From sequence record PV357171.2: 64,000 nucleotides of DNA. One strand, given 5' to 3'. The stretch is from a phage. A program made the translations under genes and the position numbers. This document shows, in pieces, positions 1-64,000 of this stretch; positions within the stretch are counted from its first letter, which is position 1, and each line of letters opens with the position of its first letter. The notes beneath the pieces are model-generated. The model saw only the letters and a program-made list of their open reading frames with translations. It searched no databases and was not told the origin of the DNA.

Positions 1-1
1 C

Positions 2-295
2 CTAACGACTGACCAATCTTTCAAGATTGCAGGTATTGAATGCGGCGTACACGGTCACAATGGCATTAACGGGAGCCGTGGCAATCCGAAACAATTTAAG
101 AAATTGGGCAAATTAAACACCGGACACACTCATACCGCCAGCATTTACGGCGGCGTTTATACCGCTGGCGTGGCTGGTAGTCTGGATATGGGTTACAACG
201 TTGGCGCGTCAAGCTGGACACAAACGCATTTAATTACCTATGCAAACGGTCAACGCACTTTGATTGACTTTAAAAACGGTAAATTCTTTGCGTAA
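2..295 (+). CDS. C-terminal part of a pre-early protein (A1-like, possible metallophosphoesterase); 5' end outside window
   Basis: Reading frame open from window edge to stop at 293-295; GHxH-like motif (GHTHT); lies upstream of dmp as in T5 pre-early region. Confidence 0.35.
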   Translation, partial: LTTDQSFKIAGIECGVHGHNGINGSRGNPKQFKKLGKLNTGHTHTASIYGGVYTAGVAGSLDMGYNVGASSWTQTHLITYANGQRTLIDFKNGKFFA

Positions 296-351
296 TTAAA
301 TTATTCCCCTAGCGGCTTGAAATATAGCCGCTATTATAGGAGCTAAATTAA

Positions 352-609
352 ATGAAAGTTACATTACCCAAAACATTGGACGAAAAAGTATTTATTTCAC
401 CGGATGAAATGGAATCTGATAAAGTTTACAGCTTCGGGCCTATCCTAGCCGCCAAAACTAATACGGATGGTATTATTTCCGTCGATTCCCGTGATAACGA
501 TATTGTTCCTTTTGATGATGATGGCGCTTTTTATGAGTGGCTAAGCGATAATAATTTACCCGTAAACGGTGAATTAACGCCATACCAGATGCAGATTATT
601 ATCAAATAA
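352..609 (+). CDS. hypothetical pre-early protein (85 aa)
   Basis: ORF track; compact spacing with neighbours. Confidence 0.4.
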   Translation: MKVTLPKTLDEKVFISPDEMESDKVYSFGPILAAKTNTDGIISVDSRDNDIVPFDDDGAFYEWLSDNNLPVNGELTPYQMQIIIK

Positions 610-647
610 ATTAAATCCATTATTAAACTAATTGGAGTTTTATAAAT

Positions 648-1040
648 ATGAAAAAGCAAAATATTCCCTTCGATCGCGCTCAGTCCTCAATTGTTCTGGT
701 TTATTCCAACGGCGAACGTTACCACGTCGAGGCTGGACACGTTATTGATGACCTATTAGATTTCAATGACGCTTTGCAGGTTACTACCTTTGCATATACG
801 CAGGGCAAACTAACCAGCCATATTAAAGCAAAAGGCGTTTATGTTGACACGGTGAAACAAGAAACGATTATCATCGACGCCGTAAAATCCGGCCTAGCCT
901 TTGCAGTTGTCGCGCCTTGCCTCGCTTGCCTTGATGATCAATTGATTAGTGCAAAGGTCTACACATGTGCGGGGATTCGTTCTAGCGTATCCGGTGAGGA
1001 TGTTAGTTTTATCGCTGATGCGTTGGCTTATGGTCTTTAA
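648..1040 (+). CDS. hypothetical pre-early protein (130 aa), possibly A2-like
   Basis: ORF track; size and position relative to A1-like and dmp; no motif recognised. Confidence 0.35.
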   Translation: MKKQNIPFDRAQSSIVLVYSNGERYHVEAGHVIDDLLDFNDALQVTTFAYTQGKLTSHIKAKGVYVDTVKQETIIIDAVKSGLAFAVVAPCLACLDDQLISAKVYTCAGIRSSVSGEDVSFIADALAYGL

Positions 1041-1120
1041 TAGTTGATTTATTATTGCCCGCTTATAAATAGCGGGTAATGCTGAATTAATCTAATCCCT
1101 TAAATGGAGAACGTAACAAA

Positions 1121-1855
1121 ATGAATCAAGTTAAAACGAATATTACCCGTAATTTCCCGCATATTTCCCGCGTCATGATTTGGGATCTTGATGGCACTAT
1201 CGTTAATTCATTCCATCGTGTCGCGCCTTGCTTTGATAGCGACGGGAATTTAAATTTAAATAAGTATAAAAATGAGGCTTGCAAACATGATTTAATAATG
1301 CAAGATACTTTATTGCCTTTGGTGGAATATATGCGCCAATGCATGAATGACGCAAATACTTTAAACATTATTTGCACCGCTCGACTGATGAGCAAATCAG
1401 ACTATTATTATTTGCGTAAACAAGGATTGCGCGGGCGTGGTGATAGTAATATCCGTGTATTTTCCCGCGATACACTGCATAAATATTTTGAGGCTGATAA
1501 GGTTAGCGAAATATACCACAGCAAAGACGCAGTTTATAAATCGTATTATTTTGAGCTATTCAAACAACTATATCCGAACGCTGATTTTACAATGATTGAT
1601 GATCATAAAGGTGTATTATCAGCGGCAGCGTCATACGGATTTAAAACGCTGGACGCGCAAGCCGTTAATGATATTCTATCAATCGGCGTGGCATTGATAG
1701 GCGGAACCTTTATTGATGAATCTCTCGATGATGATAATGATTATCAGTTCCTAGCGGACCGATTGAAATTATGTTGGGAAAGTATGACCGAGGAAGAACG
1801 CGCAGAATATAGTTGCAGCCCGCAACAATATATTGAGAAATTAAAAGTTGCGTAA
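1121..1855 (+). CDS. dmp: 5'-deoxynucleotidase, HAD superfamily (T5 Dmp-like)
   Basis: 244 aa; HAD motif I DxDGT in IWDLDGTIVNS near N-terminus; SD GGAG upstream. Confidence 0.65.
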   Translation: MNQVKTNITRNFPHISRVMIWDLDGTIVNSFHRVAPCFDSDGNLNLNKYKNEACKHDLIMQDTLLPLVEYMRQCMNDANTLNIICTARLMSKSDYYYLRKQGLRGRGDSNIRVFSRDTLHKYFEADKVSEIYHSKDAVYKSYYFELFKQLYPNADFTMIDDHKGVLSAAASYGFKTLDAQAVNDILSIGVALIGGTFIDESLDDDNDYQFLADRLKLCWESMTEEERAEYSCSPQQYIEKLKVA

Positions 1856-1870
1856 TAATTAAAGTTGAAA

Positions 1871-1905
1871 TAGTCACGGTGTGTAATGATAACATGCCGT
1901 GACTA
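1871..1905 (+). other. inverted repeat (9-bp stem TAGTCACGG/CCGTGACTA, ~17-nt loop) downstream of dmp
   Basis: Read directly from sequence; not followed by a clear U-tract. Confidence 0.5.
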
Positions 1906-2017
1906 TTAGCTTGCTAAGTACCGGGCGGTAATGAGACTCATTCTCATCTGGGGGGCCACTGCACCCACCCACGCGTACGTAATCCAAAGAATTTGGCAAA
2001 AGTCATTTTAGTGCTAA

Positions 2018-2557
2018 TTAACTGTTTAATTGGGCAACGTCTGGTATACTTCCTTTGAACATCTCCTGTATTGCAAAGTCACCATGAAATGTCCTTCTTA
2101 GTAAATTTGCATAATTTACGGCATCTTCTAATCCGCTATAGGGAAAGTACTTAGTAGTACCCCTTATCAGCCCCTGTTTATCATGTAATCTTACCATCCA
2201 CTTCTGAAGTTCTTTATGCCATGTAACATTTAGATAGCCTGATGATGCTCTTGAGATTCTGCCATTATGATTATTCTCTGTAATTGAAGCCTCTCTTAAA
2301 TTTGACCATCTATTATTTAGTTTATTCCTATCTATGTGGTCTACACATTCCTCTGGCCATCTATTCTCCATAATAACAAAAGCTACTTGATGTGCATAAG
2401 CTTTAAACCCTCGATACTTAAGCTGCCTATATCCCCTATTTAAAGTACCTGCTTCTTTACCCTTACGATTGCCTCTTTTCCAGGTAAAAACTCCGGTTTC
2501 GGGATCATAAGCAAATACTTCTTGTATTTCCTGTATGTTTAAATTATTCTTCATCAC
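2018..2557 (-). CDS. HNH homing endonuclease
   Basis: N-terminal YDPETGxFxW motif shared with three other ORFs in window; HxDxNxxNNRxxNL HNH core. Confidence 0.7.
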   Translation of the reverse strand: MMKNNLNIQEIQEVFAYDPETGVFTWKRGNRKGKEAGTLNRGYRQLKYRGFKAYAHQVAFVIMENRWPEECVDHIDRNKLNNRWSNLREASITENNHNGRISRASSGYLNVTWHKELQKWMVRLHDKQGLIRGTTKYFPYSGLEDAVNYANLLRRTFHGDFAIQEMFKGSIPDVAQLNS

Positions 2558-2789
2558 TCACCTTTGCCCGAAATCTCTTCCGCGACGCCCGAGATCCATC
2601 CGACCACTCCCGCTCAAACTCCGCACGTTTCTCGTCAAACTTCCGCTCCCTTTCCGCAATCTTCCGCTCCCTTTCCGCAATCTCCCGCGATACTTCCGCA
2701 GTATACTTACGATGCTTGTTAATAGCCGCAGTCATTCCGAAAACTCCCGCAAGTACCCCGATAATAAAAGCAATTATAATACTAAACAT
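2544..2789 (-). CDS. small membrane protein (81 aa), N-terminal TM helix then highly charged ER/K-rich tail
   Basis: Hydrophobic segment FSIIIAFIIGVLAGVFGMTAA; charged repeat REIAERERKIAERERK; overlaps neighbours (coupled chain). Confidence 0.5.
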   Translation of the reverse strand: MFSIIIAFIIGVLAGVFGMTAAINKHRKYTAEVSREIAERERKIAERERKFDEKRAEFEREWSDGSRASRKRFRAKVSDEE

Positions 2790-2976
2790 CTAATTCCCTC
2801 TCAATTTGCAGAATACGGGTACTATCACAACGTTGGAGTTCTACTAATTTTTCTAGAGCAAATTGTTGTTGTTTTACCTGAGCTTCTAGAGTTTTTAGGC
2901 GAACATACGCGTTATAAGAAACAATGAAAGTTGCCCAGACTAGTATTACTATTAGTGTAGCTACTACTTCCATCAT
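2782..2976 (-). CDS. small single-pass membrane protein (64 aa), paralog family MEW/MEV-TM-coiled coil
   Basis: TM segment VVATLIVILVWATFIV followed by coiled-coil-like tail; ATGA overlap with upstream ORF. Confidence 0.5.
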   Translation of the reverse strand: MMEVVATLIVILVWATFIVSYNAYVRLKTLEAQVKQQQFALEKLVELQRCDSTRILQIERELDV

Positions 2977-3080
2977 TTACGTTTCTCCGTTAGTAAAGTT
3001 TCAATTCTAGCTAAGTGATTATCTAAAATACATTGCCCAATAATCATAATTCCCAGTAATGAAATAATTACCCATTCCAT
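2973..3080 (-). CDS. small single-pass membrane protein (35 aa), paralog not in ORF track
   Basis: Hand translation: MEWVIISLLGIMIIGQCILDNHLARIETLLTEKRK; TAATG overlap at 5' end and ATGA overlap at 3' end; DNA-level repeat with the adjacent paralog. Confidence 0.4.
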   Translation of the reverse strand: MEWVIISLLGIMIIGQCILDNHLARIETLLTEKRK

Positions 3081-3235
3081 TATTTACGCTCCTCTAATAA
3101 AGTTTCAATTCTAGATAACCTATTACTCAACTGCATTAATTTAACCTCTACTTGGGTTACAGAGGTATCTATTACACGTAAGCCTACAAAGAGAAGTATC
3201 AGTAGGATGAATATGCCAATAATTACCCATTCCAT
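3080..3235 (-). CDS. small single-pass membrane protein (about 51 aa from internal ATG of track ORF 3080..3265)
   Basis: MEWVIIGIFILLILLFVG TM then ...RIETLLEERK tail; start ATG shares one base with upstream stop. Confidence 0.5.
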   Translation of the reverse strand: MEWVIIGIFILLILLFVGLRVIDTSVTQVEVKLMQLSNRLSRIETLLEERK

Positions 3236-3426
3236 TAAATCCACCCCGCCATAGCTGCTAACCAAAAACCTACGAAGATTAGGAATAATACAAAACCAAA
3301 TCCGTAAATATTAATCCACGCTTCGTACACTTCTCCGCGTCTGTTCTTTCTTTTGTTTGACATATCTTTCCTGCTCCTATAAATATAGTATTTGGAATAT
3401 TTTATAATTTGCGCATAGCCAACCAT
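3235..3426 (-). CDS. small membrane protein (63 aa) with basic N-terminus and C-terminal TM helix
   Basis: KRKNRRGE basic patch then GFGFVLFLIFVGFWLAAMAGWI hydrophobic C-terminus. Confidence 0.45.
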   Translation of the reverse strand: MVGYAQIIKYSKYYIYRSRKDMSNKRKNRRGEVYEAWINIYGFGFVLFLIFVGFWLAAMAGWI

Positions 3427-3539
3427 GCTCGTGATTTCCTAGAAGGGCTTTTCACTTTCTTGCATAGTGTTTTCTGCTAGTACACCATCCAAGAAATAAA
3501 AAATTTAGTTTACTTGGATGTCTTTTTGCTTTATACTAA

Positions 3540-3806
3540 TTACAAGTAATTAGATTGCTCTAGTTTAAATTTACAATCACCATATTTAAGGTCAAACTGA
3601 CTGAGATCCCACCATCCAAACTTAGTACGGAGCTGTACTACTGGAAAGCGATCTCCCTTAATACGAACTTTTTGAACCTTGAGACCGTAATGTTCTTCTC
3701 CCTCACCACCAAAAGATTTTACAAATCCAGTACAAAATGGTTTGGGAGCAGGTGCACAACCAGATAACATAACTGCGGCAACTAGTGTAATCACAAACTT
3801 TTTCAT
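3540..3806 (-). CDS. llp: lytic-conversion lipoprotein (Llp-like receptor-blocking lipoprotein)
   Basis: Signal peptide with lipobox LSGC; 88 aa; divergently transcribed from receptor-binding protein gene as in T5. Confidence 0.7.
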   Translation of the reverse strand: MKKFVITLVAAVMLSGCAPAPKPFCTGFVKSFGGEGEEHYGLKVQKVRIKGDRFPVVQLRTKFGWWDLSQFDLKYGDCKFKLEQSNYL

Positions 3807-3837
3807 ATTTATCTCTCCATTTCTAATTTATGAATAT

Positions 3838-3866
3838 ATTATAGCAAAATAGAGAGATGAAAGCAA
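3838..3866 (-). promoter_or_regulatory. sigma70-type early promoter for llp (TTGCTT-17-TATAAT on minus strand)
   Basis: Hexamers read from sequence; member of the T5 early promoter family. Confidence 0.6.
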
Positions 3867-3891
3867 ATACATTTTTATAATAGGAGATTAT

Positions 3892-5649
3892 ATGGGTTTT
3901 TTCGCTGGAAAATATAGCGATGGTAAGACCGTACTATCTTTAAATACTGAATCTGGTGGTGACATTAATCGTCACTATAGTCCAAATACCAATAGTATTT
4001 TTCATAGTGATATGCCATTTGTCCTAGTTGATGGTACTTATGAGTCTGGGTTAGGTGATGCCGGTAATGGGTTTTTTGTATGTCAGATGCCCTCTGACAT
4101 AATAAATATTAAATCCAATGACCCCGGTAGAGTTATATTAACTGCTATTGAGATTAATGGTACTCACAGAGCTTTTCTTAATGGTACTCAGAGTAAGGTG
4201 GGTCAAACTATAGTTGCCACTCAAGCAGATCCTTTTAGATCTTTTGCTAGTGTTTCCCAGACTAGTGGATTTGCATTTGGTAATAGCCTGGCATCTGGTA
4301 CATATAACTATAATCCATCTATAGGGCATGAAGAATCTATTTCTAGGAATGGTACAGGGGGTACTACCTTACATAGTACGTATCATGGTATAGTTAGGCC
4401 GGGTGCAGGAGCTCCAGTAGGTATTACTGTTGCAGAAGCTTTTGCACAGTTAGGATTCCCTACTAATAGTAGTACAGTACCTATAGATGGTAATAACCAA
4501 TATTACTGGGACCCAGGATGGATGTCTCCTTTAGGATCAGCACACAGAGGGCACGATTGGTTTTATGTTTGTAACTCTAACATACGTGGGTATGGTGGGG
4601 TAAGACAAGGTCTTCCTGGTAATGTAAATACTATGTATCATGATGGAGGTAACAGATTTGTTTGTAGGGGGTCTACAACTAATTTAGCTAACCAATCTGG
4701 TAACGCTACAATATTACAGGATTGGTATAACATAACCCCTACTAAAGTTATTTGGTATGTTCTGAATTTAAGATACTCAAATGGTGGTATGAGTATCTCT
4801 GGTAATCCTTTTACTGGTTCAGATATTCTTATATCTCCTTCTAATTTCATAATTAAAGGGGTTAGTCTTCCCAATACTGGATACAAGTTTATTAACCAGA
4901 ACGCTTTTGGTAACTTAGGTTATAGACCAGATATGGAGTATATAGGAAATAACGCAGCGTATACCGGGGTTTTTGGGGATACCACGGCAAGGTGTGAACT
5001 TGTAGGATCTAGTAATGGGGGTTTGTGGTCTCCTGTAGATTATGGAGGGGCTAAATCTCAAATTAGTATTTATAAATTCGGAGCTGGTAAGCAATGGTAT
5101 GTAAACTCTAGGGATAATACTATCGGTAATGAACACGGGGTTGTTTGGGGACCATCAGCAGTTCCATTACGACTTTTTGGTGGAAATGTAGGTAGCTCTT
5201 ACATGGGGGATGATATTACTCCCAGCTACCCGGGAACAGGGGATAGATACGTTGGTTTATCAACTATTGGGCTAGGTATACCGGGTGGCAATGCTACAGT
5301 AATTCTTACCACTGAAGTTATATCAGGTAACCTTAACTGTGCAGGTGTTCCTGCTAATACATGGAATAACGGTGTGTTTCAAGTGCAAGGAAGAAGAGCA
5401 TATAGCTATAGTAATGGAGATGCAATATTCCACCAGATTTTAACATTACCAGTAGGGTATTTAGTACCTTTTCATACTACATCTGCTTTTAGATACACAC
5501 CTAACAATGCCCTAAGTAGAAATAGTTTTATATACACTGCTAAAAATCTGGGGAATGGAAATGTAGAGTTAGGGGTAGTTATGCACGTAAGTTTAGGTAG
5601 TGCAGTTTTCCTACCGAGATTAAGAGTAACAGTTCAACGCCTTACCTAA
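3892..5649 (+). CDS. oad: receptor-binding tail protein (pb5/Oad-like)
   Basis: 585 aa; adjacent and divergent to llp; SD AGGAGA upstream; position before terminase as in T5. Confidence 0.6.
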
Positions 5650-5659
5650 AGGAGGAAAT

Positions 5660-6142
5660 ATGGCAAATGATGTATTAGTACCAGATCTTATGTCCCCTGA
5701 AGGGATGGATGTAATTGAAGCATATTTACAGTGTGGGAGTGATGTGCCTTCTGCCGCACGTAGTCTTGGAATGTCCGAAATTGCTTTTAGAGATATTATG
5801 AATCGTAGTGAAGTTAAGAACTACTTAAATGATATTTTTATGGAGAGTGGTTTCCGTAACAGAGATCGTTTATTTGGTGTTCTGGATGAAGTTATCAAGC
5901 GTAAACTAGAGGAACTAGAAGAAACTGGCATGGGTTCTGACCAAGATATTATGGATATTCTCTGGAAAGCACATAAAATGAAAATGGAAGAAATGAAAAT
6001 GATGGTAGAACTGGAGAAAGTTAAGGCAGCAGCCCGTACTCCAGCTAACCAGACCAACATCCAGAATAATATTATTGCTGGAGCTGGGGATCAAAACTAC
6101 ATGGACTTAATTACTTCCCTAGCTACTGGAGGTAAGAAGTAA
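5660..6142 (+). CDS. putative terminase small subunit
   Basis: 160 aa, HTH-like N-terminus, immediately upstream of and overlapping the large terminase start. Confidence 0.45.
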
Positions 6143-7458
6143 TGGAAGTATCAAGACCTTACGTTAATACAGTAGATGTTATTGATTTCGGAATAGATAA
6201 ACGTTTCTTTCGTCTACCTGTTTCGGGAATACTAGCACAAGAAGGTATTACACCTAATGGTCCTCAAATAGCGATTATTAATGCTCTAGAGGATCCTAGA
6301 CATCGTTTTGTAACGGCGTGTGTATCACGCCGTGTAGGTAAATCCTTCATCGCATATACTCTTGGGTTCCTAAAATTGCTGGAACCTAATGTGAAGGTGT
6401 TAGTAGTTGCTCCTAACTATTCACTGGCCAACATCGGATGGTCTCAGATTCGTGGTCTTATTAAAAAATATGGCCTACAAACTGAACGTGAGAACGCTAA
6501 AGATAAGGAAATTGAGTTAGCTAATGGTTCTCTGTTTAAACTAGCTTCCGCTGCTCAGGCTGACTCCGCAGTTGGACGTTCATATGATTTTATCATCTTT
6601 GACGAGGCGGCAATTTCCGATGTGGGTGGTGATGCCTTCAGGGTTCAGCTGCGTCCTACCCTAGATAAACCTAATTCTAAGGCTCTATTTATTTCCACCC
6701 CTCGTGGAGGTAACTGGTTTAAAGAGTTTTACGCCTACGGATTTGATGATACGTTGCCTAACTGGGTATCTATTCATGGTACATATCGTGATAACCCTCG
6801 TGCTGACCTGAATGATATAGAAGAAGCACGTCGTACGGTTAGTAAAAACTACTTCCGCCAGGAATATGAAGCTGACTTCTCTGTATTTGAAGGTCAGATT
6901 TTTGATACTTTCAATGCTATTGACCATGTTAAAGACCTTAAGGGTATGCGTCATTTCTTTAAAGATGATGAAGCATTCGAAACGTTGCTTGGTATCGACG
7001 TTGGTTATCGTGATCCTACAGCAGTTCTTACTATTAAGTATCATTACGATACGGATACTTACTATGTATTAGAAGAGTACCAGCAGGCGGAGAAAACTAC
7101 AGCTCAGCATGCTGCTTACATTCAGCACTGTATAGATCGTTATAAAGTTGATCGTATTTTTGTTGACTCCGCGGCAGCTCAGTTCCGTCAAGACTTAGCT
7201 TATGAGCATGAAATTGCATCAGCTCCAGCTAAAAAATCTGTCCTAGATGGCCTAGCATGCCTGCAAGCACTGTTCCAACAGGGTAAGATTATTGTAGATG
7301 CCTCATGCTCCTCCTTAATTCATGCACTGCAGAACTATAAGTGGGATTTCCAAGAAGGTGAAGAAAAATTATCCCGTGAAAAACCACGTCATGATGCTAA
7401 CTCTCACCTTTGTGATGCGCTGCGCTACGGAATTTACTCTATTTCCCGTGGTAAATAA
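6142..7458 (+). CDS. terminase large subunit
   Basis: 438 aa; Walker A-like VSRRVGKS, ATPase plus nuclease domain layout; length as I recall for T5 TerL. Confidence 0.85.
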   Translation: MEVSRPYVNTVDVIDFGIDKRFFRLPVSGILAQEGITPNGPQIAIINALEDPRHRFVTACVSRRVGKSFIAYTLGFLKLLEPNVKVLVVAPNYSLANIGWSQIRGLIKKYGLQTERENAKDKEIELANGSLFKLASAAQADSAVGRSYDFIIFDEAAISDVGGDAFRVQLRPTLDKPNSKALFISTPRGGNWFKEFYAYGFDDTLPNWVSIHGTYRDNPRADLNDIEEARRTVSKNYFRQEYEADFSVFEGQIFDTFNAIDHVKDLKGMRHFFKDDEAFETLLGIDVGYRDPTAVLTIKYHYDTDTYYVLEEYQQAEKTTAQHAAYIQHCIDRYKVDRIFVDSAAAQFRQDLAYEHEIASAPAKKSVLDGLACLQALFQQGKIIVDASCSSLIHALQNYKWDFQEGEEKLSREKPRHDANSHLCDALRYGIYSISRGK

Positions 7459-7467
7459 ATAAGTATA

Positions 7468-7506
7468 GGATGGGATACTACTCAGTTGGTATCCCATTCC
7501 TGCATT
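7468..7506 (+). terminator. stem-loop after terminase gene (GGGATAC...GTATCCC)
   Basis: Inverted repeat followed by T-rich tract. Confidence 0.5.
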
Positions 7507-7629
7507 TTAAAATCCCCTTTACAAATTCGATATGATTATGTATACTATATTCATTGATCGGGAGAACTTCTCCCATAATAGAACGTAAACAAGAAAAATT
7601 AATGCTCTACATGAGGTGTAGGAGATTCT

Positions 7630-8268
7630 ATGGGTCGACAAAAGCTAACAATAAAAGATATAAATACTAGATTAGCTGATCGTGGAATCCAAATTGTCGG
7701 TGAATATGTAAACCAGCGTACAAAAACAGTATTTAGATGCCAGAGAGCACACGTTTGGGAAGCAACACCACATTCTGTACTTCATATGAGGAGAGGTTGT
7801 CCACACTGCTCCAATAATACAATATCGTTAGATGAAGTTAGTAACAGAATATCTAATATAGGGTATACTCTGTTAAGCAGCTATACTAATGCTAAAACAA
7901 AACTACATCTACGTTGCAATAATGGGCATGACTGTTTCATTACCCTAGATGGATTGACTCAAGGTAAAAGATGTCCTTATTGTTCTCTTAAATGGGAAAA
8001 TGGCGGATTCCTCTATATCATGTCCTCCTGCAGAGGTACTAAAGTAGGCATAAGCTTATACCCTGAGAAGCGGCTGAACGAGGTTAAAAGAGAATCTGGA
8101 TTTTCTGACATATACTTGTTCACCGTGTATTATCTGCCGGATAGAGAGACTGCTTTAGATTTAGAGAAGGAAGTTCACAGAAAATATTATAATAAAAACT
8201 GTGGGTTTTCTAATTTTACAGGAAGTACGGAATTTTTTAATGTTGCTCCTGAAGATGCTTTCAAATAG
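7630..8268 (+). CDS. putative homing endonuclease, T5orf172/GIY-YIG-like domain with duplicated N-terminal zinc-ribbon modules
   Basis: Two repeats ending CPHC and CPYC; C-terminal GGFLYIM...GTKVGIS...R...E pattern; inserted between terminase and portal. Confidence 0.6.
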   Translation: MGRQKLTIKDINTRLADRGIQIVGEYVNQRTKTVFRCQRAHVWEATPHSVLHMRRGCPHCSNNTISLDEVSNRISNIGYTLLSSYTNAKTKLHLRCNNGHDCFITLDGLTQGKRCPYCSLKWENGGFLYIMSSCRGTKVGISLYPEKRLNEVKRESGFSDIYLFTVYYLPDRETALDLEKEVHRKYYNKNCGFSNFTGSTEFFNVAPEDAFK

Positions 8269-8494
8269 GGAAGCATTCTACAAGAAATATGAGCATGAGT
8301 TAGTTAGGGACGTGGTAACATTGTGCCAGCACCATCACCAATTATTACATAAGGTTTACACAAAAGAACCTCCTTTATTTTCTGCTAATAAGCAAAAAGT
8401 GTGGGTTCAAAAGCAGAAAGACAAATTACAGAATCCTCAAGAAAAGACACAAGTCAAGACTGAAACAAAATCAGGATTCGCAAGGTTCTTATAA
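8255..8494 (+). CDS. hypothetical small protein with His-rich HNH-like motif (LCQHHHQLLH)
   Basis: Track ORF 8201..8494, start trimmed to internal ATG; stop overlaps portal ATG (TAATG). Confidence 0.3.
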   Translation: MLSNREAFYKKYEHELVRDVVTLCQHHHQLLHKVYTKEPPLFSANKQKVWVQKQKDKLQNPQEKTQVKTETKSGFARFL

Positions 8495-9594
8495 TGGGTT
8501 TTAAAAGCTGGATTACTGAAAAGCTAAATCCGGGTCAACGTATTATAAGAGACATGGAACCAGTTAGTCATCGCACTAACCGTAAGCCTTTTACCACTGG
8601 ACAAGCCTACAGTAAAATTGAGATTCTCAATAGAACTGCTAATATGGTTATAGATAGTGCGGCGGAGTGTTCTTATACTACTCTCTTAAATGTACGACCT
8701 AATCCATTCATGGATATAAGCACATTCCGTAGACTTGTAGTCACTGACCTACTTTTTGAAGGTTGTGCATACATCTATTGGGATGGCACATCGCTTTACC
8801 ATGTCCCTGCTGCACTGATGCAAGTAGAGGCAGATGCCAATAAGTTTATCAAAAAATTTATATTTAATAACCAGATAGACTATCGCGTAGATGAGATTAT
8901 CTTTATAAAAGATAACAGTTACGTGTGTGGCACAAATTCTCAAATTTCTGGACAATCTCGCGTTGCTACTGTTATTGACTCTCTTGAGAAGCGTTCTAAG
9001 ATGCTTAACTTTAAAGAGAAATTCCTCGATAACGGAACTGTGATTGGTCTTATTCTTGAGACGGATGAAATCCTGAACAAGAAATTGCGTGAGCGTAAAC
9101 AAGAAGAATTACAACTAGATTATAATCCTAGTACTGGTCAGTCCTCTGTCCTGATAGACTTTAAGGAAGACATCGAAGGATTTAATAAATCCATCTGTCT
9201 AGCCTTTGGTGTTCCGCAAGTGCTACTTGATGGCGGTAATAATGCGAACATTCGACCAAACATCGAATTGTTCTACTATATGACTATCATTCCTATGCTG
9301 AACAAGCTGACTAGTTCTCTTACTTTCTTTTTTGGTTATAAGATTACTCCTAATACTAAGGAAGTAGCTGCATTAACACCAGATAAAGAAGCTGAGGCTA
9401 AACATTTAACCTCATTGGTTAATAATGGTATTATGACTGGTAACGAGGCTCGTTTAGAGCTGAACCTTGAACCTTTAGATGATGAGCAGATGAATAAGAT
9501 TCGTATTCCTGCTAACGTTGCTGGTTCTGCAACAGGTGTATCTGGTCAAGAAGGTGGTAGACCTCAAGGTTCCACCGAGGGAGATAAAGAATGA
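8494..9594 (+). CDS. portal protein
   Basis: 366 aa; position between terminase and prohead protease; translationally coupled to neighbours. Confidence 0.65.
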   Translation: MGFKSWITEKLNPGQRIIRDMEPVSHRTNRKPFTTGQAYSKIEILNRTANMVIDSAAECSYTTLLNVRPNPFMDISTFRRLVVTDLLFEGCAYIYWDGTSLYHVPAALMQVEADANKFIKKFIFNNQIDYRVDEIIFIKDNSYVCGTNSQISGQSRVATVIDSLEKRSKMLNFKEKFLDNGTVIGLILETDEILNKKLRERKQEELQLDYNPSTGQSSVLIDFKEDIEGFNKSICLAFGVPQVLLDGGNNANIRPNIELFYYMTIIPMLNKLTSSLTFFFGYKITPNTKEVAALTPDKEAEAKHLTSLVNNGIMTGNEARLELNLEPLDDEQMNKIRIPANVAGSATGVSGQEGGRPQGSTEGDKE

Positions 9595-10085
9595 TTGATT
9601 ATAATGGTCTAAAGACCATTTTTGGTGAAAAACTGCCAGAATCTCATATCTTCTTTGCTACGGTTGCTGCGCATAAATATGTTCCTAGCTATGCTTTTCT
9701 GCGTAGAGAACTAGGGCTTTCATCTGCGCATACTAACCGTAAAGTATGGAAGAAATTTGTAGAGGCTTATGGTGAAGCAGTTCCTCCGGCCCCACCGGCC
9801 CCACCATTAACTCTTTCTAAAGATTTAACTGCTAGCATGTCAGTTGAAGAGGGAGCAGCATTAACACTTTCTGTTACTGCAACTGGTGGTACTGGTCCAT
9901 ATACTTATGCATGGACTAAAGATGGTTCTCCTATTCCGGATGCTTCAGGAGCTACCTATACTAAACCTACAGCAGCAGCTGAGGATGCCGGCTCTTATAA
10001 AGTAACTGTAACAGATAGTAAGCAAGTAAGTAAGGATTCTACTGCATGTGCTGTGACAGTTAATCCTACTGTTCCTGGAGGCTAA
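9591..10085 (+). CDS. capsid decoration protein with C-terminal Ig-like domain (pb10-like)
   Basis: 164 aa; PPAPPAPP linker then Ig-like segment YTYAWTKDG...SYKVTVTD. Confidence 0.55.
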   Translation: MIDYNGLKTIFGEKLPESHIFFATVAAHKYVPSYAFLRRELGLSSAHTNRKVWKKFVEAYGEAVPPAPPAPPLTLSKDLTASMSVEEGAALTLSVTATGGTGPYTYAWTKDGSPIPDASGATYTKPTAAAEDAGSYKVTVTDSKQVSKDSTACAVTVNPTVPGG

Positions 10086-10088
10086 TAA

Positions 10089-10721
10089 ATGACACAAGCT
10101 GCTATTGACTATAACAAGTTAAAATCAGCACCCGTTCATTTAGATGCTTATATTAAATCTATTGATAGCGAATCCAAAGAGGGCGTTGTAAAAATCCGTG
10201 GATTCGCTAATACAATTAGTAAAGATCGCGCTGGTGATGTAATTCCTGCTTCTGCGTGGAAAACATCTAATGCACTTGCTAACTATATGAAAAACCCGAT
10301 TATTCTTTTCGGACACGATCATCGTCGTCCAATCGGCAAGTGTATTGATCTTAACCCTACTGAAATGGGTCTCGAAATCGAATGCGAGATCTATGAAAGT
10401 TCTGACCCGGCTATCTTTTCTCTAATTAAAAACGGTGTACTGAAAACTTTTAGTATCGGATTCCGCTGCCTAGATGCAGAGTGGGATGAAGCTACTGATA
10501 TATTTATTATTAAAGATTTAGAACTATACGAAGTTTCGGTAGTTTCTGTACCTTGTAATCAGGACTCAACGTTCAATCTCGCTAAGAGTATGAATGGTCA
10601 TGATTATACTGAATGGCGTAAATCTTTTACTGCAATAAGTTCTAAAGCTGTCCCAGCTCAAGAACGTAATCTTTCTGAACTAGAAAAACTTGCGATAGCT
10701 TTAGGCTACGTTAAAGAATAA
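10089..10721 (+). CDS. prohead maturation protease (HK97 family)
   Basis: 210 aa; position before major capsid gene; conserved His-containing segment FGHDHRRPIG. Confidence 0.7.
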   Translation: MTQAAIDYNKLKSAPVHLDAYIKSIDSESKEGVVKIRGFANTISKDRAGDVIPASAWKTSNALANYMKNPIILFGHDHRRPIGKCIDLNPTEMGLEIECEIYESSDPAIFSLIKNGVLKTFSIGFRCLDAEWDEATDIFIIKDLELYEVSVVSVPCNQDSTFNLAKSMNGHDYTEWRKSFTAISSKAVPAQERNLSELEKLAIALGYVKE

Positions 10722-10738
10722 CGGAGAATTATTTAAAA

Positions 10739-11296
10739 ATGACTATTGATATTAATAAGCTGAAAGAAGAACTTGGTCTGGGTGATCTGGCTAAATCTCT
10801 GGAAGGTCTGACCGCTGCTCAGAAAGCTCAGGAAGCTGAACGTATGCGTAAAGAGCAGGAAGAAAAAGAACTGGCTCGTATGAATGACTTGGTTTCTAAA
10901 GCAGTTGGCGAAGATCGTCAGAAACTGGAACAAGCTCTGGAACTGGTTAAGTCCCTGGATGAAAAATCTAAGAAGAGCGCAGAACTGTTTGCACAGACTG
11001 TAGAAAAGCAGCAGGAAACTATTGTTGGTCTCCAGGACGAAATCAAATCTCTGCTGGCAGCTCGTGAAGGGCGTTCCTTCGTCGGTGATAGTGTGGCTAA
11101 AGCACTGTACGGTACTCAAGAAAACTTTGAAGACGAAGTGGAGAAACTGGTTCTTCTGTCCTACGTGATGGAAAAAGGTGTATTTGATACCGAACATGGT
11201 CAGAGACACTTGAAAGCTGTAAACCAGTCTTCTTCTGTAGAAGTTTCTAGTGAAAGCTATGAAACTATTTTCTCCCAGCGTATCATCCGTGACTGA
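10739..11296 (+). CDS. major capsid protein, N-terminal scaffolding (delta) domain; frame terminates early
   Basis: Coiled-coil-rich 185 aa; followed in +1 frame by HK97-fold body. Confidence 0.7.
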   Translation: MTIDINKLKEELGLGDLAKSLEGLTAAQKAQEAERMRKEQEEKELARMNDLVSKAVGEDRQKLEQALELVKSLDEKSKKSAELFAQTVEKQQETIVGLQDEIKSLLAAREGRSFVGDSVAKALYGTQENFEDEVEKLVLLSYVMEKGVFDTEHGQRHLKAVNQSSSVEVSSESYETIFSQRIIRD

Positions 11297-11972
11297 GGTT
11301 AAAGGTGCTCTGACTGAAATCCACTTCAGTACTTACAAACTGGCTGCTAAGTCCTTCATTACTGATGAAACTGAAGAAGATGCAATCTTCTCCCTGCTGC
11401 CGCTGCTGCGTAAACGTCTGATTGAAGCACACGCTGTTTCTATCGAAGAAGCGTTTATGACTGGTGATGGTACTGGTAAACCTAAAGGTCTATTGACTCT
11501 TGCTAGCGAAGATGGTGCTAAAGTTACTACTGAAGCTAAAGCTGATGGTTCTGTTCTGGTAACTGCTAAGACTATCTCTAAACTGCGTCGTAAACTGGGC
11601 CGTCATGGTTTGAAACTGTCCAAACTGGTACTGATTGTATCTATGGATGCTTACTACGATCTGCTGGAAGATGAAGAATGGCAGGATGTTGCTCAAGTTG
11701 GTAATGATGCTGTTAAACTGCAGGGTCAGGTTGGTCGTATTTATGGTCTGCCGGTTGTAGTTTCTGAATACTTCCCAGCTAAAGCGGTTGATAAAGAGTT
11801 CGCAGTTATTGTTTATAAAGATAACTTCGTAATGCCACGTCAGCGTGCTGTTACTGTTGAACGTGAGCGTCAAGCTGGTAAACAGCGTGATGCATACTAC
11901 GTTACTCAGCGTGTTAACCTGCAACGTTACTTTAGTAATGGCGTTGTATCTGGTGCTTACGCTGCATCTTAA
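11250..11972 (+). CDS. major capsid protein, HK97-fold body (in +1 frame relative to delta domain)
   Basis: 240 aa; strong terminator downstream; continuation of capsid gene. Confidence 0.7.
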   Translation: MKAMKLFSPSVSSVTEVKGALTEIHFSTYKLAAKSFITDETEEDAIFSLLPLLRKRLIEAHAVSIEEAFMTGDGTGKPKGLLTLASEDGAKVTTEAKADGSVLVTAKTISKLRRKLGRHGLKLSKLVLIVSMDAYYDLLEDEEWQDVAQVGNDAVKLQGQVGRIYGLPVVVSEYFPAKAVDKEFAVIVYKDNFVMPRQRAVTVERERQAGKQRDAYYVTQRVNLQRYFSNGVVSGAYAAS

Positions 11973-11991
11973 TACAGGCTTTTCAGCCGAT

Positions 11992-12018
11992 AAGGAGAGC
12001 TTCGGCTCTCCTTTTTTA
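11992..12018 (+). terminator. rho-independent terminator after capsid gene (AAGGAGAGC-TTCG-GCTCTCCTT + T-tract)
   Basis: Perfect 9-bp stem, tetraloop, U-run. Confidence 0.8.
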
Positions 12019-12031
12019 TTGGGAAAAATAA

Positions 12032-12544
12032 ATGCAAATAATCACAGCTGAAGACTATAGATTATATGGCGGGTTAAAACGACCTGAACTAGAATCTGGA
12101 GTAGAGATGATGATTACTGCTGCCAATGCGCTGATTACTAGCCTTTTAGGTATGGATGATGCTGATGCGGTAGACCAGTTAATCAATACAAAACCTACTC
12201 GTAAAAAATACTTTTTAAGTTCTCCCTCGGCTACTTCAGTAACCAAAATGACTATTAACGACAAGGAGATAGATCCTGAACAGTATAAGTTGTATTCTGA
12301 TGGGGTTATACTTCTTAAATTTAACCCTCCAGAAGGTTATATGGACGTAGAATATACACAAGGTGGATTTAATCCAATTCCTGAAGATCTCAAACTTGCA
12401 GCATGTATGTTAGTAGATCATTGGCACAAACAGGATTATCGCCAAGCTAAAACAATTGGCGGAGAAACAGTTACTTTTAATAATACTAAGTCTGGTATTC
12501 CAGAGCATATTCGTACTATTATTGAAGTTTACAGGAGAGTATAA
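12032..12544 (+). CDS. head completion / head-tail adaptor protein (p144-like)
   Basis: 170 aa; synteny after capsid gene. Confidence 0.45.
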   Translation: MQIITAEDYRLYGGLKRPELESGVEMMITAANALITSLLGMDDADAVDQLINTKPTRKKYFLSSPSATSVTKMTINDKEIDPEQYKLYSDGVILLKFNPPEGYMDVEYTQGGFNPIPEDLKLAACMLVDHWHKQDYRQAKTIGGETVTFNNTKSGIPEHIRTIIEVYRRV

Positions 12545-13311
12545 TGTCTCTTTCTGATTTAGCTACACAAATTATTAAGGAGCAGCTAGATAATGTTGGG
12601 CGTTCCGAGAACAATAAGAATACTGTTGTATATTCTGTTGAAACAGGACTGAAAGATCCTACTAGAGATGGTACTGTTGCTCAGGTATCTTTTAAATTCT
12701 CAAAACCTGTATCCCAAGACCTCCTTAATGTTAGGACCGCTTCTATTCTAAAAGCAGTTTCTTCTAGCTTAGATCTAACAGGAGACTTAGGTGCTTTAGA
12801 AAGTCTTATTCAAGCAACCGCCGGTAAAAAATCCTCTGTAGGTAAAAAACGTTCTACTGGTAGAGTTCAAGTAAACTTTGGGGATCCTAGAGATGTAGAA
12901 GATGGATATTCTGGTGCAGTAACAGGTGCTTCTGGTCGTTTTGTATCTAATAGCAATATGAAGGTTATTCTGGAGTTGGTTGCTAAAGAATACTTAATAA
13001 AGGATATGAAAAAAGCAGGAGCTCCACTTAAATTTAGAACAGGTCGTTTTGCAAATTCTCTGAAAATTAAGGATGTTATGCTTAGAGATGCAGAGACTAG
13101 TAAAGGTGCTCCTGAACTAAACGTGACATATAAGTATATGGTACGTCCATATTCTGTATTTAATCCAGCAGTATCTACATATCGAAGATTATCTCTACGA
13201 CCTTACCCAGGCGCTAGAAACCCCCAAAAACTTATTGGTGAGGCTATAGCAAAAGCTGCAAGAGACCTGATTCACTCTAGATATAAAATCAAGGTTAATC
13301 AAGGAACCTAA
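12544..13311 (+). CDS. tail completion / neck protein (p143-like)
   Basis: 255 aa; synteny. Confidence 0.4.
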   Translation: MSLSDLATQIIKEQLDNVGRSENNKNTVVYSVETGLKDPTRDGTVAQVSFKFSKPVSQDLLNVRTASILKAVSSSLDLTGDLGALESLIQATAGKKSSVGKKRSTGRVQVNFGDPRDVEDGYSGAVTGASGRFVSNSNMKVILELVAKEYLIKDMKKAGAPLKFRTGRFANSLKIKDVMLRDAETSKGAPELNVTYKYMVRPYSVFNPAVSTYRRLSLRPYPGARNPQKLIGEAIAKAARDLIHSRYKIKVNQGT

Positions 13312-13314
13312 TAA

Positions 13315-13800
13315 ATGGATCATAGAACAAGTATTGCACAAGCTCTGGTTGACCGTATATCTAAACAGTTGGACGGTTCTCAACCCGACGAATATTTTAA
13401 TAACCTATATGGAAACGTTTCTCGTCAAACTTATAAATTTGAGGAAATACGAGAGTTTCCTTATGTGGCAGTTCATATCGGAACTGAAACTGGGCAGTAT
13501 CTTCCTTCGGGCCAACAGTGGATGTTTTTAGAACTTCCAATCCTGGTGTACGATAAAGAGAAAACAGACATTCAAGAGCAACTTGAAAAACTCGTAGCGG
13601 ATATAAAAACCGTTATTGACACAGGTGGAAATTTAGAATATACTGTTAGTAAACCTAATGGATCGACCTTCCCATGTGAGGCAACTGATATGATCATTAC
13701 ATCAGTTAGTACAGATGAGGGTCTACTGGCCCCATATGGTTTAGCAGAAATAAATGTAACAGTGAGGTATCAGCCTCCACGTAGGTCACTTCGCAGATAA
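13315..13800 (+). CDS. tail terminator protein (p142-like)
   Basis: 161 aa; immediately upstream of tail tube gene. Confidence 0.45.
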   Translation: MDHRTSIAQALVDRISKQLDGSQPDEYFNNLYGNVSRQTYKFEEIREFPYVAVHIGTETGQYLPSGQQWMFLELPILVYDKEKTDIQEQLEKLVADIKTVIDTGGNLEYTVSKPNGSTFPCEATDMIITSVSTDEGLLAPYGLAEINVTVRYQPPRRSLRR

Positions 13801-13826
13801 GTTACAGATTAGGAGAAAATAATTAA

Positions 13827-15224
13827 ATGTCTTTACAACTATTACGTAATACTCGAATCTTCGTGTCTACGGTTAAGACTGGTCATAATAAGACCAACAC
13901 GCAAGAGATTCTAGTTCAGGATGATATTTCTTGGGGTCAGGACAGTAACTCAACAGATATTACTGTTAATGAAGCTGGTCCGCGTCCAACTCGTGGTTCT
14001 AAACGTTTTAACGACTCTTTAAACGCGGCTGAGTGGAGTTTCTCTACTTATATCCTGCCATATAAAGATAAAACTACTAACAAACAGATTGTCCCTGACT
14101 ATATGTTATGGCATGCTCTTTCTAGTGGTAAAGCTCTTAACCTAGAAGGTGCTACAGGAGCACATAATAACGAAACCAATTTTATGGTTAACTTTAAAGA
14201 TAACGCGTACCACGAACTGGCAATGCTGCATATCTACATCCTGACTGACAAAGCATGGAGTTACATCGACTCTTGCCAGATCAACCAGGCAGAAGTTAAC
14301 GTTGATATTGAGGATATTGGTCGTGTAACTTGGTCAGGTAATGGTAACCAGCTTATTCCTTTGGATGAGCAACCATTTGACCCTGATACTGTAGGTATTG
14401 ATGATGAAACTTATATGACTATTCAGAGTTCTTATATCAAGAACAAGTTGACTATCCTGAAAATTAAGGATATGGATTCTGATAAGGCATATGATATCCC
14501 TATTACTGGGGGTACTTTCACCATTAATAACAATATTACGTACCTAACCCCGAATATTATGTCTCGTGTTAATATTCCAATTGGTTCTTTTACTGGTGCT
14601 TTTGAATTAACGGGTTCATTAACTGCTTATCTGAATGATAAATCTCTTGGTTCTATGGAGCTGTACAAAGATCTTATCAAGACTCTGAAGGTAGTTAACC
14701 GCTTCGAAATTGCTCTAGTACTTGGTGGTGAATACGATGAAGAACGTCCTGCTGCTATTCTGGTAGCTAAACAAGCACACGTTAATATTCCTACTATTGA
14801 AACTGATGATGTACTTGGTACTTCAGTAGAGTTTAAAGCTATTCCATCTGATCTGGATGCTGGTGATGAAGGTTACTTAGGCTTCTCTAGTAAATATACC
14901 AAAACAACTATTAATAACTTGATTGTTAATGGTGATGGTGCTACTAATGCTGTAACCGCAATTACTGTTAAATCTGCTGGTGATGCTACTACAGTAAACA
15001 ACTCGGCTACTCTTCAAATGAGTGTTGAAGTTACTCCTCCTTCCGCAAAGAATAAGGAAGTTACTTGGGCTATCACCGCCGGTGATGCAGCCACAATTGA
15101 TCCAGAATCTGGCCTATTAACTGCGGACACCACTAAAACTGGTGAAGTAACTGTAGAAGCTACTGCTAAAGATGGTTCTGGAGTTAAAGGTACTAAACAG
15201 ATTACTGTAGCAGCAGGTGGCTAA
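13827..15224 (+). CDS. tail tube protein with C-terminal Ig-like (Big_2-type) domain (pb6-like)
   Basis: 465 aa; C-terminal Ig-like segment; synteny. Confidence 0.7.
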   Translation: MSLQLLRNTRIFVSTVKTGHNKTNTQEILVQDDISWGQDSNSTDITVNEAGPRPTRGSKRFNDSLNAAEWSFSTYILPYKDKTTNKQIVPDYMLWHALSSGKALNLEGATGAHNNETNFMVNFKDNAYHELAMLHIYILTDKAWSYIDSCQINQAEVNVDIEDIGRVTWSGNGNQLIPLDEQPFDPDTVGIDDETYMTIQSSYIKNKLTILKIKDMDSDKAYDIPITGGTFTINNNITYLTPNIMSRVNIPIGSFTGAFELTGSLTAYLNDKSLGSMELYKDLIKTLKVVNRFEIALVLGGEYDEERPAAILVAKQAHVNIPTIETDDVLGTSVEFKAIPSDLDAGDEGYLGFSSKYTKTTINNLIVNGDGATNAVTAITVKSAGDATTVNNSATLQMSVEVTPPSAKNKEVTWAITAGDAATIDPESGLLTADTTKTGEVTVEATAKDGSGVKGTKQITVAAGG

Positions 15225-15228
15225 TTAA

Positions 15229-16128
15229 ATGTACTACTCTCTAATGAGAGAGTCAAAAGTTATAGTTGAGTATGATGGTAGGGCATTTCATTTTGATGCC
15301 CTATCAAACTATGATATACAGACTTCCTACGAGGAATTCAAGACTCTTCGTAGGACTGTTCATCGTAGAACTAACTATGCAGACTCTATTATAAATGCTC
15401 AAACCCCCTCTTCTATCTCTCTAGCAGTAAATTTCAGTAATACTCTTACTGAGGCTAACTTCTTTGAATGGTTAGGTTTTGATAGAAAAGGTAATACTTT
15501 CTTACTCCCGCTATATAGTAGTAATATTGAACCTATTATGTTCAATATCTATATAGTAAATAAAGATAATAACTGTGTATATTTTGAAAACTGTTATGTA
15601 TCTACAGTAGATTTTTCTTTAGATAAGAACATACCAATTCTTAATGTTGGTATTGAGTCTGGGAAATTCTCAGAAGTATCTACGTATAGAGAAGCAGCTT
15701 CTATTATACAGGGTGAAGTAATGTCTTACAGCCCAGTAATAGCTTCTACTAATGGCAGCATCTTACCCGGTCTTATTTCTGCCTCTTTATCTTTCCAGCA
15801 GCAGTGCTCCTGGAGAGAGGATAAGAGTGTTTTTGATATAAATAAAATTTATAATAATAAAAGAGCCTATGTAACTGAAATGAATGCTTCGGCAACCATT
15901 TCTCTGTACTACTTAAAACGTTTTGCAGGAGATATGGTTTATAATATAGAACCGGAGACAGATGTACCTTTAATGATAAGAAATAATAATATTTCTATAG
16001 ATTTTCCTTCAGCACGTATTACAAAACGCCTAGAGTTCTCAGATGTGTATAGAGTTGAGTGGGATATTATACCTATTGCTTCTTCAGACCCAGTGAGAAT
16101 AGATTTCTTTGGAGAAATTAAAAAATGA
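15229..16128 (+). CDS. tail tip collar protein (p140-like)
   Basis: 299 aa; synteny between tube and tape measure. Confidence 0.4.
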   Translation: MYYSLMRESKVIVEYDGRAFHFDALSNYDIQTSYEEFKTLRRTVHRRTNYADSIINAQTPSSISLAVNFSNTLTEANFFEWLGFDRKGNTFLLPLYSSNIEPIMFNIYIVNKDNNCVYFENCYVSTVDFSLDKNIPILNVGIESGKFSEVSTYREAASIIQGEVMSYSPVIASTNGSILPGLISASLSFQQQCSWREDKSVFDINKIYNNKRAYVTEMNASATISLYYLKRFAGDMVYNIEPETDVPLMIRNNNISIDFPSARITKRLEFSDVYRVEWDIIPIASSDPVRIDFFGEIKK

Positions 16129-16529
16129 TTAATTTAAAAGATATTACTCTTGATACTCGTACTATTACTCTTTCCTACCCAGGTATGCCGAACTTTAAAC
16201 TAGAACTTAACTATATGTCTCGTGCTACCTCTAAACGTGTTATTTCTTCTGCTAAACGCGATGAATGGGTTAATGGTACTTTGGTTCAGGTACAGGATGA
16301 TGATAAGTTCATTGAAGCCTTTGTTGACGCAGCTATTAAAGGTTGGACTGGTTTGACTGTAGGTGACGTTGAAAAACTGATGCTGATTGAAACAGACGCT
16401 GATCCTGCTACTGAAGTTCCATTTAGTCGTGATAATGCTGTAATGCTTATGCAGAACTCTGCTGCGTTTGATTCTTGGATCAACCAGACAGTGTTCCATT
16501 TAGACACTTTTCGTAGCTCAAAAGCGTAA
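16125..16529 (+). CDS. putative tail assembly chaperone (G-like)
   Basis: 134 aa immediately upstream of tape measure region; SD GGAG. Confidence 0.4.
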   Translation: MINLKDITLDTRTITLSYPGMPNFKLELNYMSRATSKRVISSAKRDEWVNGTLVQVQDDDKFIEAFVDAAIKGWTGLTVGDVEKLMLIETDADPATEVPFSRDNAVMLMQNSAAFDSWINQTVFHLDTFRSSKA

Positions 16530-16959
16530 AGAATTACTAGATGCTGTTGCTGACTTTGCTGATAAATGTATTAAAAGCTCAGCATCTAAAATGACTAAAC
16601 AACAATATTTAATACTTTGTGAATCAATGGGTATAGAACCTGATCCTAAGGCTATGCCTGTTGAACTTGAAGACTTTCCACCTATTGTAGCTATTAGTAT
16701 GAATATTTATAATAGTCTAGTTGACTGTTTCATACCTGGCGACTTTCCTATATTTATAGGTAAAGACAAGGCTGCTTTAGGTGTTTTATTCGATATTTAT
16801 GGGATTACTGATCCCATAGAAAAAGAATTTGTTCTACACATTATCAATATATTTGATTCTAAAGCTGTAGACGCTGCACGTAAACGTGCTGAGAAGCATA
16901 AGCCGCAAAACGGTAGAATACCTAACGTTAAGCCACATGCTAAATCTCGAGCACGGTAA
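16504..16959 (+). CDS. putative tail assembly chaperone extension (T-like), +1 frame; track ORF 16591..16959
   Basis: Frame open from 16504, overlaps end of upstream ORF by ~25 nt; no SD before ATG 16591. Confidence 0.35.
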   Translation, partial: TLFVAQKRKELLDAVADFADKCIKSSASKMTKQQYLILCESMGIEPDPKAMPVELEDFPPIVAISMNIYNSLVDCFIPGDFPIFIGKDKAALGVLFDIYGITDPIEKEFVLHIINIFDSKAVDAARKRAEKHKPQNGRIPNVKPHAKSRAR

Positions 16960-16994
16960 AAGTTTCCTCCAATGGGCGTTCCACGATGAGGCTT

Positions 16995-17027
16995 GGCTCT
17001 GGGTGATTTGCCCAGAGCCTTTTTTAT
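16995..17027 (+). terminator. stem-loop plus T-tract before tape measure gene
   Basis: GGCTCTGGG...CCCAGAGCC then TTTTTTATTGGGAAAAATAAA. Confidence 0.7.
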
Positions 17028-17042
17028 TGGGAAAAATAAAAT

Positions 17043-20000
17043 ATGACTGATAAGCTAATACGAGAATTACTAATAGACGTTAAACAGAAGGGGGCAACCC
17101 GTACTGCAAAGTCTATTGAAAACGTATCTGATGCATTAGAGAACGCTGCTGCTGCTTCTGAACTAACAAATGAACAGTTAGGTAAAATGCCCAAAACTCT
17201 ATACTCCATTGAGAGGGCAGCAGATAGAGCAGCGAAAAGTCTTACTAAAATGCAAGCTAGCAGAGGTATGCTTAGTATTACTAAATCTATTAATGATATA
17301 GGAGCTAAGTTAGATGATCTCGCTATTACAATGATTGAAGTAGCAGATAAATTAGAAATCGGATTTGATGGAGTTTCTAGATCTGTTAAAACAATGGGCA
17401 ATGATGTTGCAGCTGCAACAGAGAAAGTTCAAGATAGGCTGTATGATACTAATAGAGCCTTAGGTGGTACAGCTAGAGGTTTTAATGATACTACTGGTGC
17501 CGCTGGTAGAGCTTCTAGAGCTATCGGTAATACCTCTGGCTCAGCACGCGGTGCAACTCGTGATTTCGCGGCAATGGCTAAGATAGGGGGTGGTTTACCT
17601 ATCCTGTATGCTGCAATTGCATCTAATATATTTGTTCTTCAGTCCGCTTTTGAGGGCCTAAAAGTAGGTGATCAATTAAACAGACTGGAACATTTTGGCA
17701 CTATCGTTGGGACTATAACGGGTACACCAGTACAGACGTTAGCTCTGGCACTACAAAACGCTACTAACGGTGCTGTATCCTTTGAAGAAGCTATGAGACA
17801 AGCGTCTTCTGCTTCAGCTTATGGATTTGATAGTAAACAATTAGAACAGTTCGGACTAGTAGCCCGTCGTGCTGCTGCTGTTCTTGGTGTTGACATGACC
17901 GACGCACTTAACCGTGTAATTAAAGGCGTATCTAAGCAAGAAATAGAACTTCTAGACGAACTTGGTGTTACTATTCGCCTTAACGATGCGTATGCAAATT
18001 ATGTTAAACAGCTAAATGCTACCAGTACAGGCATTAAATATACTGTAGATAGCCTGACTACCTACCAGAGACAACAAGCATATGCAAATGAAGTTATAGC
18101 AGAATCTACTAGACGTTTCGGATACCTAGATGATGCTCTTAAGTCAACTTCTTGGGAGCTATTTGCTGCTAATGCTAACTCTGCCCTAAGAAGCCTACAA
18201 CAAAGCGCAGCAACATACTTAACCCCTGTTGTAGACACCATCAATGCTTTCTTATATCAAACTAAATCTTCTCAGATGAGGATTTCCGCAATGGCACGCA
18301 GTGCCTCTGCTAAAACCACTCCTACTGAAAATGTTACGGCTCTCATAGAAAACGCTGTAGGTGCACAAGAAGATCTAGATACTTACCTTAAAGAAAGTGA
18401 TGCTCGTGTTAAGAAAGCTCAAGAGATTAAACAGCAGTTAGATGATCTCAAGGCAAAACAAGCTGTTACTGCTCCAGTAGCTAACGCACTTACTGCTGTG
18501 GGCATTGGAGGCGATGAAAGTAATAAATTAGTAGTACAACTTACTAATGAACTGGCTCGTCAAAACCAAGAAATAGCAGAACGCGCTAAAACCGAAAAAG
18601 TTCTCAAACAAGCAGTGGAAGATACTGGGCAAGCCTTACTGCGTAATAGTAATCTAGCTAAGCAATTAGGAGCCAATATGCAGTATGCTGCCACTGCTAT
18701 TCCTGGAGAGACCGGGGTATTTAAGATTGATCCTAATAATCTTAAAGCGGCTGCAGAGGTACAGAAGAACTATGACCAGCTAAAGAAAAGCTCTAGTGAT
18801 ACTGCAAATAATATAAAAATGGCAGCTACTAACATTACCACTGCCAAAAAAGCATCAGGTGACTTAGTTAGCATTATAAAAGCAGTAGGAGATACTGCTA
18901 AGGTAACAGGGCAAAATACAGATACTCTAGTTAAAAATCTGAATCTAGGCTTTGAAAATCTAGATCAAATGAAGGCTGCGCAGAAAGGTCTATCAGAATA
19001 TGTAACTGCTATGGATAAGAATGAGCAGAATGCACTGGAAGTAGCTAAACGTAAAGACGAGGTTTATAACCAGACTAAAGACAAAGCTAAAGCGGAGGCA
19101 GCAGCTAGAGAGGTGCTACTACGTCAGCAACAGGAACAGCTCACAGCAGCAAAAGCACTACTGGCTGTTAATCCAAACGATCCAGAGGCTCTAAAGCAGG
19201 TAGCTAAGATAGAAACAGAGATTCTTAATACTAAAGCTCAGGGATTTGAGAACGCTAAGAAAACTAAAGATCTGACAGATAAAATTCTTGGTGTAGATCG
19301 TGAGATAGCTCTCCTGAATGACCGCACTATGACGAGTACTCAGTATCGTCTAGCACAATTAAGGCTAGAGCTACAATTAGAGCAGGAAAAAACGGAATTA
19401 TATTCTAAACAAGCGGATGGCCAAGCTAAAGCAGAACAGTCTAGACGTGCCCAAGCACAAATAAGTAGAGAACTGTGGGAAGCAGAGAAACAAGCTACTG
19501 CCTCGCATGTGTCAGCTCTCATGGATGCCTTAGAAGTTAACCAAACTCAGAGAAATGTCACTGGTCAATCCCAGATTCTTACTGAAAGGTTATCCATTCT
19601 GCAACAACAGCTGGAGTTGTCTAAAGGTAATACTGAAGAAGAAATTAAATATCGTAATGAGATTTATAAAACTTCAGCAGCCTTAGAACAGCTTAAAAAG
19701 CAAAGAGAGAGTCAGATGCAGCAACAGGTAGGATCTTCATTAGGTGCTGTGTACACTCCTACAACTGGTCTATCTGGGGCAGATAAAGATTTTGCTGATA
19801 TGCAGAATAAGATGGCTTCTTATGACCAGGCTATTTCTAAGCTGTCTGAGTTAAATTCCGAAGCAACAGCTGTAGGTCAAAGCCTTGGTAATTTAACTAA
19901 TGCTATGATTCATTTCTCACGGGGATCTCTAGATACTACGTCTATGATTGCGGCAGGTATGCAAGCTGTATCTTCCGTAATTCAGTATAGTACTAGCCAG

Positions 20001-20702
20001 CAGGTAAGTGCTATTGATGCAGCTATTGCAGCAGAGCAAAAACGTGATGGTAAATCCGAGGAGTCTAAAGCTAAACTCAAGAAACTGGAAGCGGAAAAGG
20101 TTAAGATCCAGCAGGATGCAGCTAAGAAGCAAATCATTATTCAGACGGCAGTAGCAGTAATGCAAGCGGCAACAGCTGTACCATACCCGTTCTCTATTCC
20201 TTTGATGGTGGCGGCAGGTTTGGCAGGTGCGTTGTCTCTTGCTCAAGCATCTTCTGCATCGAGTATGTCAAGTATTGCTGATTCTGGAGCGGATACAACA
20301 AGTTATTTAACCTTAGGAGAGCGTCAAAAGAATATAGATGTGTCCATGTCTGCTAATGCAGGTGAACTATCTTATATCCGAGGCGATAAAGGAATAGGCG
20401 GTGCTAACTCTTTCGTTCCTCGTGCTGAGGGTGGTAATATGTACCCAGGGGTTAGTTACCAAATGGGTGAACATGGTACAGAAGTAGTTACCCCTATGGT
20501 TCCTATGAAAGCTACACCTAATGATGAGCTAAAAACCTCATCTAACTCAACTTCAGGAAGACCTATCATCTTGAATATTAGTGCTATGGATGCTGCAAGT
20601 TTCAGAGAGTTTGCTTCTAGTAATAGTAGTGCTCTAAGAGACGCAGTAGAATTAGCTCTGAATGAGAACGGTGCTAGTCTGAAAACATTAGGAAATTCTT
20701 AA
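17043..20702 (+). CDS. tail tape measure protein (pb2-like)
   Basis: 1219 aa, long coiled-coil/Ala-rich, C-terminal hydrophobic segment and peptidase-like end. Confidence 0.85.
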   Translation: MTDKLIRELLIDVKQKGATRTAKSIENVSDALENAAAASELTNEQLGKMPKTLYSIERAADRAAKSLTKMQASRGMLSITKSINDIGAKLDDLAITMIEVADKLEIGFDGVSRSVKTMGNDVAAATEKVQDRLYDTNRALGGTARGFNDTTGAAGRASRAIGNTSGSARGATRDFAAMAKIGGGLPILYAAIASNIFVLQSAFEGLKVGDQLNRLEHFGTIVGTITGTPVQTLALALQNATNGAVSFEEAMRQASSASAYGFDSKQLEQFGLVARRAAAVLGVDMTDALNRVIKGVSKQEIELLDELGVTIRLNDAYANYVKQLNATSTGIKYTVDSLTTYQRQQAYANEVIAESTRRFGYLDDALKSTSWELFAANANSALRSLQQSAATYLTPVVDTINAFLYQTKSSQMRISAMARSASAKTTPTENVTALIENAVGAQEDLDTYLKESDARVKKAQEIKQQLDDLKAKQAVTAPVANALTAVGIGGDESNKLVVQLTNELARQNQEIAERAKTEKVLKQAVEDTGQALLRNSNLAKQLGANMQYAATAIPGETGVFKIDPNNLKAAAEVQKNYDQLKKSSSDTANNIKMAATNITTAKKASGDLVSIIKAVGDTAKVTGQNTDTLVKNLNLGFENLDQMKAAQKGLSEYVTAMDKNEQNALEVAKRKDEVYNQTKDKAKAEAAAREVLLRQQQEQLTAAKALLAVNPNDPEALKQVAKIETEILNTKAQGFENAKKTKDLTDKILGVDREIALLNDRTMTSTQYRLAQLRLELQLEQEKTELYSKQADGQAKAEQSRRAQAQISRELWEAEKQATASHVSALMDALEVNQTQRNVTGQSQILTERLSILQQQLELSKGNTEEEIKYRNEIYKTSAALEQLKKQRESQMQQQVGSSLGAVYTPTTGLSGADKDFADMQNKMASYDQAISKLSELNSEATAVGQSLGNLTNAMIHFSRGSLDTTSMIAAGMQAVSSVIQYSTSQQVSAIDAAIAAEQKRDGKSEESKAKLKKLEAEKVKIQQDAAKKQIIIQTAVAVMQAATAVPYPFSIPLMVAAGLAGALSLAQASSASSMSSIADSGADTTSYLTLGERQKNIDVSMSANAGELSYIRGDKGIGGANSFVPRAEGGNMYPGVSYQMGEHGTEVVTPMVPMKATPNDELKTSSNSTSGRPIILNISAMDAASFREFASSNSSALRDAVELALNENGASLKTLGNS

Positions 20703-20709
20703 AACTGGA

Positions 20710-20737
20710 GGAGGACTTTGAGTCCTCCTTTTCTTTA
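20710..20737 (+). terminator. rho-independent terminator after tape measure gene
   Basis: GGAGGACT-TTG-AGTCCTCC then T-tract. Confidence 0.75.
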
Positions 20738-20755
20738 TGGAAAAATAAAAATTTC

Positions 20756-20784
20756 TTGATAAAATTTTCTAATACTATTATAAT
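20756..20784 (+). promoter_or_regulatory. sigma70 consensus-like promoter (TTGATA-17-TATAAT) upstream of distal tail protein gene
   Basis: Hexamers and spacing read from sequence; followed by strong RBS AAAGAGGAGAAA. Confidence 0.55.
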
Positions 20785-20811
20785 ATTGTTATTAAAGAGG
20801 AGAAATTAACT

Positions 20812-21426
20812 ATGAGATTACCAGACCCATACACGAATCCAGAACTTTCAGGCTTAGGATTCGAAAGTGTTAACCTGATTGATAATGACCCAGTAATTCG
20901 TGATGAGTTACCAAATGGTAAAGTTAACGAAGTTAAGGTATCTGCTCAATACTGGGGTATAAATATTTCTTATCCAGAATTATTTCCAGATGAATATAGT
21001 GTTCTAGATGCTTTTATTCTAGAATACAAAAGGACTGGTGGTTATATAGATGTTATATTACCCCAATACGAAGCTTTTAGAGTTAGAGGTAATACTAGTC
21101 TAGTAAATATACCTGCTGGACAGAAGGGTTCTAATATAACTATGGATACAAAAGGGCTTCTTACAGGTACTCCAAAACCGGGGGATCTATTTAAGCTGTC
21201 TAGCCACCCAAAAGTATATAAAATAACATCATTTAACAAATCAGGTAATACATGGTCTATAAACTTATACCCTGATTTATTTATAACTACTACTGGAGCG
21301 GAGAAGCCAGTATTCAATGGAATACTATTTAGAACAAAACTCATGAATGGTGATGCTTTTGGATCTACACTAAATAATAACGGAACATACTCCAACATCT
21401 CATTAAATTTACGGGAAAGTCTATGA
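20812..21426 (+). CDS. distal tail protein (pb9-like)
   Basis: 204 aa between tape measure and baseplate hub. Confidence 0.6.
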   Translation: MRLPDPYTNPELSGLGFESVNLIDNDPVIRDELPNGKVNEVKVSAQYWGINISYPELFPDEYSVLDAFILEYKRTGGYIDVILPQYEAFRVRGNTSLVNIPAGQKGSNITMDTKGLLTGTPKPGDLFKLSSHPKVYKITSFNKSGNTWSINLYPDLFITTTGAEKPVFNGILFRTKLMNGDAFGSTLNNNGTYSNISLNLRESL

Positions 21427-24272
21427 AAAAAATATTAGATAGTGCTAGAAACTACTTAAAAAATAATAGCAGAATAAAAACTGCTAGTCTAATTTCTCTA
21501 GAATTACCCGGCTCTACTGGTACTAGTACTGCTTTTATTTACTTAACTGACTATTTTAGAGATGTACTATATAATGGTATTTTGTACCAGGCCGGTAAAG
21601 TTAAGTCTATTAGCACACATAAACAAAATAGAGATTTATCTATTGGCAGCCTATCTTTTACTATTACAGGTACAGCGCAGGATGAAGTACTGAAATTAGT
21701 GCAGAATGGTGTGTCTTTTTTAGATAGATTAGTATCAATTCACCAAGCAATTATTACAGAAGATGGTTCTATTTTACCTGTAGACCCAGACACAAATGGG
21801 CCTTTATTATACTTTAGAGGTAGAATTACTGGTGGAGGTATTAAGGATAATATTAGCACTTCGGGAGTTGGAACCTCCACAATTACTTGGAATTGTTCTA
21901 ACCAATTCTATGATTTTGATAGGGTTAATGGTAGATTTACTGATGATGCTTCTCATAGAGGGCTTGAAGTTGTAGCAGGGCAATTAGTTCCATCTAACGG
22001 GGCTAAAAGACTTGAGTATCAAGAAGATTATGGGTTCTTTCATGCCAATAAAAGTATCTCTATTCTAGCAAAATATCAGGTACAGGAAGAAAGATACAAG
22101 CTAAAGTCTAAGAAAAAGCTATTTGGCCTATCTAGAAGTTATAGTCTTAAAAAGTATTATGAGACTGTTACTAAAGAAGTAGATATAGATTTTAACCTTG
22201 CTGCTAAGTATCTACCAGTAGTTTATGGTGTACAGAAAATACCGGGAATACCTATTTTTGCGGATACGGAATTACACAATCCTAATATAGTTTACGTAGT
22301 ATATGCTTTTGCTGAAGGAGAGATAGACGGTTTTCTTGACTTTTCCTTTGGGGATAACCCTATGATTTGTATGGACTCTAATGATAGCTCTGCTAGAACC
22401 TGTTTCGGTGTTAAAAAAGTAGCCGGAGACACCATGCAAAGAATAGCATCAGGAACACCTTCTAGTAGTCCTTCCGTGCATGGGCAGGAGTATAAGTATA
22501 ATGATGGGAATGGTGACATAAGAATTTGGACGTATCATGGAAAACCTGACCAAACGGCTTCTGAAGTACTAGTAGATATAGCTAAAGAACGTGGGTTCTA
22601 CCTTCAGAATATGAATGGCAATGGACCGGAGTACTGGGATGCTAGGTATAAACTACTAGATACTGCATACGCAGTGGTGCGCTTCACTATTAATGAAAAT
22701 AGGACTGAGATTCCTGAAGTTAGTGCTGAAATTCAAGGTAAAAAAGTAAAAGTCTATCATTCTGATGGTAGAGTAACTGCTAATAGTACTAGTTTAAATG
22801 GTATTTGGCAAACACTTGATTACTTAACCTCTGATAGATATGGCGCTAATATTACCATTGATCAGTTCCCCCTTCAGCAATTAATACAGGAAGCAGATAT
22901 TTTAGATATTATAGATGAATCCTATCAGGTATCTTGGCAGCCATATTGGAGATACGTTGGGTGGACTGATCCACTAGCAGAAAATAGACAAATAGTACAA
23001 ATGAATACTATTCTGGATACATCTGAATCAGTATTTAAAAATGTGCAAGGTTTGTTAGAGTCCTATGGTGGGGCTATTAACAATTTATCTGGCCAGTATA
23101 GGGTTACTGTAGAAAAATACTCTAATACTCCATTAGAGATTAATTTTCTAGACACTTACGGTGATTTGGAGCTATCTGATACTACCGGTAGAAATAAATT
23201 CAACTCAGTTCAAGCATCTATTGTGGATCCCGCCCTTAGCTGGAAAACTAATTCCATTACCTTCTATAATTCCAAGTATAAGGAACAGGACAAAAACCTG
23301 GATAAAAAACTACAATTATCTTTTGCAAATATAACTAACTACTATACTGCTAGAAGTTTTGCAGACAGAGAACTTAAGAAATCTAGGTATTCTAGAACCC
23401 TCTCATTCTCTTTACCATATCAATTCATTGGTATTGAGCCTAACGATGCTATTGCATTTACATACGACCGTTACGGATGGGATAAGAAGTACTTTTTAGT
23501 AGATGAAGTAGAAAACTCTAGAGAAGGAAAGATAAATGTTACTCTACAGGAATATGGTGAAGATGTATTTATCAACTCTGATCAAGTAGATAATAGTGGT
23601 AATGATATACCAGATATTAGTAACAACGTTCTTCCTCCTAGGGATTTTAAATATACTCCTACACCCGGTGGTTTAGTTGGTTCTATAGGAAAAAATGGTG
23701 AGTTATCTTGGCTTCCAAGCTTAACTAATAACGTAGTTTATTATTCTATCGTACATTCCGGTCATGCTGAGCCTTATACTGTGCAGCAACTAGAAACAAA
23801 TCCCAATGAACGCATGATCCAAGAGATAATTGGAGAGCCTGCAGGCTTAGCGATATTTGAAATAAGAGCTGTGGATATAAACGGTAGAAGAAGTTCTCCA
23901 GTAACATTATCTATAGAACTTAACTCTGCTAAAAACCTAAGTGTAGTATCTAATTTTAGGGTAACTAATACGGCTTCCGGGGATGTAACTGAATTTGTAG
24001 GCCCAGATGTAAAACTAGCTTGGGATAGGATACCGGAAGAAGATATAATAGAAAGTATATTCTATACTCTGGAAATCTATGATTCCCAGAATAGAATGCT
24101 AAGAAGTGTACGTATTGAAAATCAGTATACTTATGACTATTTATTAATGTATAATAAGGCAGATTTTGCTCTTCATAACAGTGATGCTCTAGGAATCAAT
24201 AGAAAACTATATTTTCGTATTAGAGCAGAAGGAGATGATGGGGAACAGTCTGTGGAGTGGGCATCCATTTAA
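21423..24272 (+). CDS. baseplate hub protein (pb3-like)
   Basis: 949 aa; synteny. Confidence 0.7.
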   Translation: MKKILDSARNYLKNNSRIKTASLISLELPGSTGTSTAFIYLTDYFRDVLYNGILYQAGKVKSISTHKQNRDLSIGSLSFTITGTAQDEVLKLVQNGVSFLDRLVSIHQAIITEDGSILPVDPDTNGPLLYFRGRITGGGIKDNISTSGVGTSTITWNCSNQFYDFDRVNGRFTDDASHRGLEVVAGQLVPSNGAKRLEYQEDYGFFHANKSISILAKYQVQEERYKLKSKKKLFGLSRSYSLKKYYETVTKEVDIDFNLAAKYLPVVYGVQKIPGIPIFADTELHNPNIVYVVYAFAEGEIDGFLDFSFGDNPMICMDSNDSSARTCFGVKKVAGDTMQRIASGTPSSSPSVHGQEYKYNDGNGDIRIWTYHGKPDQTASEVLVDIAKERGFYLQNMNGNGPEYWDARYKLLDTAYAVVRFTINENRTEIPEVSAEIQGKKVKVYHSDGRVTANSTSLNGIWQTLDYLTSDRYGANITIDQFPLQQLIQEADILDIIDESYQVSWQPYWRYVGWTDPLAENRQIVQMNTILDTSESVFKNVQGLLESYGGAINNLSGQYRVTVEKYSNTPLEINFLDTYGDLELSDTTGRNKFNSVQASIVDPALSWKTNSITFYNSKYKEQDKNLDKKLQLSFANITNYYTARSFADRELKKSRYSRTLSFSLPYQFIGIEPNDAIAFTYDRYGWDKKYFLVDEVENSREGKINVTLQEYGEDVFINSDQVDNSGNDIPDISNNVLPPRDFKYTPTPGGLVGSIGKNGELSWLPSLTNNVVYYSIVHSGHAEPYTVQQLETNPNERMIQEIIGEPAGLAIFEIRAVDINGRRSSPVTLSIELNSAKNLSVVSNFRVTNTASGDVTEFVGPDVKLAWDRIPEEDIIESIFYTLEIYDSQNRMLRSVRIENQYTYDYLLMYNKADFALHNSDALGINRKLYFRIRAEGDDGEQSVEWASI

Positions 24273-26329
24273 TGATTTCGAATAATGCACCAGCCAAAAT
24301 GGTCTTAAATAGTATAATGACTGGATATACAATGGCATATGTCCAGCACTCTATATATACTGACTATGACGTTATTGGTAGATCTTTTTGGTTAAAAACA
24401 GGGGAAAGTATAGATAGACGTGATTATACTGGTATAGATACTTTCTTCGTAATGATTAATAACCTGACCCCTTCAACCTCTTACGAGATTCAAGGGGCTT
24501 TTTATGATTCTATTATAGACTCTGAGCTATTAGAGGCTAAGATCGGTATAAATTTATCTAATAAAACTACCTTTAGTACTAAGAGAAAACCTACTATTAC
24601 TGCTGCTCGATCAGAAGCAGATCCAGTAGATGTGGGTGTTGGTGCTCCAATAGTAGTTATAGAAACTACGGGAGAAGCTAGTTATTGTACTATTGAGCTA
24701 AAGAGTACTCAACCTTCAAATAGCCCGTGGGTAAAGCATTATATAGGTCCACTATCCCCCACTATTAGATTTGGTGGTGTTCCTGTTGGGGATTACAAAG
24801 TACGCATATCAGGGCAAGTTACTATGCCTGATGGTGTAACGGTAGACTCCTCTGGGTACTTTGAATTTTCCAAAGTTCTTACTGTAGAATATAACTTTGT
24901 ACCTCCTACTGCTCCTAATAACATTACCTTCAAAGCTGCAAGAATAGCGGATGGTAAAGAGAGATATGACCTTCGTGTACAGTGGGAGTGGAATAGGGGA
25001 TCTGGAGCCAATGTTCGAGAATTTGTCGTTTCTTATATAGATTCCACAGAATTTGCAAGAACTGGATGGACTAAAGCTCAAAAAATTAACGTAGGTGCTG
25101 CACAAGCGGCAACTATTATATCGTTCCCGTGGAAAATTGAGCATAAATTTAAAGTCTCCTCTATAGCGTGGGGGCCAGATGCTCAAGATGTAACAGATTC
25201 TGTAGTACAGACTTTTATACTAAATGAGGATACCCCTCTTGATAATAGTTTTGTTAATGAAACTGGTATAGAAGTAAACTATGCGTATATTAAAGGTAAG
25301 ATTAAAGATGGCTCCACGTGGAAGCAAACATTTTTAATCGATGCTACTACTGGTGCTATTAATATAGGTCTTCTAGATGCTGAAGGAAAAGCACCAATAT
25401 CTTTTGATCCGATTAAAAAGATAGTTAACGTTGATGGTAGTGTTATAACTAAAACTATCAATGCTGCTAACTTTGTAATGACCAATCTAACTGGCCAAGA
25501 TAACCCTGCAATCTATACTCAAGGTAAAACTTGGGGGGATACAAAATCTGGTATCTGGATGGGAATGGATAACACTTCTGCTAAGCCAAAGCTAGATATA
25601 GGTAATGCTACTCAGTGGATACGCTATGATGGCGATGTGCTACGTATTTCTAGTGGAGTTGTTATTGGAACTCCTAATGGTGATGTAGATATTGGTACTG
25701 GGATGCAGGGTAAGCAAACAGTATTTGTTTATAAGTTAGCAACATCTCTACCCGCTAAACCACTAGAACAAGATTATCCGCCTCCTGGTTGGTCAAAAAC
25801 TCCACCTAATCGTACAGATATGACACAAAATATCTATGCGACTACTGGTACACTTGATCCAGTTACTAACAAACTTCTTGAAGGTACTAGCTGGTCTGAT
25901 GTAGTTCAATGGAGCGGTACTGAAGGTACTATTGGTGCAGATGGTCAAAGGGGTCCTGGCATGTATTCCTTAGGTATTCCAGGTCTTGGTGGTTGGGATG
26001 ATGGGCAAGCTAATACCTTCTTCCAGAATAACTTTGGTAGTCCACCCGTTAGATATGATGTATTGACTGAGTTTAATAGTAATGCTCCGCAATCTGCATT
26101 TACTCGTCAATGGAATGGTTCCGGTTGGGTTAATCCAGCAATGGTACTGCATGGCGATATGATAGTTAACGGTACGGTAACCGCCAGTAAGATTGTAGCA
26201 AATAATGCCTTCTTATCTCAGATCGGTGTTAACGTTATTTATGATAGAAACGCTGCATTATCTGATAATCCGGAAGCCTATTACAGAATGAAGATAGACC
26301 TGCAAAACGGGTACATCCATATAAGGTAA
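24257..26329 (+). CDS. central straight fibre / tail tip protein (pb4-like)
   Basis: 690 aa; synteny. Confidence 0.6.
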   Translation: MGIHLMISNNAPAKMVLNSIMTGYTMAYVQHSIYTDYDVIGRSFWLKTGESIDRRDYTGIDTFFVMINNLTPSTSYEIQGAFYDSIIDSELLEAKIGINLSNKTTFSTKRKPTITAARSEADPVDVGVGAPIVVIETTGEASYCTIELKSTQPSNSPWVKHYIGPLSPTIRFGGVPVGDYKVRISGQVTMPDGVTVDSSGYFEFSKVLTVEYNFVPPTAPNNITFKAARIADGKERYDLRVQWEWNRGSGANVREFVVSYIDSTEFARTGWTKAQKINVGAAQAATIISFPWKIEHKFKVSSIAWGPDAQDVTDSVVQTFILNEDTPLDNSFVNETGIEVNYAYIKGKIKDGSTWKQTFLIDATTGAINIGLLDAEGKAPISFDPIKKIVNVDGSVITKTINAANFVMTNLTGQDNPAIYTQGKTWGDTKSGIWMGMDNTSAKPKLDIGNATQWIRYDGDVLRISSGVVIGTPNGDVDIGTGMQGKQTVFVYKLATSLPAKPLEQDYPPPGWSKTPPNRTDMTQNIYATTGTLDPVTNKLLEGTSWSDVVQWSGTEGTIGADGQRGPGMYSLGIPGLGGWDDGQANTFFQNNFGSPPVRYDVLTEFNSNAPQSAFTRQWNGSGWVNPAMVLHGDMIVNGTVTASKIVANNAFLSQIGVNVIYDRNAALSDNPEAYYRMKIDLQNGYIHIR

Positions 26330-26332
26330 ATA

Positions 26333-26755
26333 ATGAGTACTGAAAATAGAGTTATAGACTTAGTAATAGATGAGAAAGTACCATATGGTTTAATGATGCA
26401 GTTCTTAGATGTTGATGATAGTACTTATCCACCTACAAGTACCCCTGTTAACTTAACTGGGTATTCTCTAAGGGGTACTATAAAAAATAGCCTAGATGAG
26501 AATGCGGAGATATTGGCATCCTTTACTACTAATATTATTGATGCTGCTCAAGGGGCTGTAGCTATAAGTTTACCAGTAGAATCTGTGGAGAATATAGGAG
26601 CTAAAGCATCTAAAGATAGAGATAAATATAATCCTCGTCAGCGATTCGCAGGATACTATGATATAATTATGACTAGAGATGTTATAGGATCTGCAATTAG
26701 CTCCTTTCGTATAATGGAGGGTAAAGTATTTATCAGTGATGGGGTAACTAAATAA
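26333..26755 (+). CDS. collar protein (p132-like)
   Basis: 140 aa; synteny before L-shaped fibre gene. Confidence 0.5.
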
Positions 26756-29103
26756 TGGCAGTAACTACTAAGATTATTGTACAACAGATACTAAATATTG
26801 ATGATACTAAAGCTACTGCTAGTAAATTTCCTAGATATACAGTAACTCTTGGTAACTCTATTAGCTCTATTACTGCAAGTGAGTTAGTATCATCTATTGA
26901 GGCCGCAGCTAAGTCTGCTGCAGCTGCAAAAGACTCTGAAATAGCTGCTAAGACTTCAGAGCTTAATGCTAAGAACTCTGAACAGGAAGCTGCTATTTCT
27001 GCTGGAGCTTCTGAAGCCTCTGCCACTCAGTCCGCTACATCTGCTACTCAATCTGCAGAATCAGCGGATAGATCTGCAGAATCAGCCGCAGCAGCTAAAG
27101 TATCAGAGACTAATGCGAAAGCTAGTGAAACTAAAGCTAAAACATCCGAGACTAATGCAAAAGCCTCAGAAACTAATGCAAAGTCTAGTGAAACCAAAGC
27201 TAAAACCTCGGAAACTAATGCTAAAACTAGTGAAACCAACGCTGCTGCTTCCGCTGCTGCTGCAAAAATTAGTGAGACTAATGCTAAGACTAGTGAGACT
27301 AATGCTGCTGAGTCTGCTGCGTCTGCTGCCGATTCTAAAGGTTTTAGGGATGAAGCAGAAACATTTGCTGCACAAGCGGCTGCCTCTGCTGCGGCTGCTA
27401 AAGTATCCGAGACTAAGGCAAAAACATCAGAAACTAATGCAAAGTCTAGCGAAACTAAAGCTAAGGCTAGTGAAACAAATGCTGCTAGTTCTGCAACTTC
27501 AGCTAGTCAATCAGTAACCACTATTCAAGGTCTAAAATCTGACGTTGAGGAATTAAAATCTGATACTCAAACCATAAAGAATAGTGCTGTAACTGAGACA
27601 ACAGCTTTAAAAAATCAAGCGGCTACTTCTGCAACTAATGCTGCTGCATCTGCTACTGAAGCGGGAAAACAAGCTACTAATGCTGCTAATAGTGCTAATA
27701 GTGCTAAAACTGAGGCTGACCGTTCAAAAACTGAAGCTGATCGTGCTAAAGCTGAGGCAGATAGATCTGAAGCCGCTATTAATGATACTCCTGAGCTGCA
27801 GCCGTTACCTGATGTATGGATACCTTTTAATGACTCCTTAGATATGATTACCGGCTTCTCACCTAGCTATAAAAAGATTATAATTGGTGACGATGAAATT
27901 ACAATGCCTGGTGACAAGATTGTTAAGTTTAAACGTGCATCAACTGCGACATATATTAATAAATCCGGCGTTTTCACTGTTGCGGGAATTGATGAACCAC
28001 GTTTTGAACGTGATGGTCTGCTTATTGAGGGGCAAAGAACAAACTATATTCTTAACTCCCTTACTGTTTCTAAATGGGGTGCATCTTCGTGGTTGACAAT
28101 CTCATCAAGCGGAGTTGATAGCTTTGGTTTTACATATGGCCGATTTGATGTTCAGTCTAGTAATGTTGGAAGCACAACATCCGGTAATATTGCTGTGGCT
28201 CCTTCACCAAGAGCTTTTGACGTTACTGGTGATGAGAAGTATTGCACTATATCTTGCCGATGCAAATGTGAATCAGACATAGATATTCGATGCAGACTCC
28301 GATTTGAGAACTACGACGGGACTGCCACATCCTTCATTGGCGATGCGTACATGAATATGCAGACTTTAGATATAACAACTACAGGTGGAGCAGCAGGTAG
28401 AATTACAGCTAAAGCGGTCAAGGATAATGCTACAGGATGGATATTTTTTGAAGCGACAATAAAAGCACTAGATACCGAAAATATGATTGGTGGCCAAGTT
28501 CAGATAGCACCATCTCAAAGAGTTGGATCTTTTGCAGATGGCGATCATATTATTGTTGCAACGCCGCAATTTGAAGGTGGGGCGACTGCATCGTCATTCA
28601 TCATATCTGATACAGTTGCAGCGACAAGGGCTAGCGATATGGTGACAGTGCCAATTAAAAACAATCTTTATAGCTTACCTTTTACGGTTCTTTGTGAGGT
28701 ACATAAGAATTGGTACAAAACACCGAATGCAGCACCGCGAGTTTTTGATACTGCAGGTCATCAAACTGGAGCAGCAATCATTCTTGGATTTGGTTCTTCA
28801 ACAAATTACGATGGGTTTCCATATTGCGATATTGGTGGGTCTAACCGACGTGTTAACGAAAACGCATCGCTTGAAAAAATGGTTATGGGGATGCGTGTGA
28901 AAGAAGATCAGATGACATGTGCGATAAGTAATGGGCGTATATCTAGTGAGACAAAGACAACTTGGACTTATATTCAAAGCTCTGCAACCATTCGTATAGG
29001 TGGTCAGACAACAACAGGGCAGCGTCATTTATTCGGGCATGTCAGAAATTTTCGAGTATGGCATAAAGCATTGACTGACCGTGAATTGAAGGAGTCGGTA
29101 TGA
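26755..29103 (+). CDS. L-shaped tail fibre protein A (LtfA-like), heptad-repeat shaft and C-terminal ConA/LamG-like lectin domain
   Basis: N-terminus resembles T5 pb1; SETNAK-type repeats; C-terminal motif FGHVRNFRVWHKALTDRELKE. Confidence 0.65.
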   Translation: MAVTTKIIVQQILNIDDTKATASKFPRYTVTLGNSISSITASELVSSIEAAAKSAAAAKDSEIAAKTSELNAKNSEQEAAISAGASEASATQSATSATQSAESADRSAESAAAAKVSETNAKASETKAKTSETNAKASETNAKSSETKAKTSETNAKTSETNAAASAAAAKISETNAKTSETNAAESAASAADSKGFRDEAETFAAQAAASAAAAKVSETKAKTSETNAKSSETKAKASETNAASSATSASQSVTTIQGLKSDVEELKSDTQTIKNSAVTETTALKNQAATSATNAAASATEAGKQATNAANSANSAKTEADRSKTEADRAKAEADRSEAAINDTPELQPLPDVWIPFNDSLDMITGFSPSYKKIIIGDDEITMPGDKIVKFKRASTATYINKSGVFTVAGIDEPRFERDGLLIEGQRTNYILNSLTVSKWGASSWLTISSSGVDSFGFTYGRFDVQSSNVGSTTSGNIAVAPSPRAFDVTGDEKYCTISCRCKCESDIDIRCRLRFENYDGTATSFIGDAYMNMQTLDITTTGGAAGRITAKAVKDNATGWIFFEATIKALDTENMIGGQVQIAPSQRVGSFADGDHIIVATPQFEGGATASSFIISDTVAATRASDMVTVPIKNNLYSLPFTVLCEVHKNWYKTPNAAPRVFDTAGHQTGAAIILGFGSSTNYDGFPYCDIGGSNRRVNENASLEKMVMGMRVKEDQMTCAISNGRISSETKTTWTYIQSSATIRIGGQTTTGQRHLFGHVRNFRVWHKALTDRELKESV
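27040..27490 (+). repeat. in-frame tandem repeats (about 21 bp units, SETNAK/SETKAK) inside LtfA gene
   Basis: Visible periodicity in protein and DNA. Confidence 0.7.
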
Positions 29104-29375
29104 AAGACTTAACTATGAAATTTAAGGACAAGAAAGCATTTGAGGATTTTCTTGTGGTTATTGATTGGGAAGGTAATGAAACTTTGCAAAATCAAATAAT
29201 ACTTGATGTTATCGGATATACTTATACACAAACTGGTGGCTCAGAGGAAGAGCCCATATATACCCAGAATGGGGGATATTATGTGAACGTAAGGGTTATT
29301 GATGATTCAATTGACTTCACTCAATACAGTGATCATAGTGTTATTCTTGAACAGTCTCTTAGAGAGTGGGCATAA
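29100..29375 (+). CDS. hypothetical protein (91 aa) between the two fibre genes
   Basis: ATGA overlap with LtfA stop. Confidence 0.4.
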   Translation: MKDLTMKFKDKKAFEDFLVVIDWEGNETLQNQIILDVIGYTYTQTGGSEEEPIYTQNGGYYVNVRVIDDSIDFTQYSDHSVILEQSLREWA

Positions 29376-29493
29376 GGTTTTATAATGGTAACTAAAACAG
29401 TAATTCCTACGGATATTACAAAACTTAAAAATGAGTCACTTAATAAAAATAATAACCTGAGTGACTTAGCAGACCGTGCAGCAGCCTGGCTAA

Positions 29494-31128
29494 ATGTGCG
29501 TCCTATTGGGTCCACCCCTCTTGCGGGGGATCCTGTTGGGGGACTATGATGCCGCAACTAAACGTTGGGTAGAGAATAAGATTAACACTGGTACAGTTGG
29601 ACCCACTATGAATGGTGTTATGAACTACGGTGTTGGTGATTTCCACCTTCGAGATAGCCGTGCATACATTCAACCATACGAGGTGGTTTCTGATGGGCAG
29701 CTCCTTAATAGGGCTGACTGGCCGGAGCTTTGGTCTTACGCTCAAATGGTGGGGGCAATTAGTGATGCAAAATGGTTAGCAGATCCACATGAGAGAGGCA
29801 AATACTCAGTTGGTGATGGTCGAACAACCTTCCGTGTTCCTGATCGAAATGGTGTTCAATCTGGCTCCTTTAAAGGTCTTTTTGGACGTGGTGATAGTGG
29901 GGTAACTTCTAACCTCGGTAGAACGAATGAGTCTTCTGCTCCTAACTTAACTGCCTACTTCAGAACCGTAACTGATACGTCAATTATTGAAAATGATGCT
30001 GCAAGTGGTGCTGGATACCCATCCGAGGCATACCAAAAATATGCTCGGCTAAGCGCTATTAAAGAAGAGGCTGCACTAGAAATATACCCACGTAGATGGA
30101 ACTTTGATGCTTCTCGCCAATCTAGTGTATATGGGCGTTATGGTAATACAGATGAGATTACACCTAATAACTTCACCGGTGTATGGGTAATCCGGGCGTC
30201 TGGTGGTTTCGTTGCAGCAAATACATCTTGGAGTGTTATTAACGGCGATGCGACCAGACCAACAGACAGCACAAGAGTTGAATCAGGGAAAGTAAGCGTA
30301 GAATATAAGATTGGAACGGCTATTGAGGCGCAGGGTAAAGTCTATACTGCTGCAACAATGGGCGGGACATATTCTACCCAGCTCTCTGTTAAAAATGCCA
30401 CTACGGGTAAAGAGAAAGATATCAGCGTCACAGAAGATGGTGATCTGTGGTCTGACCGCTTTAAGGGTAGATTTGGCACCCGTATGGCTTGGAGTCAGAC
30501 CGGCTGGGTCTATGGCACATTTTCCCAAGCCAACCAAGCCATCGGTAACGACTACAGTTTCTACAGTATTCTTAGCGGCTCCCAAAGTTCAAGCTCGGGC
30601 TATAAAACTCATACCCATATTGGTCAAATCCATAATGACAATGGTTCATTTGCTGATAGCTGCTGGCATGTTGCAGGTGATGATGATAATAAATATGGTG
30701 TACGTTTAAAAATTCAGCCTAATAATAATAGTATTTATTTCTATTCTTGGTGGCCTAATGGTGCAGCAACCTATACTTTGCAATTAAATGCTATATCTGA
30801 TTCTCGCTTAAAGCATGATATTAAGGCTATAGATGCAACTAAATCCATCGAAATATTAAAAGGATTGGAATTCCAATCCTTTGTATATAATAACGATGAA
30901 AAATCTCGTATCCGACGTGGGGTTATTGCTCAGCAAGTAGAGACTATAGAACCACTTTATGTAAAAACTAGAAGATTTTATAATAATGATGGGGTAGAGC
31001 AAGAACAGAAGGAATTAGATACGACTCCAATGCTTCTTGACACTATGCATGTCGTGCAAGAACTTATAAAACGGATTGAATCTTTGGAAGAAGAACTCAA
31101 GCAATTAAGAGCAAACCTAGTGCAATAA
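29494..31128 (+). CDS. L-shaped tail fibre protein B (LtfB-like) with C-terminal intramolecular chaperone (peptidase S74-type) domain
   Basis: C-terminal SDSRLKHDIK...coiled-coil chaperone signature; start codon assignment uncertain. Confidence 0.6.
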   Translation: MCVLLGPPLLRGILLGDYDAATKRWVENKINTGTVGPTMNGVMNYGVGDFHLRDSRAYIQPYEVVSDGQLLNRADWPELWSYAQMVGAISDAKWLADPHERGKYSVGDGRTTFRVPDRNGVQSGSFKGLFGRGDSGVTSNLGRTNESSAPNLTAYFRTVTDTSIIENDAASGAGYPSEAYQKYARLSAIKEEAALEIYPRRWNFDASRQSSVYGRYGNTDEITPNNFTGVWVIRASGGFVAANTSWSVINGDATRPTDSTRVESGKVSVEYKIGTAIEAQGKVYTAATMGGTYSTQLSVKNATTGKEKDISVTEDGDLWSDRFKGRFGTRMAWSQTGWVYGTFSQANQAIGNDYSFYSILSGSQSSSSGYKTHTHIGQIHNDNGSFADSCWHVAGDDDNKYGVRLKIQPNNNSIYFYSWWPNGAATYTLQLNAISDSRLKHDIKAIDATKSIEILKGLEFQSFVYNNDEKSRIRRGVIAQQVETIEPLYVKTRRFYNNDGVEQEQKELDTTPMLLDTMHVVQELIKRIESLEEELKQLRANLVQ

Positions 31129-31136
31129 TGTAAGAA

Positions 31137-31165
31137 AACCCCAGTGGATTTTGTCCACTGGGGTT
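31137..31165. terminator. bidirectional terminator between convergent late and early modules
   Basis: AACCCCAGTGGA-TTTT-GTCCACTGGGGTT with T/A tracts on both sides. Confidence 0.75.
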
Positions 31166-31187
31166 TATTATTTATTTGATATGTAGA

Positions 31188-31634
31188 TTATTTATTTCCC
31201 GAACTTCCAAACCCGCCTTCACCACGATCAGTTTCCCCTAGTTCATCAACAATTTCAAAATTATGTGTTGAGTAGTGTGGTACTACTACCAACTGACAAA
31301 GTCTTTCAAAATTCTCCAGAGTTTGCATTTCAGAACCGTAATTATAGAGGTTCATCTTAATAGTACCACGATAGTCTGAGTCGATCACCCCTGCGGTGTT
31401 TGCGATCATCAGATGACGCTTACCTAAAGAGCTGCGAGGAACTACCAAACCGAACCAACCTCGCGGAATTTCTACCGCGACACCGGTGTCAATCATTAAG
31501 GATTTGCCTGGTGCAATAGCACGTAAATCTGCAGCAGGGTTAGTACCAAAGAATGCTCGCAGATCCATACCTGCGGCATCTTCGGAACCAATCTTAGGCA
31601 TACAATCTGGATGAGTTAATTTAATTTTAATCAT
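31188..31634 (-). CDS. dut: dUTPase
   Basis: 148 aa; motifs RSSLG and GVIDSDYRG. Confidence 0.85.
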   Translation of the reverse strand: MIKIKLTHPDCMPKIGSEDAAGMDLRAFFGTNPAADLRAIAPGKSLMIDTGVAVEIPRGWFGLVVPRSSLGKRHLMIANTAGVIDSDYRGTIKMNLYNYGSEMQTLENFERLCQLVVVPHYSTHNFEIVDELGETDRGEGGFGSSGNK

Positions 31635-32506
31635 TGTTCTGCAATCTCCAAAATATCTTTTGTAAACTTATCTAATACATCTTGACCTACAGCAGCAATA
31701 GCGTCCACACAGTAGGTAGGTAAATCAACTAAAATTAGGTTTCGATAAAGCAATTCTTCCGAAGCATTTAAATTCTGTATATATTTCTGTTTTCCAGGTA
31801 GTGGAAGCTGATCAATAATATCCAGAACGTTACCAAATTCACGAATAATATTATATCCGCGTTTTGCCCCAATACCTTCAACACCTCGGATATTATCCCC
31901 TAAATCACCCATAATTGCTTTCAGAGAGATAAACTGCTCTACATCGTCAACATTATGATGCTCGTACATATCACGAAGATGATATTCACGATGTGTTGTG
32001 AAAGAGAAGCGAGAAACTTTATCAGTTAATAAAGTATCCCAGTCACCATCGGTAGAAATTAGCCAAACATGATCATATAGATGCCCAATCAACTTAACAA
32101 TATAAGCTGCCATATCATCTGCTTCTACGCCACGAATAGTGAAGGTTGGGAATGTAGTTTCACATAGTTCGAAAGCATCTTTCAAATACTCGAAGAACTG
32201 CTCATCTAACGCTTTCTCCTCTTCCGTACGCTGAGAGTATTTCTCATCTCGATTCCCTTTATACTCAGGGAGATGCTCTAAGCGGAATGCAGACTTCCCT
32301 TTATCTCCTAAAACTATTGTAGTTCTAGCGGAATAAGATTTTGCTAGAGACTGAATAGTGGAAACATAACTTGAGGCAAATGGTTTTTTACTATTGTTAT
32401 GTTTGAAGCGAAAGCCTAAGTTAGTTCCATCGACAATCATTAGGTTACGACGGGAAGCCATTTCAGCTTCCTCTTCTTCAATAAATTTTCCCCAGGATTT
32501 ACTCAT
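31631..32506 (-). CDS. flap endonuclease / 5'-3' exonuclease (D15-like)
   Basis: 291 aa; FEN-type acidic clusters; length as for T5 D15. Confidence 0.8.
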   Translation of the reverse strand: MSKSWGKFIEEEEAEMASRRNLMIVDGTNLGFRFKHNNSKKPFASSYVSTIQSLAKSYSARTTIVLGDKGKSAFRLEHLPEYKGNRDEKYSQRTEEEKALDEQFFEYLKDAFELCETTFPTFTIRGVEADDMAAYIVKLIGHLYDHVWLISTDGDWDTLLTDKVSRFSFTTHREYHLRDMYEHHNVDDVEQFISLKAIMGDLGDNIRGVEGIGAKRGYNIIREFGNVLDIIDQLPLPGKQKYIQNLNASEELLYRNLILVDLPTYCVDAIAAVGQDVLDKFTKDILEIAEQ

Positions 32507-32988
32507 TATTTAATTAAGTCCTCAACAGATGCATGATGTAGCCACGGCTCAAATAAACCAATTACGATTTCCATGTCTTTCTTATTTAACACCATATGGG
32601 TACGACTCATTAAGTTGTCAACCATCGGGTCTGAGCTATCCAAAGCTATTAACCACTGTCCTCTGTCTTTTTTGAATATTAATGCAGGTTTGGAGTTCAT
32701 CTGCTCACCTTCACGTGAGCACTGCTGCCACCACTTCTCTAGGGTGGATTCACCAACATTAAATAAATTACTTGATAATGCGTCGTCTTTATAATGTTTT
32801 ACTTCAAAACAGTACTTACTGATTTTGCCTGTTTGTGGTGGAAGGTAGATGTCACCTTTCAGTCCGTGGCTCTGGCCAAAAGCACCAGAGCCAGGCACTC
32901 TCTCCCACTCTAGCTTTGTTCGCTCTCTAAGAATATCTCTTACTTGATACTCAGCTCTTTTTCCTTTTTCTCTACTATCTACAGCCAT
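32506..32988 (-). CDS. hypothetical protein, possible PD-(D/E)xK nuclease (D14-like)
   Basis: 160 aa; D...EVK pattern (GDIYL...FEVKH). Confidence 0.35.
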   Translation of the reverse strand: MAVDSREKGKRAEYQVRDILRERTKLEWERVPGSGAFGQSHGLKGDIYLPPQTGKISKYCFEVKHYKDDALSSNLFNVGESTLEKWWQQCSREGEQMNSKPALIFKKDRGQWLIALDSSDPMVDNLMSRTHMVLNKKDMEIVIGLFEPWLHHASVEDLIK

Positions 32989-33479
32989 TATTCCTCTGGG
33001 AAATTTAATACTGCGAAATCTCCGAAGTATTCTTTTGCTTTAATATCATAGGCTTTTGCCGCAATTTCTTCAGTTGGGTAGCTACCAATATACTCAGTTT
33101 TTCTGCTGAAAGGATTGCCAATTCTAGCGATATAGCTCCTACCATTAAAATGGACTCCTCTAACTGTATTTGGGCTAGACCTATTAGCCATATTCTGGGA
33201 TCTAGAACAGTCTCTCAGATTTTCTATTCTATTATTACTAACATCTCTATCTATATGGTCTATTTCCTTTGGCCAATAATTATTGAACATAAAAAATATC
33301 AGTCTATGAACATACTCTTGCCTCTGGAACAAAGTAACCCTTAGATACCCGGCCTTATTAGGAGTACCTGCAGGTACTCCTGCCTTCATCCTACCCCTAG
33401 TCTGCTTATTTATTAGCAGTCCATCCCTATAATTATATCTATTCCAAAGGTATTCTACAGTAACTCTTGGATCAGCCAT
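32988..33479 (-). CDS. HNH homing endonuclease with C-terminal AP2-like DNA-binding domain
   Basis: HIDRDVSNNRIENL HNH core; C-terminal ...EEIAAKAYD... AP2-like. Confidence 0.7.
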   Translation of the reverse strand: MADPRVTVEYLWNRYNYRDGLLINKQTRGRMKAGVPAGTPNKAGYLRVTLFQRQEYVHRLIFFMFNNYWPKEIDHIDRDVSNNRIENLRDCSRSQNMANRSSPNTVRGVHFNGRSYIARIGNPFSRKTEYIGSYPTEEIAAKAYDIKAKEYFGDFAVLNFPEE

Positions 33480-33482
33480 GTT

Positions 33483-35321
33483 TTATTCTAAGTAGGAAAA
33501 TCCTTCTGCATCTTTTTTGACAGTAATCTTATGGGCTAATGGATGCGTATGCCCATGAGAAACAATGATAGAATTCAGACTATCTTCCTCATTTAATAAT
33601 TCAACGAGAGTATCAAGTCCTTTCGTATCAATAAAGCTAATAACTTCGTCAAGGAACAGAAGATTAATATTAACTTTACTAATAGATGTTAACAGCATTC
33701 TAATAGCTAACAGAGTTGCTAGGTTAATTCTACTCTGCTGACCAGTAGAGCAGTTCTCCATGCTGGTACGGTTTCCGTCATTGAAGATTACTACTTGTAA
33801 TTTAGTTTCATCAAGTTCAAATCCAAGTGCGAACTTACCACCAGTCATAATAGAAAGATATTTATTAATCAATTCCTCAAATACTTTCACACTATGTTCT
33901 AGTTTATATCCTACCAGATTTTTCAATGCAGCGATCAGAATATCAAGATCAGCAACAGCTTCTGATACTCCATCCAGTTTGGACGTTATCTCAGACATTT
34001 CTGCCTCAGCTTTCTCAATCTGTTCTAATTTCGCTTTATATTTTGCATTGGCTAATTCGACATTTGCATTATGCTCTTTGGCAATTGCAACTTTAGAACG
34101 TCCATCAGCGATTTCCTGTTCTAATTGTCGGATTTGCACCTGTAGGATTTGCACATTGAGTTCTTCAAAAGAAGCGTCACTCATTGAATTTTTGAACTCG
34201 TCTCTAGCTGCTACTGCCTTATCTAAAGCATCTTTAGCTCTAGTATACACAGTGTACTCGACTTGTTCTTTCTTCAACTGCTCCAATGTAGCTTCAAGAG
34301 ATTGTTTCTCTTTAAACATAGGATCATATTCTGTTCTAGCCATATCCATTGCTTTTTGAGCAGCAGTTGTATCAAGATGCGTACCACAAGTAGGACATTC
34401 AGTATTTGAAGCCTCTTGCTTAAACTTCTGATAACGTTTCTTGACTTCTCCCGCACGTGAGGTAACAATCGTTAAGTCACGCGTAACACTTGAGATCTCT
34501 TCAGATTGGTCAGTGGGCGCAGGCAAATTTTTGAAAGGCTCGAAAGATTGTTCGGCAACTTGTACAGCTTTGTCCAAATTACGCAATTTAGTAATATTAG
34601 CCTCTTGAGACTTGGCTAATGCCGCCTTAATTTTCGATTCAGTAAGTTCTTGCGCTAATGGTTCTTCATCAAACTCGGGCACTTCTACTGGTTCTTGCAA
34701 AGTTCCCAAGTTATTCTTTCCATTAAGGATTTTCGTAATTACAGCCATTTGGCCCTGCAAATTATTTAAGGTATTTGCTATTTCTTTACGGTCAGCCTTA
34801 ATAGTTTCCGACATTTCTTTGTACTGTTCTTGGTTGAACAAGTTAACAAGAAAAGCCTTACGTGTTGCATCTGTTGCTTTTAGAAAGTCTAGATTGGAAC
34901 CCACTGATTGATAAATTAGTTTGGTGAATGTTTGGAAGTCACCGCCCATAATCTCCTCAATCCTCTTGTATGTTTGGGTTGCCGTGTGCCCACTAATATC
35001 TTCCCCATTCTTAATAAGAGTTACTTTAGCAGTTGACTTAACTACTTTATGCAATTCATACTCATCTTCATCTTTTGAGAAGTAAGCGTGCATATCATAC
35101 TCTTTTTTCGGAGAAGACCAAGAGAACAGAGCATCTTTCTTAATACCACGTGAGTTCTTATTATAGAACAGCTCTTCTATAACCGTGGCGATGGTAGATT
35201 TCCCTAGCCCATTGCCACCAATTAGTTGAGTAACTGGATTCTTATCGAAATGAATTACGATGTCCTTACCGTAAGACATAACGTTACTAAATTTTAGTGT
35301 CTTAATTGTAATCTTTGACAT
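33483..35321 (-). CDS. SbcC/Rad50-like ATPase (D13-like); start trimmed to ATG at 35321
   Basis: Walker A GGNGLGKST, long coiled coil, CxxC zinc hook, C-terminal signature/Walker B. Confidence 0.7.
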   Translation of the reverse strand: MSKITIKTLKFSNVMSYGKDIVIHFDKNPVTQLIGGNGLGKSTIATVIEELFYNKNSRGIKKDALFSWSSPKKEYDMHAYFSKDEDEYELHKVVKSTAKVTLIKNGEDISGHTATQTYKRIEEIMGGDFQTFTKLIYQSVGSNLDFLKATDATRKAFLVNLFNQEQYKEMSETIKADRKEIANTLNNLQGQMAVITKILNGKNNLGTLQEPVEVPEFDEEPLAQELTESKIKAALAKSQEANITKLRNLDKAVQVAEQSFEPFKNLPAPTDQSEEISSVTRDLTIVTSRAGEVKKRYQKFKQEASNTECPTCGTHLDTTAAQKAMDMARTEYDPMFKEKQSLEATLEQLKKEQVEYTVYTRAKDALDKAVAARDEFKNSMSDASFEELNVQILQVQIRQLEQEIADGRSKVAIAKEHNANVELANAKYKAKLEQIEKAEAEMSEITSKLDGVSEAVADLDILIAALKNLVGYKLEHSVKVFEELINKYLSIMTGGKFALGFELDETKLQVVIFNDGNRTSMENCSTGQQSRINLATLLAIRMLLTSISKVNINLLFLDEVISFIDTKGLDTLVELLNEEDSLNSIIVSHGHTHPLAHKITVKKDAEGFSYLE

Positions 35322-36279
35322 ATTTCGCAGCTCTAGCCAAGATTCTATCAATGTCGCCTTGAGATAGCTTCTCGACTTCACGAAAGTAAAGTTCAAGTTC
35401 ACCTAGCATATCAAGATCAACAAGATTTAACTTAGCATCTTTAGTAACTCGATGGTTAATCTTCTTATCTAATAAATCAGAGTCTTTGATAGACTTTAAT
35501 TGAACAACGTCACCAGTAACTTCATAGACTACACGATCATAATCACTAGGTTCCATCTCTTCACCAGCTCCGATTGTTTTACGAATCAGTTGTGGCAAAT
35601 CACCAAGTTCAATCCACTCTACTTTTAATGTATCGGTATCAATGATAAAGCAACCATTTGTACCTTTTGTGCGTTCTCTATGGAACGATGTAGTTAATGG
35701 AGACCCTGGGTAGAGGAGTCTAGTAGATCCGATAGTCTGGCTATTAGTATAAGAATGTAAATCGCCAGCAATTACAGTATCATAACAGTTGTACTTAGTT
35801 AGATCAATTTCTGGTTTTACATGTGGAGGGATTTCACCACGAACATGCGTGAAACATAGTTTTGATTCAGATGGTTTCCACTTAGACTTATGGATTTCAT
35901 CATATGGAACAATATCAAATTCAGGGGAACGATATGGTTTGGTAATTACTTCCCACTTACCACTCGTTACTTTATTAATAACTCCTGCATAATGATATAA
36001 ACATGAAATGGTTTTAGTTAACATTTCATGATTTCCAGTAAAGATTTTGCCTGGGTGGTCAAGTCTTGACATGAACTGTTCAAGCAGTTCTATTTCTTCT
36101 GACGACGGGTCGGCAACATCAAGTATATCACCACCAGCAATATGAAGATCACAGTTATGATTATGGAATATATCATTTAACCGTTCTCCTAGCATTAGGA
36201 AGCGACGCTTCTGCCATTCCTTTGGAACTTTATCTTGTCCTAGTTTGATATGATGATCAGCACTAAATAATATTCTCAT
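35302..36279 (-). CDS. SbcD/Mre11-like nuclease (D12-like)
   Basis: Metallophosphatase motifs (SADHH, GDILD, GNHE-like). Confidence 0.75.
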   Translation of the reverse strand: MRILFSADHHIKLGQDKVPKEWQKRRFLMLGERLNDIFHNHNCDLHIAGGDILDVADPSSEEIELLEQFMSRLDHPGKIFTGNHEMLTKTISCLYHYAGVINKVTSGKWEVITKPYRSPEFDIVPYDEIHKSKWKPSESKLCFTHVRGEIPPHVKPEIDLTKYNCYDTVIAGDLHSYTNSQTIGSTRLLYPGSPLTTSFHRERTKGTNGCFIIDTDTLKVEWIELGDLPQLIRKTIGAGEEMEPSDYDRVVYEVTGDVVQLKSIKDSDLLDKKINHRVTKDAKLNLVDLDMLGELELYFREVEKLSQGDIDRILARAAKYVKDYN

Positions 36280-36282
36280 TGG

Positions 36283-36306
36283 TTAAAAAGAAAGGGGCCG
36301 AAGCCC
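36283..36306 (-). terminator. stem-loop GGGGC-CGAA-GCCCC with U-tract on minus strand
   Basis: Read from sequence. Confidence 0.6.
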
Positions 36307-36315
36307 CTCTATTTA

Positions 36316-37089
36316 TTAGTCGTCCAGATCGCTTGCAGCTTCTGTGTCAATACCTTTCTGGGAGCCTGCATTGCTATTACCAGATTTGGCATCATCATCT
36401 TTATTCTCACGACCCTCCATGAAGGCTAGAATTGCTTCTTTCTGCTCTTCATAGGTAGGGACCGGATAGGTTTGTTCCAGAGAAGGAACTTTTTCGAACT
36501 TAATGATGTCGCCATCTTCGTCACACATAGCTTCACCGATCAGATCTACATCCGCAGCATATTGCTTAGATTCCGCACTGTTAGGATCTTGCAACTTAAT
36601 CTGGAACTGCATAGCAGCAATCTGCTGTACATCATACTCAGTATCGAAACCTTTACCTTTTTTCTCGATAGAAATATCAATATCAAACGGAGTTGCCAGG
36701 CTCAACTGCTTCATGATAGACTGGATGCCTTTCAGAATAGTAGCCTTGACTTCCATTACTTTCAGTTTGTTATCAGAACGGTCAATAACAAAAGCGATAT
36801 AGTTTTTCTTCGGTTTCAGCGGAACACGATTACCATCTTTATCCAGCTCTTTCTCGAAGAAGCCCATCTCATGAACCGGATCAGCTTTACCACGAACAAA
36901 GCTCTCTTTGTCACGGTTAAAACGGAGACATTCGAAAGGAGCTACGCTACCCTCTTTATTAGTCAGCCAATAGACATAACGTGGAAGAACACCAGAAACG
37001 ATACGAACACGAGTGATACCGTTGTTGAACTTCAGGAATTCGATTTTATCGTTAGAACCGCCAGTAGTTTCGCCCCAAGACTTAGCCAT
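36316..37089 (-). CDS. putative ssDNA-binding protein (acidic C-terminal tail)
   Basis: 257 aa; C-terminus ...DTEAASDLDD typical of SSB tails; position in replication module. Confidence 0.35.
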   Translation of the reverse strand: MAKSWGETTGGSNDKIEFLKFNNGITRVRIVSGVLPRYVYWLTNKEGSVAPFECLRFNRDKESFVRGKADPVHEMGFFEKELDKDGNRVPLKPKKNYIAFVIDRSDNKLKVMEVKATILKGIQSIMKQLSLATPFDIDISIEKKGKGFDTEYDVQQIAAMQFQIKLQDPNSAESKQYAADVDLIGEAMCDEDGDIIKFEKVPSLEQTYPVPTYEEQKEAILAFMEGRENKDDDAKSGNSNAGSQKGIDTEAASDLDD

Positions 37090-37366
37090 ATTTTATTTCC
37101 TCTTTAAAGATTAATTTCGATTTGTTAATTGCGATTAGTGGGTTAGTGTCGATTACTAAACGTGGTATCCATACTGGAACATATTGCATGTCCAAGCTAG
37201 GATCGTTTGTAAACTTGTATTCGGCATAATTTCGTAGACTTAAAATTCCTAGATATTCTGCCAGTTGTCTATTAGACAATTTATTTGGATTATCAACTAT
37301 CGTTGATTCATTCAAAATGAATGAGGAACCTACCAATAATTGGTGAGCATCAGGCTCTGTAAGCAT
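37082..37366 (-). CDS. hypothetical protein (94 aa)
   Basis: ORF track; no SD recognised. Confidence 0.3.
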   Translation of the reverse strand: MLTEPDAHQLLVGSSFILNESTIVDNPNKLSNRQLAEYLGILSLRNYAEYKFTNDPSLDMQYVPVWIPRLVIDTNPLIAINKSKLIFKEEIKYG

Positions 37367-37473
37367 TCTTTTGAATAGCTTAATAATTAGGTCGGAATTT
37401 CCTCTAGCTAGTAAGTATAGCTTTTCATAATCGAAGAATTTAATTTTTGTTTTCTCCTCGAATTTATGTATAT

Positions 37474-37503
37474 ATTATACTAGATTTCGAGAGAATTTAG
37501 CAA
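37474..37503 (-). promoter_or_regulatory. T5-type early promoter copy (minus strand)
   Basis: TATAAT and TTGCTA-like hexamers; conserved downstream AAATTCGAGGAGA. Confidence 0.5.
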
Positions 37504-37574
37504 CTAAAATTTTTATTTTTCTGCTTCGGACTTTCTTATCAATCCGAAACTTTCTCTCTCAAATTTATGTATAT

Positions 37575-37603
37575 ATTATACATCATTTATGAGCTGTTGC
37601 CAA
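37575..37603 (-). promoter_or_regulatory. second T5-type early promoter copy overlapping 3' end of helicase gene
   Basis: Near-duplicate of the downstream copy; followed by stem-loop at ~37517..37545. Confidence 0.4.
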
Positions 37604-38939
37604 ATGCAATTTTAGCTAATTGAACTGCTTTCTCCGGAGTCATGGTAATAGTTTTCCACCCGTTGTTACGATATACTGCCATACGTCCAGAAGCCTGTCT
37701 TAGTCCAGTACCACCTTTCATAATTAGATCTACAACAATAGGGTCGAGTTTACCCTCGACAATACGTTGAACACGTCCTGCAAGCTGTTCAATAAGAGAT
37801 TCATTATTAATAAGACTTCCCATTATTAAACAAGATAGCTCATTAAGGGAAATACCTTCAGAGAAGATACTCTGAGCTGCTGCAAGTACACAAGGTCCAC
37901 CTTTTGCTATATCTTCCTGGATTTTTAATCGGTCATCCAAGTGGGTTGCCCCTATAATTTCATATGTTGTAACACCACGCTGTGTAAGAGCTTCTAGTAC
38001 TGTTTGGATTAACTCTGTTCTATCACTTACAATGAGTACTTTATGTCCCATATTCACGTATAAATGTGCCAGGTTTATAATGGTCTCTCGATATTCAGGA
38101 TGGTTGTACACATCATTAGCACGTAACGCCCATGGTACGTTTTGGTTTCCTGATAATTCAACAGGCACGGAGTACCTATGGATTGTAGGTGCAACAGTAT
38201 TATTAACCGGCGGACTAAATATCTTATATCCAAAGAAATCTTTGAACATAACTTGTAGACCATCTTTACGTTTTAATGTTCCAGATAGTCCAATCTTATA
38301 GCGAGCACATGATATTTCTAGGAAGTTAGTGAAAGTTGTAGCCACACAATGGTGAACTTCATCAACTATAACAGTACCGAATACTTTAGAAAGATTATTC
38401 GCATGTTTATTCACTGTTTGAATATTACTGACCACAATTGGTGGATCAATATTGTATTTCCCAGAACCTATGATACCCGGTTCAAACCCAAACCATTTAC
38501 GAACTTCTGCCGCCCACATTTCACGAATAGATGTGTTAGTACAAATTACTAAAGTTTTCTGGCCAAATTTATACGCAAGTGCAAGGGCTAGGATAGTTTT
38601 ACCAAATCCAGGTTTACCATTAATAATACAGGTATCATCGCATTCTTCGTATATTGGAAGCTGATCTTCTTCACGCAGTTTGAACTTAGGTTTTGGTATA
38701 TCTACCGGAGCTAGTGTGCGTTTATCAACTAATTCGTATTTTACTCCTTTAGCATCTAGTAAGTCTAGACGTGTAATAGGAATCCACTTAATCTCTTTGG
38801 CAACAACACCACTATTCTTATACATAATAGGGTATTTACTAGTCATTGTCTCAATGTGATAAGTAGTTTGCTTACTACAATAATCCCAAAGTTCATCATC
38901 GGGCTTGAAATAGGCTTTATTAGATATAACAACCTTCAT
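37587..38939 (-). CDS. SF2 DNA helicase (D10-like)
   Basis: Walker A GKPGFGKT; DEVH box VIVDEVHH. Confidence 0.75.
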   Translation of the reverse strand: MKVVISNKAYFKPDDELWDYCSKQTTYHIETMTSKYPIMYKNSGVVAKEIKWIPITRLDLLDAKGVKYELVDKRTLAPVDIPKPKFKLREEDQLPIYEECDDTCIINGKPGFGKTILALALAYKFGQKTLVICTNTSIREMWAAEVRKWFGFEPGIIGSGKYNIDPPIVVSNIQTVNKHANNLSKVFGTVIVDEVHHCVATTFTNFLEISCARYKIGLSGTLKRKDGLQVMFKDFFGYKIFSPPVNNTVAPTIHRYSVPVELSGNQNVPWALRANDVYNHPEYRETIINLAHLYVNMGHKVLIVSDRTELIQTVLEALTQRGVTTYEIIGATHLDDRLKIQEDIAKGGPCVLAAAQSIFSEGISLNELSCLIMGSLINNESLIEQLAGRVQRIVEGKLDPIVVDLIMKGGTGLRQASGRMAVYRNNGWKTITMTPEKAVQLAKIAFGNSS

Positions 38940-39433
38940 AATTTTATTCTAAGTCTAGGAATTTCAGGCTCCTCTTGATGGACTTGATAAATAACAGGGC
39001 TATTATTTACCAGAATATAGCTTATATAAGCTGGAACATAGGATAATACAAATGGATAAGGGACTTTAGCCACATAGCATTGGTATTTTCCGTTATAAAT
39101 TCTAGCTGAATGCAAAACTTTAGAGGTGACAACATCATAGAACGTAGTTTTCTTCCAGTTAATAAGATTTCCATCAGAATCTATAAATTGGCTACGCTTT
39201 GACCCAACTAATTGAGACAACATTGATATTCTGCCCCTAATAGGATAGAGCTTGTAGGGTAATTCCTTCCGTTTCTCAAATAGAATAAGCCTACGTTGAG
39301 AAAACGTGCCAGGCAACTTCCTGTTATCTAGCACATATTTATTATACCTTGTTGTAATTACGGAATAATCACCTTCTTGCTCAATTGATACAAACGCCCG
39401 TAAAGCATATACGGGCAATTTGAAATCAAGCAC
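38936..39433 (-). CDS. hypothetical protein (165 aa)
   Basis: ORF track; coupled to polymerase gene. Confidence 0.35.
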   Translation of the reverse strand: MLDFKLPVYALRAFVSIEQEGDYSVITTRYNKYVLDNRKLPGTFSQRRLILFEKRKELPYKLYPIRGRISMLSQLVGSKRSQFIDSDGNLINWKKTTFYDVVTSKVLHSARIYNGKYQCYVAKVPYPFVLSYVPAYISYILVNNSPVIYQVHQEEPEIPRLRIKL

Positions 39434-41993
39434 CGAGAATCCTTCTCACGTTATCCAAATCTTTACATACAGCAATAAACTTATCATCCTTGTATTTGCT
39501 ATGATCTGGATGCTCTTTATCCATTGCAGCTAGTTTCTTATACTCGAATTCTGCATCAAGTAATACACCCTTGACATAACGAGTATATTCATCATCATCA
39601 ATACAAGCGATTGATGGATGCTGCTTCTTCATCTTACCACAGGAGTAGTCACGAGAACCTCCAGCCTCAGAATCAGAATCAATACCAATCGGACAGCCAG
39701 GAATACTGATACCACGGTCTTTCTGAATATTACGAATCAGGATTTCATTGTATTGGTCGATCAAATCCTCACGAACAATAGCAACTACGGAGTCATGAAC
39801 CAGCATAACAATCTTCATCTCGTGTTCTAAGCCAAGAGAAATGATCTCATTATCTGCATCTACAGCACCTAAAAGGAGACTATCAGAAGAAGCAGACTGA
39901 ATGATTGCGTTAAATCCAGAACGAATTTCTTCACCCTGAACGCCACGGTCTTCGGAGTGGATATTATGCAGACGACGTTTACGACCAAAGTGACTATAGA
40001 TAAATCCATGATTCTTGATCTGATCGTGGCACTTATCAATCCAACGCTTAAGCTGTGGGAATTGACCAAAGTAAGTCTCAATGTACTCTTTAGCATCTGC
40101 AACAGTACATTCAACAAACGGTTCCCCCGTTTTGGCTGCTTGTTCGAGCAATGCTTCGTTAACAGAATGTGCTACTTTAGCCGGGCCAGAACCGTACAAA
40201 ATACCAAAGGTAATTGCCTTAGCTGCCTGACGCAGAGCTGGGAACAGCTTCTTAACATCACGAGGTTCACATTGCAATTTAAATACCATGTGGGCGATGT
40301 TAGAGTGGAAGTCAGGGTATTTATCAGGTTCATTTCTCATGTTGATAAATACTTGTTGCATATTTCTATCACCAGATAGAACAGCAGCATAATAAACTTC
40401 CGCAGTTGTTAAGTCCCATGCGATTACACGGTATCCAGGTGGTGCAACTACACAACCCTTAATGATAGATTCATCACGAGGTAACTGTTGCAGGTTCAGT
40501 TTACCAGAAGAACTCAGACGACCAGAAGTAGTCATATGCTCATGGAAGCCAGTACGAATGCAACCATCAGCATCAATGCTCAGAAGAATCTTCTCAACGT
40601 AAGTAGAGATCAGCTTAGTCAGCTTACGAATCTCTAGTAGGGTCTTAGCAATTGGATGCTGCGTAGACAATTCGTTCAGAGCTTCTGCATCTGTAGAGTC
40701 CGCTCCAGTATCTGTCAATTTACCTGTTGGAGTTAACCCAACATAATCAAACAGAAGAACACGTAGCTGCTTAACAGAGTTTGGGTTAAACGCTTCGTTC
40801 TGGTCTTTCTCTAGCTGAACGACTTCTGGATAAGTATACAGTTTCTCACGAGCTTTATTCAGATTATGGGTTAACTGGTACTGAGCTTCTTTTAAACGAT
40901 CAATAGAAATAGGTACACCACGATCCTCAACACGTTGCAGGAACACGCAACCAGGCATTAGAACATCATAATACAGACTGCAAAGTTTTTCATTCTTCTC
41001 AATTTTTGGTAAGAAGAAGTTGTGCAAACGTATGGTGGCATCGGTATCTTTTGCAGCGTAAGGCCACATAATATCAAACGGAATTAAATCATAGGTGAAA
41101 TCTTCTTTCTTGATTTTATGTGCTTTGCAATAATCCTCCTTGAACTTATCTAGTTCAAAATCATAGTCACCCATATCGGTATACTTCATTGCTAGAGATT
41201 TCAAGCCATGAGTACCACGACGCTCATCTAGAACATAATGCTGCAACATTGTATCATGGAGCCTGCGTTCTTTATGTGCTTTATCAAAAGTAAGTCCCAG
41301 ATGGTACTTATAAAAGTGCATATCAAACTTCAGGTTGTGAAAAACAATAGTGTGGTTTTCACTATCCAGAATTTTCTGGAGATAATATACTGCAACCTCT
41401 GTGAGACAATCAGAATCGATATATACACCCTGATATTCTTGGTGAGACATAGAAACACCAAGCAGATAACCATCTCGACAGTATAGTGCTGAGGTTTCGG
41501 AGTCAAATGCTACAGGTCCGATAACCATATTATACACCATCTTGATATATTCTTCCGCCTCGTCAGGGTCAGTAATAGGACGGTAATCACCAGCTTTTGC
41601 AATCTTCTCACGACCATTGATAATATCGTGGATATTCTCTACTGTTGCATCGAAAACTGGTTTCATTTCAGGTTTAAAGTGTAACTGGGCTGGGCTGATG
41701 CTCGCAATCCAGTTAGCATATCCATTATGCTCTACACGTTTACCAGTATAGTCACCAATGCCTTTCTTACCAGCAAAGTACAGGAAAGGTTCGGCACCTA
41801 CCAGTATAACAAAATCATAATCATTCGGATCAAATGGGTTTTCCGGAGTCCCGATAGTAATATGCTTTTTGAGCAAACGACCGGATAACTTCTCATTACA
41901 CATATGGAATACATCAACTTCCTCGCCGTATAGCTGGAAATGTTTATCGTAACGAGTGTTATTTAGAGCTTTATCAACTACTGCGATTTTCAA
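39426..41993 (-). CDS. DNA polymerase, family A with 3'-5' exonuclease domain
   Basis: 855 aa; motif B-like AKAITFGILYGSG; motif C VHDS; length matches T5 polymerase as I recall. Confidence 0.9.
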   Translation of the reverse strand: MKIAVVDKALNNTRYDKHFQLYGEEVDVFHMCNEKLSGRLLKKHITIGTPENPFDPNDYDFVILVGAEPFLYFAGKKGIGDYTGKRVEHNGYANWIASISPAQLHFKPEMKPVFDATVENIHDIINGREKIAKAGDYRPITDPDEAEEYIKMVYNMVIGPVAFDSETSALYCRDGYLLGVSMSHQEYQGVYIDSDCLTEVAVYYLQKILDSENHTIVFHNLKFDMHFYKYHLGLTFDKAHKERRLHDTMLQHYVLDERRGTHGLKSLAMKYTDMGDYDFELDKFKEDYCKAHKIKKEDFTYDLIPFDIMWPYAAKDTDATIRLHNFFLPKIEKNEKLCSLYYDVLMPGCVFLQRVEDRGVPISIDRLKEAQYQLTHNLNKAREKLYTYPEVVQLEKDQNEAFNPNSVKQLRVLLFDYVGLTPTGKLTDTGADSTDAEALNELSTQHPIAKTLLEIRKLTKLISTYVEKILLSIDADGCIRTGFHEHMTTSGRLSSSGKLNLQQLPRDESIIKGCVVAPPGYRVIAWDLTTAEVYYAAVLSGDRNMQQVFINMRNEPDKYPDFHSNIAHMVFKLQCEPRDVKKLFPALRQAAKAITFGILYGSGPAKVAHSVNEALLEQAAKTGEPFVECTVADAKEYIETYFGQFPQLKRWIDKCHDQIKNHGFIYSHFGRKRRLHNIHSEDRGVQGEEIRSGFNAIIQSASSDSLLLGAVDADNEIISLGLEHEMKIVMLVHDSVVAIVREDLIDQYNEILIRNIQKDRGISIPGCPIGIDSDSEAGGSRDYSCGKMKKQHPSIACIDDDEYTRYVKGVLLDAEFEYKKLAAMDKEHPDHSKYKDDKFIAVCKDLDNVRRILGA

Positions 41994-42055
41994 ATTTAAT
42001 CTCCTCTTGGTAAGTAAGTATAACTTCAGTGTTTCTTCTCTAACTTACCAATATA

Positions 42056-42946
42056 TTATACCAAATCTTTAAGCGATTCAGCAACTAAAATTTCAATACG
42101 TTTTGCTAACATATCAATTTCATCTTTGTTTAAATCACCCGGATCTTTGCCTTCGGGCAGAAGAAAGTTAGCAACTACAGGTGTTAAACGCGTTTTTGTA
42201 CGAATTAACTTGGCCAATGCTTGTGCAGCTTTATTACCAGAAGCATCATTATCTAGTAAGATAACAACAACTTTTACACCGGCAATAATATAAGGACTGA
42301 ACTTATCTGCAATGTTATCCGAAGTAAACTGATGTGTACCAAAGCAGCAAGAAGCATAGTCTATACCATTATCCTCTAGGTTCAGCATATCAAAGATACC
42401 TTCAACTAGAATAAGAACTGGAGTATTATATCGTACAGGGAAAATCGGTGGTGAAACTTGTTTTGGTTTTACTAAGTATTTAGGAGGGGCAGAACTGTTT
42501 ATAGAACGACCCAAAAATAGGATATTGCGTCCAACAGCATCTGTGATTGGGAATACAATTCTGCCTTCCCAGTCTGCTTGATGTTGGAAAGCAAAATATT
42601 TCTTCAAGGTCTTAGAACTTATACCTCGGAAATCACCTTCGAAAAGGCAAGCAGATTCAGGAATTGCAAGATTCGTTGATCCATTCCTAATCTCTGAAAT
42701 CTTTTTACGTACTTGCGATAGTCTTGGGGACTGTCGGTACTGAGTCTCATTAAAATAATGGTAAATGCTCGGTATACCTTTACCGAAGCCACAACTCAAG
42801 CAGTGCATAATACCTGTTTCAGGATCAATACGCAAACTTGGGTGTTTATCGTCATGATCTGGATTGAGACAACAGATGAGGATGTCCCCACCTGTGTCTT
42901 TATATTCAATGCCTTTCAGATCAAGTAGTTCTGTTATTCTACTCAT
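42056..42946 (-). CDS. DNA primase (zinc-binding plus Toprim)
   Basis: CxxC...HCLSCG zinc motif; Toprim-like LVEGIFDM. Confidence 0.8.
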   Translation of the reverse strand: MSRITELLDLKGIEYKDTGGDILICCLNPDHDDKHPSLRIDPETGIMHCLSCGFGKGIPSIYHYFNETQYRQSPRLSQVRKKISEIRNGSTNLAIPESACLFEGDFRGISSKTLKKYFAFQHQADWEGRIVFPITDAVGRNILFLGRSINSSAPPKYLVKPKQVSPPIFPVRYNTPVLILVEGIFDMLNLEDNGIDYASCCFGTHQFTSDNIADKFSPYIIAGVKVVVILLDNDASGNKAAQALAKLIRTKTRLTPVVANFLLPEGKDPGDLNKDEIDMLAKRIEILVAESLKDLV

Positions 42947-44415
42947 ATATCGCTGGCCTGTTCACCTGTTGAATTTTCAGCTTTGTCTTTCTTAGCACGT
43001 TTAGGTTGAGCCGGCTTATCCTTCTCAATAGGGATAACGAACTCAGCTTCCATTTGAGATATATCTTCCATTGCTAGGTTGGTAGTGTTATCCATCTGCA
43101 GGGTTTCCCAGTTCATCTTAGGCATAAACTTCACGCTATCAGAAGAACGGGTCTTAACGAAGTCAAACATAATAGCACCTTGACCATTATCAGCTTTTGC
43201 AGCATTAAGATTAGCAGCCATGTCTGCGGAATCAAGAATCCCCTTTGACATACGTGTTCTACCATCTTGATCGATCTGGTAAGGAGCTACTCCAGCCACG
43301 TTATGTTTCTGGCAGATGGATTTGAAAGATGAACTAACAACCATCTGTTCTTTCCAGTCATACATATCAATGGTCTTTGAATCTGGAAGTCTTGTTTGGT
43401 TAATATAGTCTAGAAGAGCTACAGTAACCTTATCACCATATTTAGCAACTAGTTTATTTAATTCTACGTCAACCGTCGTAATAGACAGTTCAGGATCGTA
43501 AACGATGATCATAGGAGTGTGAAGCTCATAGCCTTCAAGGAGTTTACTTTCCATATCATAGAAGTCACTCATTTTAGCCATAGTGTATTGCTTAACGAAG
43601 TTATCGAAAAGCTCTTCACCACCATTAAACATTCTAGCCCTAGTTCTGGCTAATCTCAACAGAGCAGCACCTTCAAGAGTGTTATTACGCATTGCTAATG
43701 CAGATACTCCAGCTAACATAGCCAGATTACGTCTAAACACTTCGTGCTCTTTCATCTCAATTGAGAAATATGGAGCAATGTCTCCATTCAAATATTGCTG
43801 AACCTGTATGTTTGAACAGATAATGGATTTACCAGTACCACGCCAACCACCAAGCAGTAACGTTTCTGTGCGAGCTAAACCAATTTGAGCGTCGAACTCA
43901 TTACAAATACCAAGAGCGATTAAGTTCAGTTTGGTATCTTCTTCTCTCTGGAAAATACGCATTGTGTCTGCGTTGAATACCTTTCCAGTATTCGTTACTT
44001 TCTCTTCTAATTTTAAGTGAAGGGAGGCAACTCGGTTGAGAATTTCTCCCTGATCCAGCATTGTTAAATCTTGAAGCACGTCTGTTTCTAGAAGCTTCAG
44101 GAATAAATCCTGTGTATATTCGGCCTCTAGGACTTCAAGTGCCTGTTCCATGCTAACTTCTGGAATTTGAGTGTTAGCTAAAACGACTAGAGCTTGAGAA
44201 AGGCGGGCGTTCCTATTAGCCTCAAGCATCAGTGCGTCAATGGATGGCATTGTGTTATATTTTTTATAATAATTCTGGACGGCTTGGTAAATTGAGGAGA
44301 AAGCGTCATTAAAATGATCTTTATGCAGTTTTGAGAATGTTTCCAATGCTATTTGCTTCTGTTCGGAAGCTAGAAGCATCTTCAACACTACAGCTTGCAC
44401 GTTAAACAAGGTCAT
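42943..44415 (-). CDS. DnaB-like replicative helicase; start ambiguous (44415 ATG or 44466)
   Basis: Walker A GGWRGTGKS; RecA-like core. Confidence 0.65.
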   Translation of the reverse strand: MTLFNVQAVVLKMLLASEQKQIALETFSKLHKDHFNDAFSSIYQAVQNYYKKYNTMPSIDALMLEANRNARLSQALVVLANTQIPEVSMEQALEVLEAEYTQDLFLKLLETDVLQDLTMLDQGEILNRVASLHLKLEEKVTNTGKVFNADTMRIFQREEDTKLNLIALGICNEFDAQIGLARTETLLLGGWRGTGKSIICSNIQVQQYLNGDIAPYFSIEMKEHEVFRRNLAMLAGVSALAMRNNTLEGAALLRLARTRARMFNGGEELFDNFVKQYTMAKMSDFYDMESKLLEGYELHTPMIIVYDPELSITTVDVELNKLVAKYGDKVTVALLDYINQTRLPDSKTIDMYDWKEQMVVSSSFKSICQKHNVAGVAPYQIDQDGRTRMSKGILDSADMAANLNAAKADNGQGAIMFDFVKTRSSDSVKFMPKMNWETLQMDNTTNLAMEDISQMEAEFVIPIEKDKPAQPKRAKKDKAENSTGEQASDI

Positions 44416-44497
44416 TCTCCTTTGCACGCTTTCGTGCCTTCTAAATGCAAAAAGGGGAAGGAGCATAGCCCCCTCCCCTTAGGTTTAATTTACCAGA

Positions 44498-45265
44498 TTA
44501 TTCAGCAGCCGCAGCTTTTGCATCCAGTTTAGCACGCTTAGCGGCACCATCATAGTCCTTAGCAACCAGACCACGACGAGACAGCATAGATTTAACACCG
44601 CGCTCAGATTTACCAGTTTTCTCAGCGATCTCAGCAACAGTCATGTTAACCAGATCCAGACCTTCTAACAGATCTTCACGAGTTTTAGCACTCGAGGTTT
44701 CCTGTACCGGCATAGCGGCGATACGACCTTCACGAAGCAGACTCAGAGCTTTACCACGGATCTGCTTGATATTACGACCGAAGTGAGCAGCGATAGCTTC
44801 AATAGTAGCACCAGCAACAACCTGATTAACAAAATCAGTTTCTTCATCCGGAGTGAAGGAACGAACAGCAGCAGCTTTTTCAGTTGGTTTAACAGAAGCG
44901 GTCATTTCCAGACTCAGGATCTTACCCTGTACCTGCTTAGCACCGAACTGACCACCAGCTACAGCAGCAGCGATTTCAGCATAGGTATACTGACCAGCAT
45001 GAGCGTTCAGGAAATCAACCAGTTCAGCTTCCTGCTCAGGAGTCCACGGAGATTTCTGCACTTCGTTAGCTTTCTGTACTTCAAAACCTTCTTTACGCAG
45101 TTTAGAGCCAACAGAGCGGGCAGTAACATCTTTGCCAGTTTCAGCAGCCAGTTCAGCAGCAATAGCAGCTACTTGTTCTTGAGAGATTACAGCAACACCC
45201 AGAGCAGTGGCTTTTGCTTTCAGAGACTCGGTTACACCTTCTACGTTCCAGTTCAGTTTAGACAT
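44498..45265 (-). CDS. hypothetical DNA-binding protein (D5-like?)
   Basis: 255 aa, Ala/Lys-rich; position between helicase and ligase. Confidence 0.3.
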   Translation of the reverse strand: MSKLNWNVEGVTESLKAKATALGVAVISQEQVAAIAAELAAETGKDVTARSVGSKLRKEGFEVQKANEVQKSPWTPEQEAELVDFLNAHAGQYTYAEIAAAVAGGQFGAKQVQGKILSLEMTASVKPTEKAAAVRSFTPDEETDFVNQVVAGATIEAIAAHFGRNIKQIRGKALSLLREGRIAAMPVQETSSAKTREDLLEGLDLVNMTVAEIAEKTGKSERGVKSMLSRRGLVAKDYDGAAKRAKLDAKAAAAE

Positions 45266-46037
45266 TATTATTTTTCTCCAATAGTTCTTTAATCGACAGG
45301 ATTTCTATCCCATTCGTTTCGGCTTTCTTATAAGATGAGGAAGAACGTTTTGATTCATCCTCACAGATCAGGTATTTGACGTCTTTGGTAACGGATTTCT
45401 TAACCGTATATCCTAGACCTTCTAAATAGTTTGTTGCATCCGTTCTATTTGCAAAATCTTGCAAAGATCCGGTAATACATACCGTTATTCCGTTTGGTTG
45501 GGCTACTAGACCATCAGTGATGATGACCTCAGCTTTAGCACCTTTAATACCAGTTGTGAATTTCCACGGTAATTCGATAACATCCTTGCCTTGTGGGGAA
45601 TTTAGCCAGGCTTTATAATTTTCTCCAGCCTTGCCGTCAGCCTTCACATCATGGAAGCTAGTGCAATTTTGGGATAATTTCTTTGCTGCAACCTCTCCGA
45701 TTAGAGGGATTCCTAAAGAACCGAGAACTGAACCAAAGTCAATGTCTCCGCGAACTTTAGTATTTAATTCGCTAATTAACTTAGCGGCAACCTTGCTACC
45801 CACGGCTCTAACCAAATCTTCTTCGGTTAGGTAAAATAGTTCTGAAATCTTCGTCAGCTCCAGCTTCTCAATAGTTTTTGGACCAAAGCCCTTTAACTTC
45901 ATTTTTGAACAGAAGTTCTCAATTAACTTACTTGATTGCGCTGGACAGTTGGACTTATTCCGACAAAATAATTGTCCGTTGACAAGATCTAGCTTAGAAC
46001 CACAAGAGGGACATTGTGTTGGAATTTCGATTTTCAT
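45258..46037 (-). CDS. NAD-dependent DNA ligase, C-terminal subunit (Zn finger, HhH, BRCT)
   Basis: C4 zinc finger CPSCGS...C..NKSNC; SD AAGGAAG before ATG 46037. Confidence 0.75.
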   Translation of the reverse strand: MKIEIPTQCPSCGSKLDLVNGQLFCRNKSNCPAQSSKLIENFCSKMKLKGFGPKTIEKLELTKISELFYLTEEDLVRAVGSKVAAKLISELNTKVRGDIDFGSVLGSLGIPLIGEVAAKKLSQNCTSFHDVKADGKAGENYKAWLNSPQGKDVIELPWKFTTGIKGAKAEVIITDGLVAQPNGITVCITGSLQDFANRTDATNYLEGLGYTVKKSVTKDVKYLICEDESKRSSSSYKKAETNGIEILSIKELLEKNNNV

Positions 46038-46067
46038 CAAATTTCTTCCTTATCAATTTATATAAAT

Positions 46068-46096
46068 ATTATAGCAAGTATTTAAGCATTTAGCAA
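46068..46096 (-). promoter_or_regulatory. T5-type early promoter inside the ligase A/B spacer
   Basis: TTGCTA-17-TATAAT on minus strand. Confidence 0.55.
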
Positions 46097-46241
46097 CTAC
46101 AATTTTAACTAACTTTGCTTACCCTCGCCATAACTTTCTATCCCTCAACTGAATGATAATAGTATATACCTAAGCGGCGAAAATGTCAATAACCACTTTA
46201 TAATTCCGATATGGTAGATGGGTAGCAAAGGGTTACATATA

Positions 46242-47216
46242 TTAATCGTATACTCGCTCTACTATGCACGGGATTACACCACCAGCACGAATCACTCGAA
46301 TCTGGCAACCGATCTCTAGATCAAGAGAGTTAATATAATCAACGTTATTAAGAGTCGCTTTAACAATTGTAGCGTCATCAATAATTACCGGTTCGAAATA
46401 TCCAACAGGAGTTACTTTACCAGAAGCCCCTACCTGCCACTCAACTTTGAGAAGAGTTGTAATTTCGCCTTCTTCATCTTGTTTAATTGCATAAGCACCG
46501 CGAGGATGTTTATTCGTCCAACCTTCACGGAAGAATTTATTGTTGTCATTAATACGAACAACTTTACCATCCGTTGGATACCAGTTGAAGTAGTTTTTAA
46601 TGTTCATTACAGTGATGAAATCTTCGTTAGCCAACCAAGACATATCATCTAAATAAGAACCTGTAATACCTACAGAATCTTCTGAACACTGAATACCATA
46701 AGCTACAAAGATTAATCCACCTTCCGCAATACGTTCGATGAAATCATCTTCTTCTTTTAAGTTAATAGCACCTGAAGCGTAGTTACGTTTGTTTTCTACT
46801 TCTTTAGTGATAAGAACTTCACCCGTGATTTGAGTTGGTACTTTTTGGGAAATCTTTTTCGGGATGTTCAGCAATCTAACGTTGCTTGTGACATCATTCC
46901 CTAGAATACCATTACCACGAGTTAACGCTTGAACAAACGTTCCGTCGATGTACAACAGAGAAATTGCGCAACCGTCTAGCTTATCAGTTTCTACGTCTTC
47001 AAGAGTAGTGAAGGGGGCTTTATCACCACGATCGAAGTAAACTTTTTGTAAAGAATACATACGATACAGATGTGGGATATCACCTTTCGGGCCGATAGCA
47101 TCTTCCGCCGTTGGGAAACGTTTTAACAGACGGTCATATTCTTCATCAGATATTAAAGACATACCCTGATAATATGCTTCTTGACAGCGTTTAATAAAGT
47201 CTTTTACATTAGTCAT
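46242..47216 (-). CDS. NAD-dependent DNA ligase, N-terminal subunit (adenylation plus OB)
   Basis: KxDG adenylation motif KLDGCAISLLY; 324 aa. Confidence 0.8.
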   Translation of the reverse strand: MTNVKDFIKRCQEAYYQGMSLISDEEYDRLLKRFPTAEDAIGPKGDIPHLYRMYSLQKVYFDRGDKAPFTTLEDVETDKLDGCAISLLYIDGTFVQALTRGNGILGNDVTSNVRLLNIPKKISQKVPTQITGEVLITKEVENKRNYASGAINLKEEDDFIERIAEGGLIFVAYGIQCSEDSVGITGSYLDDMSWLANEDFITVMNIKNYFNWYPTDGKVVRINDNNKFFREGWTNKHPRGAYAIKQDEEGEITTLLKVEWQVGASGKVTPVGYFEPVIIDDATIVKATLNNVDYINSLDLEIGCQIRVIRAGGVIPCIVERVYD

Positions 47217-47489
47217 TTATTCTGCCTCATAGTACGTGGGCTGTCTAGTGGACCCGTGCCATGTATAATTTTTGCAAAGATGCAAATATGTAGTTTTTAC
47301 TAGCCTATCTGACAACGGAGAGTATATTTCAGCTGTTAATACTTCTTTTTCGTAATGAAGTGAAATCAGCTTATACCCACTTCTAGTTTTAGTATACTTT
47401 TCTCCATTAATCTTCTCCTCCCACATAAGTATAAGAGGCTGTCCGATACATGGGAAAGGTTTAAGTGTACTTATATTTATCTTTTTCAC
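47217..47489 (-). CDS. hypothetical early protein (90 aa)
   Basis: ORF track; promoter upstream. Confidence 0.4.
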   Translation of the reverse strand: MKKINISTLKPFPCIGQPLILMWEEKINGEKYTKTRSGYKLISLHYEKEVLTAEIYSPLSDRLVKTTYLHLCKNYTWHGSTRQPTYYEAE

Positions 47490-47519
47490 TTTGCAACCCT
47501 CTCATTAATTTATATAAAT

Positions 47520-47548
47520 ATTATATAACAAAACTGAGTTGAAAGCAA
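47520..47548 (-). promoter_or_regulatory. T5-type early promoter (TTGCTT-17-TATAAT)
   Basis: Read from sequence. Confidence 0.6.
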
Positions 47549-47575
47549 ATACATTTATAAAGAAAAAGCCAAGAA

Positions 47576-47884
47576 CTAGGCATTCTTGGCTTTGAGTTCT
47601 TCAGCTCGTTTCTGTACTTCATGTAAAACCTCAGATTCGCTAAGAATCTGTGTAAACGCATAGAAAAGCTGTGATGTTGTTTCTAGAGTGTAAGGAAAAG
47701 AGAAGCCAGATTTCGTTGGAAACCATTCATCATTAATATCAAGAAGCCAGTAACGAATACCCATGTATAGATTCCCACGAAATTCAGATACTGTTAATCT
47801 TACTTGTTCTCCCTCCTTCTCCCAAAGTATGATGGACTGGTCATCAACGTGTCCTTCATAGTTTTGATTTACCTGTTCGCTCAT
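47576..47884 (-). CDS. hypothetical early protein (102 aa)
   Basis: ORF track. Confidence 0.4.
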   Translation of the reverse strand: MSEQVNQNYEGHVDDQSIILWEKEGEQVRLTVSEFRGNLYMGIRYWLLDINDEWFPTKSGFSFPYTLETTSQLFYAFTQILSESEVLHEVQKRAEELKAKNA

Positions 47885-47905
47885 TTACATATCCCAAATA
47901 CACAA

Positions 47906-47926
47906 AAAGCCCCATATAGGGGCTAA
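47906..47926 (-). terminator. stem-loop GCCCC-ATATA-GGGGC plus U-tract on minus strand
   Basis: Read from sequence. Confidence 0.55.
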
Positions 47927-47934
47927 TTGGTTTC

Positions 47935-48231
47935 TTATCGGCCTACTGGAGAAGCACGATCTAACTCTGATTGGAGGCTAGTCACACGACGGACTTTCTC
48001 GACAGGAATAAAACGGAAGCTATCATTAGTGCGAGAGAAGACAAGGATTTCATCATCTTTCGCTTTACGAATACGTTCACGTTTAATACGCTCAGCTAGA
48101 TATTTATCTTGGGCTGGGTCAAATTCCATCGTACCCTGAAGGTACGTGGTTCCTTTCTGACGAAGTTTCTCGTAATGAAGATAAAACTCACCAAATTTTT
48201 CACATTGTGCGATAATTTCAGCTTTGGTCAT
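47935..48231 (-). CDS. hypothetical early protein (98 aa)
   Basis: ORF track. Confidence 0.4.
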   Translation of the reverse strand: MTKAEIIAQCEKFGEFYLHYEKLRQKGTTYLQGTMEFDPAQDKYLAERIKRERIRKAKDDEILVFSRTNDSFRFIPVEKVRRVTSLQSELDRASPVGR

Positions 48232-48267
48232 AACTGTGTTCCTTTTGTTGGTGGATTTATCTAAAAA

Positions 48268-48678
48268 TTACTTAGTGATAGCTCGGATTGCTTCTGCCAG
48301 ATGAGCAGCCGCTTTACCGGTCAGTTTGTCGATAATTGCATCATCCAGAAAATCTGGTGCTAAGCCAGCGTCAGAGAATGCTGCGCGAAGGTCGGCATGG
48401 GCTTGAGCTTTGGAGGTACGAGAACCACCGGAAGCTTTTTCTCCAGTAGATGCGCTAGATTTAGAAGTAGAACCAGCAGCTTTCTTGATATACAAACCTG
48501 CTTTAGTCAGCTTCATACGAAAACCGTTCGGAGTTACACCATTTTCCTGGGCAATTTCGCTAACAATTTCCATGCTAACACCCGGACGTTCATCCTCTGG
48601 GAATTGCTCCATACGAGCAACATATTCGGAAGACATTTTTTCAAACAGTTCATCAGTCCACTGAGTTGGAGTAGTCAT
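48268..48678 (-). CDS. hypothetical early protein (136 aa)
   Basis: ORF track; promoter at 48736..48764. Confidence 0.4.
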   Translation of the reverse strand: MTTPTQWTDELFEKMSSEYVARMEQFPEDERPGVSMEIVSEIAQENGVTPNGFRMKLTKAGLYIKKAAGSTSKSSASTGEKASGGSRTSKAQAHADLRAAFSDAGLAPDFLDDAIIDKLTGKAAAHLAEAIRAITK

Positions 48679-48735
48679 ATTTTATATTTCCTTAATTAAG
48701 AATTAAACAGAATAGTTCTTTCAAACTATGAGAAT

Positions 48736-48764
48736 ATTATATCAAGAATTATAGGATTAAGCAA
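48736..48764 (-). promoter_or_regulatory. T5-type early promoter (TTGCTT-17-TATAAT)
   Basis: Read from sequence. Confidence 0.55.
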
Positions 48765-48784
48765 CTGAAATTTTTCGGTAACTG

Positions 48785-49045
48785 CTACACATCTAGCTCA
48801 ACAATCTCCCAATCATCCGCTAGAGCTTCGTCTAGAGTTAATTCAACCTCTTCATCACTAGGCAGCAGCGTAGTATCTGAAGGCATCCACACATATTGGC
48901 GTACAGTATTGCTGTCTACATCAAATTTCAATAGTACAGTATACTCTTTATTATTTTCCCAGCTATCCCGCTGGAGATACTTTACATCTCCATCTTTAAG
49001 CAAGTCTGTTAGCTTACTCACGGCGTTTTCCTTTTTCTTTATCAA
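48785..49045 (-). CDS. hypothetical early protein (86 aa)
   Basis: ORF track. Confidence 0.35.
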   Translation of the reverse strand: MIKKKENAVSKLTDLLKDGDVKYLQRDSWENNKEYTVLLKFDVDSNTVRQYVWMPSDTTLLPSDEEVELTLDEALADDWEIVELDV

Positions 49046-49718
49046 GTTTCAGGGCAGCCTTAACAGCTTCGTTAATCAACGAAATTACTTCTTCCCGGGT
49101 CCATTTATACCCTAGAGATTTTACATCAACCCCCAGCTTTTCCAGATGTTTAACAGAGGCCAACTCGTAATTCATATAATGGACGTTCTGTTGTTTGCCT
49201 TCTGATAGGAGCCATACACGGTAACAACCAACAGGATTATCCATTGCTTTTTTGATTTCACCGATACACTGGTATCCAGGAACCCAAACAAGTTCACCAA
49301 CTGCAAATTCTTCTGCTACAGCATCATCAGGAATAATTGGAGGATTCAATGGATCTACAATATCGTTCAAACGAAGCAGAGCACCATATCGTTCCAGAAC
49401 AGATTTAACCATTGCTACAGAGCGGTAATTACGATCGGCAATTTCTTCAAAAGAATCACCAGATAAATACTGCTCAATAACGTTAGCTAACTCAATACCT
49501 TCAATGAGTGTGCCACGTTTCTTTTTCTTCATTTCGGCAACTTGAATCTGGCGGTCTTGCCATTCTTCAATCATCCTTTCCATAGTTGGATTGGATGATA
49601 CGCCGAGCATTTCACATGCTGCTTTCTTAGTACCACCGTTCTCCAGATGCTCTATAACTTTTTTAAAGACTTCATCCGGGATTTCATGGATATGTTTCTT
49701 TCTGCGAGAACCAGCCAT
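49014..49718 (-). CDS. early protein with N-terminal HTH-like region, transcribed from PN25-type promoter
   Basis: 234 aa; SD GAGAGAGGAG; first gene after promoter. Confidence 0.45.
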   Translation of the reverse strand: MAGSRRKKHIHEIPDEVFKKVIEHLENGGTKKAACEMLGVSSNPTMERMIEEWQDRQIQVAEMKKKKRGTLIEGIELANVIEQYLSGDSFEEIADRNYRSVAMVKSVLERYGALLRLNDIVDPLNPPIIPDDAVAEEFAVGELVWVPGYQCIGEIKKAMDNPVGCYRVWLLSEGKQQNVHYMNYELASVKHLEKLGVDVKSLGYKWTREEVISLINEAVKAALKLDKEKGKRRE

Positions 49719-49749
49719 ATTTAAACTCCTCTCTCAAATTTATGAATCT

Positions 49750-49778
49750 ATTATACAGAAAAATTTTCCTGAAAGCAA
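49750..49778 (-). promoter_or_regulatory. T5 PN25-type strong early promoter (TTGCTT-17-TATAAT, AT-rich UP region)
   Basis: Minus-strand sequence AAAAATTTATTTGCTTTCAGGAAAATTTTTCTGTATAATAGATTCATAAATTTGAGAGAGGAG matches the published PN25 promoter as I recall it. Confidence 0.8.
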
Positions 49779-49786
49779 ATAAATTT

Positions 49787-50245
49787 TTAATTTGGATAGA
49801 GTTCGGACTTAAAATTAGCCCTAACTTTTTTAGCCTCTTCTATAGTATTGCACTGCTGGTACTTACGAATAGATCCTTTCTGCATTAGCACACAATATTT
49901 ATCGCCCCTCATGTAGATATTAGGCTCGCCCAACTTATTGTCTTTACGCACATTAATATTGTGCATTTGCTTAGATCTATTGGAGTCTTCTAAATTCTCT
50001 ATAAAGTTGCAATCTTTAATCCTGTTTTTGTGGTCTATCTCTTCTGGTATGTACCCCTTATGATATAAGAATACCAGCTGATGCTCTCCCCAGTGCCTAC
50101 GCTTAAACCCTATTCTTATATACCCTTTATGTTTACCCCCGGCAAACTTACCTACTAGACTCTTCTGTCTTGTTTTCTTCCATTTAAGATGGCCTGTTTC
50201 AGGATCATACTCAAAAGCCTCTCTAACCTCTTCCTGTGTTATCAT
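49787..50245 (-). CDS. HNH homing endonuclease
   Basis: YDPETGHLKW N-terminal motif; EIDHKNRIKDCNFIENL HNH core. Confidence 0.7.
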   Translation of the reverse strand: MITQEEVREAFEYDPETGHLKWKKTRQKSLVGKFAGGKHKGYIRIGFKRRHWGEHQLVFLYHKGYIPEEIDHKNRIKDCNFIENLEDSNRSKQMHNINVRKDNKLGEPNIYMRGDKYCVLMQKGSIRKYQQCNTIEEAKKVRANFKSELYPN

Positions 50246-50457
50246 TTTCTTTAATCAATTCTCCTAATTCTCTATAGATTTGATCTAACTCAAAAGATAT
50301 ACGTAGTGATATGCTTTGCTTTCTCTGCTTTAGCAACCATGCGCCTATGCCATTTATGGATGCTAGTCTAGCAGGAACCACCCTACATAGCTTCTCCGAA
50401 GTATCATAAACAGGAACTTTGCGTTCTTTTACTGGAAACTTCCTTGTTTCCCATTTT

Positions 50458-53244
50458 TTATTCTTCACTGTCATTTCTAGCACCTAGCTCTGACATTGCT
50501 TCCTCGTGCATCTGACGTTCTTCCTCTGTCATGAATTTGAAAGGAATTGGCATACACTCGATTTTACAATAGGTTCTGTACCAGTCTACGATATTCTCCG
50601 TGTTCATATCTTTACCAATACCCATCATACCAAGATACATTCTAGCATATTTTGGGTTAGCACTCTGACCTGTTTTAAGGAAGAAATCTTTCTTCTTACC
50701 TTTCAGAGCTTCTATGAAAGGTTTGATAGTGACATTTGAACACTTCTTAATATCTTCCCAGAACATCTCATGCATCTTATGGAAGAATGCAGCTCGATCA
50801 TTCGGCTTATCTTTGATATATTGTTCAACATGCTCAACGGTTACATCTTTAATAGACTCCAGATGATAATAGCGAACAAGAAGTAGTTTAGCTTCATACG
50901 CATCCGCATGACGTGGAGCACAATAATCAGGAGTTGAGTGCAGAATAGCTTTGATTCGCTCTTCTGTATACTCTTTACCAGCACCTTCAATAGTTCCCCA
51001 GCTTTCACTGAAAATATCAATAGTTGCACCCTGATCAAGTAAGTAATAACGTAAAGTACTAGTATAGTTCCTAGATTCCAGCTCCCTGCGACGTGCGTAT
51101 AATTGCTGTGCTAACTCCAGCCAACCCTCATCAATATTATATTGTTCAGAACCTGCGGAGAATCCACTAGTGGATTTATCAATAAAATAATAGATATTCT
51201 GAGCACCACGGTCGCGCCTGATTGCTTGGAAACGCATGTTTGGCGCTTGATTACTGGTTCTAGTAATAACAAATACGTTATCAAAATAGTTGAAGTCAAC
51301 TCCACTCGTTACGGATGGACTACATAATAAGCAATCAATTTGTTGATCAATTAGCTCATTAGTTGTATAATCCAGAATACGTCGAATATCCACATCTGAG
51401 GTAGAGTTTGAATGGATTTCCTTAACTAACGCACCCGTATTACGACGCAGTGCCATACCCTTCTCATTCAGTTCATCCGGTCCACAGTCAGATACTAGGA
51501 TAGATTTTTCACCCATCTCTAGAGATGTCTGAAGTGCAACCCAAATACTGGATTCATCCGGGAACTCATAAGCATGAGCTTTTGATAGCATTTTACGGTG
51601 ATGATTATAGAATGCAACTGGTTTATCGAACTCAATCAAAGAACCATATGCTTCAATTGTTTCAGCACTAATATCACCATCTGATAGTATAATGATTTTT
51701 GCAGTTGCAAGAATATCACGAAGAACCTGAATACACTCACGACGTTGTTTAACAACCGGGGCGAATAATAGGTCATTCATTACTGCATCACATTCATCGA
51801 TAAAGATTGCATCAATTTGACCAATAAAACTCTTGAACTTATGCAAAGAGTGAATAGTTGTGGACATACGGTCAATAGCACCACGCTTAAAATTAAGCAT
51901 ATCTACAGACTTATCATATTGTCCTGCACTAAATTTCTTGGCATTTGAAGACACCAGTGCTCTAGTATTGGTAATTGCTAAGAAATTACCTTTAATAACT
52001 CCTGAATCCAGCCAACGAACAACAGCCGTTGTTTTACCTGTGCCTAGACTTGCTTTTACAAAAGTCATATAGCCTTCTGGTGGTACAGTATTTAATTTCA
52101 AGAAGTTGTCGGTCTCTAGTGAATTAGTTTCTAGCTTTTTAAGTGGAATACCTTTTAAAATATCCGGTATATCACGTTTAGAATTATTAACAAACGCTTT
52201 CAGAGCCTGCTTACGACCGTTGTTAAAGTAATCTTGAATATTACGACTATTATCTTTAGTTGCAATATATTCTGATAAGGCTGGACGGATTTCTTTTTCT
52301 AGCCATGCGAAGTCAACACCATCCTCTAAAGCTCTGTGATAGAGTTTAGGTATGATACGTAGGTACACTCCATCCTCAGCTTCTTCTAGTTCGCTGATAG
52401 TTTCCTCTACTTTATCAGAGGCAGCTTTTTTACCTTTAATTTGATCGAGTAAAGAGTAAAACTCCTCTTTAAACTCACCTCTAGTTGTTTCATAATCAAC
52501 TAGATTATTGGGTAAGTTTACCTTAGAACCCTTAACAAATACCAGACGTGAAGCACCCTCCGCTTTAAACGGATCTACTATACCATCATTAAATAACGGA
52601 TCTGCAAAATAATGGAGCTGTACGGAAGAGTAATAAGCTAAGTCGGCAATATCAAAGCCATACTTTTGTCTACTACTTTCGTTGATAGATGTAAATAAGA
52701 ATTTGATTTGACCCTGAGTCACTTTAATATTAGATTCTAGTATTAAGTGCATTCGGATACCTGGTTTTAGCCCGGCCGAAGACGATGCATGAGCGATAAA
52801 CCCTGCATCAAGAGGAAACATATCCTCACTAATACTATTTAACATTCTAATAATATGTCGAGCCATGCCAACAAGATCAAACTTGTTACAACCACCTGTA
52901 TCTACAATACCATCCACGTCCATTGCGATTATATGACTTGGGTTAGATACATTAAAGTTGCCCTTCTTACGTCGCACATTATTTTTAGGTGCAAGACATC
53001 GACCTCGTACCGCAACGATATGAGGGTCAGACGTTAAACGTCTCATAAGAGGAAGCATTTCTACTAGGGTTTGAGGATCAACTTCATCAATTACATCAAA
53101 CTTGAAGGGCATTGAAGCTGGTTTACCTTCAGGATGCTTTGAGGAAAATCTTTTAGCAAAAAGATAATCTTCTGCTTTAACTTCTCGCCAATTACCTGTG
53201 GCTAAATCGCGATGAAATCCTGCATGACCTTGTAGGATTGAGAA
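50458..53244 (-). CDS. putative replication initiation / origin-binding helicase-like protein; start trimmed to GTG with SD AGGAG
   Basis: Walker A GTGKT and Walker B IFIDECD in central region; ~930 aa; track ORF start (TTG 53325) lacks RBS. Confidence 0.5.
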   Translation of the reverse strand, partial: FSILQGHAGFHRDLATGNWREVKAEDYLFAKRFSSKHPEGKPASMPFKFDVIDEVDPQTLVEMLPLMRRLTSDPHIVAVRGRCLAPKNNVRRKKGNFNVSNPSHIIAMDVDGIVDTGGCNKFDLVGMARHIIRMLNSISEDMFPLDAGFIAHASSSAGLKPGIRMHLILESNIKVTQGQIKFLFTSINESSRQKYGFDIADLAYYSSVQLHYFADPLFNDGIVDPFKAEGASRLVFVKGSKVNLPNNLVDYETTRGEFKEEFYSLLDQIKGKKAASDKVEETISELEEAEDGVYLRIIPKLYHRALEDGVDFAWLEKEIRPALSEYIATKDNSRNIQDYFNNGRKQALKAFVNNSKRDIPDILKGIPLKKLETNSLETDNFLKLNTVPPEGYMTFVKASLGTGKTTAVVRWLDSGVIKGNFLAITNTRALVSSNAKKFSAGQYDKSVDMLNFKRGAIDRMSTTIHSLHKFKSFIGQIDAIFIDECDAVMNDLLFAPVVKQRRECIQVLRDILATAKIIILSDGDISAETIEAYGSLIEFDKPVAFYNHHRKMLSKAHAYEFPDESSIWVALQTSLEMGEKSILVSDCGPDELNEKGMALRRNTGALVKEIHSNSTSDVDIRRILDYTTNELIDQQIDCLLCSPSVTSGVDFNYFDNVFVITRTSNQAPNMRFQAIRRDRGAQNIYYFIDKSTSGFSAGSEQYNIDEGWLELAQQLYARRRELESRNYTSTLRYYLLDQGATIDIFSESWGTIEGAGKEYTEERIKAILHSTPDYCAPRHADAYEAKLLLVRYYHLESIKDVTVEHVEQYIKDKPNDRAAFFHKMHEMFWEDIKKCSNVTIKPFIEALKGKKKDFFLKTGQSANPKYARMYLGMMGIGKDMNTENIVDWYRTYCKIECMPIPFKFMTEEERQMHEEAMSELGARNDSEE

Positions 53245-53782
53245 CACAACAATACTCCTGTGTTGGAAATGAAATAAGTTTTCTTTAGGACTATTCAGAA
53301 AGAATAGAACAACTGTTACTGTCAATTTCTCAACAAATTAATCGCAAATACTGAAGTGGGGTGGCAACTTCCACTTTCACGCTACACTGCCGCTTCACTA
53401 TACCGCACAAATCCTTGAGGATGGCCGCTAAGCCAGATTTGCTCACCTAATGCTTCATGTACTAGCTCATACTAGATGCAGTATACCTTACGTCATCACT
53501 TCTCAGAGTTTTTCACTCTTCCCGTCTCACTTCACAACCACCTCACACTAGGTTGCTTCGAGGCCTTACCAGGGTTCCTACGGGGTGTAGATCGCTAAGT
53601 ATTCTATTAACTATTTGTTTAAAAACTAACACGTAACAGTTAAAACAACCCTTAATGGGGCAGCCTAACTGTTCCGTATCGCGGATTGTAAACAAGAAAA
53701 ATTAGCAAAATCAGTTTTTACTAATGTCTCTCAATTATGGGAATATTATACTATAAAATAATACTCCCTTGCAAATGAAATT

Positions 53783-54238
53783 TTACTGGATTGATTCCCT
53801 ACCGTATAATTGACCTCTAAACATCTTGGCCATAGAACATGCAACCTCATAGTTATCATATGTTCCTTTAACTATACGTTTACGGTTAATAGTAAATACT
53901 ACTTGCCAGTTCTTACTACCAGAAGGGTAAACATGCATTCCTTTCTTATACTTGATATTTCTTAGATTACCGGATACTGTCTGCTCTCTAAGATTTTCAA
54001 TACGATCATCACCTTTTACAGTATTCACATGATCTACTAAATCAGGTAAGTATCCGTGATGCATTAAGAAGATAGCTCTGTGTCGGAGCATAGTTCTACT
54101 CCCTAGAGAAATACGGTAATAACCATTTCCCGTTGAAACACAACATTCCTTGCCTGCATTTCTTCCTGTAGTTCTAAATAATTTTCCATCTTCATATCGG
54201 AAATTATCTAAAAGTTCCTGTTGTGTGAGCGACATCTT
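53783..54238 (-). CDS. HNH homing endonuclease; start trimmed to ATG with SD GGAGG
   Basis: DLVDHVNTVKGDDRIENL HNH core. Confidence 0.65.
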   Translation of the reverse strand, partial: KMSLTQQELLDNFRYEDGKLFRTTGRNAGKECCVSTGNGYYRISLGSRTMLRHRAIFLMHHGYLPDLVDHVNTVKGDDRIENLREQTVSGNLRNIKYKKGMHVYPSGSKNWQVVFTINRKRIVKGTYDNYEVACSMAKMFRGQLYGRESIQ

Positions 54239-54374
54239 TACCTCCAATACATATATTATTACATAATCCACCCAATTTGTCAATGACAATTTATTCATAC
54301 TGTCAATTAACTGGAAAGATTATATAATAATCCGAGCCAAAATGACTCGGTAGTCAGAGTTCAGCTAATAAAAA

Positions 54375-54767
54375 TCATTCATCATTCAGACCTGGAACAT
54401 AGATCCCAACATGGTTTAACTGTTCTTTAGCTTCTTTGAGAATATCTGGAGTGTACTCCCAAATATCATCTTCCACCTGTAAAAGATGGGGCGAACAACC
54501 ATCATCAGGCATACGACATATAGCCAAACCACGTGGATGGAACAAAGAGAAATTTAGGGCAACAATTAAACCCATAGCAGACAACTCATTCCAATCCAAT
54601 TCCCATTCCCTAGCGTAGCCTGATAGGAAAACACCAATACAGGGATCGTCTATTTGCTGCTCCGGAAAAGTGAAGGAGGCTTGTCTTACCCCCAACCAAC
54701 GTTGTAGCAGCTTCTCCGCACGCTTCACCAAACTAGGATCAATCTGACGCCAATATACTTGTTCCAT
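54375..54767 (-). CDS. hypothetical protein, member 2 of tandem paralog pair
   Basis: Shares PCIG...MGL.(V/F)ALN...LF.P motif block with 54777..55205. Confidence 0.45.
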   Translation of the reverse strand: MEQVYWRQIDPSLVKRAEKLLQRWLGVRQASFTFPEQQIDDPCIGVFLSGYAREWELDWNELSAMGLIVALNFSLFHPRGLAICRMPDDGCSPHLLQVEDDIWEYTPDILKEAKEQLNHVGIYVPGLNDE

Positions 54768-54776
54768 TCTGCCTCC

Positions 54777-55205
54777 TTAAGCAGTTAAATCTGGGATCAT
54801 ATACCCGAAACGTCGAAGTTTCTGAATCCCCTCATTTACTTCTTCCGGTGAATAAGACCAACCATAACGTTCATTAACCTGAAAACCAGGAGATTCACTA
54901 GTTTTATAGTTAACAACTAGGCGATGCTTAGCAGGCATAAACAGCTTATAATTTAACGCAAAAACTAAGCCCATTTCATCTAACTCTTTCCAGCCTACAA
55001 TCTCTTCAAGACCCTCCTCTACCTGAACAATTAAACCAATACAGGGGGCCTCATCAATATCATCTTTAAAAGCAAAGGAGATTTCATTATTCTCACACCA
55101 TATTTTCAAGGAGTTAATAGCCTCATTATACAGGCTAGCTGGGAGAGTACGCCAAAAGTTAATCAAAATTGGATTAGCTTCTTTAGAGAATACATTATTG
55201 AACAT
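54777..55205 (-). CDS. hypothetical protein, member 1 of tandem paralog pair
   Basis: See above. Confidence 0.45.
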   Translation of the reverse strand: MFNNVFSKEANPILINFWRTLPASLYNEAINSLKIWCENNEISFAFKDDIDEAPCIGLIVQVEEGLEEIVGWKELDEMGLVFALNYKLFMPAKHRLVVNYKTSESPGFQVNERYGWSYSPEEVNEGIQKLRRFGYMIPDLTA

Positions 55206-55207
55206 AT

Positions 55208-55714
55208 TTACACCTTAAATTGTTGTAAGGATTTACACATTTCAAGATCTGGGCTAAATTCTAGCATATAGCTAACAGCTTTTAAATCTTGAAGATTTAT
55301 CCCAGTCCTACCGTTGACTATAACCGTTGGATACTGATACATCATAGCACCCGCATCATCAAGCACACACCAATGTTTGAGCTTATGCTTTTCAACGAAA
55401 CGAAGAACAGAATTACCCCTAGATAATCCACCCCCCGTAAAATCCGTTGTACCAAGAAAACGATCGATAAGACCTAATCCGGTCATAATCTGAACGTTCT
55501 CCATCTCATTTCTAACAGAGAACCAAGATGATACCCCAACAATCATTATCGGAGAAGGACGAATAAAATCCTGAAAAGCCTTGAGAAGCGGTTTGAAAAC
55601 CCAGTCACTTCCAAAGAAAATCTTTTCATTATCAGGTGCATGATGGTGGGAGATGCTCGAATTGAGCACCCCATCAATATCTAGAAAAATAATTGGAGTA
55701 TTACTTATTTCCAT
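55208..55714 (-). CDS. HAD-superfamily phosphatase-like protein
   Basis: Motif I FLDIDGVLN near N-terminus; 168 aa. Confidence 0.5.
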   Translation of the reverse strand: MEISNTPIIFLDIDGVLNSSISHHHAPDNEKIFFGSDWVFKPLLKAFQDFIRPSPIMIVGVSSWFSVRNEMENVQIMTGLGLIDRFLGTTDFTGGGLSRGNSVLRFVEKHKLKHWCVLDDAGAMMYQYPTVIVNGRTGINLQDLKAVSYMLEFSPDLEMCKSLQQFKV

Positions 55715-55883
55715 TTTTGTTCCTTTCTAAGAACGTATCATACTCAACCGTATCAACATATATGACGCCATAGTCATCGGATTTATAGTCCATTTCCCAT
55801 AACTCACATCGATAGCACCAACTACCATCTGCCCATACAAATATATCATCGGGATGTGTATATACAGATTTAACTATGGACAT
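55701..55883 (-). CDS. hypothetical small protein (60 aa)
   Basis: ORF track; coupled in operon. Confidence 0.3.
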   Translation of the reverse strand: MSIVKSVYTHPDDIFVWADGSWCYRCELWEMDYKSDDYGVIYVDTVEYDTFLERNKNGNK

Positions 55884-56706
55884 ATCTGTTTACCTTGCTT
55901 CTCGACACATAAGGTCTACCCTCTAAATGAGCTTCTACACGAGCAATAAAATCAGGATCACTGAAAGCATCTACCGCACCTTTACTCCAGTAAGGGATAC
56001 CACGTTCTTCCAGCTGGTACATCTCACTACGAGTCATACCTTGATAGCCCGGTTCTGCCGCTAGGCCACTATCATAGTAGTTAACAACCATAAGTTTCGC
56101 AGCAGTCAAATTAAGAACAGGAAATAATTCCCAGTAGAAGTTAATTACTTGGTTAGAGCAACCAACCACAATGATCATATCTTGACTGGTAATACCATCA
56201 AAAACATTATACATTTCTGCGTATGCAGGAGCATGTTCTCCAAAGAAGATTACATTAGGTTTAACCCATTTATAATCATCTGGATCAATAGAATTATACC
56301 CTACATCAATAATCCGTTTATTGCTACTATTGTAGCTATCAGCTACAACAACCTCTTTTAAATATCCGTGAATGTGCAGAATGTCACTATGTGGAACACC
56401 AGCACGCTCAATAAGGTCATCAACGTTGGTAGTCAAGTTTACTACTTGACCTGGGTATTGTTTATACCATTCACCAATACGCAAATGCGCAAGATTGGGT
56501 TCAACAGTTTTTAGCTCTTCACGACGCTTGTTGTAAAACATATGGGTTTTATGATAAAAATTACCACGAAAGGCATGAATATTACATACTTCTTCTAGAT
56601 CATAATCATCCCACAATGCTTTACCACTAGCAGTATCAGTACGGAAGGCTCGTACACCACTTTCAACGCTCAAACCTGCACCGCTAATAATAATTAATCT
56701 ACGCAC
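55870..56706 (-). CDS. Sir2-family (sirtuin-like) NAD-binding protein
   Basis: GAGLSVESG...FR, TTNVDDLIERAG and HIHG motifs in sirtuin order; no zinc CxxC pairs seen. Confidence 0.6.
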   Translation of the reverse strand: MRRLIIISGAGLSVESGVRAFRTDTASGKALWDDYDLEEVCNIHAFRGNFYHKTHMFYNKRREELKTVEPNLAHLRIGEWYKQYPGQVVNLTTNVDDLIERAGVPHSDILHIHGYLKEVVVADSYNSSNKRIIDVGYNSIDPDDYKWVKPNVIFFGEHAPAYAEMYNVFDGITSQDMIIVVGCSNQVINFYWELFPVLNLTAAKLMVVNYYDSGLAAEPGYQGMTRSEMYQLEERGIPYWSKGAVDAFSDPDFIARVEAHLEGRPYVSRSKVNRYVHS

Positions 56707-56900
56707 TATACGATTCCTCGCTTAAATCCTTCGATAATATTTCGGAGTAAAATTGCTTCCTCCGGGCGTACCTTTTCTTGCTTAATAAGCATATCCAATC
56801 CAGCAATACAACTAGTTACACCAGCATTATAACCAGAGTTCCATTGCTCAATGAGCATGTTTTCTAGATTACTTTTTAGATTCTGATTCAAGAAGTCCAT
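56706..56900 (-). CDS. hypothetical small protein (64 aa)
   Basis: ORF track. Confidence 0.3.
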   Translation of the reverse strand: MDFLNQNLKSNLENMLIEQWNSGYNAGVTSCIAGLDMLIKQEKVRPEEAILLRNIIEGFKRGIV

Positions 56901-57072
56901 AAAGTCTCTCCTCTAATTCCATAATACGATTTTCATAAGAGGCACGCAACTTTTCAATTGCCAGCGCACGCACTGTAACCTCATTAGAGTTAATAGCTAA
57001 TTGGGCCAGATCTTCTGTTTCCATACGTCCGTTGTAAATTAAGCGATATTTAAGATGTTTTACGTTTTTCAT
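56869..57072 (-). CDS. hypothetical small protein (67 aa)
   Basis: ORF track. Confidence 0.3.
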   Translation of the reverse strand: MKNVKHLKYRLIYNGRMETEDLAQLAINSNEVTVRALAIEKLRASYENRIMELEERLYGLLESESKK

Positions 57073-57081
57073 TCTTGTTCC

Positions 57082-57363
57082 TTAGTTCTGTACTGTAAAT
57101 TCATTCTTATCACAGTGAGCGTAATAATACCCATACATGCGATAAATTTTCACAGCCTTAGTAGACCCCTTCGATTCTTCATAATCAATCCAGAGCCACT
57201 TGTCTTTACCTACATAATGTACCCGAAACTTCTTAACTTTCTTATCATTCCATGTTGCAACAACACGACGATAATCAAATCCACCCAACCAATCTAGAGC
57301 CTTACGTTCTTCACTAGGCCCTCCAAGATGGGAGACATCTACTTTAGGAAGCAACTCGCTCAT
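57082..57363 (-). CDS. hypothetical early protein (93 aa)
   Basis: First gene after early promoter; SD GAGAGGAG. Confidence 0.4.
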   Translation of the reverse strand: MSELLPKVDVSHLGGPSEERKALDWLGGFDYRRVVATWNDKKVKKFRVHYVGKDKWLWIDYEESKGSTKAVKIYRMYGYYYAHCDKNEFTVQN

Positions 57364-57391
57364 AGCTTTCTCCTCTCAAATTTATAAATCA

Positions 57392-57420
57392 ATTATACAT
57401 AAATTTTTGGCTGAAAGCAA
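57392..57420 (-). promoter_or_regulatory. T5-type early promoter (TTGCTT-17-TATAAT)
   Basis: Read from sequence; conserved downstream AAATTTGAGAGGAG. Confidence 0.6.
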
Positions 57421-57462
57421 ATAAAATAAAAGCCAGGTCGACTAGCAACCTGGCTGATTAGC

Positions 57463-59289
57463 TTACTTAAGATTTAAGTGTTTTACTCTACCAAGTACTT
57501 CTTTTTGTTTCCCAGAATTGAAAGGCCTACTGCCCGGGGATCCCAGGTACCCGCAAACCCTACGTGTAACCTCTATTTCTTCAGATCCACAACTCGGACA
57601 TACAAACCCACGTTCAGAGGCAACAGATTCACCCATATACCCACAGTTGAAGCACTCATCAATTGGTATATTAACACCAATATAATGACTACATTCTAGT
57701 CCCTTATCTACTACGTATTCAAGAGCTTTATGGAACTTTTTCATTTGTGGTAGTTCCACAAACGATATATTACCACCATTAGCTATTTTGGTGAAATGAG
57801 CTTCATACTCAAATTTAGTATCCGGAGCTACCTTCTCCCTTACGTCCAAATGATGACTATTAGTGAGATAGCCTTTATCTGTTAGCCAAGAATACTCAGG
57901 GAACCTACGTTCCAGTAGTTTATTAAAGCGATTACATAGAGACTCACTAGGAGTAGCATACAAGCTAAACCCAAGATTAGTCTCATTAGCTTTAACTTCG
58001 CAACGATTTTTTAGGTGAGTAAGAACTTCCTCTGTAAATTCAATACAGTCCCTATGAGTCTGCGGTAAACTAAACATTATTTGGCACATCTCATAGACCC
58101 CAATATACCCAAGAGATACAGAAGATCTACCCTCAAAAATTGGCCATACATACTCTTCCCTATCTAAACGCACACCAAAACCACCGTGCATATAAAGAAT
58201 AGGGGCTTGTTTAGCCTTCACTTTCTTAAGTCTATCCAAGAAAAAATCATGAGCTTCAAAAGCCTCATCCACATATTTGTCCAGAATATCCCAGAAATCT
58301 TCAAAAACCCCATCTGCCTCAGCAGCAACCATAGGTAGATTAATAGACACTACACCTAAATTATTGCGCCCTGCAATTTCTCCGGAGGGGATAGCAGATA
58401 AAAAGCTACGACAACCCATAGGGGCTTTAAAATCACCAGTAACAGCTATAACTTTCTCATAGCTTAAATAGTCTGGGTACATACGGGTAGCAGAACACTC
58501 AAGTGCTAGCTGTTTTATATCATAGTTAGGATCGCCTGGATTTTTATTTAACCCTTCTTTAACTGAGAATACTAGTTTAGGGAAGATAGGGGTTGACTCG
58601 GCAGCACCTAAACCTTTAATACGATTTTGGAGGATGGCTTTCTGAATCATCCTTTCCTCCCACTCCTGACCTAATCCAAAGCCAAGCGTAACAAAAGGGG
58701 TCTGCCCGTTAGAGTTAAATAATGAATTAGTTTCATACTCTAGAGCTTGGAATGCATCATAACACTCTTTTTCAGTAAGCTCAGTAGCATACACAGCAGC
58801 TTTTCTTTCATCCTTGAGCCAACGTAGCCCACGACCCAGATGTTTATTGTAAGACTTTCTGACATACGGGGCTAGAACCTCGTCGATACGATCAATAGAG
58901 GTACCACCATACTGAGCACCAGATACTTGGGCAATAATCTGAGCAGTGATTGCACATGCAGTAGTTATGGATTTAGGAGTTTCAATATTTGCATTACCGA
59001 TTTTAGTACCATTCTTCAGCATGCCCCCCAGATCTACTAAACAACAGTTGGTGTACCCTTGTGCTCTGTAGTCCATGTCATGAATGTGTATTTTACCTAG
59101 ATTATGCGCGTCTAACAGGTGTTTAGGTAATTCTTGCGATACTAAATACTTGTTAATTTCCCCAGCTAATAAGTCCCTTTGAGTATGGAACATCTCACTA
59201 GGCTTATTAGCATTATTATGTTGTAAGTCTTTATCCGCAGTTAGAGTGAGCAGACCTTTGCAATTTTCAATTAATTCATTCTCTGTCAT
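57463..59289 (-). CDS. nrdD: anaerobic ribonucleoside-triphosphate reductase (class III)
   Basis: 608 aa; C-terminal glycyl-radical motif RVCGYLG; zinc-binding Cys cluster CFNCGY...CPSCG. Confidence 0.85.
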   Translation of the reverse strand: MTENELIENCKGLLTLTADKDLQHNNANKPSEMFHTQRDLLAGEINKYLVSQELPKHLLDAHNLGKIHIHDMDYRAQGYTNCCLVDLGGMLKNGTKIGNANIETPKSITTACAITAQIIAQVSGAQYGGTSIDRIDEVLAPYVRKSYNKHLGRGLRWLKDERKAAVYATELTEKECYDAFQALEYETNSLFNSNGQTPFVTLGFGLGQEWEERMIQKAILQNRIKGLGAAESTPIFPKLVFSVKEGLNKNPGDPNYDIKQLALECSATRMYPDYLSYEKVIAVTGDFKAPMGCRSFLSAIPSGEIAGRNNLGVVSINLPMVAAEADGVFEDFWDILDKYVDEAFEAHDFFLDRLKKVKAKQAPILYMHGGFGVRLDREEYVWPIFEGRSSVSLGYIGVYEMCQIMFSLPQTHRDCIEFTEEVLTHLKNRCEVKANETNLGFSLYATPSESLCNRFNKLLERRFPEYSWLTDKGYLTNSHHLDVREKVAPDTKFEYEAHFTKIANGGNISFVELPQMKKFHKALEYVVDKGLECSHYIGVNIPIDECFNCGYMGESVASERGFVCPSCGSEEIEVTRRVCGYLGSPGSRPFNSGKQKEVLGRVKHLNLK

Positions 59290-59947
59290 TGATTATTTCC
59301 TCGATAAACCTTGCTACTATTTCTGGCTCAATACTAAAAAATTCTGTAGCACCATCAAAATCTTTGTACTGACAATTATATTCCTTAAACTGTAAATGGG
59401 CCTCTCTTTCAATACGCATAGCTTTTGATCTATCTGAAAAGCTATATTCCTTAAATATTTTTAAATCATGTATGTTAGAAGAAGTTTTAATATCTCTGAG
59501 TCTATCTTTAGTTCTGCTAGACACCCCTATTTTGGTTCCCACACTACTTATTAAAATATATACGTTAGTAGGATAATTATCCTTCTCTAATAAACATATA
59601 GGACAACCAGAATTATGATTTCTAACACTATCAAGTGTAGACTCCCATCTATGATTATTCTCACAGCTGAACATAATTTTACTCTTAGAATTGATGTATT
59701 TACCTTCCATCTTTATTCCACGAGCAGCTAAGGATTCATTTACCTCTTTAAGATCTAAAGTACGACTAGCACAATAAGGGCAACCTCTCCCACCTTTTAC
59801 ATTATCTACTCTAGCCTCCCAGATATGTCCATTAGAGCACTTAAATACAGCATTGGATTTAGCTGATATATACGTGCTTAGCATAATTATTCCTCTGGGA
59901 GCAAGTGTTAAGTTCACATCTTCTGTAGTTATTTTCTTTCTTACCAT
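59276..59947 (-). CDS. putative homing endonuclease, T5orf172/GIY-YIG-like with N-terminal zinc-ribbon repeats (paralog of 7630..8268)
   Basis: CPYC and CPIC modules; YILISSVGTKIGVS...R...E; own promoter and SD. Confidence 0.6.
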   Translation of the reverse strand: MVRKKITTEDVNLTLAPRGIIMLSTYISAKSNAVFKCSNGHIWEARVDNVKGGRGCPYCASRTLDLKEVNESLAARGIKMEGKYINSKSKIMFSCENNHRWESTLDSVRNHNSGCPICLLEKDNYPTNVYILISSVGTKIGVSSRTKDRLRDIKTSSNIHDLKIFKEYSFSDRSKAMRIEREAHLQFKEYNCQYKDFDGATEFFSIEPEIVARFIEEIINDRE

Positions 59948-59968
59948 TAAATTCTCCTTAATTCACAT

Positions 59969-59997
59969 ATTATACACAATTCCACCCCATAAGTCAA
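59969..59997 (-). promoter_or_regulatory. sigma70 promoter TTGACT-17-TATAAT for T5orf172-like gene
   Basis: Read from sequence. Confidence 0.6.
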
Positions 59998-60169
59998 CTA
60001 CATTTTTCTAATACTATTTGACTTTTGATTTTTATCAATTTTTATTGATGCTATACAGCATAATATCTTTACATATAAATAAATGATTATCTAGTATCAT
60101 ATTTTTACCTTTATAAGCAAGTAAATTTTTTACTTAAAAGCAATATCATAGGTTTATTTAAAATTATAC

Positions 60170-60198
60170 TTGCTTTTTGCTGTAAACCTTGTTATAAT
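60170..60198 (+). promoter_or_regulatory. sigma70 promoter TTGCTT-17-TATAAT upstream of phoH
   Basis: Read from sequence. Confidence 0.6.
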
Positions 60199-60265
60199 AT
60201 ATTTGTAAGTTGATAAACAAGATCTCTTTGTTGATCCTCTGTTAGAAGCGAAGTACACTATAGGA

Positions 60266-61027
60266 GTGTTATTTATGGGAAAAGCACGTCAAAAAAGAGA
60301 GAACCGCAATGGTTCAAGAAAGCGTGGCAACAAATATGAGAATAACGTAATTCAGGCTGATTTTTCTAATGATTACGCTAACCCAGTTGCTAAATCCCTA
60401 GTAGGTAAAAACCGCGAGCAAAAATCATATATCAATATGATCAAGAACAACACAGTGACTGTGGGTATCGGTGAGCCAGGTACTGGTAAAACCTTTATTC
60501 CGTCCGTTCTTGCAGCTCAGGAACTCGTAGACATTCACTCAGATATTGAGCAAGTGATTCTCGTACGTCCTAATGAACCTCTAGGTAAGTCTCTTGGTAT
60601 GCTTCCTGGTGATCTGGCGGAAAAGCTAGAGCCTTGGTTAGAGCCAATAGCTGATGGTATGAAATGGGCCATCGGCGATCATGCCTATAAGGGATATGTC
60701 GAACGTCAGAAAATTAAATTTTTGGCTGTCGAACATGCTCGTGGCAGAACTTTCAACAACTCCTATGTAATTGTCGATGAAGCTCAGAATATTTCCGTTG
60801 AGGCAATGATTTGTCTCCTAACTCGTGTAGGGCAAGACTGCCGTTTAATTATCTGCGGAGATATAGCTCAGAAAGACATTAAAGGTGACTCAGGTCTAGC
60901 ACTCCTTATGGAAGTCTATGAGAAATATGAAAATGCCCCATTCTCAATGATCGAATTGATTGATAACGTTCGTTCTGTTGAGTCTAAAGCATTCTATGAT
61001 ATTTTTAAAGATATGGGAAAGGTGTAA
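60266..61027 (+). CDS. phoH: PhoH-like ATPase
   Basis: Walker A GEPGTGKT; Walker B VIVDEAQN; 253 aa. Confidence 0.8.
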   Translation: MLFMGKARQKRENRNGSRKRGNKYENNVIQADFSNDYANPVAKSLVGKNREQKSYINMIKNNTVTVGIGEPGTGKTFIPSVLAAQELVDIHSDIEQVILVRPNEPLGKSLGMLPGDLAEKLEPWLEPIADGMKWAIGDHAYKGYVERQKIKFLAVEHARGRTFNNSYVIVDEAQNISVEAMICLLTRVGQDCRLIICGDIAQKDIKGDSGLALLMEVYEKYENAPFSMIELIDNVRSVESKAFYDIFKDMGKV

Positions 61028-61028
61028 T

Positions 61029-61271
61029 ATGGGAAACGTCGTTCATCTGAGCCGTAAAACTAAAATACATCGTACTTCACTGAGTGCTGCTAATATGATT
61101 ACACGTAAGGAAGGGGAAGAAAGTCCTAAGACAGCCCTAGCGTGGAAAATTGTAACCTCAAATCCAAATAAACCATTCAATTATAACGAGCTGAGCACCT
61201 CTATAGATATTCTATTAAAAGAAGTAGCTAGAGCTAAAGTAATTGAACAAGCTAAAAAGCTAGACTGGTAA
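61029..61271 (+). CDS. hypothetical protein (80 aa; trimmed from track ORF 60960..61271)
   Basis: ATG immediately after phoH stop. Confidence 0.3.
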   Translation: MGNVVHLSRKTKIHRTSLSAANMITRKEGEESPKTALAWKIVTSNPNKPFNYNELSTSIDILLKEVARAKVIEQAKKLDW

Positions 61272-61392
61272 TATACAGGGCCTGGGTATGAAAATACTCG
61301 GGCCTTTTCTATCAGAAAATTTTATTTGCCTAATGACAGATAATAAAGTAGAATATTCCTTAAATCCTGATAACTATAAAAAGGAAAGCCAA

Positions 61393-63723
61393 ATGAGCCA
61401 TCGCATTGAAAAAGTAATTAAACGTGACGGTACTGTAGAAGACTTTGCTCCTGAAAAACTCAATGGTTGGGCAGAGTATGGTTGCAAAACAGTTGATGTA
61501 AGTTGGTCAGCCATTACTATGGCTGCTCAAAAAACTCTGCCTAAGGGGGTTGTAGATTCCGACACTCTGATGGACGCATTAATTAAAGCTGCTGAAAGTC
61601 TTATCAAAGATAACCCAGCATACGATGTGCCAGCAAAGGAATTACGTCTTGCGCAAATGCGTAAACGCCTTTACGACTCTTTCGAACCACCTTCTCTACG
61701 CTTCTTCCATGACCATATGGTTAGCGTAGGTGCATGGGAAGACATGAGTGCATGGATTACCGATGAGCAGTTCGAAGCTCTGAATCAGGTTATCGACCAT
61801 GATCGTGACCGTCTTTTTACTAGTGGTGGACTGAAACAGTTCTTTGATAAGTATTCCCGTCGTAACATAGCCACTGGTGAAATTTATGAAACTCCGCAGT
61901 TTGCCTACATGGGTATGGCAATGGCGATGTTATCTCAACCTAACTGGACAATTCTAGATGCAATCGACCTCTACAACGCAATGTCACTCCACAAAATCAA
62001 CGTTCCTACGCCGCCACTGGTTGGTCTGCGCTCTAGTGACCGTGGATTTGCTAGTTGCTGCCTCGTGGATTCCACTGACACGTTGGATTCAATCGACACC
62101 GCCGAGCACATCGTCTTCAAAATGGTCGCAGCCAGAGCGGGAATCGGGTATCATCTTGAAAGCCGATCAATTGCTGATCCGGTGCGAAATGGGGCATTCC
62201 CGCATTCCGGAAAACTGCCATATTATCGACACATTGACCGCTCAGTAAAGGCCAATACTCAGCAAACTCGTGGTGGTTCTGCCACAGTGTCTTATCCGTA
62301 CTTCGACCCTGAAATCATTCAATTGATGCAGGTTAAGCAACAACGTGCTACAGATGAGAATAAAATCGATAAGATGGATTATTCTCTGAGCTTCAACAAT
62401 CTTTTGTTAAAACGTTATCTGAAAAATGAAGATATTACGCTAATGTCATACTTCTATGCTCCAGAAGTTCATGAAGCGTTTTATAGTGATGACGAGGCTA
62501 AATTTGAAGAAATCTATGTGGCAGCGGAGAAACGTGTGGCATCTCTTACAAAGATCGACCATGAAGGAAAAACAGTTCCAGCAGCTCCTAAAGTCTCTGC
62601 AAAAGAAATCCTAGATACTTGGCTACGTATCCGAATGGAAACAGGACGTATGTATGCCCACCACATCGGGGAATCTAATCGTCACGGTAACTTCCTTGAT
62701 CCGATCCGTATGACAAACCTTTGTGTTGAAATTACTCAGCCTACGCGCCCGTTCCACCACATTACAGAGTTGTATAAGACAAAAGAACAACTTGATCAAA
62801 TGAAGCCGGAGGATATTGGTGAAGTATCTCTGTGTAACTTAGGTGGTGTTGTACTTGGACGCATGGAATCTCTGGCTGAGTGGGAAAAAACTTGCTACAT
62901 CCTCCTGAAATTCGTTGATACAATTATTGAAATTCAGGATTACCCATTCCCAACTATGGAATATACGGCTAAGAAACGTCGTAATGTTGGTATTGGTCTG
63001 ATGAACGCAGCAGGTGCAATGGCAGCAGAAGGTCTGGCTTACGAAGGTATTGAAGCACGTAACTGGATTCATCGTGAAGCTGAAAAATTGTCCTACTTCC
63101 TGCATAAAGCCTCTGTACGTCTAGCCAAAGAGCAAGGTGCATGTGAGTGGTTTGATCGTACTAAACCATCTAAAGGAATTCTGGTAATCGACACGTACAA
63201 GAAAACTGTTGATGAACTGGTATCCGTAGGTCTAGAAATGGATTGGGAGTCTCTGCGTGCAGATATTCTGAAATACGGTATGCGTAACTCTGTTCTGACT
63301 GCGCAGATGCCGGGAGAAAGTTCTTCCGTTCTATTAGGGGTTACTAACTCTATTGAACCACCTCGTAAGATTGTATCTATCAAGGGTAGTGCAGTGAATA
63401 AAGTAATTGCAATTGCTCCAGGTGCAACCGACTGGGAAACGTTAATGAGCTATAAACTGGCTTATGATATTGATCGCACTGAGTGGATCAAGTGGAATGC
63501 CGTTTACCAAAAATTCTTGAGTCAGTCATCAAGTTTCCAGATGTATTATGATTACTCTAAATTCGAGAATGAAATCATCCCTGGCCCAGTAGTAATTCGT
63601 GATTTTATGACTGCGGTTAAGTATGGCATAAAAACCTGGTATTATGCTAACTTTAACACTGCGAATGGTGGAGGAGCTGGTGAGGAAGCAGCGGGTTGTG
63701 CTTCTGGTGGTTGCCAGTTATAA
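61393..63723 (+). CDS. nrdA: ribonucleoside-diphosphate reductase large subunit (class Ia); start trimmed to ATG with SD AAGGAAAG
   Basis: ATP-cone VIKRDGTVEDF at N-terminus; C-terminal CxxGGC-like tail GCASGGCQL; catalytic-site region NLCVEI. Confidence 0.85.
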   Translation: MSHRIEKVIKRDGTVEDFAPEKLNGWAEYGCKTVDVSWSAITMAAQKTLPKGVVDSDTLMDALIKAAESLIKDNPAYDVPAKELRLAQMRKRLYDSFEPPSLRFFHDHMVSVGAWEDMSAWITDEQFEALNQVIDHDRDRLFTSGGLKQFFDKYSRRNIATGEIYETPQFAYMGMAMAMLSQPNWTILDAIDLYNAMSLHKINVPTPPLVGLRSSDRGFASCCLVDSTDTLDSIDTAEHIVFKMVAARAGIGYHLESRSIADPVRNGAFPHSGKLPYYRHIDRSVKANTQQTRGGSATVSYPYFDPEIIQLMQVKQQRATDENKIDKMDYSLSFNNLLLKRYLKNEDITLMSYFYAPEVHEAFYSDDEAKFEEIYVAAEKRVASLTKIDHEGKTVPAAPKVSAKEILDTWLRIRMETGRMYAHHIGESNRHGNFLDPIRMTNLCVEITQPTRPFHHITELYKTKEQLDQMKPEDIGEVSLCNLGGVVLGRMESLAEWEKTCYILLKFVDTIIEIQDYPFPTMEYTAKKRRNVGIGLMNAAGAMAAEGLAYEGIEARNWIHREAEKLSYFLHKASVRLAKEQGACEWFDRTKPSKGILVIDTYKKTVDELVSVGLEMDWESLRADILKYGMRNSVLTAQMPGESSSVLLGVTNSIEPPRKIVSIKGSAVNKVIAIAPGATDWETLMSYKLAYDIDRTEWIKWNAVYQKFLSQSSSFQMYYDYSKFENEIIPGPVVIRDFMTAVKYGIKTWYYANFNTANGGGAGEEAAGCASGGCQL

Positions 63724-63732
63724 TAAAAACAA

Positions 63733-63757
63733 GGAGATCTTCGGGTCTCCTTTTTCT
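63733..63757 (+). terminator. terminator after nrdA (GGAGATC-TTCG-GGTCTCC + T-tract)
   Basis: Read from sequence. Confidence 0.7.
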
Positions 63758-63769
63758 TTGAAATTTTAC

Positions 63770-63798
63770 TTGCTAATCGCTACCTGATTTGCTATAAT
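63770..63798 (+). promoter_or_regulatory. sigma70 promoter TTGCTA-17-TATAAT
   Basis: Read from sequence. Confidence 0.6.
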
Positions 63799-63804
63799 AT
63801 CTAT

Positions 63805-64000
63805 ATGAAATTAACACAGAGTAGATTAAAAGAGCTAATCTCCTATGACCCTGAAACTGGCGAATTTACCTGGCTCCCAAGAAAAACTTTAGCAAAGCAT
63901 TTATGGAATGCTAAAGCAGGAACCTACGATAAATTAGGGTATCTTCGTATAAAAGTTGAAGGAGTTCAATATTTAGCTCATCGCCTAGCCTTCTTGTATA
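63805..64000 (+). CDS. HNH homing endonuclease, 5' part (continues beyond window)
   Basis: N-terminal SYDPETGEFTW motif shared with other HNH genes here. Confidence 0.6.
   Translation, partial: MKLTQSRLKELISYDPETGEFTWLPRKTLAKHLWNAKAGTYDKLGYLRIKVEGVQYLAHRLAFLY

Follow-up and report, generated by a model that had tools for sequence, protein, structure and literature searches.

The noncoding segment that precedes the helicase gene of T5-like phages encodes a conserved, highly structured RNA with a predicted length of approximately 490 nt. Comparison of its sequence across related phages shows that the secondary structure resides in the sense strand, and that the predicted architecture consists of a hairpin at the 5' end, an island of 25 nt that is nearly invariant, a long-range stalk of 28–40 bp, and a core of 206–214 nt organized into two three-way sub-domains. 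We favor the interpretation that this RNA is a cis-acting structured leader, transcribed from a T5 early promoter, that controls expression of the helicase gene; we give this reading a probability of roughly one half. We file the RNA as a new family of a known general kind, that of large structured leaders or noncoding RNAs.

T5 is a classic model phage, and few coliphages or Salmonella phages are isolated as often as its relatives are. The segment is present in more than 440 sequenced genomes, yet annotations either leave it blank or wrongly assign small proteins to it. Bacteria and phages have few conserved structured RNAs of this size, and every one discovered to date has given rise to a line of research. 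The RNA described here sits at the entrance of a presumed replication-initiator gene, near the T5 origins placed by old electron-microscopy work, and may hold the key to the control or the start of T5 replication. Its core occurs as two ancient alleles, which provide a natural swap experiment. If the reading as a replication RNA is true, the long-unmapped central origin of T5 becomes directly testable.

The locus, its neighboring genes, and its promoter

The DNA analyzed, referred to here as the window, is a stretch of 64,000 nt from sequence record PV357171.2. Its source is a T5-like phage of the genus Tequintavirus, and the local genes lie on the minus strand. Over the 701 bases around the segment, the closest relative is Escherichia phage vB_EcoS_MM-1 (Tequintavirus), with 99% identity; the region has matches in 447 phage records. 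The features of the locus are as follows.

50458–53247, minus strand: helicase gene, T5.108, "origin-binding protein" (OBP), 929 aa, with its GTG start codon at 53247–53245
53259–53255, minus strand: Shine–Dalgarno (SD) sequence AGGAG, eight bases upstream of GTG 53247; the annotated starts of relatives agree
53738, minus strand: predicted transcription start, an A, 7 nt past the −10 hexamer, placed by analogy with T5 PN25
53774–53745, minus strand: sigma-70 type T5 early promoter, with −35 TTGCAA at 53774–53769, an 18-nt spacer, and −10 TATAAT at 53750–53745; 10 of 12 consensus matches
53783–54235, minus strand: HNH_3 homing-endonuclease gene, 150 aa, outside the RNA element (Pfam HNH_3, E = 2.5e-11)

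A first-pass annotation, made from the letters of the window alone, had drawn attention to 53326–53782 as a segment without open reading frames (ORFs) of 60 codons or more. None is present on either strand, the largest being of 50, 40, 38, 37, and 33 aa. The upper limit of that segment holds; the lower limit does not, and with the helicase start at GTG 53247 the true noncoding interval becomes 53248–53782, that is, 535 nt from the HNH_3 endonuclease gene to the helicase GTG. The TTG at 53325, which opens a listed ORF of 955 aa, is rejected as a start and is a mechanical artefact: GTG 53247 has the AGGAG sequence and is the annotated start in every relative fetched. The high GC content ascribed to the segment is a property of the core (53340–53600; 0.483, 98th percentile of the window) and not of the segment as a whole (0.40, 61st percentile). 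The minus strand is indeed G-rich (GC skew approximately −0.23), but flanking minus-strand genes have an equal skew and the feature is not distinctive. The short CACTTC and CTCAC motifs pointed out at that stage are present, in 2 and 3 copies, but form no repeat family; the shorter CACT occurs 7 times against 2.4 expected (P approximately 0.01). Finally, the position between a replication gene and an HNH gene is correct for the window, but the HNH gene is an optional insertion that most relatives fetched do not have.

The product of T5.108 joins a primase-like domain to an SF2 helicase. Pfam Herpes_ori_bp matches residues 394–533 of the OBP helicase, and the N-terminal region carries invariant D..D and H residues (AEP-like DxD...H) that are typical of AEP primases. 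The protein is the bipolar helicase "D2" characterized by Wong et al. 2013 (PMC3632103). In some GenBank-derived tables, the name D2 is given to a different protein of 234 aa.

On the other side of the segment, the HNH gene behaves as a cassette. It is present in MM-1, ECOP18, and AKFV33, and all HNH-less relatives fetched still carry the RNA element; for the leaders L021 and L032, HNH presence was judged by the ATTCCCAT signature alone. The 3' end of the cassette carries the promoter version found in HNH-positive phages. The gene upstream of the segment has its own stop codon and terminator. A group I intron with an associated HNH gene was considered as an identity for the segment and rejected: there is no match to an intron-core covariance model and no split host gene, and HNH is optional. 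The helicase gene has its own SD sequence and GTG, and relatives that lack HNH keep the full leader, both of which count against an intron.

The promoter is conserved in all relatives and is annotated at the same site in AKFV33 and in T5 (NC_005859, 58999–59073). By analogy with T5 PN25, whose start context we take to be TATAAT-AGATTC-A, the RNA should start near 53738. Because no terminator is predicted from the promoter to the GTG start, we infer that the transcript runs for approximately 490 nt and then reads through into the helicase gene. The plus strand of 53250–53740 has no promoter-like site and thus no antisense promoter. A second consensus-like promoter lies 70–100 nt upstream of the start codon in 2 of the sequence groups defined below (D and G). 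The T5 record annotates a terminator, the promoter, and then nothing up to T5.108; the T5 leader occupies 59.05–59.54 kb of 121.75 kb, at 48.5% of the genome.

Evidence for a fold in the sense strand

Leaders were collected from GenBank phages and IMG/VR, giving a set of 49 (44 unique) that falls into seven sequence groups: A (the window and others), B (T5, EPS7, and others), C (Klebsiella phages), D (Pectobacterium phage DU_PP_V), E (Providencia phages), F (L046), and G (L047/L048). Covariation was counted for 56 pairs in eight helices, a structure partly derived from the same sequences, in 35 leaders aligned with MAFFT and not fitted to any structure: 97.8% of cells are paired (39.5–50.8% when partners are slid by 1–3 columns), 25 of the 56 pairs are changed on both sides (6–10 when slid), and the covariation score is 0.297 (at most 0.079 when slid). 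Not one of 500 shuffles reached any of the observed measures.

The same alignment identifies the folded strand. Cells with G·U or U·G number 421, against 9 with A·C or C·A; it is therefore the sense strand, the minus strand of the window, that folds. This asymmetry fits RNA and rules out a symmetric cruciform in duplex DNA. It weighs on the reading of the segment as a DNA-level element, either a cruciform or single-stranded DNA folded into an initiation signal for the primase domain, a reading that we consider very improbable. Long inverted repeats do flank the core, compensatory changes would preserve a DNA fold as well as an RNA fold, and G·T would be tolerated in a folded sense single strand as G·U is in RNA. 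However, the start of the element coincides exactly with a strong promoter and its orientation is that of the gene, and its 490 nt contrast with known single-strand initiation signals, which are hairpins of approximately 40–100 nt.

Independent folding of the groups leads to the same structure. RNAalifold, applied to groups A, D, and F, predicts approximately 25 helices, many of them with compensatory changes. When the cores of groups A, B, C, D, and F are folded separately, they adopt near-identical shapes, [[[][]][][[][]]], over 206–214 nt, despite an identity of 51–55%, and the helices of these separate folds have matching positions and differing sequences. Thus helix H5 is read as CUACAC/GUGUAG, CUGUGU/GCACAG, or CUAGAA/UUCUAG (the group C pairing was read by eye from the alignment), and helix II as GGUAUACU../..GGUAUAGU, GUACAG/CUGUAU, GUAGCAAC/GUUGUGC, or CCUCAAUU/GAUUGAGG. 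The z-scores of the minimum free energy (MFE) are modest, from −0.5 to −5.3, and the sense strand is more stable than the antisense strand in every case. The parts of the predicted RNA, in the order in which they would be transcribed, are listed here.

53691–53736, minus strand: P1, the 5' hairpin, with outer stem GAGAGA/UUUUUC and inner stem AUUAGUAAAA/UUUUGCUAAU
53655–53679, minus strand: near-invariant island AUACGGAACAGUUAGGCUGCCCCAU, formed of invariant alignment columns and unique in the window
53594–53641, minus strand: 5' arm of the stalk, starting with AACUGUUAC at 53641–53633, a perfect 9-bp inverted repeat with 53311–53319
53379–53595, minus strand: central core, closed by H5 (CUACAC 53590–53585 with GUGUAG 53387–53382)
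53584–53521, minus strand: core sub-domain I
53519–53505, minus strand: core middle hairpin
53504–53497, minus strand: conserved GAGAAGUG in the core
53494–53388, minus strand: core sub-domain II
53407–53442, minus strand: helix IIb, GCAAAUCU/GGAUUUGU, with capping hairpin GGCU-UAGC-GGCC at 53434–53423
53311–53379, minus strand: 3' arm of the stalk, ending with GUAACAGUU at 53319–53311; a side hairpin with loop GUUGCCACCCC lies at 53375–53354
53291–53307, minus strand: hairpin or palindrome CUAUUC-UUUCU-GAAUAG, just upstream of the ribosome-binding site

The contribution of covariation differs from part to part. P1 (helices 1 and 2) has 96–98% of its cells paired and 5 pairs with double changes, and it also appears in the structure of R1, a covariance model of the 5' domain. 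Helices 3 and 4, in the island region, scarcely vary, and covariation there is uninformative either way; GGAAC of the island (53675–53671) can pair with GUUCU (53310–53306), and a small hairpin then extends to 53644. The stalk is formed by 28–40 base pairs between arms that lie approximately 215 nt apart, in every group, and 5 pairs of its helix 5 have double changes. The stem of the side hairpin in the 3' arm covaries as well (GUGG/CCAC, GAGG/CCUC, AAGGG/CCCUU, and AUAUGA/UCAUAU, read from the alignment). Within the core, double changes affect 6 pairs of H5 (helix 6) and 7 of the 8 pairs of helix 7, which together with helix 8 makes up helix IIb. The CUUAGCGG sequence in the hairpin of helix IIb is invariant; the motif occurs in all seven groups, including the Providencia phage and L047, and is unique in the window.

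Close to the gene, the hairpin upstream of the ribosome-binding site is kept with other sequences in a Klebsiella phage (CUAUC/GAUAG) and in a Pectobacterium phage (CUUUCC/GGAAAG); since it has no G·U pairs, an RNA hairpin and a DNA operator are indistinguishable for this element. A local hairpin, ACGGAACAGUUA/UAACUGUUACGU, was rejected as a conserved pairing, as types B and D compensate for the long-range partner instead.

Taken with the architecture kept across sequence-divergent relatives, the covariation and the G·U strand asymmetry strongly support the structured noncoding RNA that had been named as one candidate for the segment. The comparison with related phages that had been put forward as a check found both conservation and covariation (the alignment of 35 leaders; relatives from at least 4 genera). 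Another of the original candidates, a decayed gene, has not survived, and the probability that the segment holds either a decayed gene or several small protein genes is next to nil. Two ORFs of 153 nt and 117 nt (50 aa and 38 aa) are annotated as proteins in MM-1 and GEC_vB_N5. However, ORF lengths vary even within group A, none occupies those positions in groups B to G, and in some members of group B no sense ORF reaches 25 aa; no ORF is kept between or within groups. Pfam is empty for both the 50-aa and the 38-aa ORF, substitutions track base-pairing rather than codons, and length and fold are conserved across genera.

Searches for known identities were negative. Rfam 15 has no match in the whole window at gathering thresholds, and yields only sub-threshold chance matches (E at most 10) in 53000–54900; across nine relatives there is nothing at E of 1 or below. 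The Rfam/Infernal scan suggested in the first-pass annotation thus returned no known family in the window or in these relatives. ARAGORN reports no tRNA or tmRNA gene in the window, in agreement with the earlier failure to recognize a tRNA cloverleaf by eye. RNase P RNA was considered on account of ACAGAAC..GGCU and GGCUUAxCGG, which resemble conserved regions of that RNA; these short resemblances do not follow the order found there, none of the RNase P models gives a score, and we treat them as chance. The literature searched contains no description of this RNA, and the T5 reference genome has no annotation here.

Conservation and the two core alleles

All of the T5-like Enterobacterales relatives fetched have 600–700 nt without annotation ahead of the helicase gene, whether HNH is present or not. 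The genera that bear the gap are Tequintavirus, Epseptimavirus, Sugarlandvirus, Hongcheonvirus, and Priunavirus, with examples in T5, EPS7, a Klebsiella Sugarlandvirus, a Pectobacterium Hongcheonvirus, and a Providencia Priunavirus. Leader length is nearly constant, at 477–503 nt in groups A, B, C, D, and F. A helicase gene lies downstream of all 49 leaders and of all true motif matches with the helicase on the fetched DNA. The element is single copy in each genome and is found only beside the helicase gene, and its conserved motifs occur once in the window.

Conservation along the leader is uneven. Between groups A and B, the first approximately 110 nt are 89–100% identical and the last approximately 75 nt are 80–100% identical, whereas the middle 310 nt are only 51–55% identical. 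Within one type, the middle is 84–100% identical, even across genera whose helicase genes are 81–86% identical. We conclude from this pattern that the core comes in two ancient alleles, which have been exchanged between lineages and genera. Type A leaders are paired with divergent helicase 5' ends in L005 and L027; the core allele is thus not locked to the helicase N-terminus and recombines independently of it. On a finer scale, islands that are unchanged in nearly all groups, namely AUACGGAACAGUU(A/C)GGCUGCCCCAU, CUUAGCGG, GAGAAGUG, and GUUGCCACCCC, alternate with segments that are approximately 50% identical but have the same fold.

The distribution of the element is narrow. Across the public collections, metagenomes, and bacterial genomes scanned, the combination of the 20-nt island with TTAGCGG 248–249 nt downstream occurs in T5-like contigs only; bacterial-genome matches to the 20-nt island come without the second motif and are at chance level. 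Family members that infect Vibrio and Aeromonas have upstream regions of 0.7–1.3 kb with no annotated genes or small doubtful ones. The R1 model matches the window's own copy and close relatives only; the Providencia, L047, Vibrio, and Aeromonas loci gave no match.

Possible functions and relation to known systems

Plasmid and phage replication-initiator genes are commonly controlled through structured leaders. The T5 element lies on the same strand as the helicase gene, is contiguous with it, and ends at its SD sequence and GTG. In the explanation that we favor, the leader would act in cis and set the amount or the timing of helicase synthesis. The stalk would bring the 5' island beside the region just upstream of the ribosome-binding site, and the folded core would offer a platform on which a phage or host factor could bind. 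Long duplexes such as the stalk, of approximately 40 bp, are of the kind cut by RNase III, so the stalk is a plausible substrate for this enzyme, and cleavage might alter the stability or translation of the mRNA. More direct interplay with the ribosome is conceivable: a pyrimidine tract at RNA positions 47–53 can form 7 bp with the SD region at 484–490 in groups A–D, a match between pyrimidine and purine tracts that competes with P1. Since this anti-SD tract doubles as the 3' strand of P1, occlusion of the SD sequence is probably not the ground state.

Three observations disfavor a purely cis role. The approximately 25 helices far exceed the needs of known translational operators, second promoters lie beside the start codon in groups D and G, and the core alleles exchange freely between lineages. 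The recombination of core alleles independently of the helicase N-terminus is not predicted by a simple autoregulatory RNA–protein pair. The modest MFE z-scores also count against the favored explanation.

These features lend weight to two rival explanations. In one of them, a cut in the stalk, perhaps made by RNase III, would free the core or the whole leader to act in trans as an independent noncoding RNA. It might serve as a ribonucleoprotein scaffold, act as a decoy or against host defences, sense a ligand, or be catalytic, and the leader position would only provide early expression. The size and complexity of the element are within the range of the rare large structured RNAs, and a stalk of 28–40 bp would be a typical substrate for processing of double-stranded RNA. 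The invariance of CUUAGCGG, GUUGCCACCCC, GAGAAGUG, and the 25-nt island among phages that infect different hosts suggests a conserved partner. The exchange of two core alleles between genera is a pattern common in host-interacting modules. In addition, the second promoters beside the helicase start in groups D and G could allow the helicase to be expressed without the leader, which favors an independent role for the RNA. On the other hand, no terminator or recognizable processing signal is predicted, and the element is never found away from the helicase gene. On balance, we regard a released, trans-acting RNA as unlikely.

A third explanation places the RNA in the initiation of replication itself. 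As an origin or pre-primer transcript, the folded RNA would form a persistent RNA–DNA hybrid or open adjacent AT-rich DNA and thereby start T5 replication, on the model of ColE1 RNA II or of the R-loop origins ori(uvsY) and ori(34) of T4. Several lines of evidence are consistent with this idea. The element is directly upstream of a gene whose product has Herpes_ori_bp and an AEP-like DxD...H N-terminus; a strong promoter would drive a structured RNA of approximately 0.5 kb, the size of RNA II; and several 40-nt stretches of at least 75% AT flank the core. ColE1-type primer RNAs have incompatibility variants, which the discrete core alleles recall. In position, too, the T5 leader at 48.5% of the genome agrees with the replication origins of T5, which according to Davison (10.1101/866236) map near the centre of the molecule. 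This match is weak, however, since the entire replication gene cluster lies near the centre. The locus also offers few of the usual marks of an origin: repeat families in the window, in T5, and in the Pectobacterium phage are only two-copy and of low identity, and do not qualify as iterons; every DnaA box at the locus has at least one mismatch; GC skew does not switch there; and there is no antisense promoter of the RNA I kind. A transcript-dependent origin is possible, at odds that we consider low. The broader proposal that this is a new class of large (approximately 0.5 kb) phage RNA directly involved in the start of T5 replication, whether as a pre-primer, as an R-loop transcript, or by partnering the primase-helicase, with the core alleles as specificity variants, is likewise tentative, and we think it will probably prove wrong.

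Comparison with known systems sets these explanations in context. ColE1 RNA II and the T4 origins ori(uvsY) and ori(34) resemble the T5 element in that a promoter drives a folded transcript of approximately 0.5 kb beside replication functions, and divergent variants keep the fold. In contrast to these, the T5 RNA has no antisense RNA I promoter, enters a protein-coding gene, and displays no similarity in sequence or by covariance model; its role at an origin is putative.

For the cis-acting leader, the closest parallels are the structured leaders of plasmid initiator mRNAs (R1 repA with CopT, and the repA pseudoknot of IncB and IncI-alpha plasmids) and phage translational operators (T4 genes 32, 43, and regA targets). 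Both kinds share with the T5 leader a structured RNA that is linked in cis and placed directly upstream of a replication-protein gene, with possible SD interplay. These plasmid initiator leaders and T4 operators span tens to a few hundred nt, have 1–3 helices, and act with a known antisense RNA or protein partner, whereas the T5 leader has approximately 25 helices and no antisense promoter.

In size, number of covarying helices, and association with phages, the element is reminiscent of ROOL, GOLLD, OLE, HEARO/omega RNA, and raiA, which are approximately 0.5 kb long and whose functions are unknown or only recently emerging. Unlike them, it has a different architecture, is confined to T5-like phages, and is embedded as an mRNA leader instead of being free-standing.

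Group I introns with HNH genes offer a likeness in layout, as an HNH gene adjoins a structured noncoding stretch inside a phage replication module; the T5 RNA differs in having no detected intron core and no split gene, and it is present in every T5-like Enterobacterales relative examined, with HNH optional. Finally, the RNase III sites of T7 early mRNA share with the T5 element a long imperfect duplex, in early polycistronic RNA or in a leader, whose cutting could shape the ends of the mRNA. The T7 sites are local hairpins of approximately 60 nt, whereas the duplex of the T5 stalk closes a domain of approximately 330 nt.

HNH_3 cassette, leader promoter, and an optional insert

The optional HNH_3 cassette (gene at 53783-54235, minus strand) sits between the terminator of the upstream gene (54350-54332) on one side and, on the other, the leader, the predicted structured RNA that precedes the 929-aa helicase gene. 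The cassette comes with a leader promoter variant of its own. Two variable features of the leader's 5' end are considered here, with L-numbers denoting loci collected from relatives:

53745-54298, minus strand: HNH_3 cassette region and leader promoter (L003, L021, and L032 compared with HNH-less loci)
L006:1556-1650 (also L007, L025, L038, and L051), equivalent to window ~53694: optional ~89-nt insert

Five leaders, those of the window, its closest relative MM-1, AKFV33, L021, and L032, share ...TATAATATTCCCATAA(A/T)TGAGAG, whereas the corresponding sequence in relatives without the HNH gene is ...TATAATATTTATATTGAATTGAGAG; the gene is confirmed for the window, MM-1, and AKFV33, and L021 and L032 are grouped by leader sequence alone. 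Judged from this sequence difference, the boundary of cassette insertion or co-conversion is placed inside the first ~10 nt of the transcript. Both ancient alleles of the leader core, type A and type B, are found together with the cassette.

Type A and type B backgrounds likewise both carry the ~89-nt insert, which lies directly after the 5' hairpin P1 and is flanked on both sides by the 8-nt direct repeat TTTTTCTT. It occurs in 51 phage records, always as a single copy at the identical site, and is not annotated in them. A comparison with Rfam gave no match for the insert, and its fold z-score is only -0.8.

Small open reading frames and a second promoter

Additional elements have been annotated or detected within or near the leaders of relatives:

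L001:1705-1857 and 1954-2070; L002:1558-1710 and 1807-1923: 50-aa and 38-aa ORFs annotated as proteins (GenBank records MM-1 and GEC_vB_N5)
L011:1400-1436 (Pectobacterium phage); L047:~1405-1435: second consensus-like sigma-70 promoter

The ORF annotations are probably gene-caller artefacts; in these records, one leader ORF is even labelled "putative replication origin-binding protein." In L011 and L047, the second promoter precedes the helicase start by 70-100 nt; that of L011 falls within the 3' strand of the long-range duplex that closes the core (the stalk). At this position, the window has a TTGACA but no usable -10.

Genes around the helicase

49787-50245, minus strand: second HNH_3 endonuclease gene, 152 aa (HNH_3, E = 2.3e-10)
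54375-54767 and 54777-55205, minus strand: two neighbouring paralogues with products of 130 and 142 aa, homologous to T5.107 and T5.106

The helicase gene is followed by an 86-aa ORF and, directly downstream, the second HNH_3 gene; two genes of the homing-endonuclease type thus flank the helicase gene, one on either side. Each of the T5.107 and T5.106 homologues contains two DUF7415 repeats. The name "D2" denotes the 929-aa helicase in PMC3632103, whereas in GenBank-derived tables it denotes a different, 234-aa HTH-like protein, a homologue of which is encoded at 49014-49718.

Upstream regions in Vibrio and Aeromonas Demerecviridae

L013:330-1428; L014:770-1500; L015:660-1371; L016:1-1308: 0.7-1.3 kb regions ahead of the helicase gene

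These regions hold no annotated genes, or just small doubtful ones. Measured over ORF-free parts, 3 of the 5 Vibrio loci are rich in purines (57-58%), and 2 of these have a GC content of 46-47%. The covariance model of the enteric leader's 5' domain found no match in the Vibrio and Aeromonas regions. Several of them begin with a promoter, then a hairpin, then an AUACGC motif at ~+60, an order that resembles the enteric leader.

Follow-up and report, generated by a model that had tools for sequence, protein, structure and literature searches.

The pairing of sirtuin and HAD phosphatase genes in T5-like phages was described by Iyer, Burroughs, Anantharaman and Aravind in 2022, who in section 3.7.3 of their study predicted Tpt1/KptA-like NAD-dependent removal of RNA 2′-phosphates in RNA repair (PMC9503650). 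As set out in that section, the prediction has a comparative-genomic basis and covers exactly the sirtuin clade considered here, together with the T5-like neighbourhood of Escherichia phage SP15 (their type 3), in which a sirtuin of the clade lies beside a SAK-like HAD and a Macro gene is absent. The same arrangement is found at the present locus, and because it shows no essential difference from the type 3 neighbourhood as described in those passages, we regard it as a member of that group. Four features dealt with below go unmentioned in the same passages of PMC9503650: the paired DUF7415 genes, the 60-aa partner, the missing zinc site and the Tyr/Arg pair.

Several other systems bear on the comparison. 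The chemistry proposed for the phage sirtuin would be that of Tpt1/KptA, in which C1″ of NAD+ is attacked, nicotinamide leaves and attack by O2″ gives a 1″,2″-cyclic product, a two-step reaction described in passages of PMC11417386. It parallels the sirtuin mechanism. The neighbours seen in rV5-like phages, namely an RNA ligase, a kinase and a cyclic-phosphate-processing enzyme, are also those of Tpt1/KptA. Tpt1, however, belongs to the ADP-ribosyltransferase superfamily, whose fold is unrelated to that of sirtuins, and the predicted likeness would be a functional analogy only. In T4 polynucleotide kinase-phosphatase the C-terminal DxDxT domain, an acyl-phosphatase of the HAD superfamily, works on the 3′ ends of nucleic acids during tRNA repair by a virulent phage, as described in passages of PMC3592404. 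The HAD protein of the operon conserves the DxD nucleophile motif, but it has zero detectable sequence similarity to the T4 enzyme and is not fused to a kinase, and a ligase was not found in the examined parts of a T5-like genome. SirTM and the defence-associated Sir2 NADases (ThsA, DSR, Sir2-HerA) have in common with the phage protein the Sir2-superfamily fold and NAD+ use, the latter predicted here. SirTM differs in that its catalytic His is replaced by Gln and its operon has a Macro-domain partner, neither of which is the case here, and the phage sirtuin does not match the models of the defence NADases.

The T5.100–T5.107 cluster of a Tequintavirus

Within the window, the 64,000-nucleotide stretch of phage DNA analysed here (PV357171.2), the earlier note had pointed to a tightly packed minus-strand operon combining a Sir2-family protein, a HAD-like phosphatase, tandem paralogs and small ORFs. 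This description was borne out, with Pfam matches far beyond chance level: eight minus-strand ORFs occupy the stretch it gave, and adjacent genes share 1 to 32 nt or leave gaps of 2 to 9 nt between them. The operon DNA is 93–97% identical to many Tequintavirus genomes, and 448 phage records match the region, 197 of them covering at least 80% of it. The locus is thus the conserved early T5.100–T5.107 cluster of a Tequintavirus, which is real but long annotated and not newly discovered; the window adds nothing past existing T5 annotation and prediction. A literature search on the locus names T5.102–T5.107 returned nothing.

The boundaries of the cluster are well conserved. A sigma-70-type early promoter, TTGCTT-17 nt-TATAAT, can be read directly in the sequence at 57392..57420 on the minus strand, as had been proposed, and was missed by a consensus scan because its −35 hexamer matches at only three of six positions. 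The TTG of the −35 element and the TA..AT of the −10 element are invariant in seven aligned relatives, divergent ones included, and a promoter is annotated at the corresponding position of the T5 reference record. Upstream lies the intrinsic terminator hairpin of nrdD (57431..57455, minus strand), a 10-bp stem followed by a T run (−16.1 kcal/mol, z −4.45), in which pairing is kept through compensatory changes in divergent relatives and which corresponds to a terminator annotated at the matching place in T5. A terminator-like hairpin with an 8-bp stem and an A/T-rich tail (54332..54350, minus strand; −11.5 kcal/mol, z −3.5) closes the operon, where T5 annotates a terminator after T5.107. The surrounding genes are nrdD, nrdA/B, phoH, td and frd. 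No RNA genes came up when the window was scanned with Rfam and for tRNAs. The idea that Sir2 is the uniquely fast-evolving gene of the operon was rejected, nrdD being equally mosaic.

Catalytic machinery and substrate loops of the sirtuin

The T5.102 homolog (55870..56706, minus strand, GTG start) encodes a zinc-less class-III-like sirtuin of 278 aa that matches Pfam SIR2 (PF02146) with E=8e-25 and 88 bits (cut-off 24). The motifs listed earlier for this protein, GAGLSVESG, NVDDLIERAG and HG, are all present, at residues 9–17, 94–103 and 113–114. The catalytic residues sought on alignment are likewise in place: across 27 clade members G9, A10, G11 and S13, F21 and R22, N94 and D96, and H113 and G114 are invariant. 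The protein belongs to a phage-only clade with a class III (CobB/SIRT5-like) fold and complete NAD+-binding and catalytic machinery in which the zinc site is absent. Between H113 and K149 none of the 27 members has a single CxxC pair of the four-cysteine site; this segment of the sirtuin is Cys-free and seven residues shorter than that of CobB, and in the predicted structure the three-stranded sheet is modelled at high confidence despite the absent cysteines. The clade is widespread, being represented in 1008 of 50,697 phage genome records (~2%), with the model phages T5, rV5 and KVP40 among the carriers. A literature search found no experimental study on any of its members.

The comparison with genuine protein deacylases, which provide the best sequence and fold matches, bears directly on the question of substrate. 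CobB and SIRT5 have in common with the phage protein the Rossmann plus small-domain fold, GAGxS, the catalytic His-Gly, the Asn and Asp of NID, the FFGE loop and the Y-x-x-R pair. Identity to CobB is only 28–30%, however; TQNID has become TTNVD, with the Gln replaced by an invariant Thr93 in all 27 members, the VYP loop of CobB is VIN in the clade, the Gly of FGE is variable, and the phage protein carries an extra C-terminal helical extension. Judged from the alignment, the clade-specific changes fall in the parts of the sirtuin that would hold a peptide. In class III sirtuins such as CobB and SIRT5 the Y-x-x-R pair binds the anionic succinyl group and acidic acyl groups generally. The corresponding residues of the phage protein, Y58 and R61, show no variation and fall opposite Y92 and R95 of CobB in the alignment, and we infer that they may instead bind phosphate.

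A serious rival, though on balance an unlikely one, is that the protein remains a CobB/SIRT5-like NAD+-dependent lysine deacylase, probably a desuccinylase or deacetylase, which remodels host or phage protein acylation early in infection, the HAD and DUF7415 proteins being merely co-transcribed or acting on O-acyl-ADP-ribose. Among solved sequences E. coli CobB is the nearest to it (E=2e-17), its top NCBIfam matches are deacylase models, the catalytic His, the Asn/Asp, the cofactor-loop Phe/Arg, the FFGE loop and the class III pair are conserved, and an earlier in silico study argued for deacylation by zinc-less Vibrio phage homologs (PMC5107563). Yet the protein falls far below every curated cut-off for CobB-type enzymes, scoring 89.6 bits against 320 and 77.6 against 318 with the equivalog models NF040867 and NF001755, and no member of the clade has the zinc site, the TQNID Gln or the Pro in the VxP loop for acyl-lysine. 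The recurrent neighbours described below, moreover, are RNA-end enzymes rather than protein-modification genes. If the protein is a deacylase after all, these phages would be rewriting host protein acylation.

The HAD phosphatase, the DUF7415 proteins and their genomic company

The T5.105 homolog (55208..55714, minus strand) encodes a protein of 168 aa that matches HAD_SAK_2 (PF18143; E=7e-20, 72.2 bits, cut-off 27.5), a family whose name rests on computational prediction. The motif FLDIDGVLN, noted earlier, lies at residues 10–18, and the four HAD motifs are intact (D12/D14 of DxDG, S62/S63, R99, D119/D120) and do not vary among 15 homologs, the most distant of them 31% identical. The protein is a predicted small phosphomonoesterase with an intact active site. 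A profile search against PDB sequences gave zero solved relatives of the family, and no characterised relative was found either. Small HADs with little or no cap domain act on macromolecules, and a length of 168 aa leaves little room for a cap, which suggests to us that the substrate may be macromolecular. Both the HAD and the sirtuin carry the label ‘Sir2’ because of the annotation of phrog_18062; homology between the two was rejected (BLASTP E=0.19).

Downstream lie two DUF7415 (PF24187) paralogs on the minus strand, the 142-aa T5.106 homolog (54777..55205, E=5e-36) and the 130-aa T5.107 homolog (54375..54767, E=2e-31), which score 123 and 108 bits against a cut-off of 27 and are 31% identical to each other (E=3e-18). 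Each has two Pfam-matched stretches, for which hhalign of the two halves gives a probability of 8% for an internal duplication. A DUF7415 profile search against PDB sequences found nothing, and no recognisable fold emerged; an exhaustive HMM search recovered only 56 clusters, all of them DUF7415. The only fusion partners seen are an ASCH/DUF3850 (PUA-like) domain in P2-like phages and a thymidylate-kinase-like domain in one metagenomic protein. In SP15 the homologs of the neighbouring DUF7415 gene show 90% identity, and a search for hidden DUF7415 genes in the gap of divergent T5-like loci found none.

Sir2, HAD_SAK_2 and DUF7415 occur together in all 21 close T5-like loci, and the Sir2-HAD pairing recurs in three divergent T5-like lineages. 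A HAD with no more than 39–42% identity lies upstream of Sir2 in Erwinia phage KEY and two divergent T5-like contigs. The HAD-Sir2 link thus outlasts gene rearrangement. It is very improbable that the operon is no functional unit at all and that the HAD is a nucleotide-pool phosphatase grouped with nucleotide-metabolism genes, its neighbours having unrelated roles. The position of the cluster among nrdD, nrdA/B, phoH, td and frd, the thymidylate synthase gene directly preceding HAD in Aeromonas phages, the thymidylate-kinase-like fusion and the variable gene content of the cluster among T5-like lineages would fit such a grouping. The adjacency of HAD and Sir2, however, persists through changed gene order and ~60% sequence divergence, the three families are jointly present at every one of the 21 close loci, so short a HAD would argue against small-molecule specificity, and T5 already has a dedicated 5′-deoxyribonucleotidase elsewhere in its genome.

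More distant contexts bring the sirtuin and the HAD separately into the company of RNA-end enzymes. In the rV5-like contexts of DrSchubert, Ro1 and pEa_SNUABM_55, sirtuins 58–64% identical to that of the operon lie within Metallophos / RNA_lig_T4_1 / cREC_REC / AAA_33 kinase / SIR2 clusters, a set that comprises all the activities of yeast-type tRNA ligation but Tpt1; this independently bears out the published contexts. In Aeromonas T4-like contigs, where Sir2 is absent, the order is td / HAD_SAK_2 / DUF4326 / RNA ligase 1 / DUF7415, and the placing of HAD and DUF7415 beside RNA ligase 1 is an addition beyond the published contexts.

The operon may possibly form a module for the NAD+-dependent processing of phosphorylated RNA ends, although we put this somewhat short of an even chance. 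The sirtuin would take the 2′-phosphate of a damaged RNA as nucleophile in place of acyl-lysine and follow the chemistry of Tpt1/KptA, the HAD would remove the leftover terminal phosphate from the RNA or from an ADP-ribose-phosphate by-product, and the DUF7415 proteins could serve as nucleic-acid-binding or adaptor subunits, the whole serving, early in infection, to tidy up tRNA or mRNA that host nucleases have cleaved. Support comes from the published prediction, the HAD-Sir2 link, the rV5-like and Aeromonas contexts, the ASCH/DUF3850 fusion of DUF7415, the losses in the zinc site and loops, the Tyr/Arg pair, the small HAD and the parallel between Tpt1 chemistry and the sirtuin mechanism. Extended to the whole clade the proposal is tentative and rather doubtful: zinc-less phage sirtuins would act on nucleic acid and not on protein, the Tyr/Arg anion pocket binding an RNA 2′-phosphate that is removed with NAD+, as a convergent replacement of Tpt1/KptA with HAD_SAK_2 and DUF7415 as dedicated partners. 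In T5-like phages, for which an own ligase has not been found so far, this early repair or clean-up would either rely on a ligase of the host or have some aim other than religation. If true, the 2′-phosphate reading would provide the first sirtuin with a nucleic-acid substrate and add an arm to phage counter-measures against RNA-cutting defences.

Several observations weigh against RNA-end processing. The T5-like phages of Klebsiella have Sir2 and both DUF7415 genes but lack the HAD, and among 58 distant HAD_SAK_2 loci in viral contigs none has Sir2 within 6 kb and only four have an RNA ligase nearby. In the near-identical phage JLBYU40, the annotation of the first 50 kb and of the 11 kb surrounding the operon lists neither an RNA ligase nor a polynucleotide kinase, and on this partial genome evidence T5-like phages appear to be without a sealing enzyme of their own. 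The best matches of the sirtuin are deacylases, and every residue that deacylation requires is kept. E. coli RtcB directly seals 2′,3′-cyclic-phosphate ends and E. coli has its own KptA, and therefore the phage may not need RNA 2′-phosphate removal. T5 is known to meet the PARIS defence, which is neutralised by a T5-encoded tRNA and not by repair (PMC11464382).

The earlier suggestion of a function in NAD/nucleotide metabolism or counter-defence is so broad that it can hardly be wrong, yet it leaves out the T5.100–T5.107 identity, the RNA 2′-phosphate hypothesis put forward in section 3.7.3 of PMC9503650, and the lost zinc site and two substrate-loop residues; its more pointed idea of a counter to NAD-depleting defences lacks specific support for an enzyme that consumes NAD. 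A defence-type Sir2 identity was rejected, none of the Sir2 models for known defence systems matching the sirtuin. Improbable, too, is that sirtuin and HAD act on small molecules derived from NAD+ or ADP-ribose, for instance by reshaping or destroying ADP-ribose immune signals or feeding NAD+ recycling, with the HAD removing a ribose-linked phosphate. A 152-kb phage contig does carry a HAD_SAK_2 homolog (37% identical) two genes upstream of Prs-like and NAPRTase-family genes, matching in domain make-up the NARP1 pathway from ADP-ribose to NAD+ (PMC13464706), and a NAPRTase-family gene is present at 3 of the 58 distant loci. The Aeromonas HAD adjoins DUF4326, proposed in section 3.7.4 of PMC9503650 to process ribose-linked phosphates of ADP-ribose, and T5-like phages invest in NAD+ supply (NARP3, PMC13464706). 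The putative NARP1-like link, however, comes from one contig only; NadR/PnuC or NARP genes are not annotated in the first 50 kb of the Tequintavirus relative examined; the operon has no Macro, NADAR or Nudix partner gene; and a sirtuin with the deacylase type of fold and its substrate tunnel intact, and dissimilar to the defence NADases, is not known to work as a plain NADase. With a model phage as tractable as this, simple assays could tell deacylation from RNA 2′-phosphate removal.

Small proteins of the cluster

The five small or uncharacterised ORFs of the operon all match PHROG families, with E values from 6e-30 to 6e-65. The first gene on the minus strand encodes a 93-aa protein (57082..57363; phrog_7953, E=6e-65) that shows 94–99% identity in Tequintavirus and Epseptimavirus and 38% identity to a 67-aa ORF of a divergent T5-like contig. 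It is followed, on the same strand, by a 67-aa protein (56869..57072; phrog_5236, E=3e-46), 92% identical to the T5.101 region, and by a 64-aa protein (56706..56900; phrog_5827, E=5e-32) that is 88–91% identical in JLBYU40 and Sw2 and of which no homolog was found in T5 and CRW-SP6. A single gene separates Sir2 from HAD_SAK_2, that of the 60-aa T5.104 homolog (55701..55883, minus strand; phrog_5116, E=6e-30). In Sw2, CRW-SP6 and Klebsiella phage Roth49 the gene immediately downstream of Sir2 encodes a homolog 43–65% identical to it, with the common motif W.DGSWCYR, and in T5-like phages the 60-aa protein always comes just after the sirtuin. The Sw2 homolog of the 67-aa protein carries a coiled-coil annotation.

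Organization of the operon and its boundaries

The source phage of the window is T5-like (Tequintavirus, Demerecviridae), and the segment 54300..57460 matches 448 phage records, with 93-97% DNA identity to, among many others, Salmonella phage SP01 and Escherichia phage JLBYU40. Flanked by nrdD (57463..59289) on one side and an HNH endonuclease gene (53783..54298) on the other are the eight closely packed minus-strand ORFs listed in the earlier note, which is borne out in every detail: the ORFs occupy 54375..57363 and encode, in order of transcription, proteins of 93, 67, 64, 278, 60, 168, 142 and 130 aa. The equivalent cluster in the T5 reference genome is T5.100-T5.107, annotated with a promoter ahead of T5.100 and with two terminators, one following nrdD and the other following T5.107. 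The window counterpart of this promoter is TTGCTT-17 nt-TATAAT on the minus strand at 57420..57392, and was overlooked by a simple consensus scan because its -35 hexamer has only three matches. Seven relatives, divergent metagenomic T5-like contigs among them, show no variation at its TTG or -10 positions, and in divergent relatives compensatory changes preserve the pairing of the hairpin that precedes the promoter. Both hairpins bracketing the operon fold much better than shuffled controls. Across the whole window (1..64000), tRNA and Rfam scans returned zero tRNA genes and zero Rfam families at gathering score; the T5-like tRNA cluster sits elsewhere in the genome, JLBYU40 having 24 tRNAs at 28-40 kb.

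The sirtuin and its HAD companion

The 278-aa sirtuin (55870..56706, T5.102 homolog) belongs to a clade whose returned homologs, 50-97% identical, are encoded by phage genomes or by contigs of phage size. By tblastn the family is present in 1008 of 50,697 phage records, encompassing T5-like, rV5-like, phAPEC8-like, KVP40-like and jumbo phages, and its role in about one in fifty phage genomes is a real and easily testable question. The NAD+-binding and catalytic residues (GAGxS, F21/R22, N94/D96 and H113-G114) are invariant across the clade, as are Y58 and R61, which align with Y92/R95 of the E. coli class III sirtuin CobB. Three differences separate the clade from cellular sirtuins. Zinc-binding cysteine pairs occur in no clade member, the Gln of the TQNID motif is replaced by an invariant Thr, and the acyl-lysine loop has lost its Pro, VYP in CobB having become VIN. 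The small-domain sheet is still present in the predicted model despite loss of the zinc site, and the protein scores far under every curated CobB cut-off. Sirtuins without the zinc site had already been noted in Vibrio phages, and the paper in question includes T5 in its list (PMC5107563). Since each residue required for deacylase chemistry is retained, a CobB-like protein deacylase remains a strong rival to the RNA-directed function considered below, possible if on balance doubtful.

Sirtuin alleles at the same T5-like locus (the window and compared loci L002, L003, L004, L007, L012 and L019) are mutually 49-74% identical, no nearer each other than to their counterparts in rV5-like, Ro1 or phAPEC8-like myoviruses, and fail to form a single clade by neighbour joining, while the flanking 93-aa ORF (57082..57363) and HAD gene remain 90-99% identical. 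This pattern suggests that the sirtuin gene has been swapped between phage families.

The 168-aa protein (55208..55714) is a member of HAD_SAK_2 ('HAD domain in Swiss Army Knife RNA repair proteins', E=7e-20). All four HAD motifs (D12/D14, S62/S63, R99 and D119/D120) are invariant among homologs down to 31% identity, on which basis the protein should be an active phosphomonoesterase. Its length would leave scant room for a cap domain, and the established classification of HAD cap types ties little or no cap to large substrates, which the protein would therefore be suited to act on. A profile search against PDB sequences found no solved or characterised relative. RefSeq and many GenBank entries for T5-like phages name the gene (T5.105 in NC_005859) 'Sir2 (NAD-dependent deacetylase)', a designation that traces to phrog_18062, a 92-position family built from the HAD C-terminal half. 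Because the HAD and sirtuin proteins are unrelated, with no similarity by BLASTP (E=0.19), the label is an error inherited from that family.

Gene neighbourhoods and a possible RNA-end function

A distinct phage sirtuin clade with three conserved neighbourhoods was defined by Iyer, Burroughs, Anantharaman and Aravind in 2022 (PMC9503650), the third typified by the T5-like phage SP15 and consisting of the sirtuin with a SAK-like HAD phosphatase; the authors proposed that the sirtuin takes 2'-phosphates off RNA as the NAD-dependent RNA 2'-phosphotransferase KptA/Tpt1 does. The genes have been annotated since publication of the T5 genome, and PMC5107563 cites Wang et al. 2005 for the T5 Sir2. The locus is thus already known, as its genes are long annotated, the sirtuin-HAD association and mechanistic hypothesis were published in 2022 (PMC9503650), and the window carries a near-identical copy. 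Our additions are modest: a residue-level description of the clade (zinc site absent, Thr in place of Gln, Pro missing, Tyr/Arg retained), a conserved 60-aa candidate partner of the sirtuin, a link between HAD, DUF7415 and RNA ligase 1 in Aeromonas phages, an ASCH-DUF7415 fusion, and a corrected name for the HAD gene, mislabelled 'Sir2'.

Our comparison of sirtuin neighbourhoods sampled about a dozen contexts. In DrSchubert, Ro1 and pEa_SNUABM_55 (rV5-like and related myoviruses), genes for a metallophosphoesterase, T4-type RNA ligase, cREC, P-loop kinase and Sir2 form a run, the sirtuins being 58-64% identical to that of the window. Erwinia phage KEY and two metagenomic contigs, all divergent T5-like, carry HAD, a gene of ~100 aa and Sir2 in that order, with no DUF7415 genes at these loci. 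The HAD there is just 39-42% identical to that of the window and lies in an altered gene order, yet is still close to Sir2, and thus the HAD-Sir2 link outlived rearrangement; that the operon brings together genes of unrelated functions is very unlikely. Klebsiella T5-like phages lack the HAD but retain the small ORF along with Sir2 and both DUF7415 genes. HAD and DUF7415 also travel together without a sirtuin in Aeromonas T4-like contigs of about 221 kb (L046 and L052, 5100..8530), where thymidylate synthase, HAD_SAK_2, DUF4326, RNA ligase 1 and DUF7415 form a conserved run. This run, from phages that belong to a family unrelated to T5, associates both HAD_SAK_2 and DUF7415 with an RNA ligase, and would bring the DUF7415 paralog pair into the same functional circle; we found no mention of the association in the literature examined. 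When 58 distant HAD_SAK_2 loci from viral contigs were compared, no sirtuin lay within 6 kb of any of them, and an RNA ligase was present at only four.

A role in small-molecule NAD+/ADP-ribose metabolism seems unlikely. In one 152-kb phage contig (L011, 5001..8569), a HAD_SAK_2 homolog with 37% identity is encoded two genes ahead of a Prs-like gene and a NAPRTase-family gene for a protein of 596 aa, a domain make-up resembling that described for the NARP1 ADP-ribose-to-NAD+ pathway. DUF4326 has been proposed to act on the ribose-linked phosphates of ADP-ribose (PMC9503650).

NAD+-dependent RNA-end processing is the best single explanation for the operon, and one we hold tentatively. It is favored because the neighbourhoods in unrelated phage groups have only RNA-end chemistry in common, and because the clade-specific losses hit the peptide-gripping parts of the sirtuin and leave its NAD+ chemistry intact. 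We suggest that the retained anion pocket formed by Y58 and R61 could bind phosphate. Tpt1 acts in two steps, attack on C1'' of NAD+ followed by O2'' attack to give a 1'',2''-cyclic product (PMC11417386), and this chemistry would map neatly onto the sirtuin mechanism. The HAD would then strip the terminal phosphate off the RNA or off the ADP-ribose-phosphate by-product. We infer this model as a whole, and several lines of evidence count against it. In the close relative JLBYU40, the annotation of the first 50 kb and of the 11 kb surrounding its operon includes 24 tRNA genes but neither an RNA ligase nor a polynucleotide kinase, and RtcB and a KptA are already present in E. coli. In addition, T5 is known to counter PARIS, a defence that cuts tRNA, by supplying a replacement tRNA (PMC11464382).

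DUF7415 proteins, small ORFs and possible exchange at the operon flanks

The 142-aa (54777..55205) and 130-aa (54375..54767) proteins are 31% identical and both DUF7415, a small family that yielded 56 clusters when 1.84 billion representatives were searched exhaustively by HMM. Names given to these genes (54375..55205) in some records, 'exonuclease', 'tail tube protein' and 'Phage exonuclease (ACLAME 70)', are spurious and unsupported by sequence or predicted fold. In P2-like phages a 150-aa protein encoded beside gene A (L020, 2249..2701; L021, 2255..2710) has an N-terminal ASCH/DUF3850 (PUA-like) domain followed by a single C-terminal DUF7415 module, which aligns with residues 64-128 of the T5-type protein at an hhalign probability of 97.5%. 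One metagenomic protein fuses a thymidylate-kinase-like domain to DUF7415. Another (P0172, 718 aa) matches DUF7415 profile positions 102-137 thirteen times, and may be a repeat protein made of the GW.Y.PEE...L segment or a compositional artefact.

The 60-aa ORF (55701..55883, T5.104 homolog) is a genuine gene, with homologs downstream of the sirtuin in Tequintavirus, Epseptimavirus and Klebsiella T5-like phages (43-65% identity, W.DGSWCYR motif), and its product is a candidate sirtuin partner. The three upstream ORFs (93, 67 and 64 aa) each fall in a PHROG family without assigned function.

The HNH homing endonuclease gene (Pfam HNH_3, E=3e-11) lies between the operon and the gene for the replication-origin-binding protein, and has its own promoter-like site (TTGACA-17-AATAAT, 54283..54255). 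It is missing at the corresponding position in the T5-like relatives CRW-SP6 and Sw2, and in other relatives is annotated as a shorter ORF from an internal Met (MSLTQQ...). On the other flank, the window nrdD has only 60% protein identity to nrdD of JLBYU40, CRW-SP6 and Sw2, where adjacent genes are 90-99% identical, and 70-72% identity to that of a Klebsiella T5-like phage and metagenomic T5-like contigs; it looks like an allelic replacement, a mosaic module. The sign of the GC skew along the window reverses around 30-32 kb and again around 60 kb, in step with changes in transcription direction.
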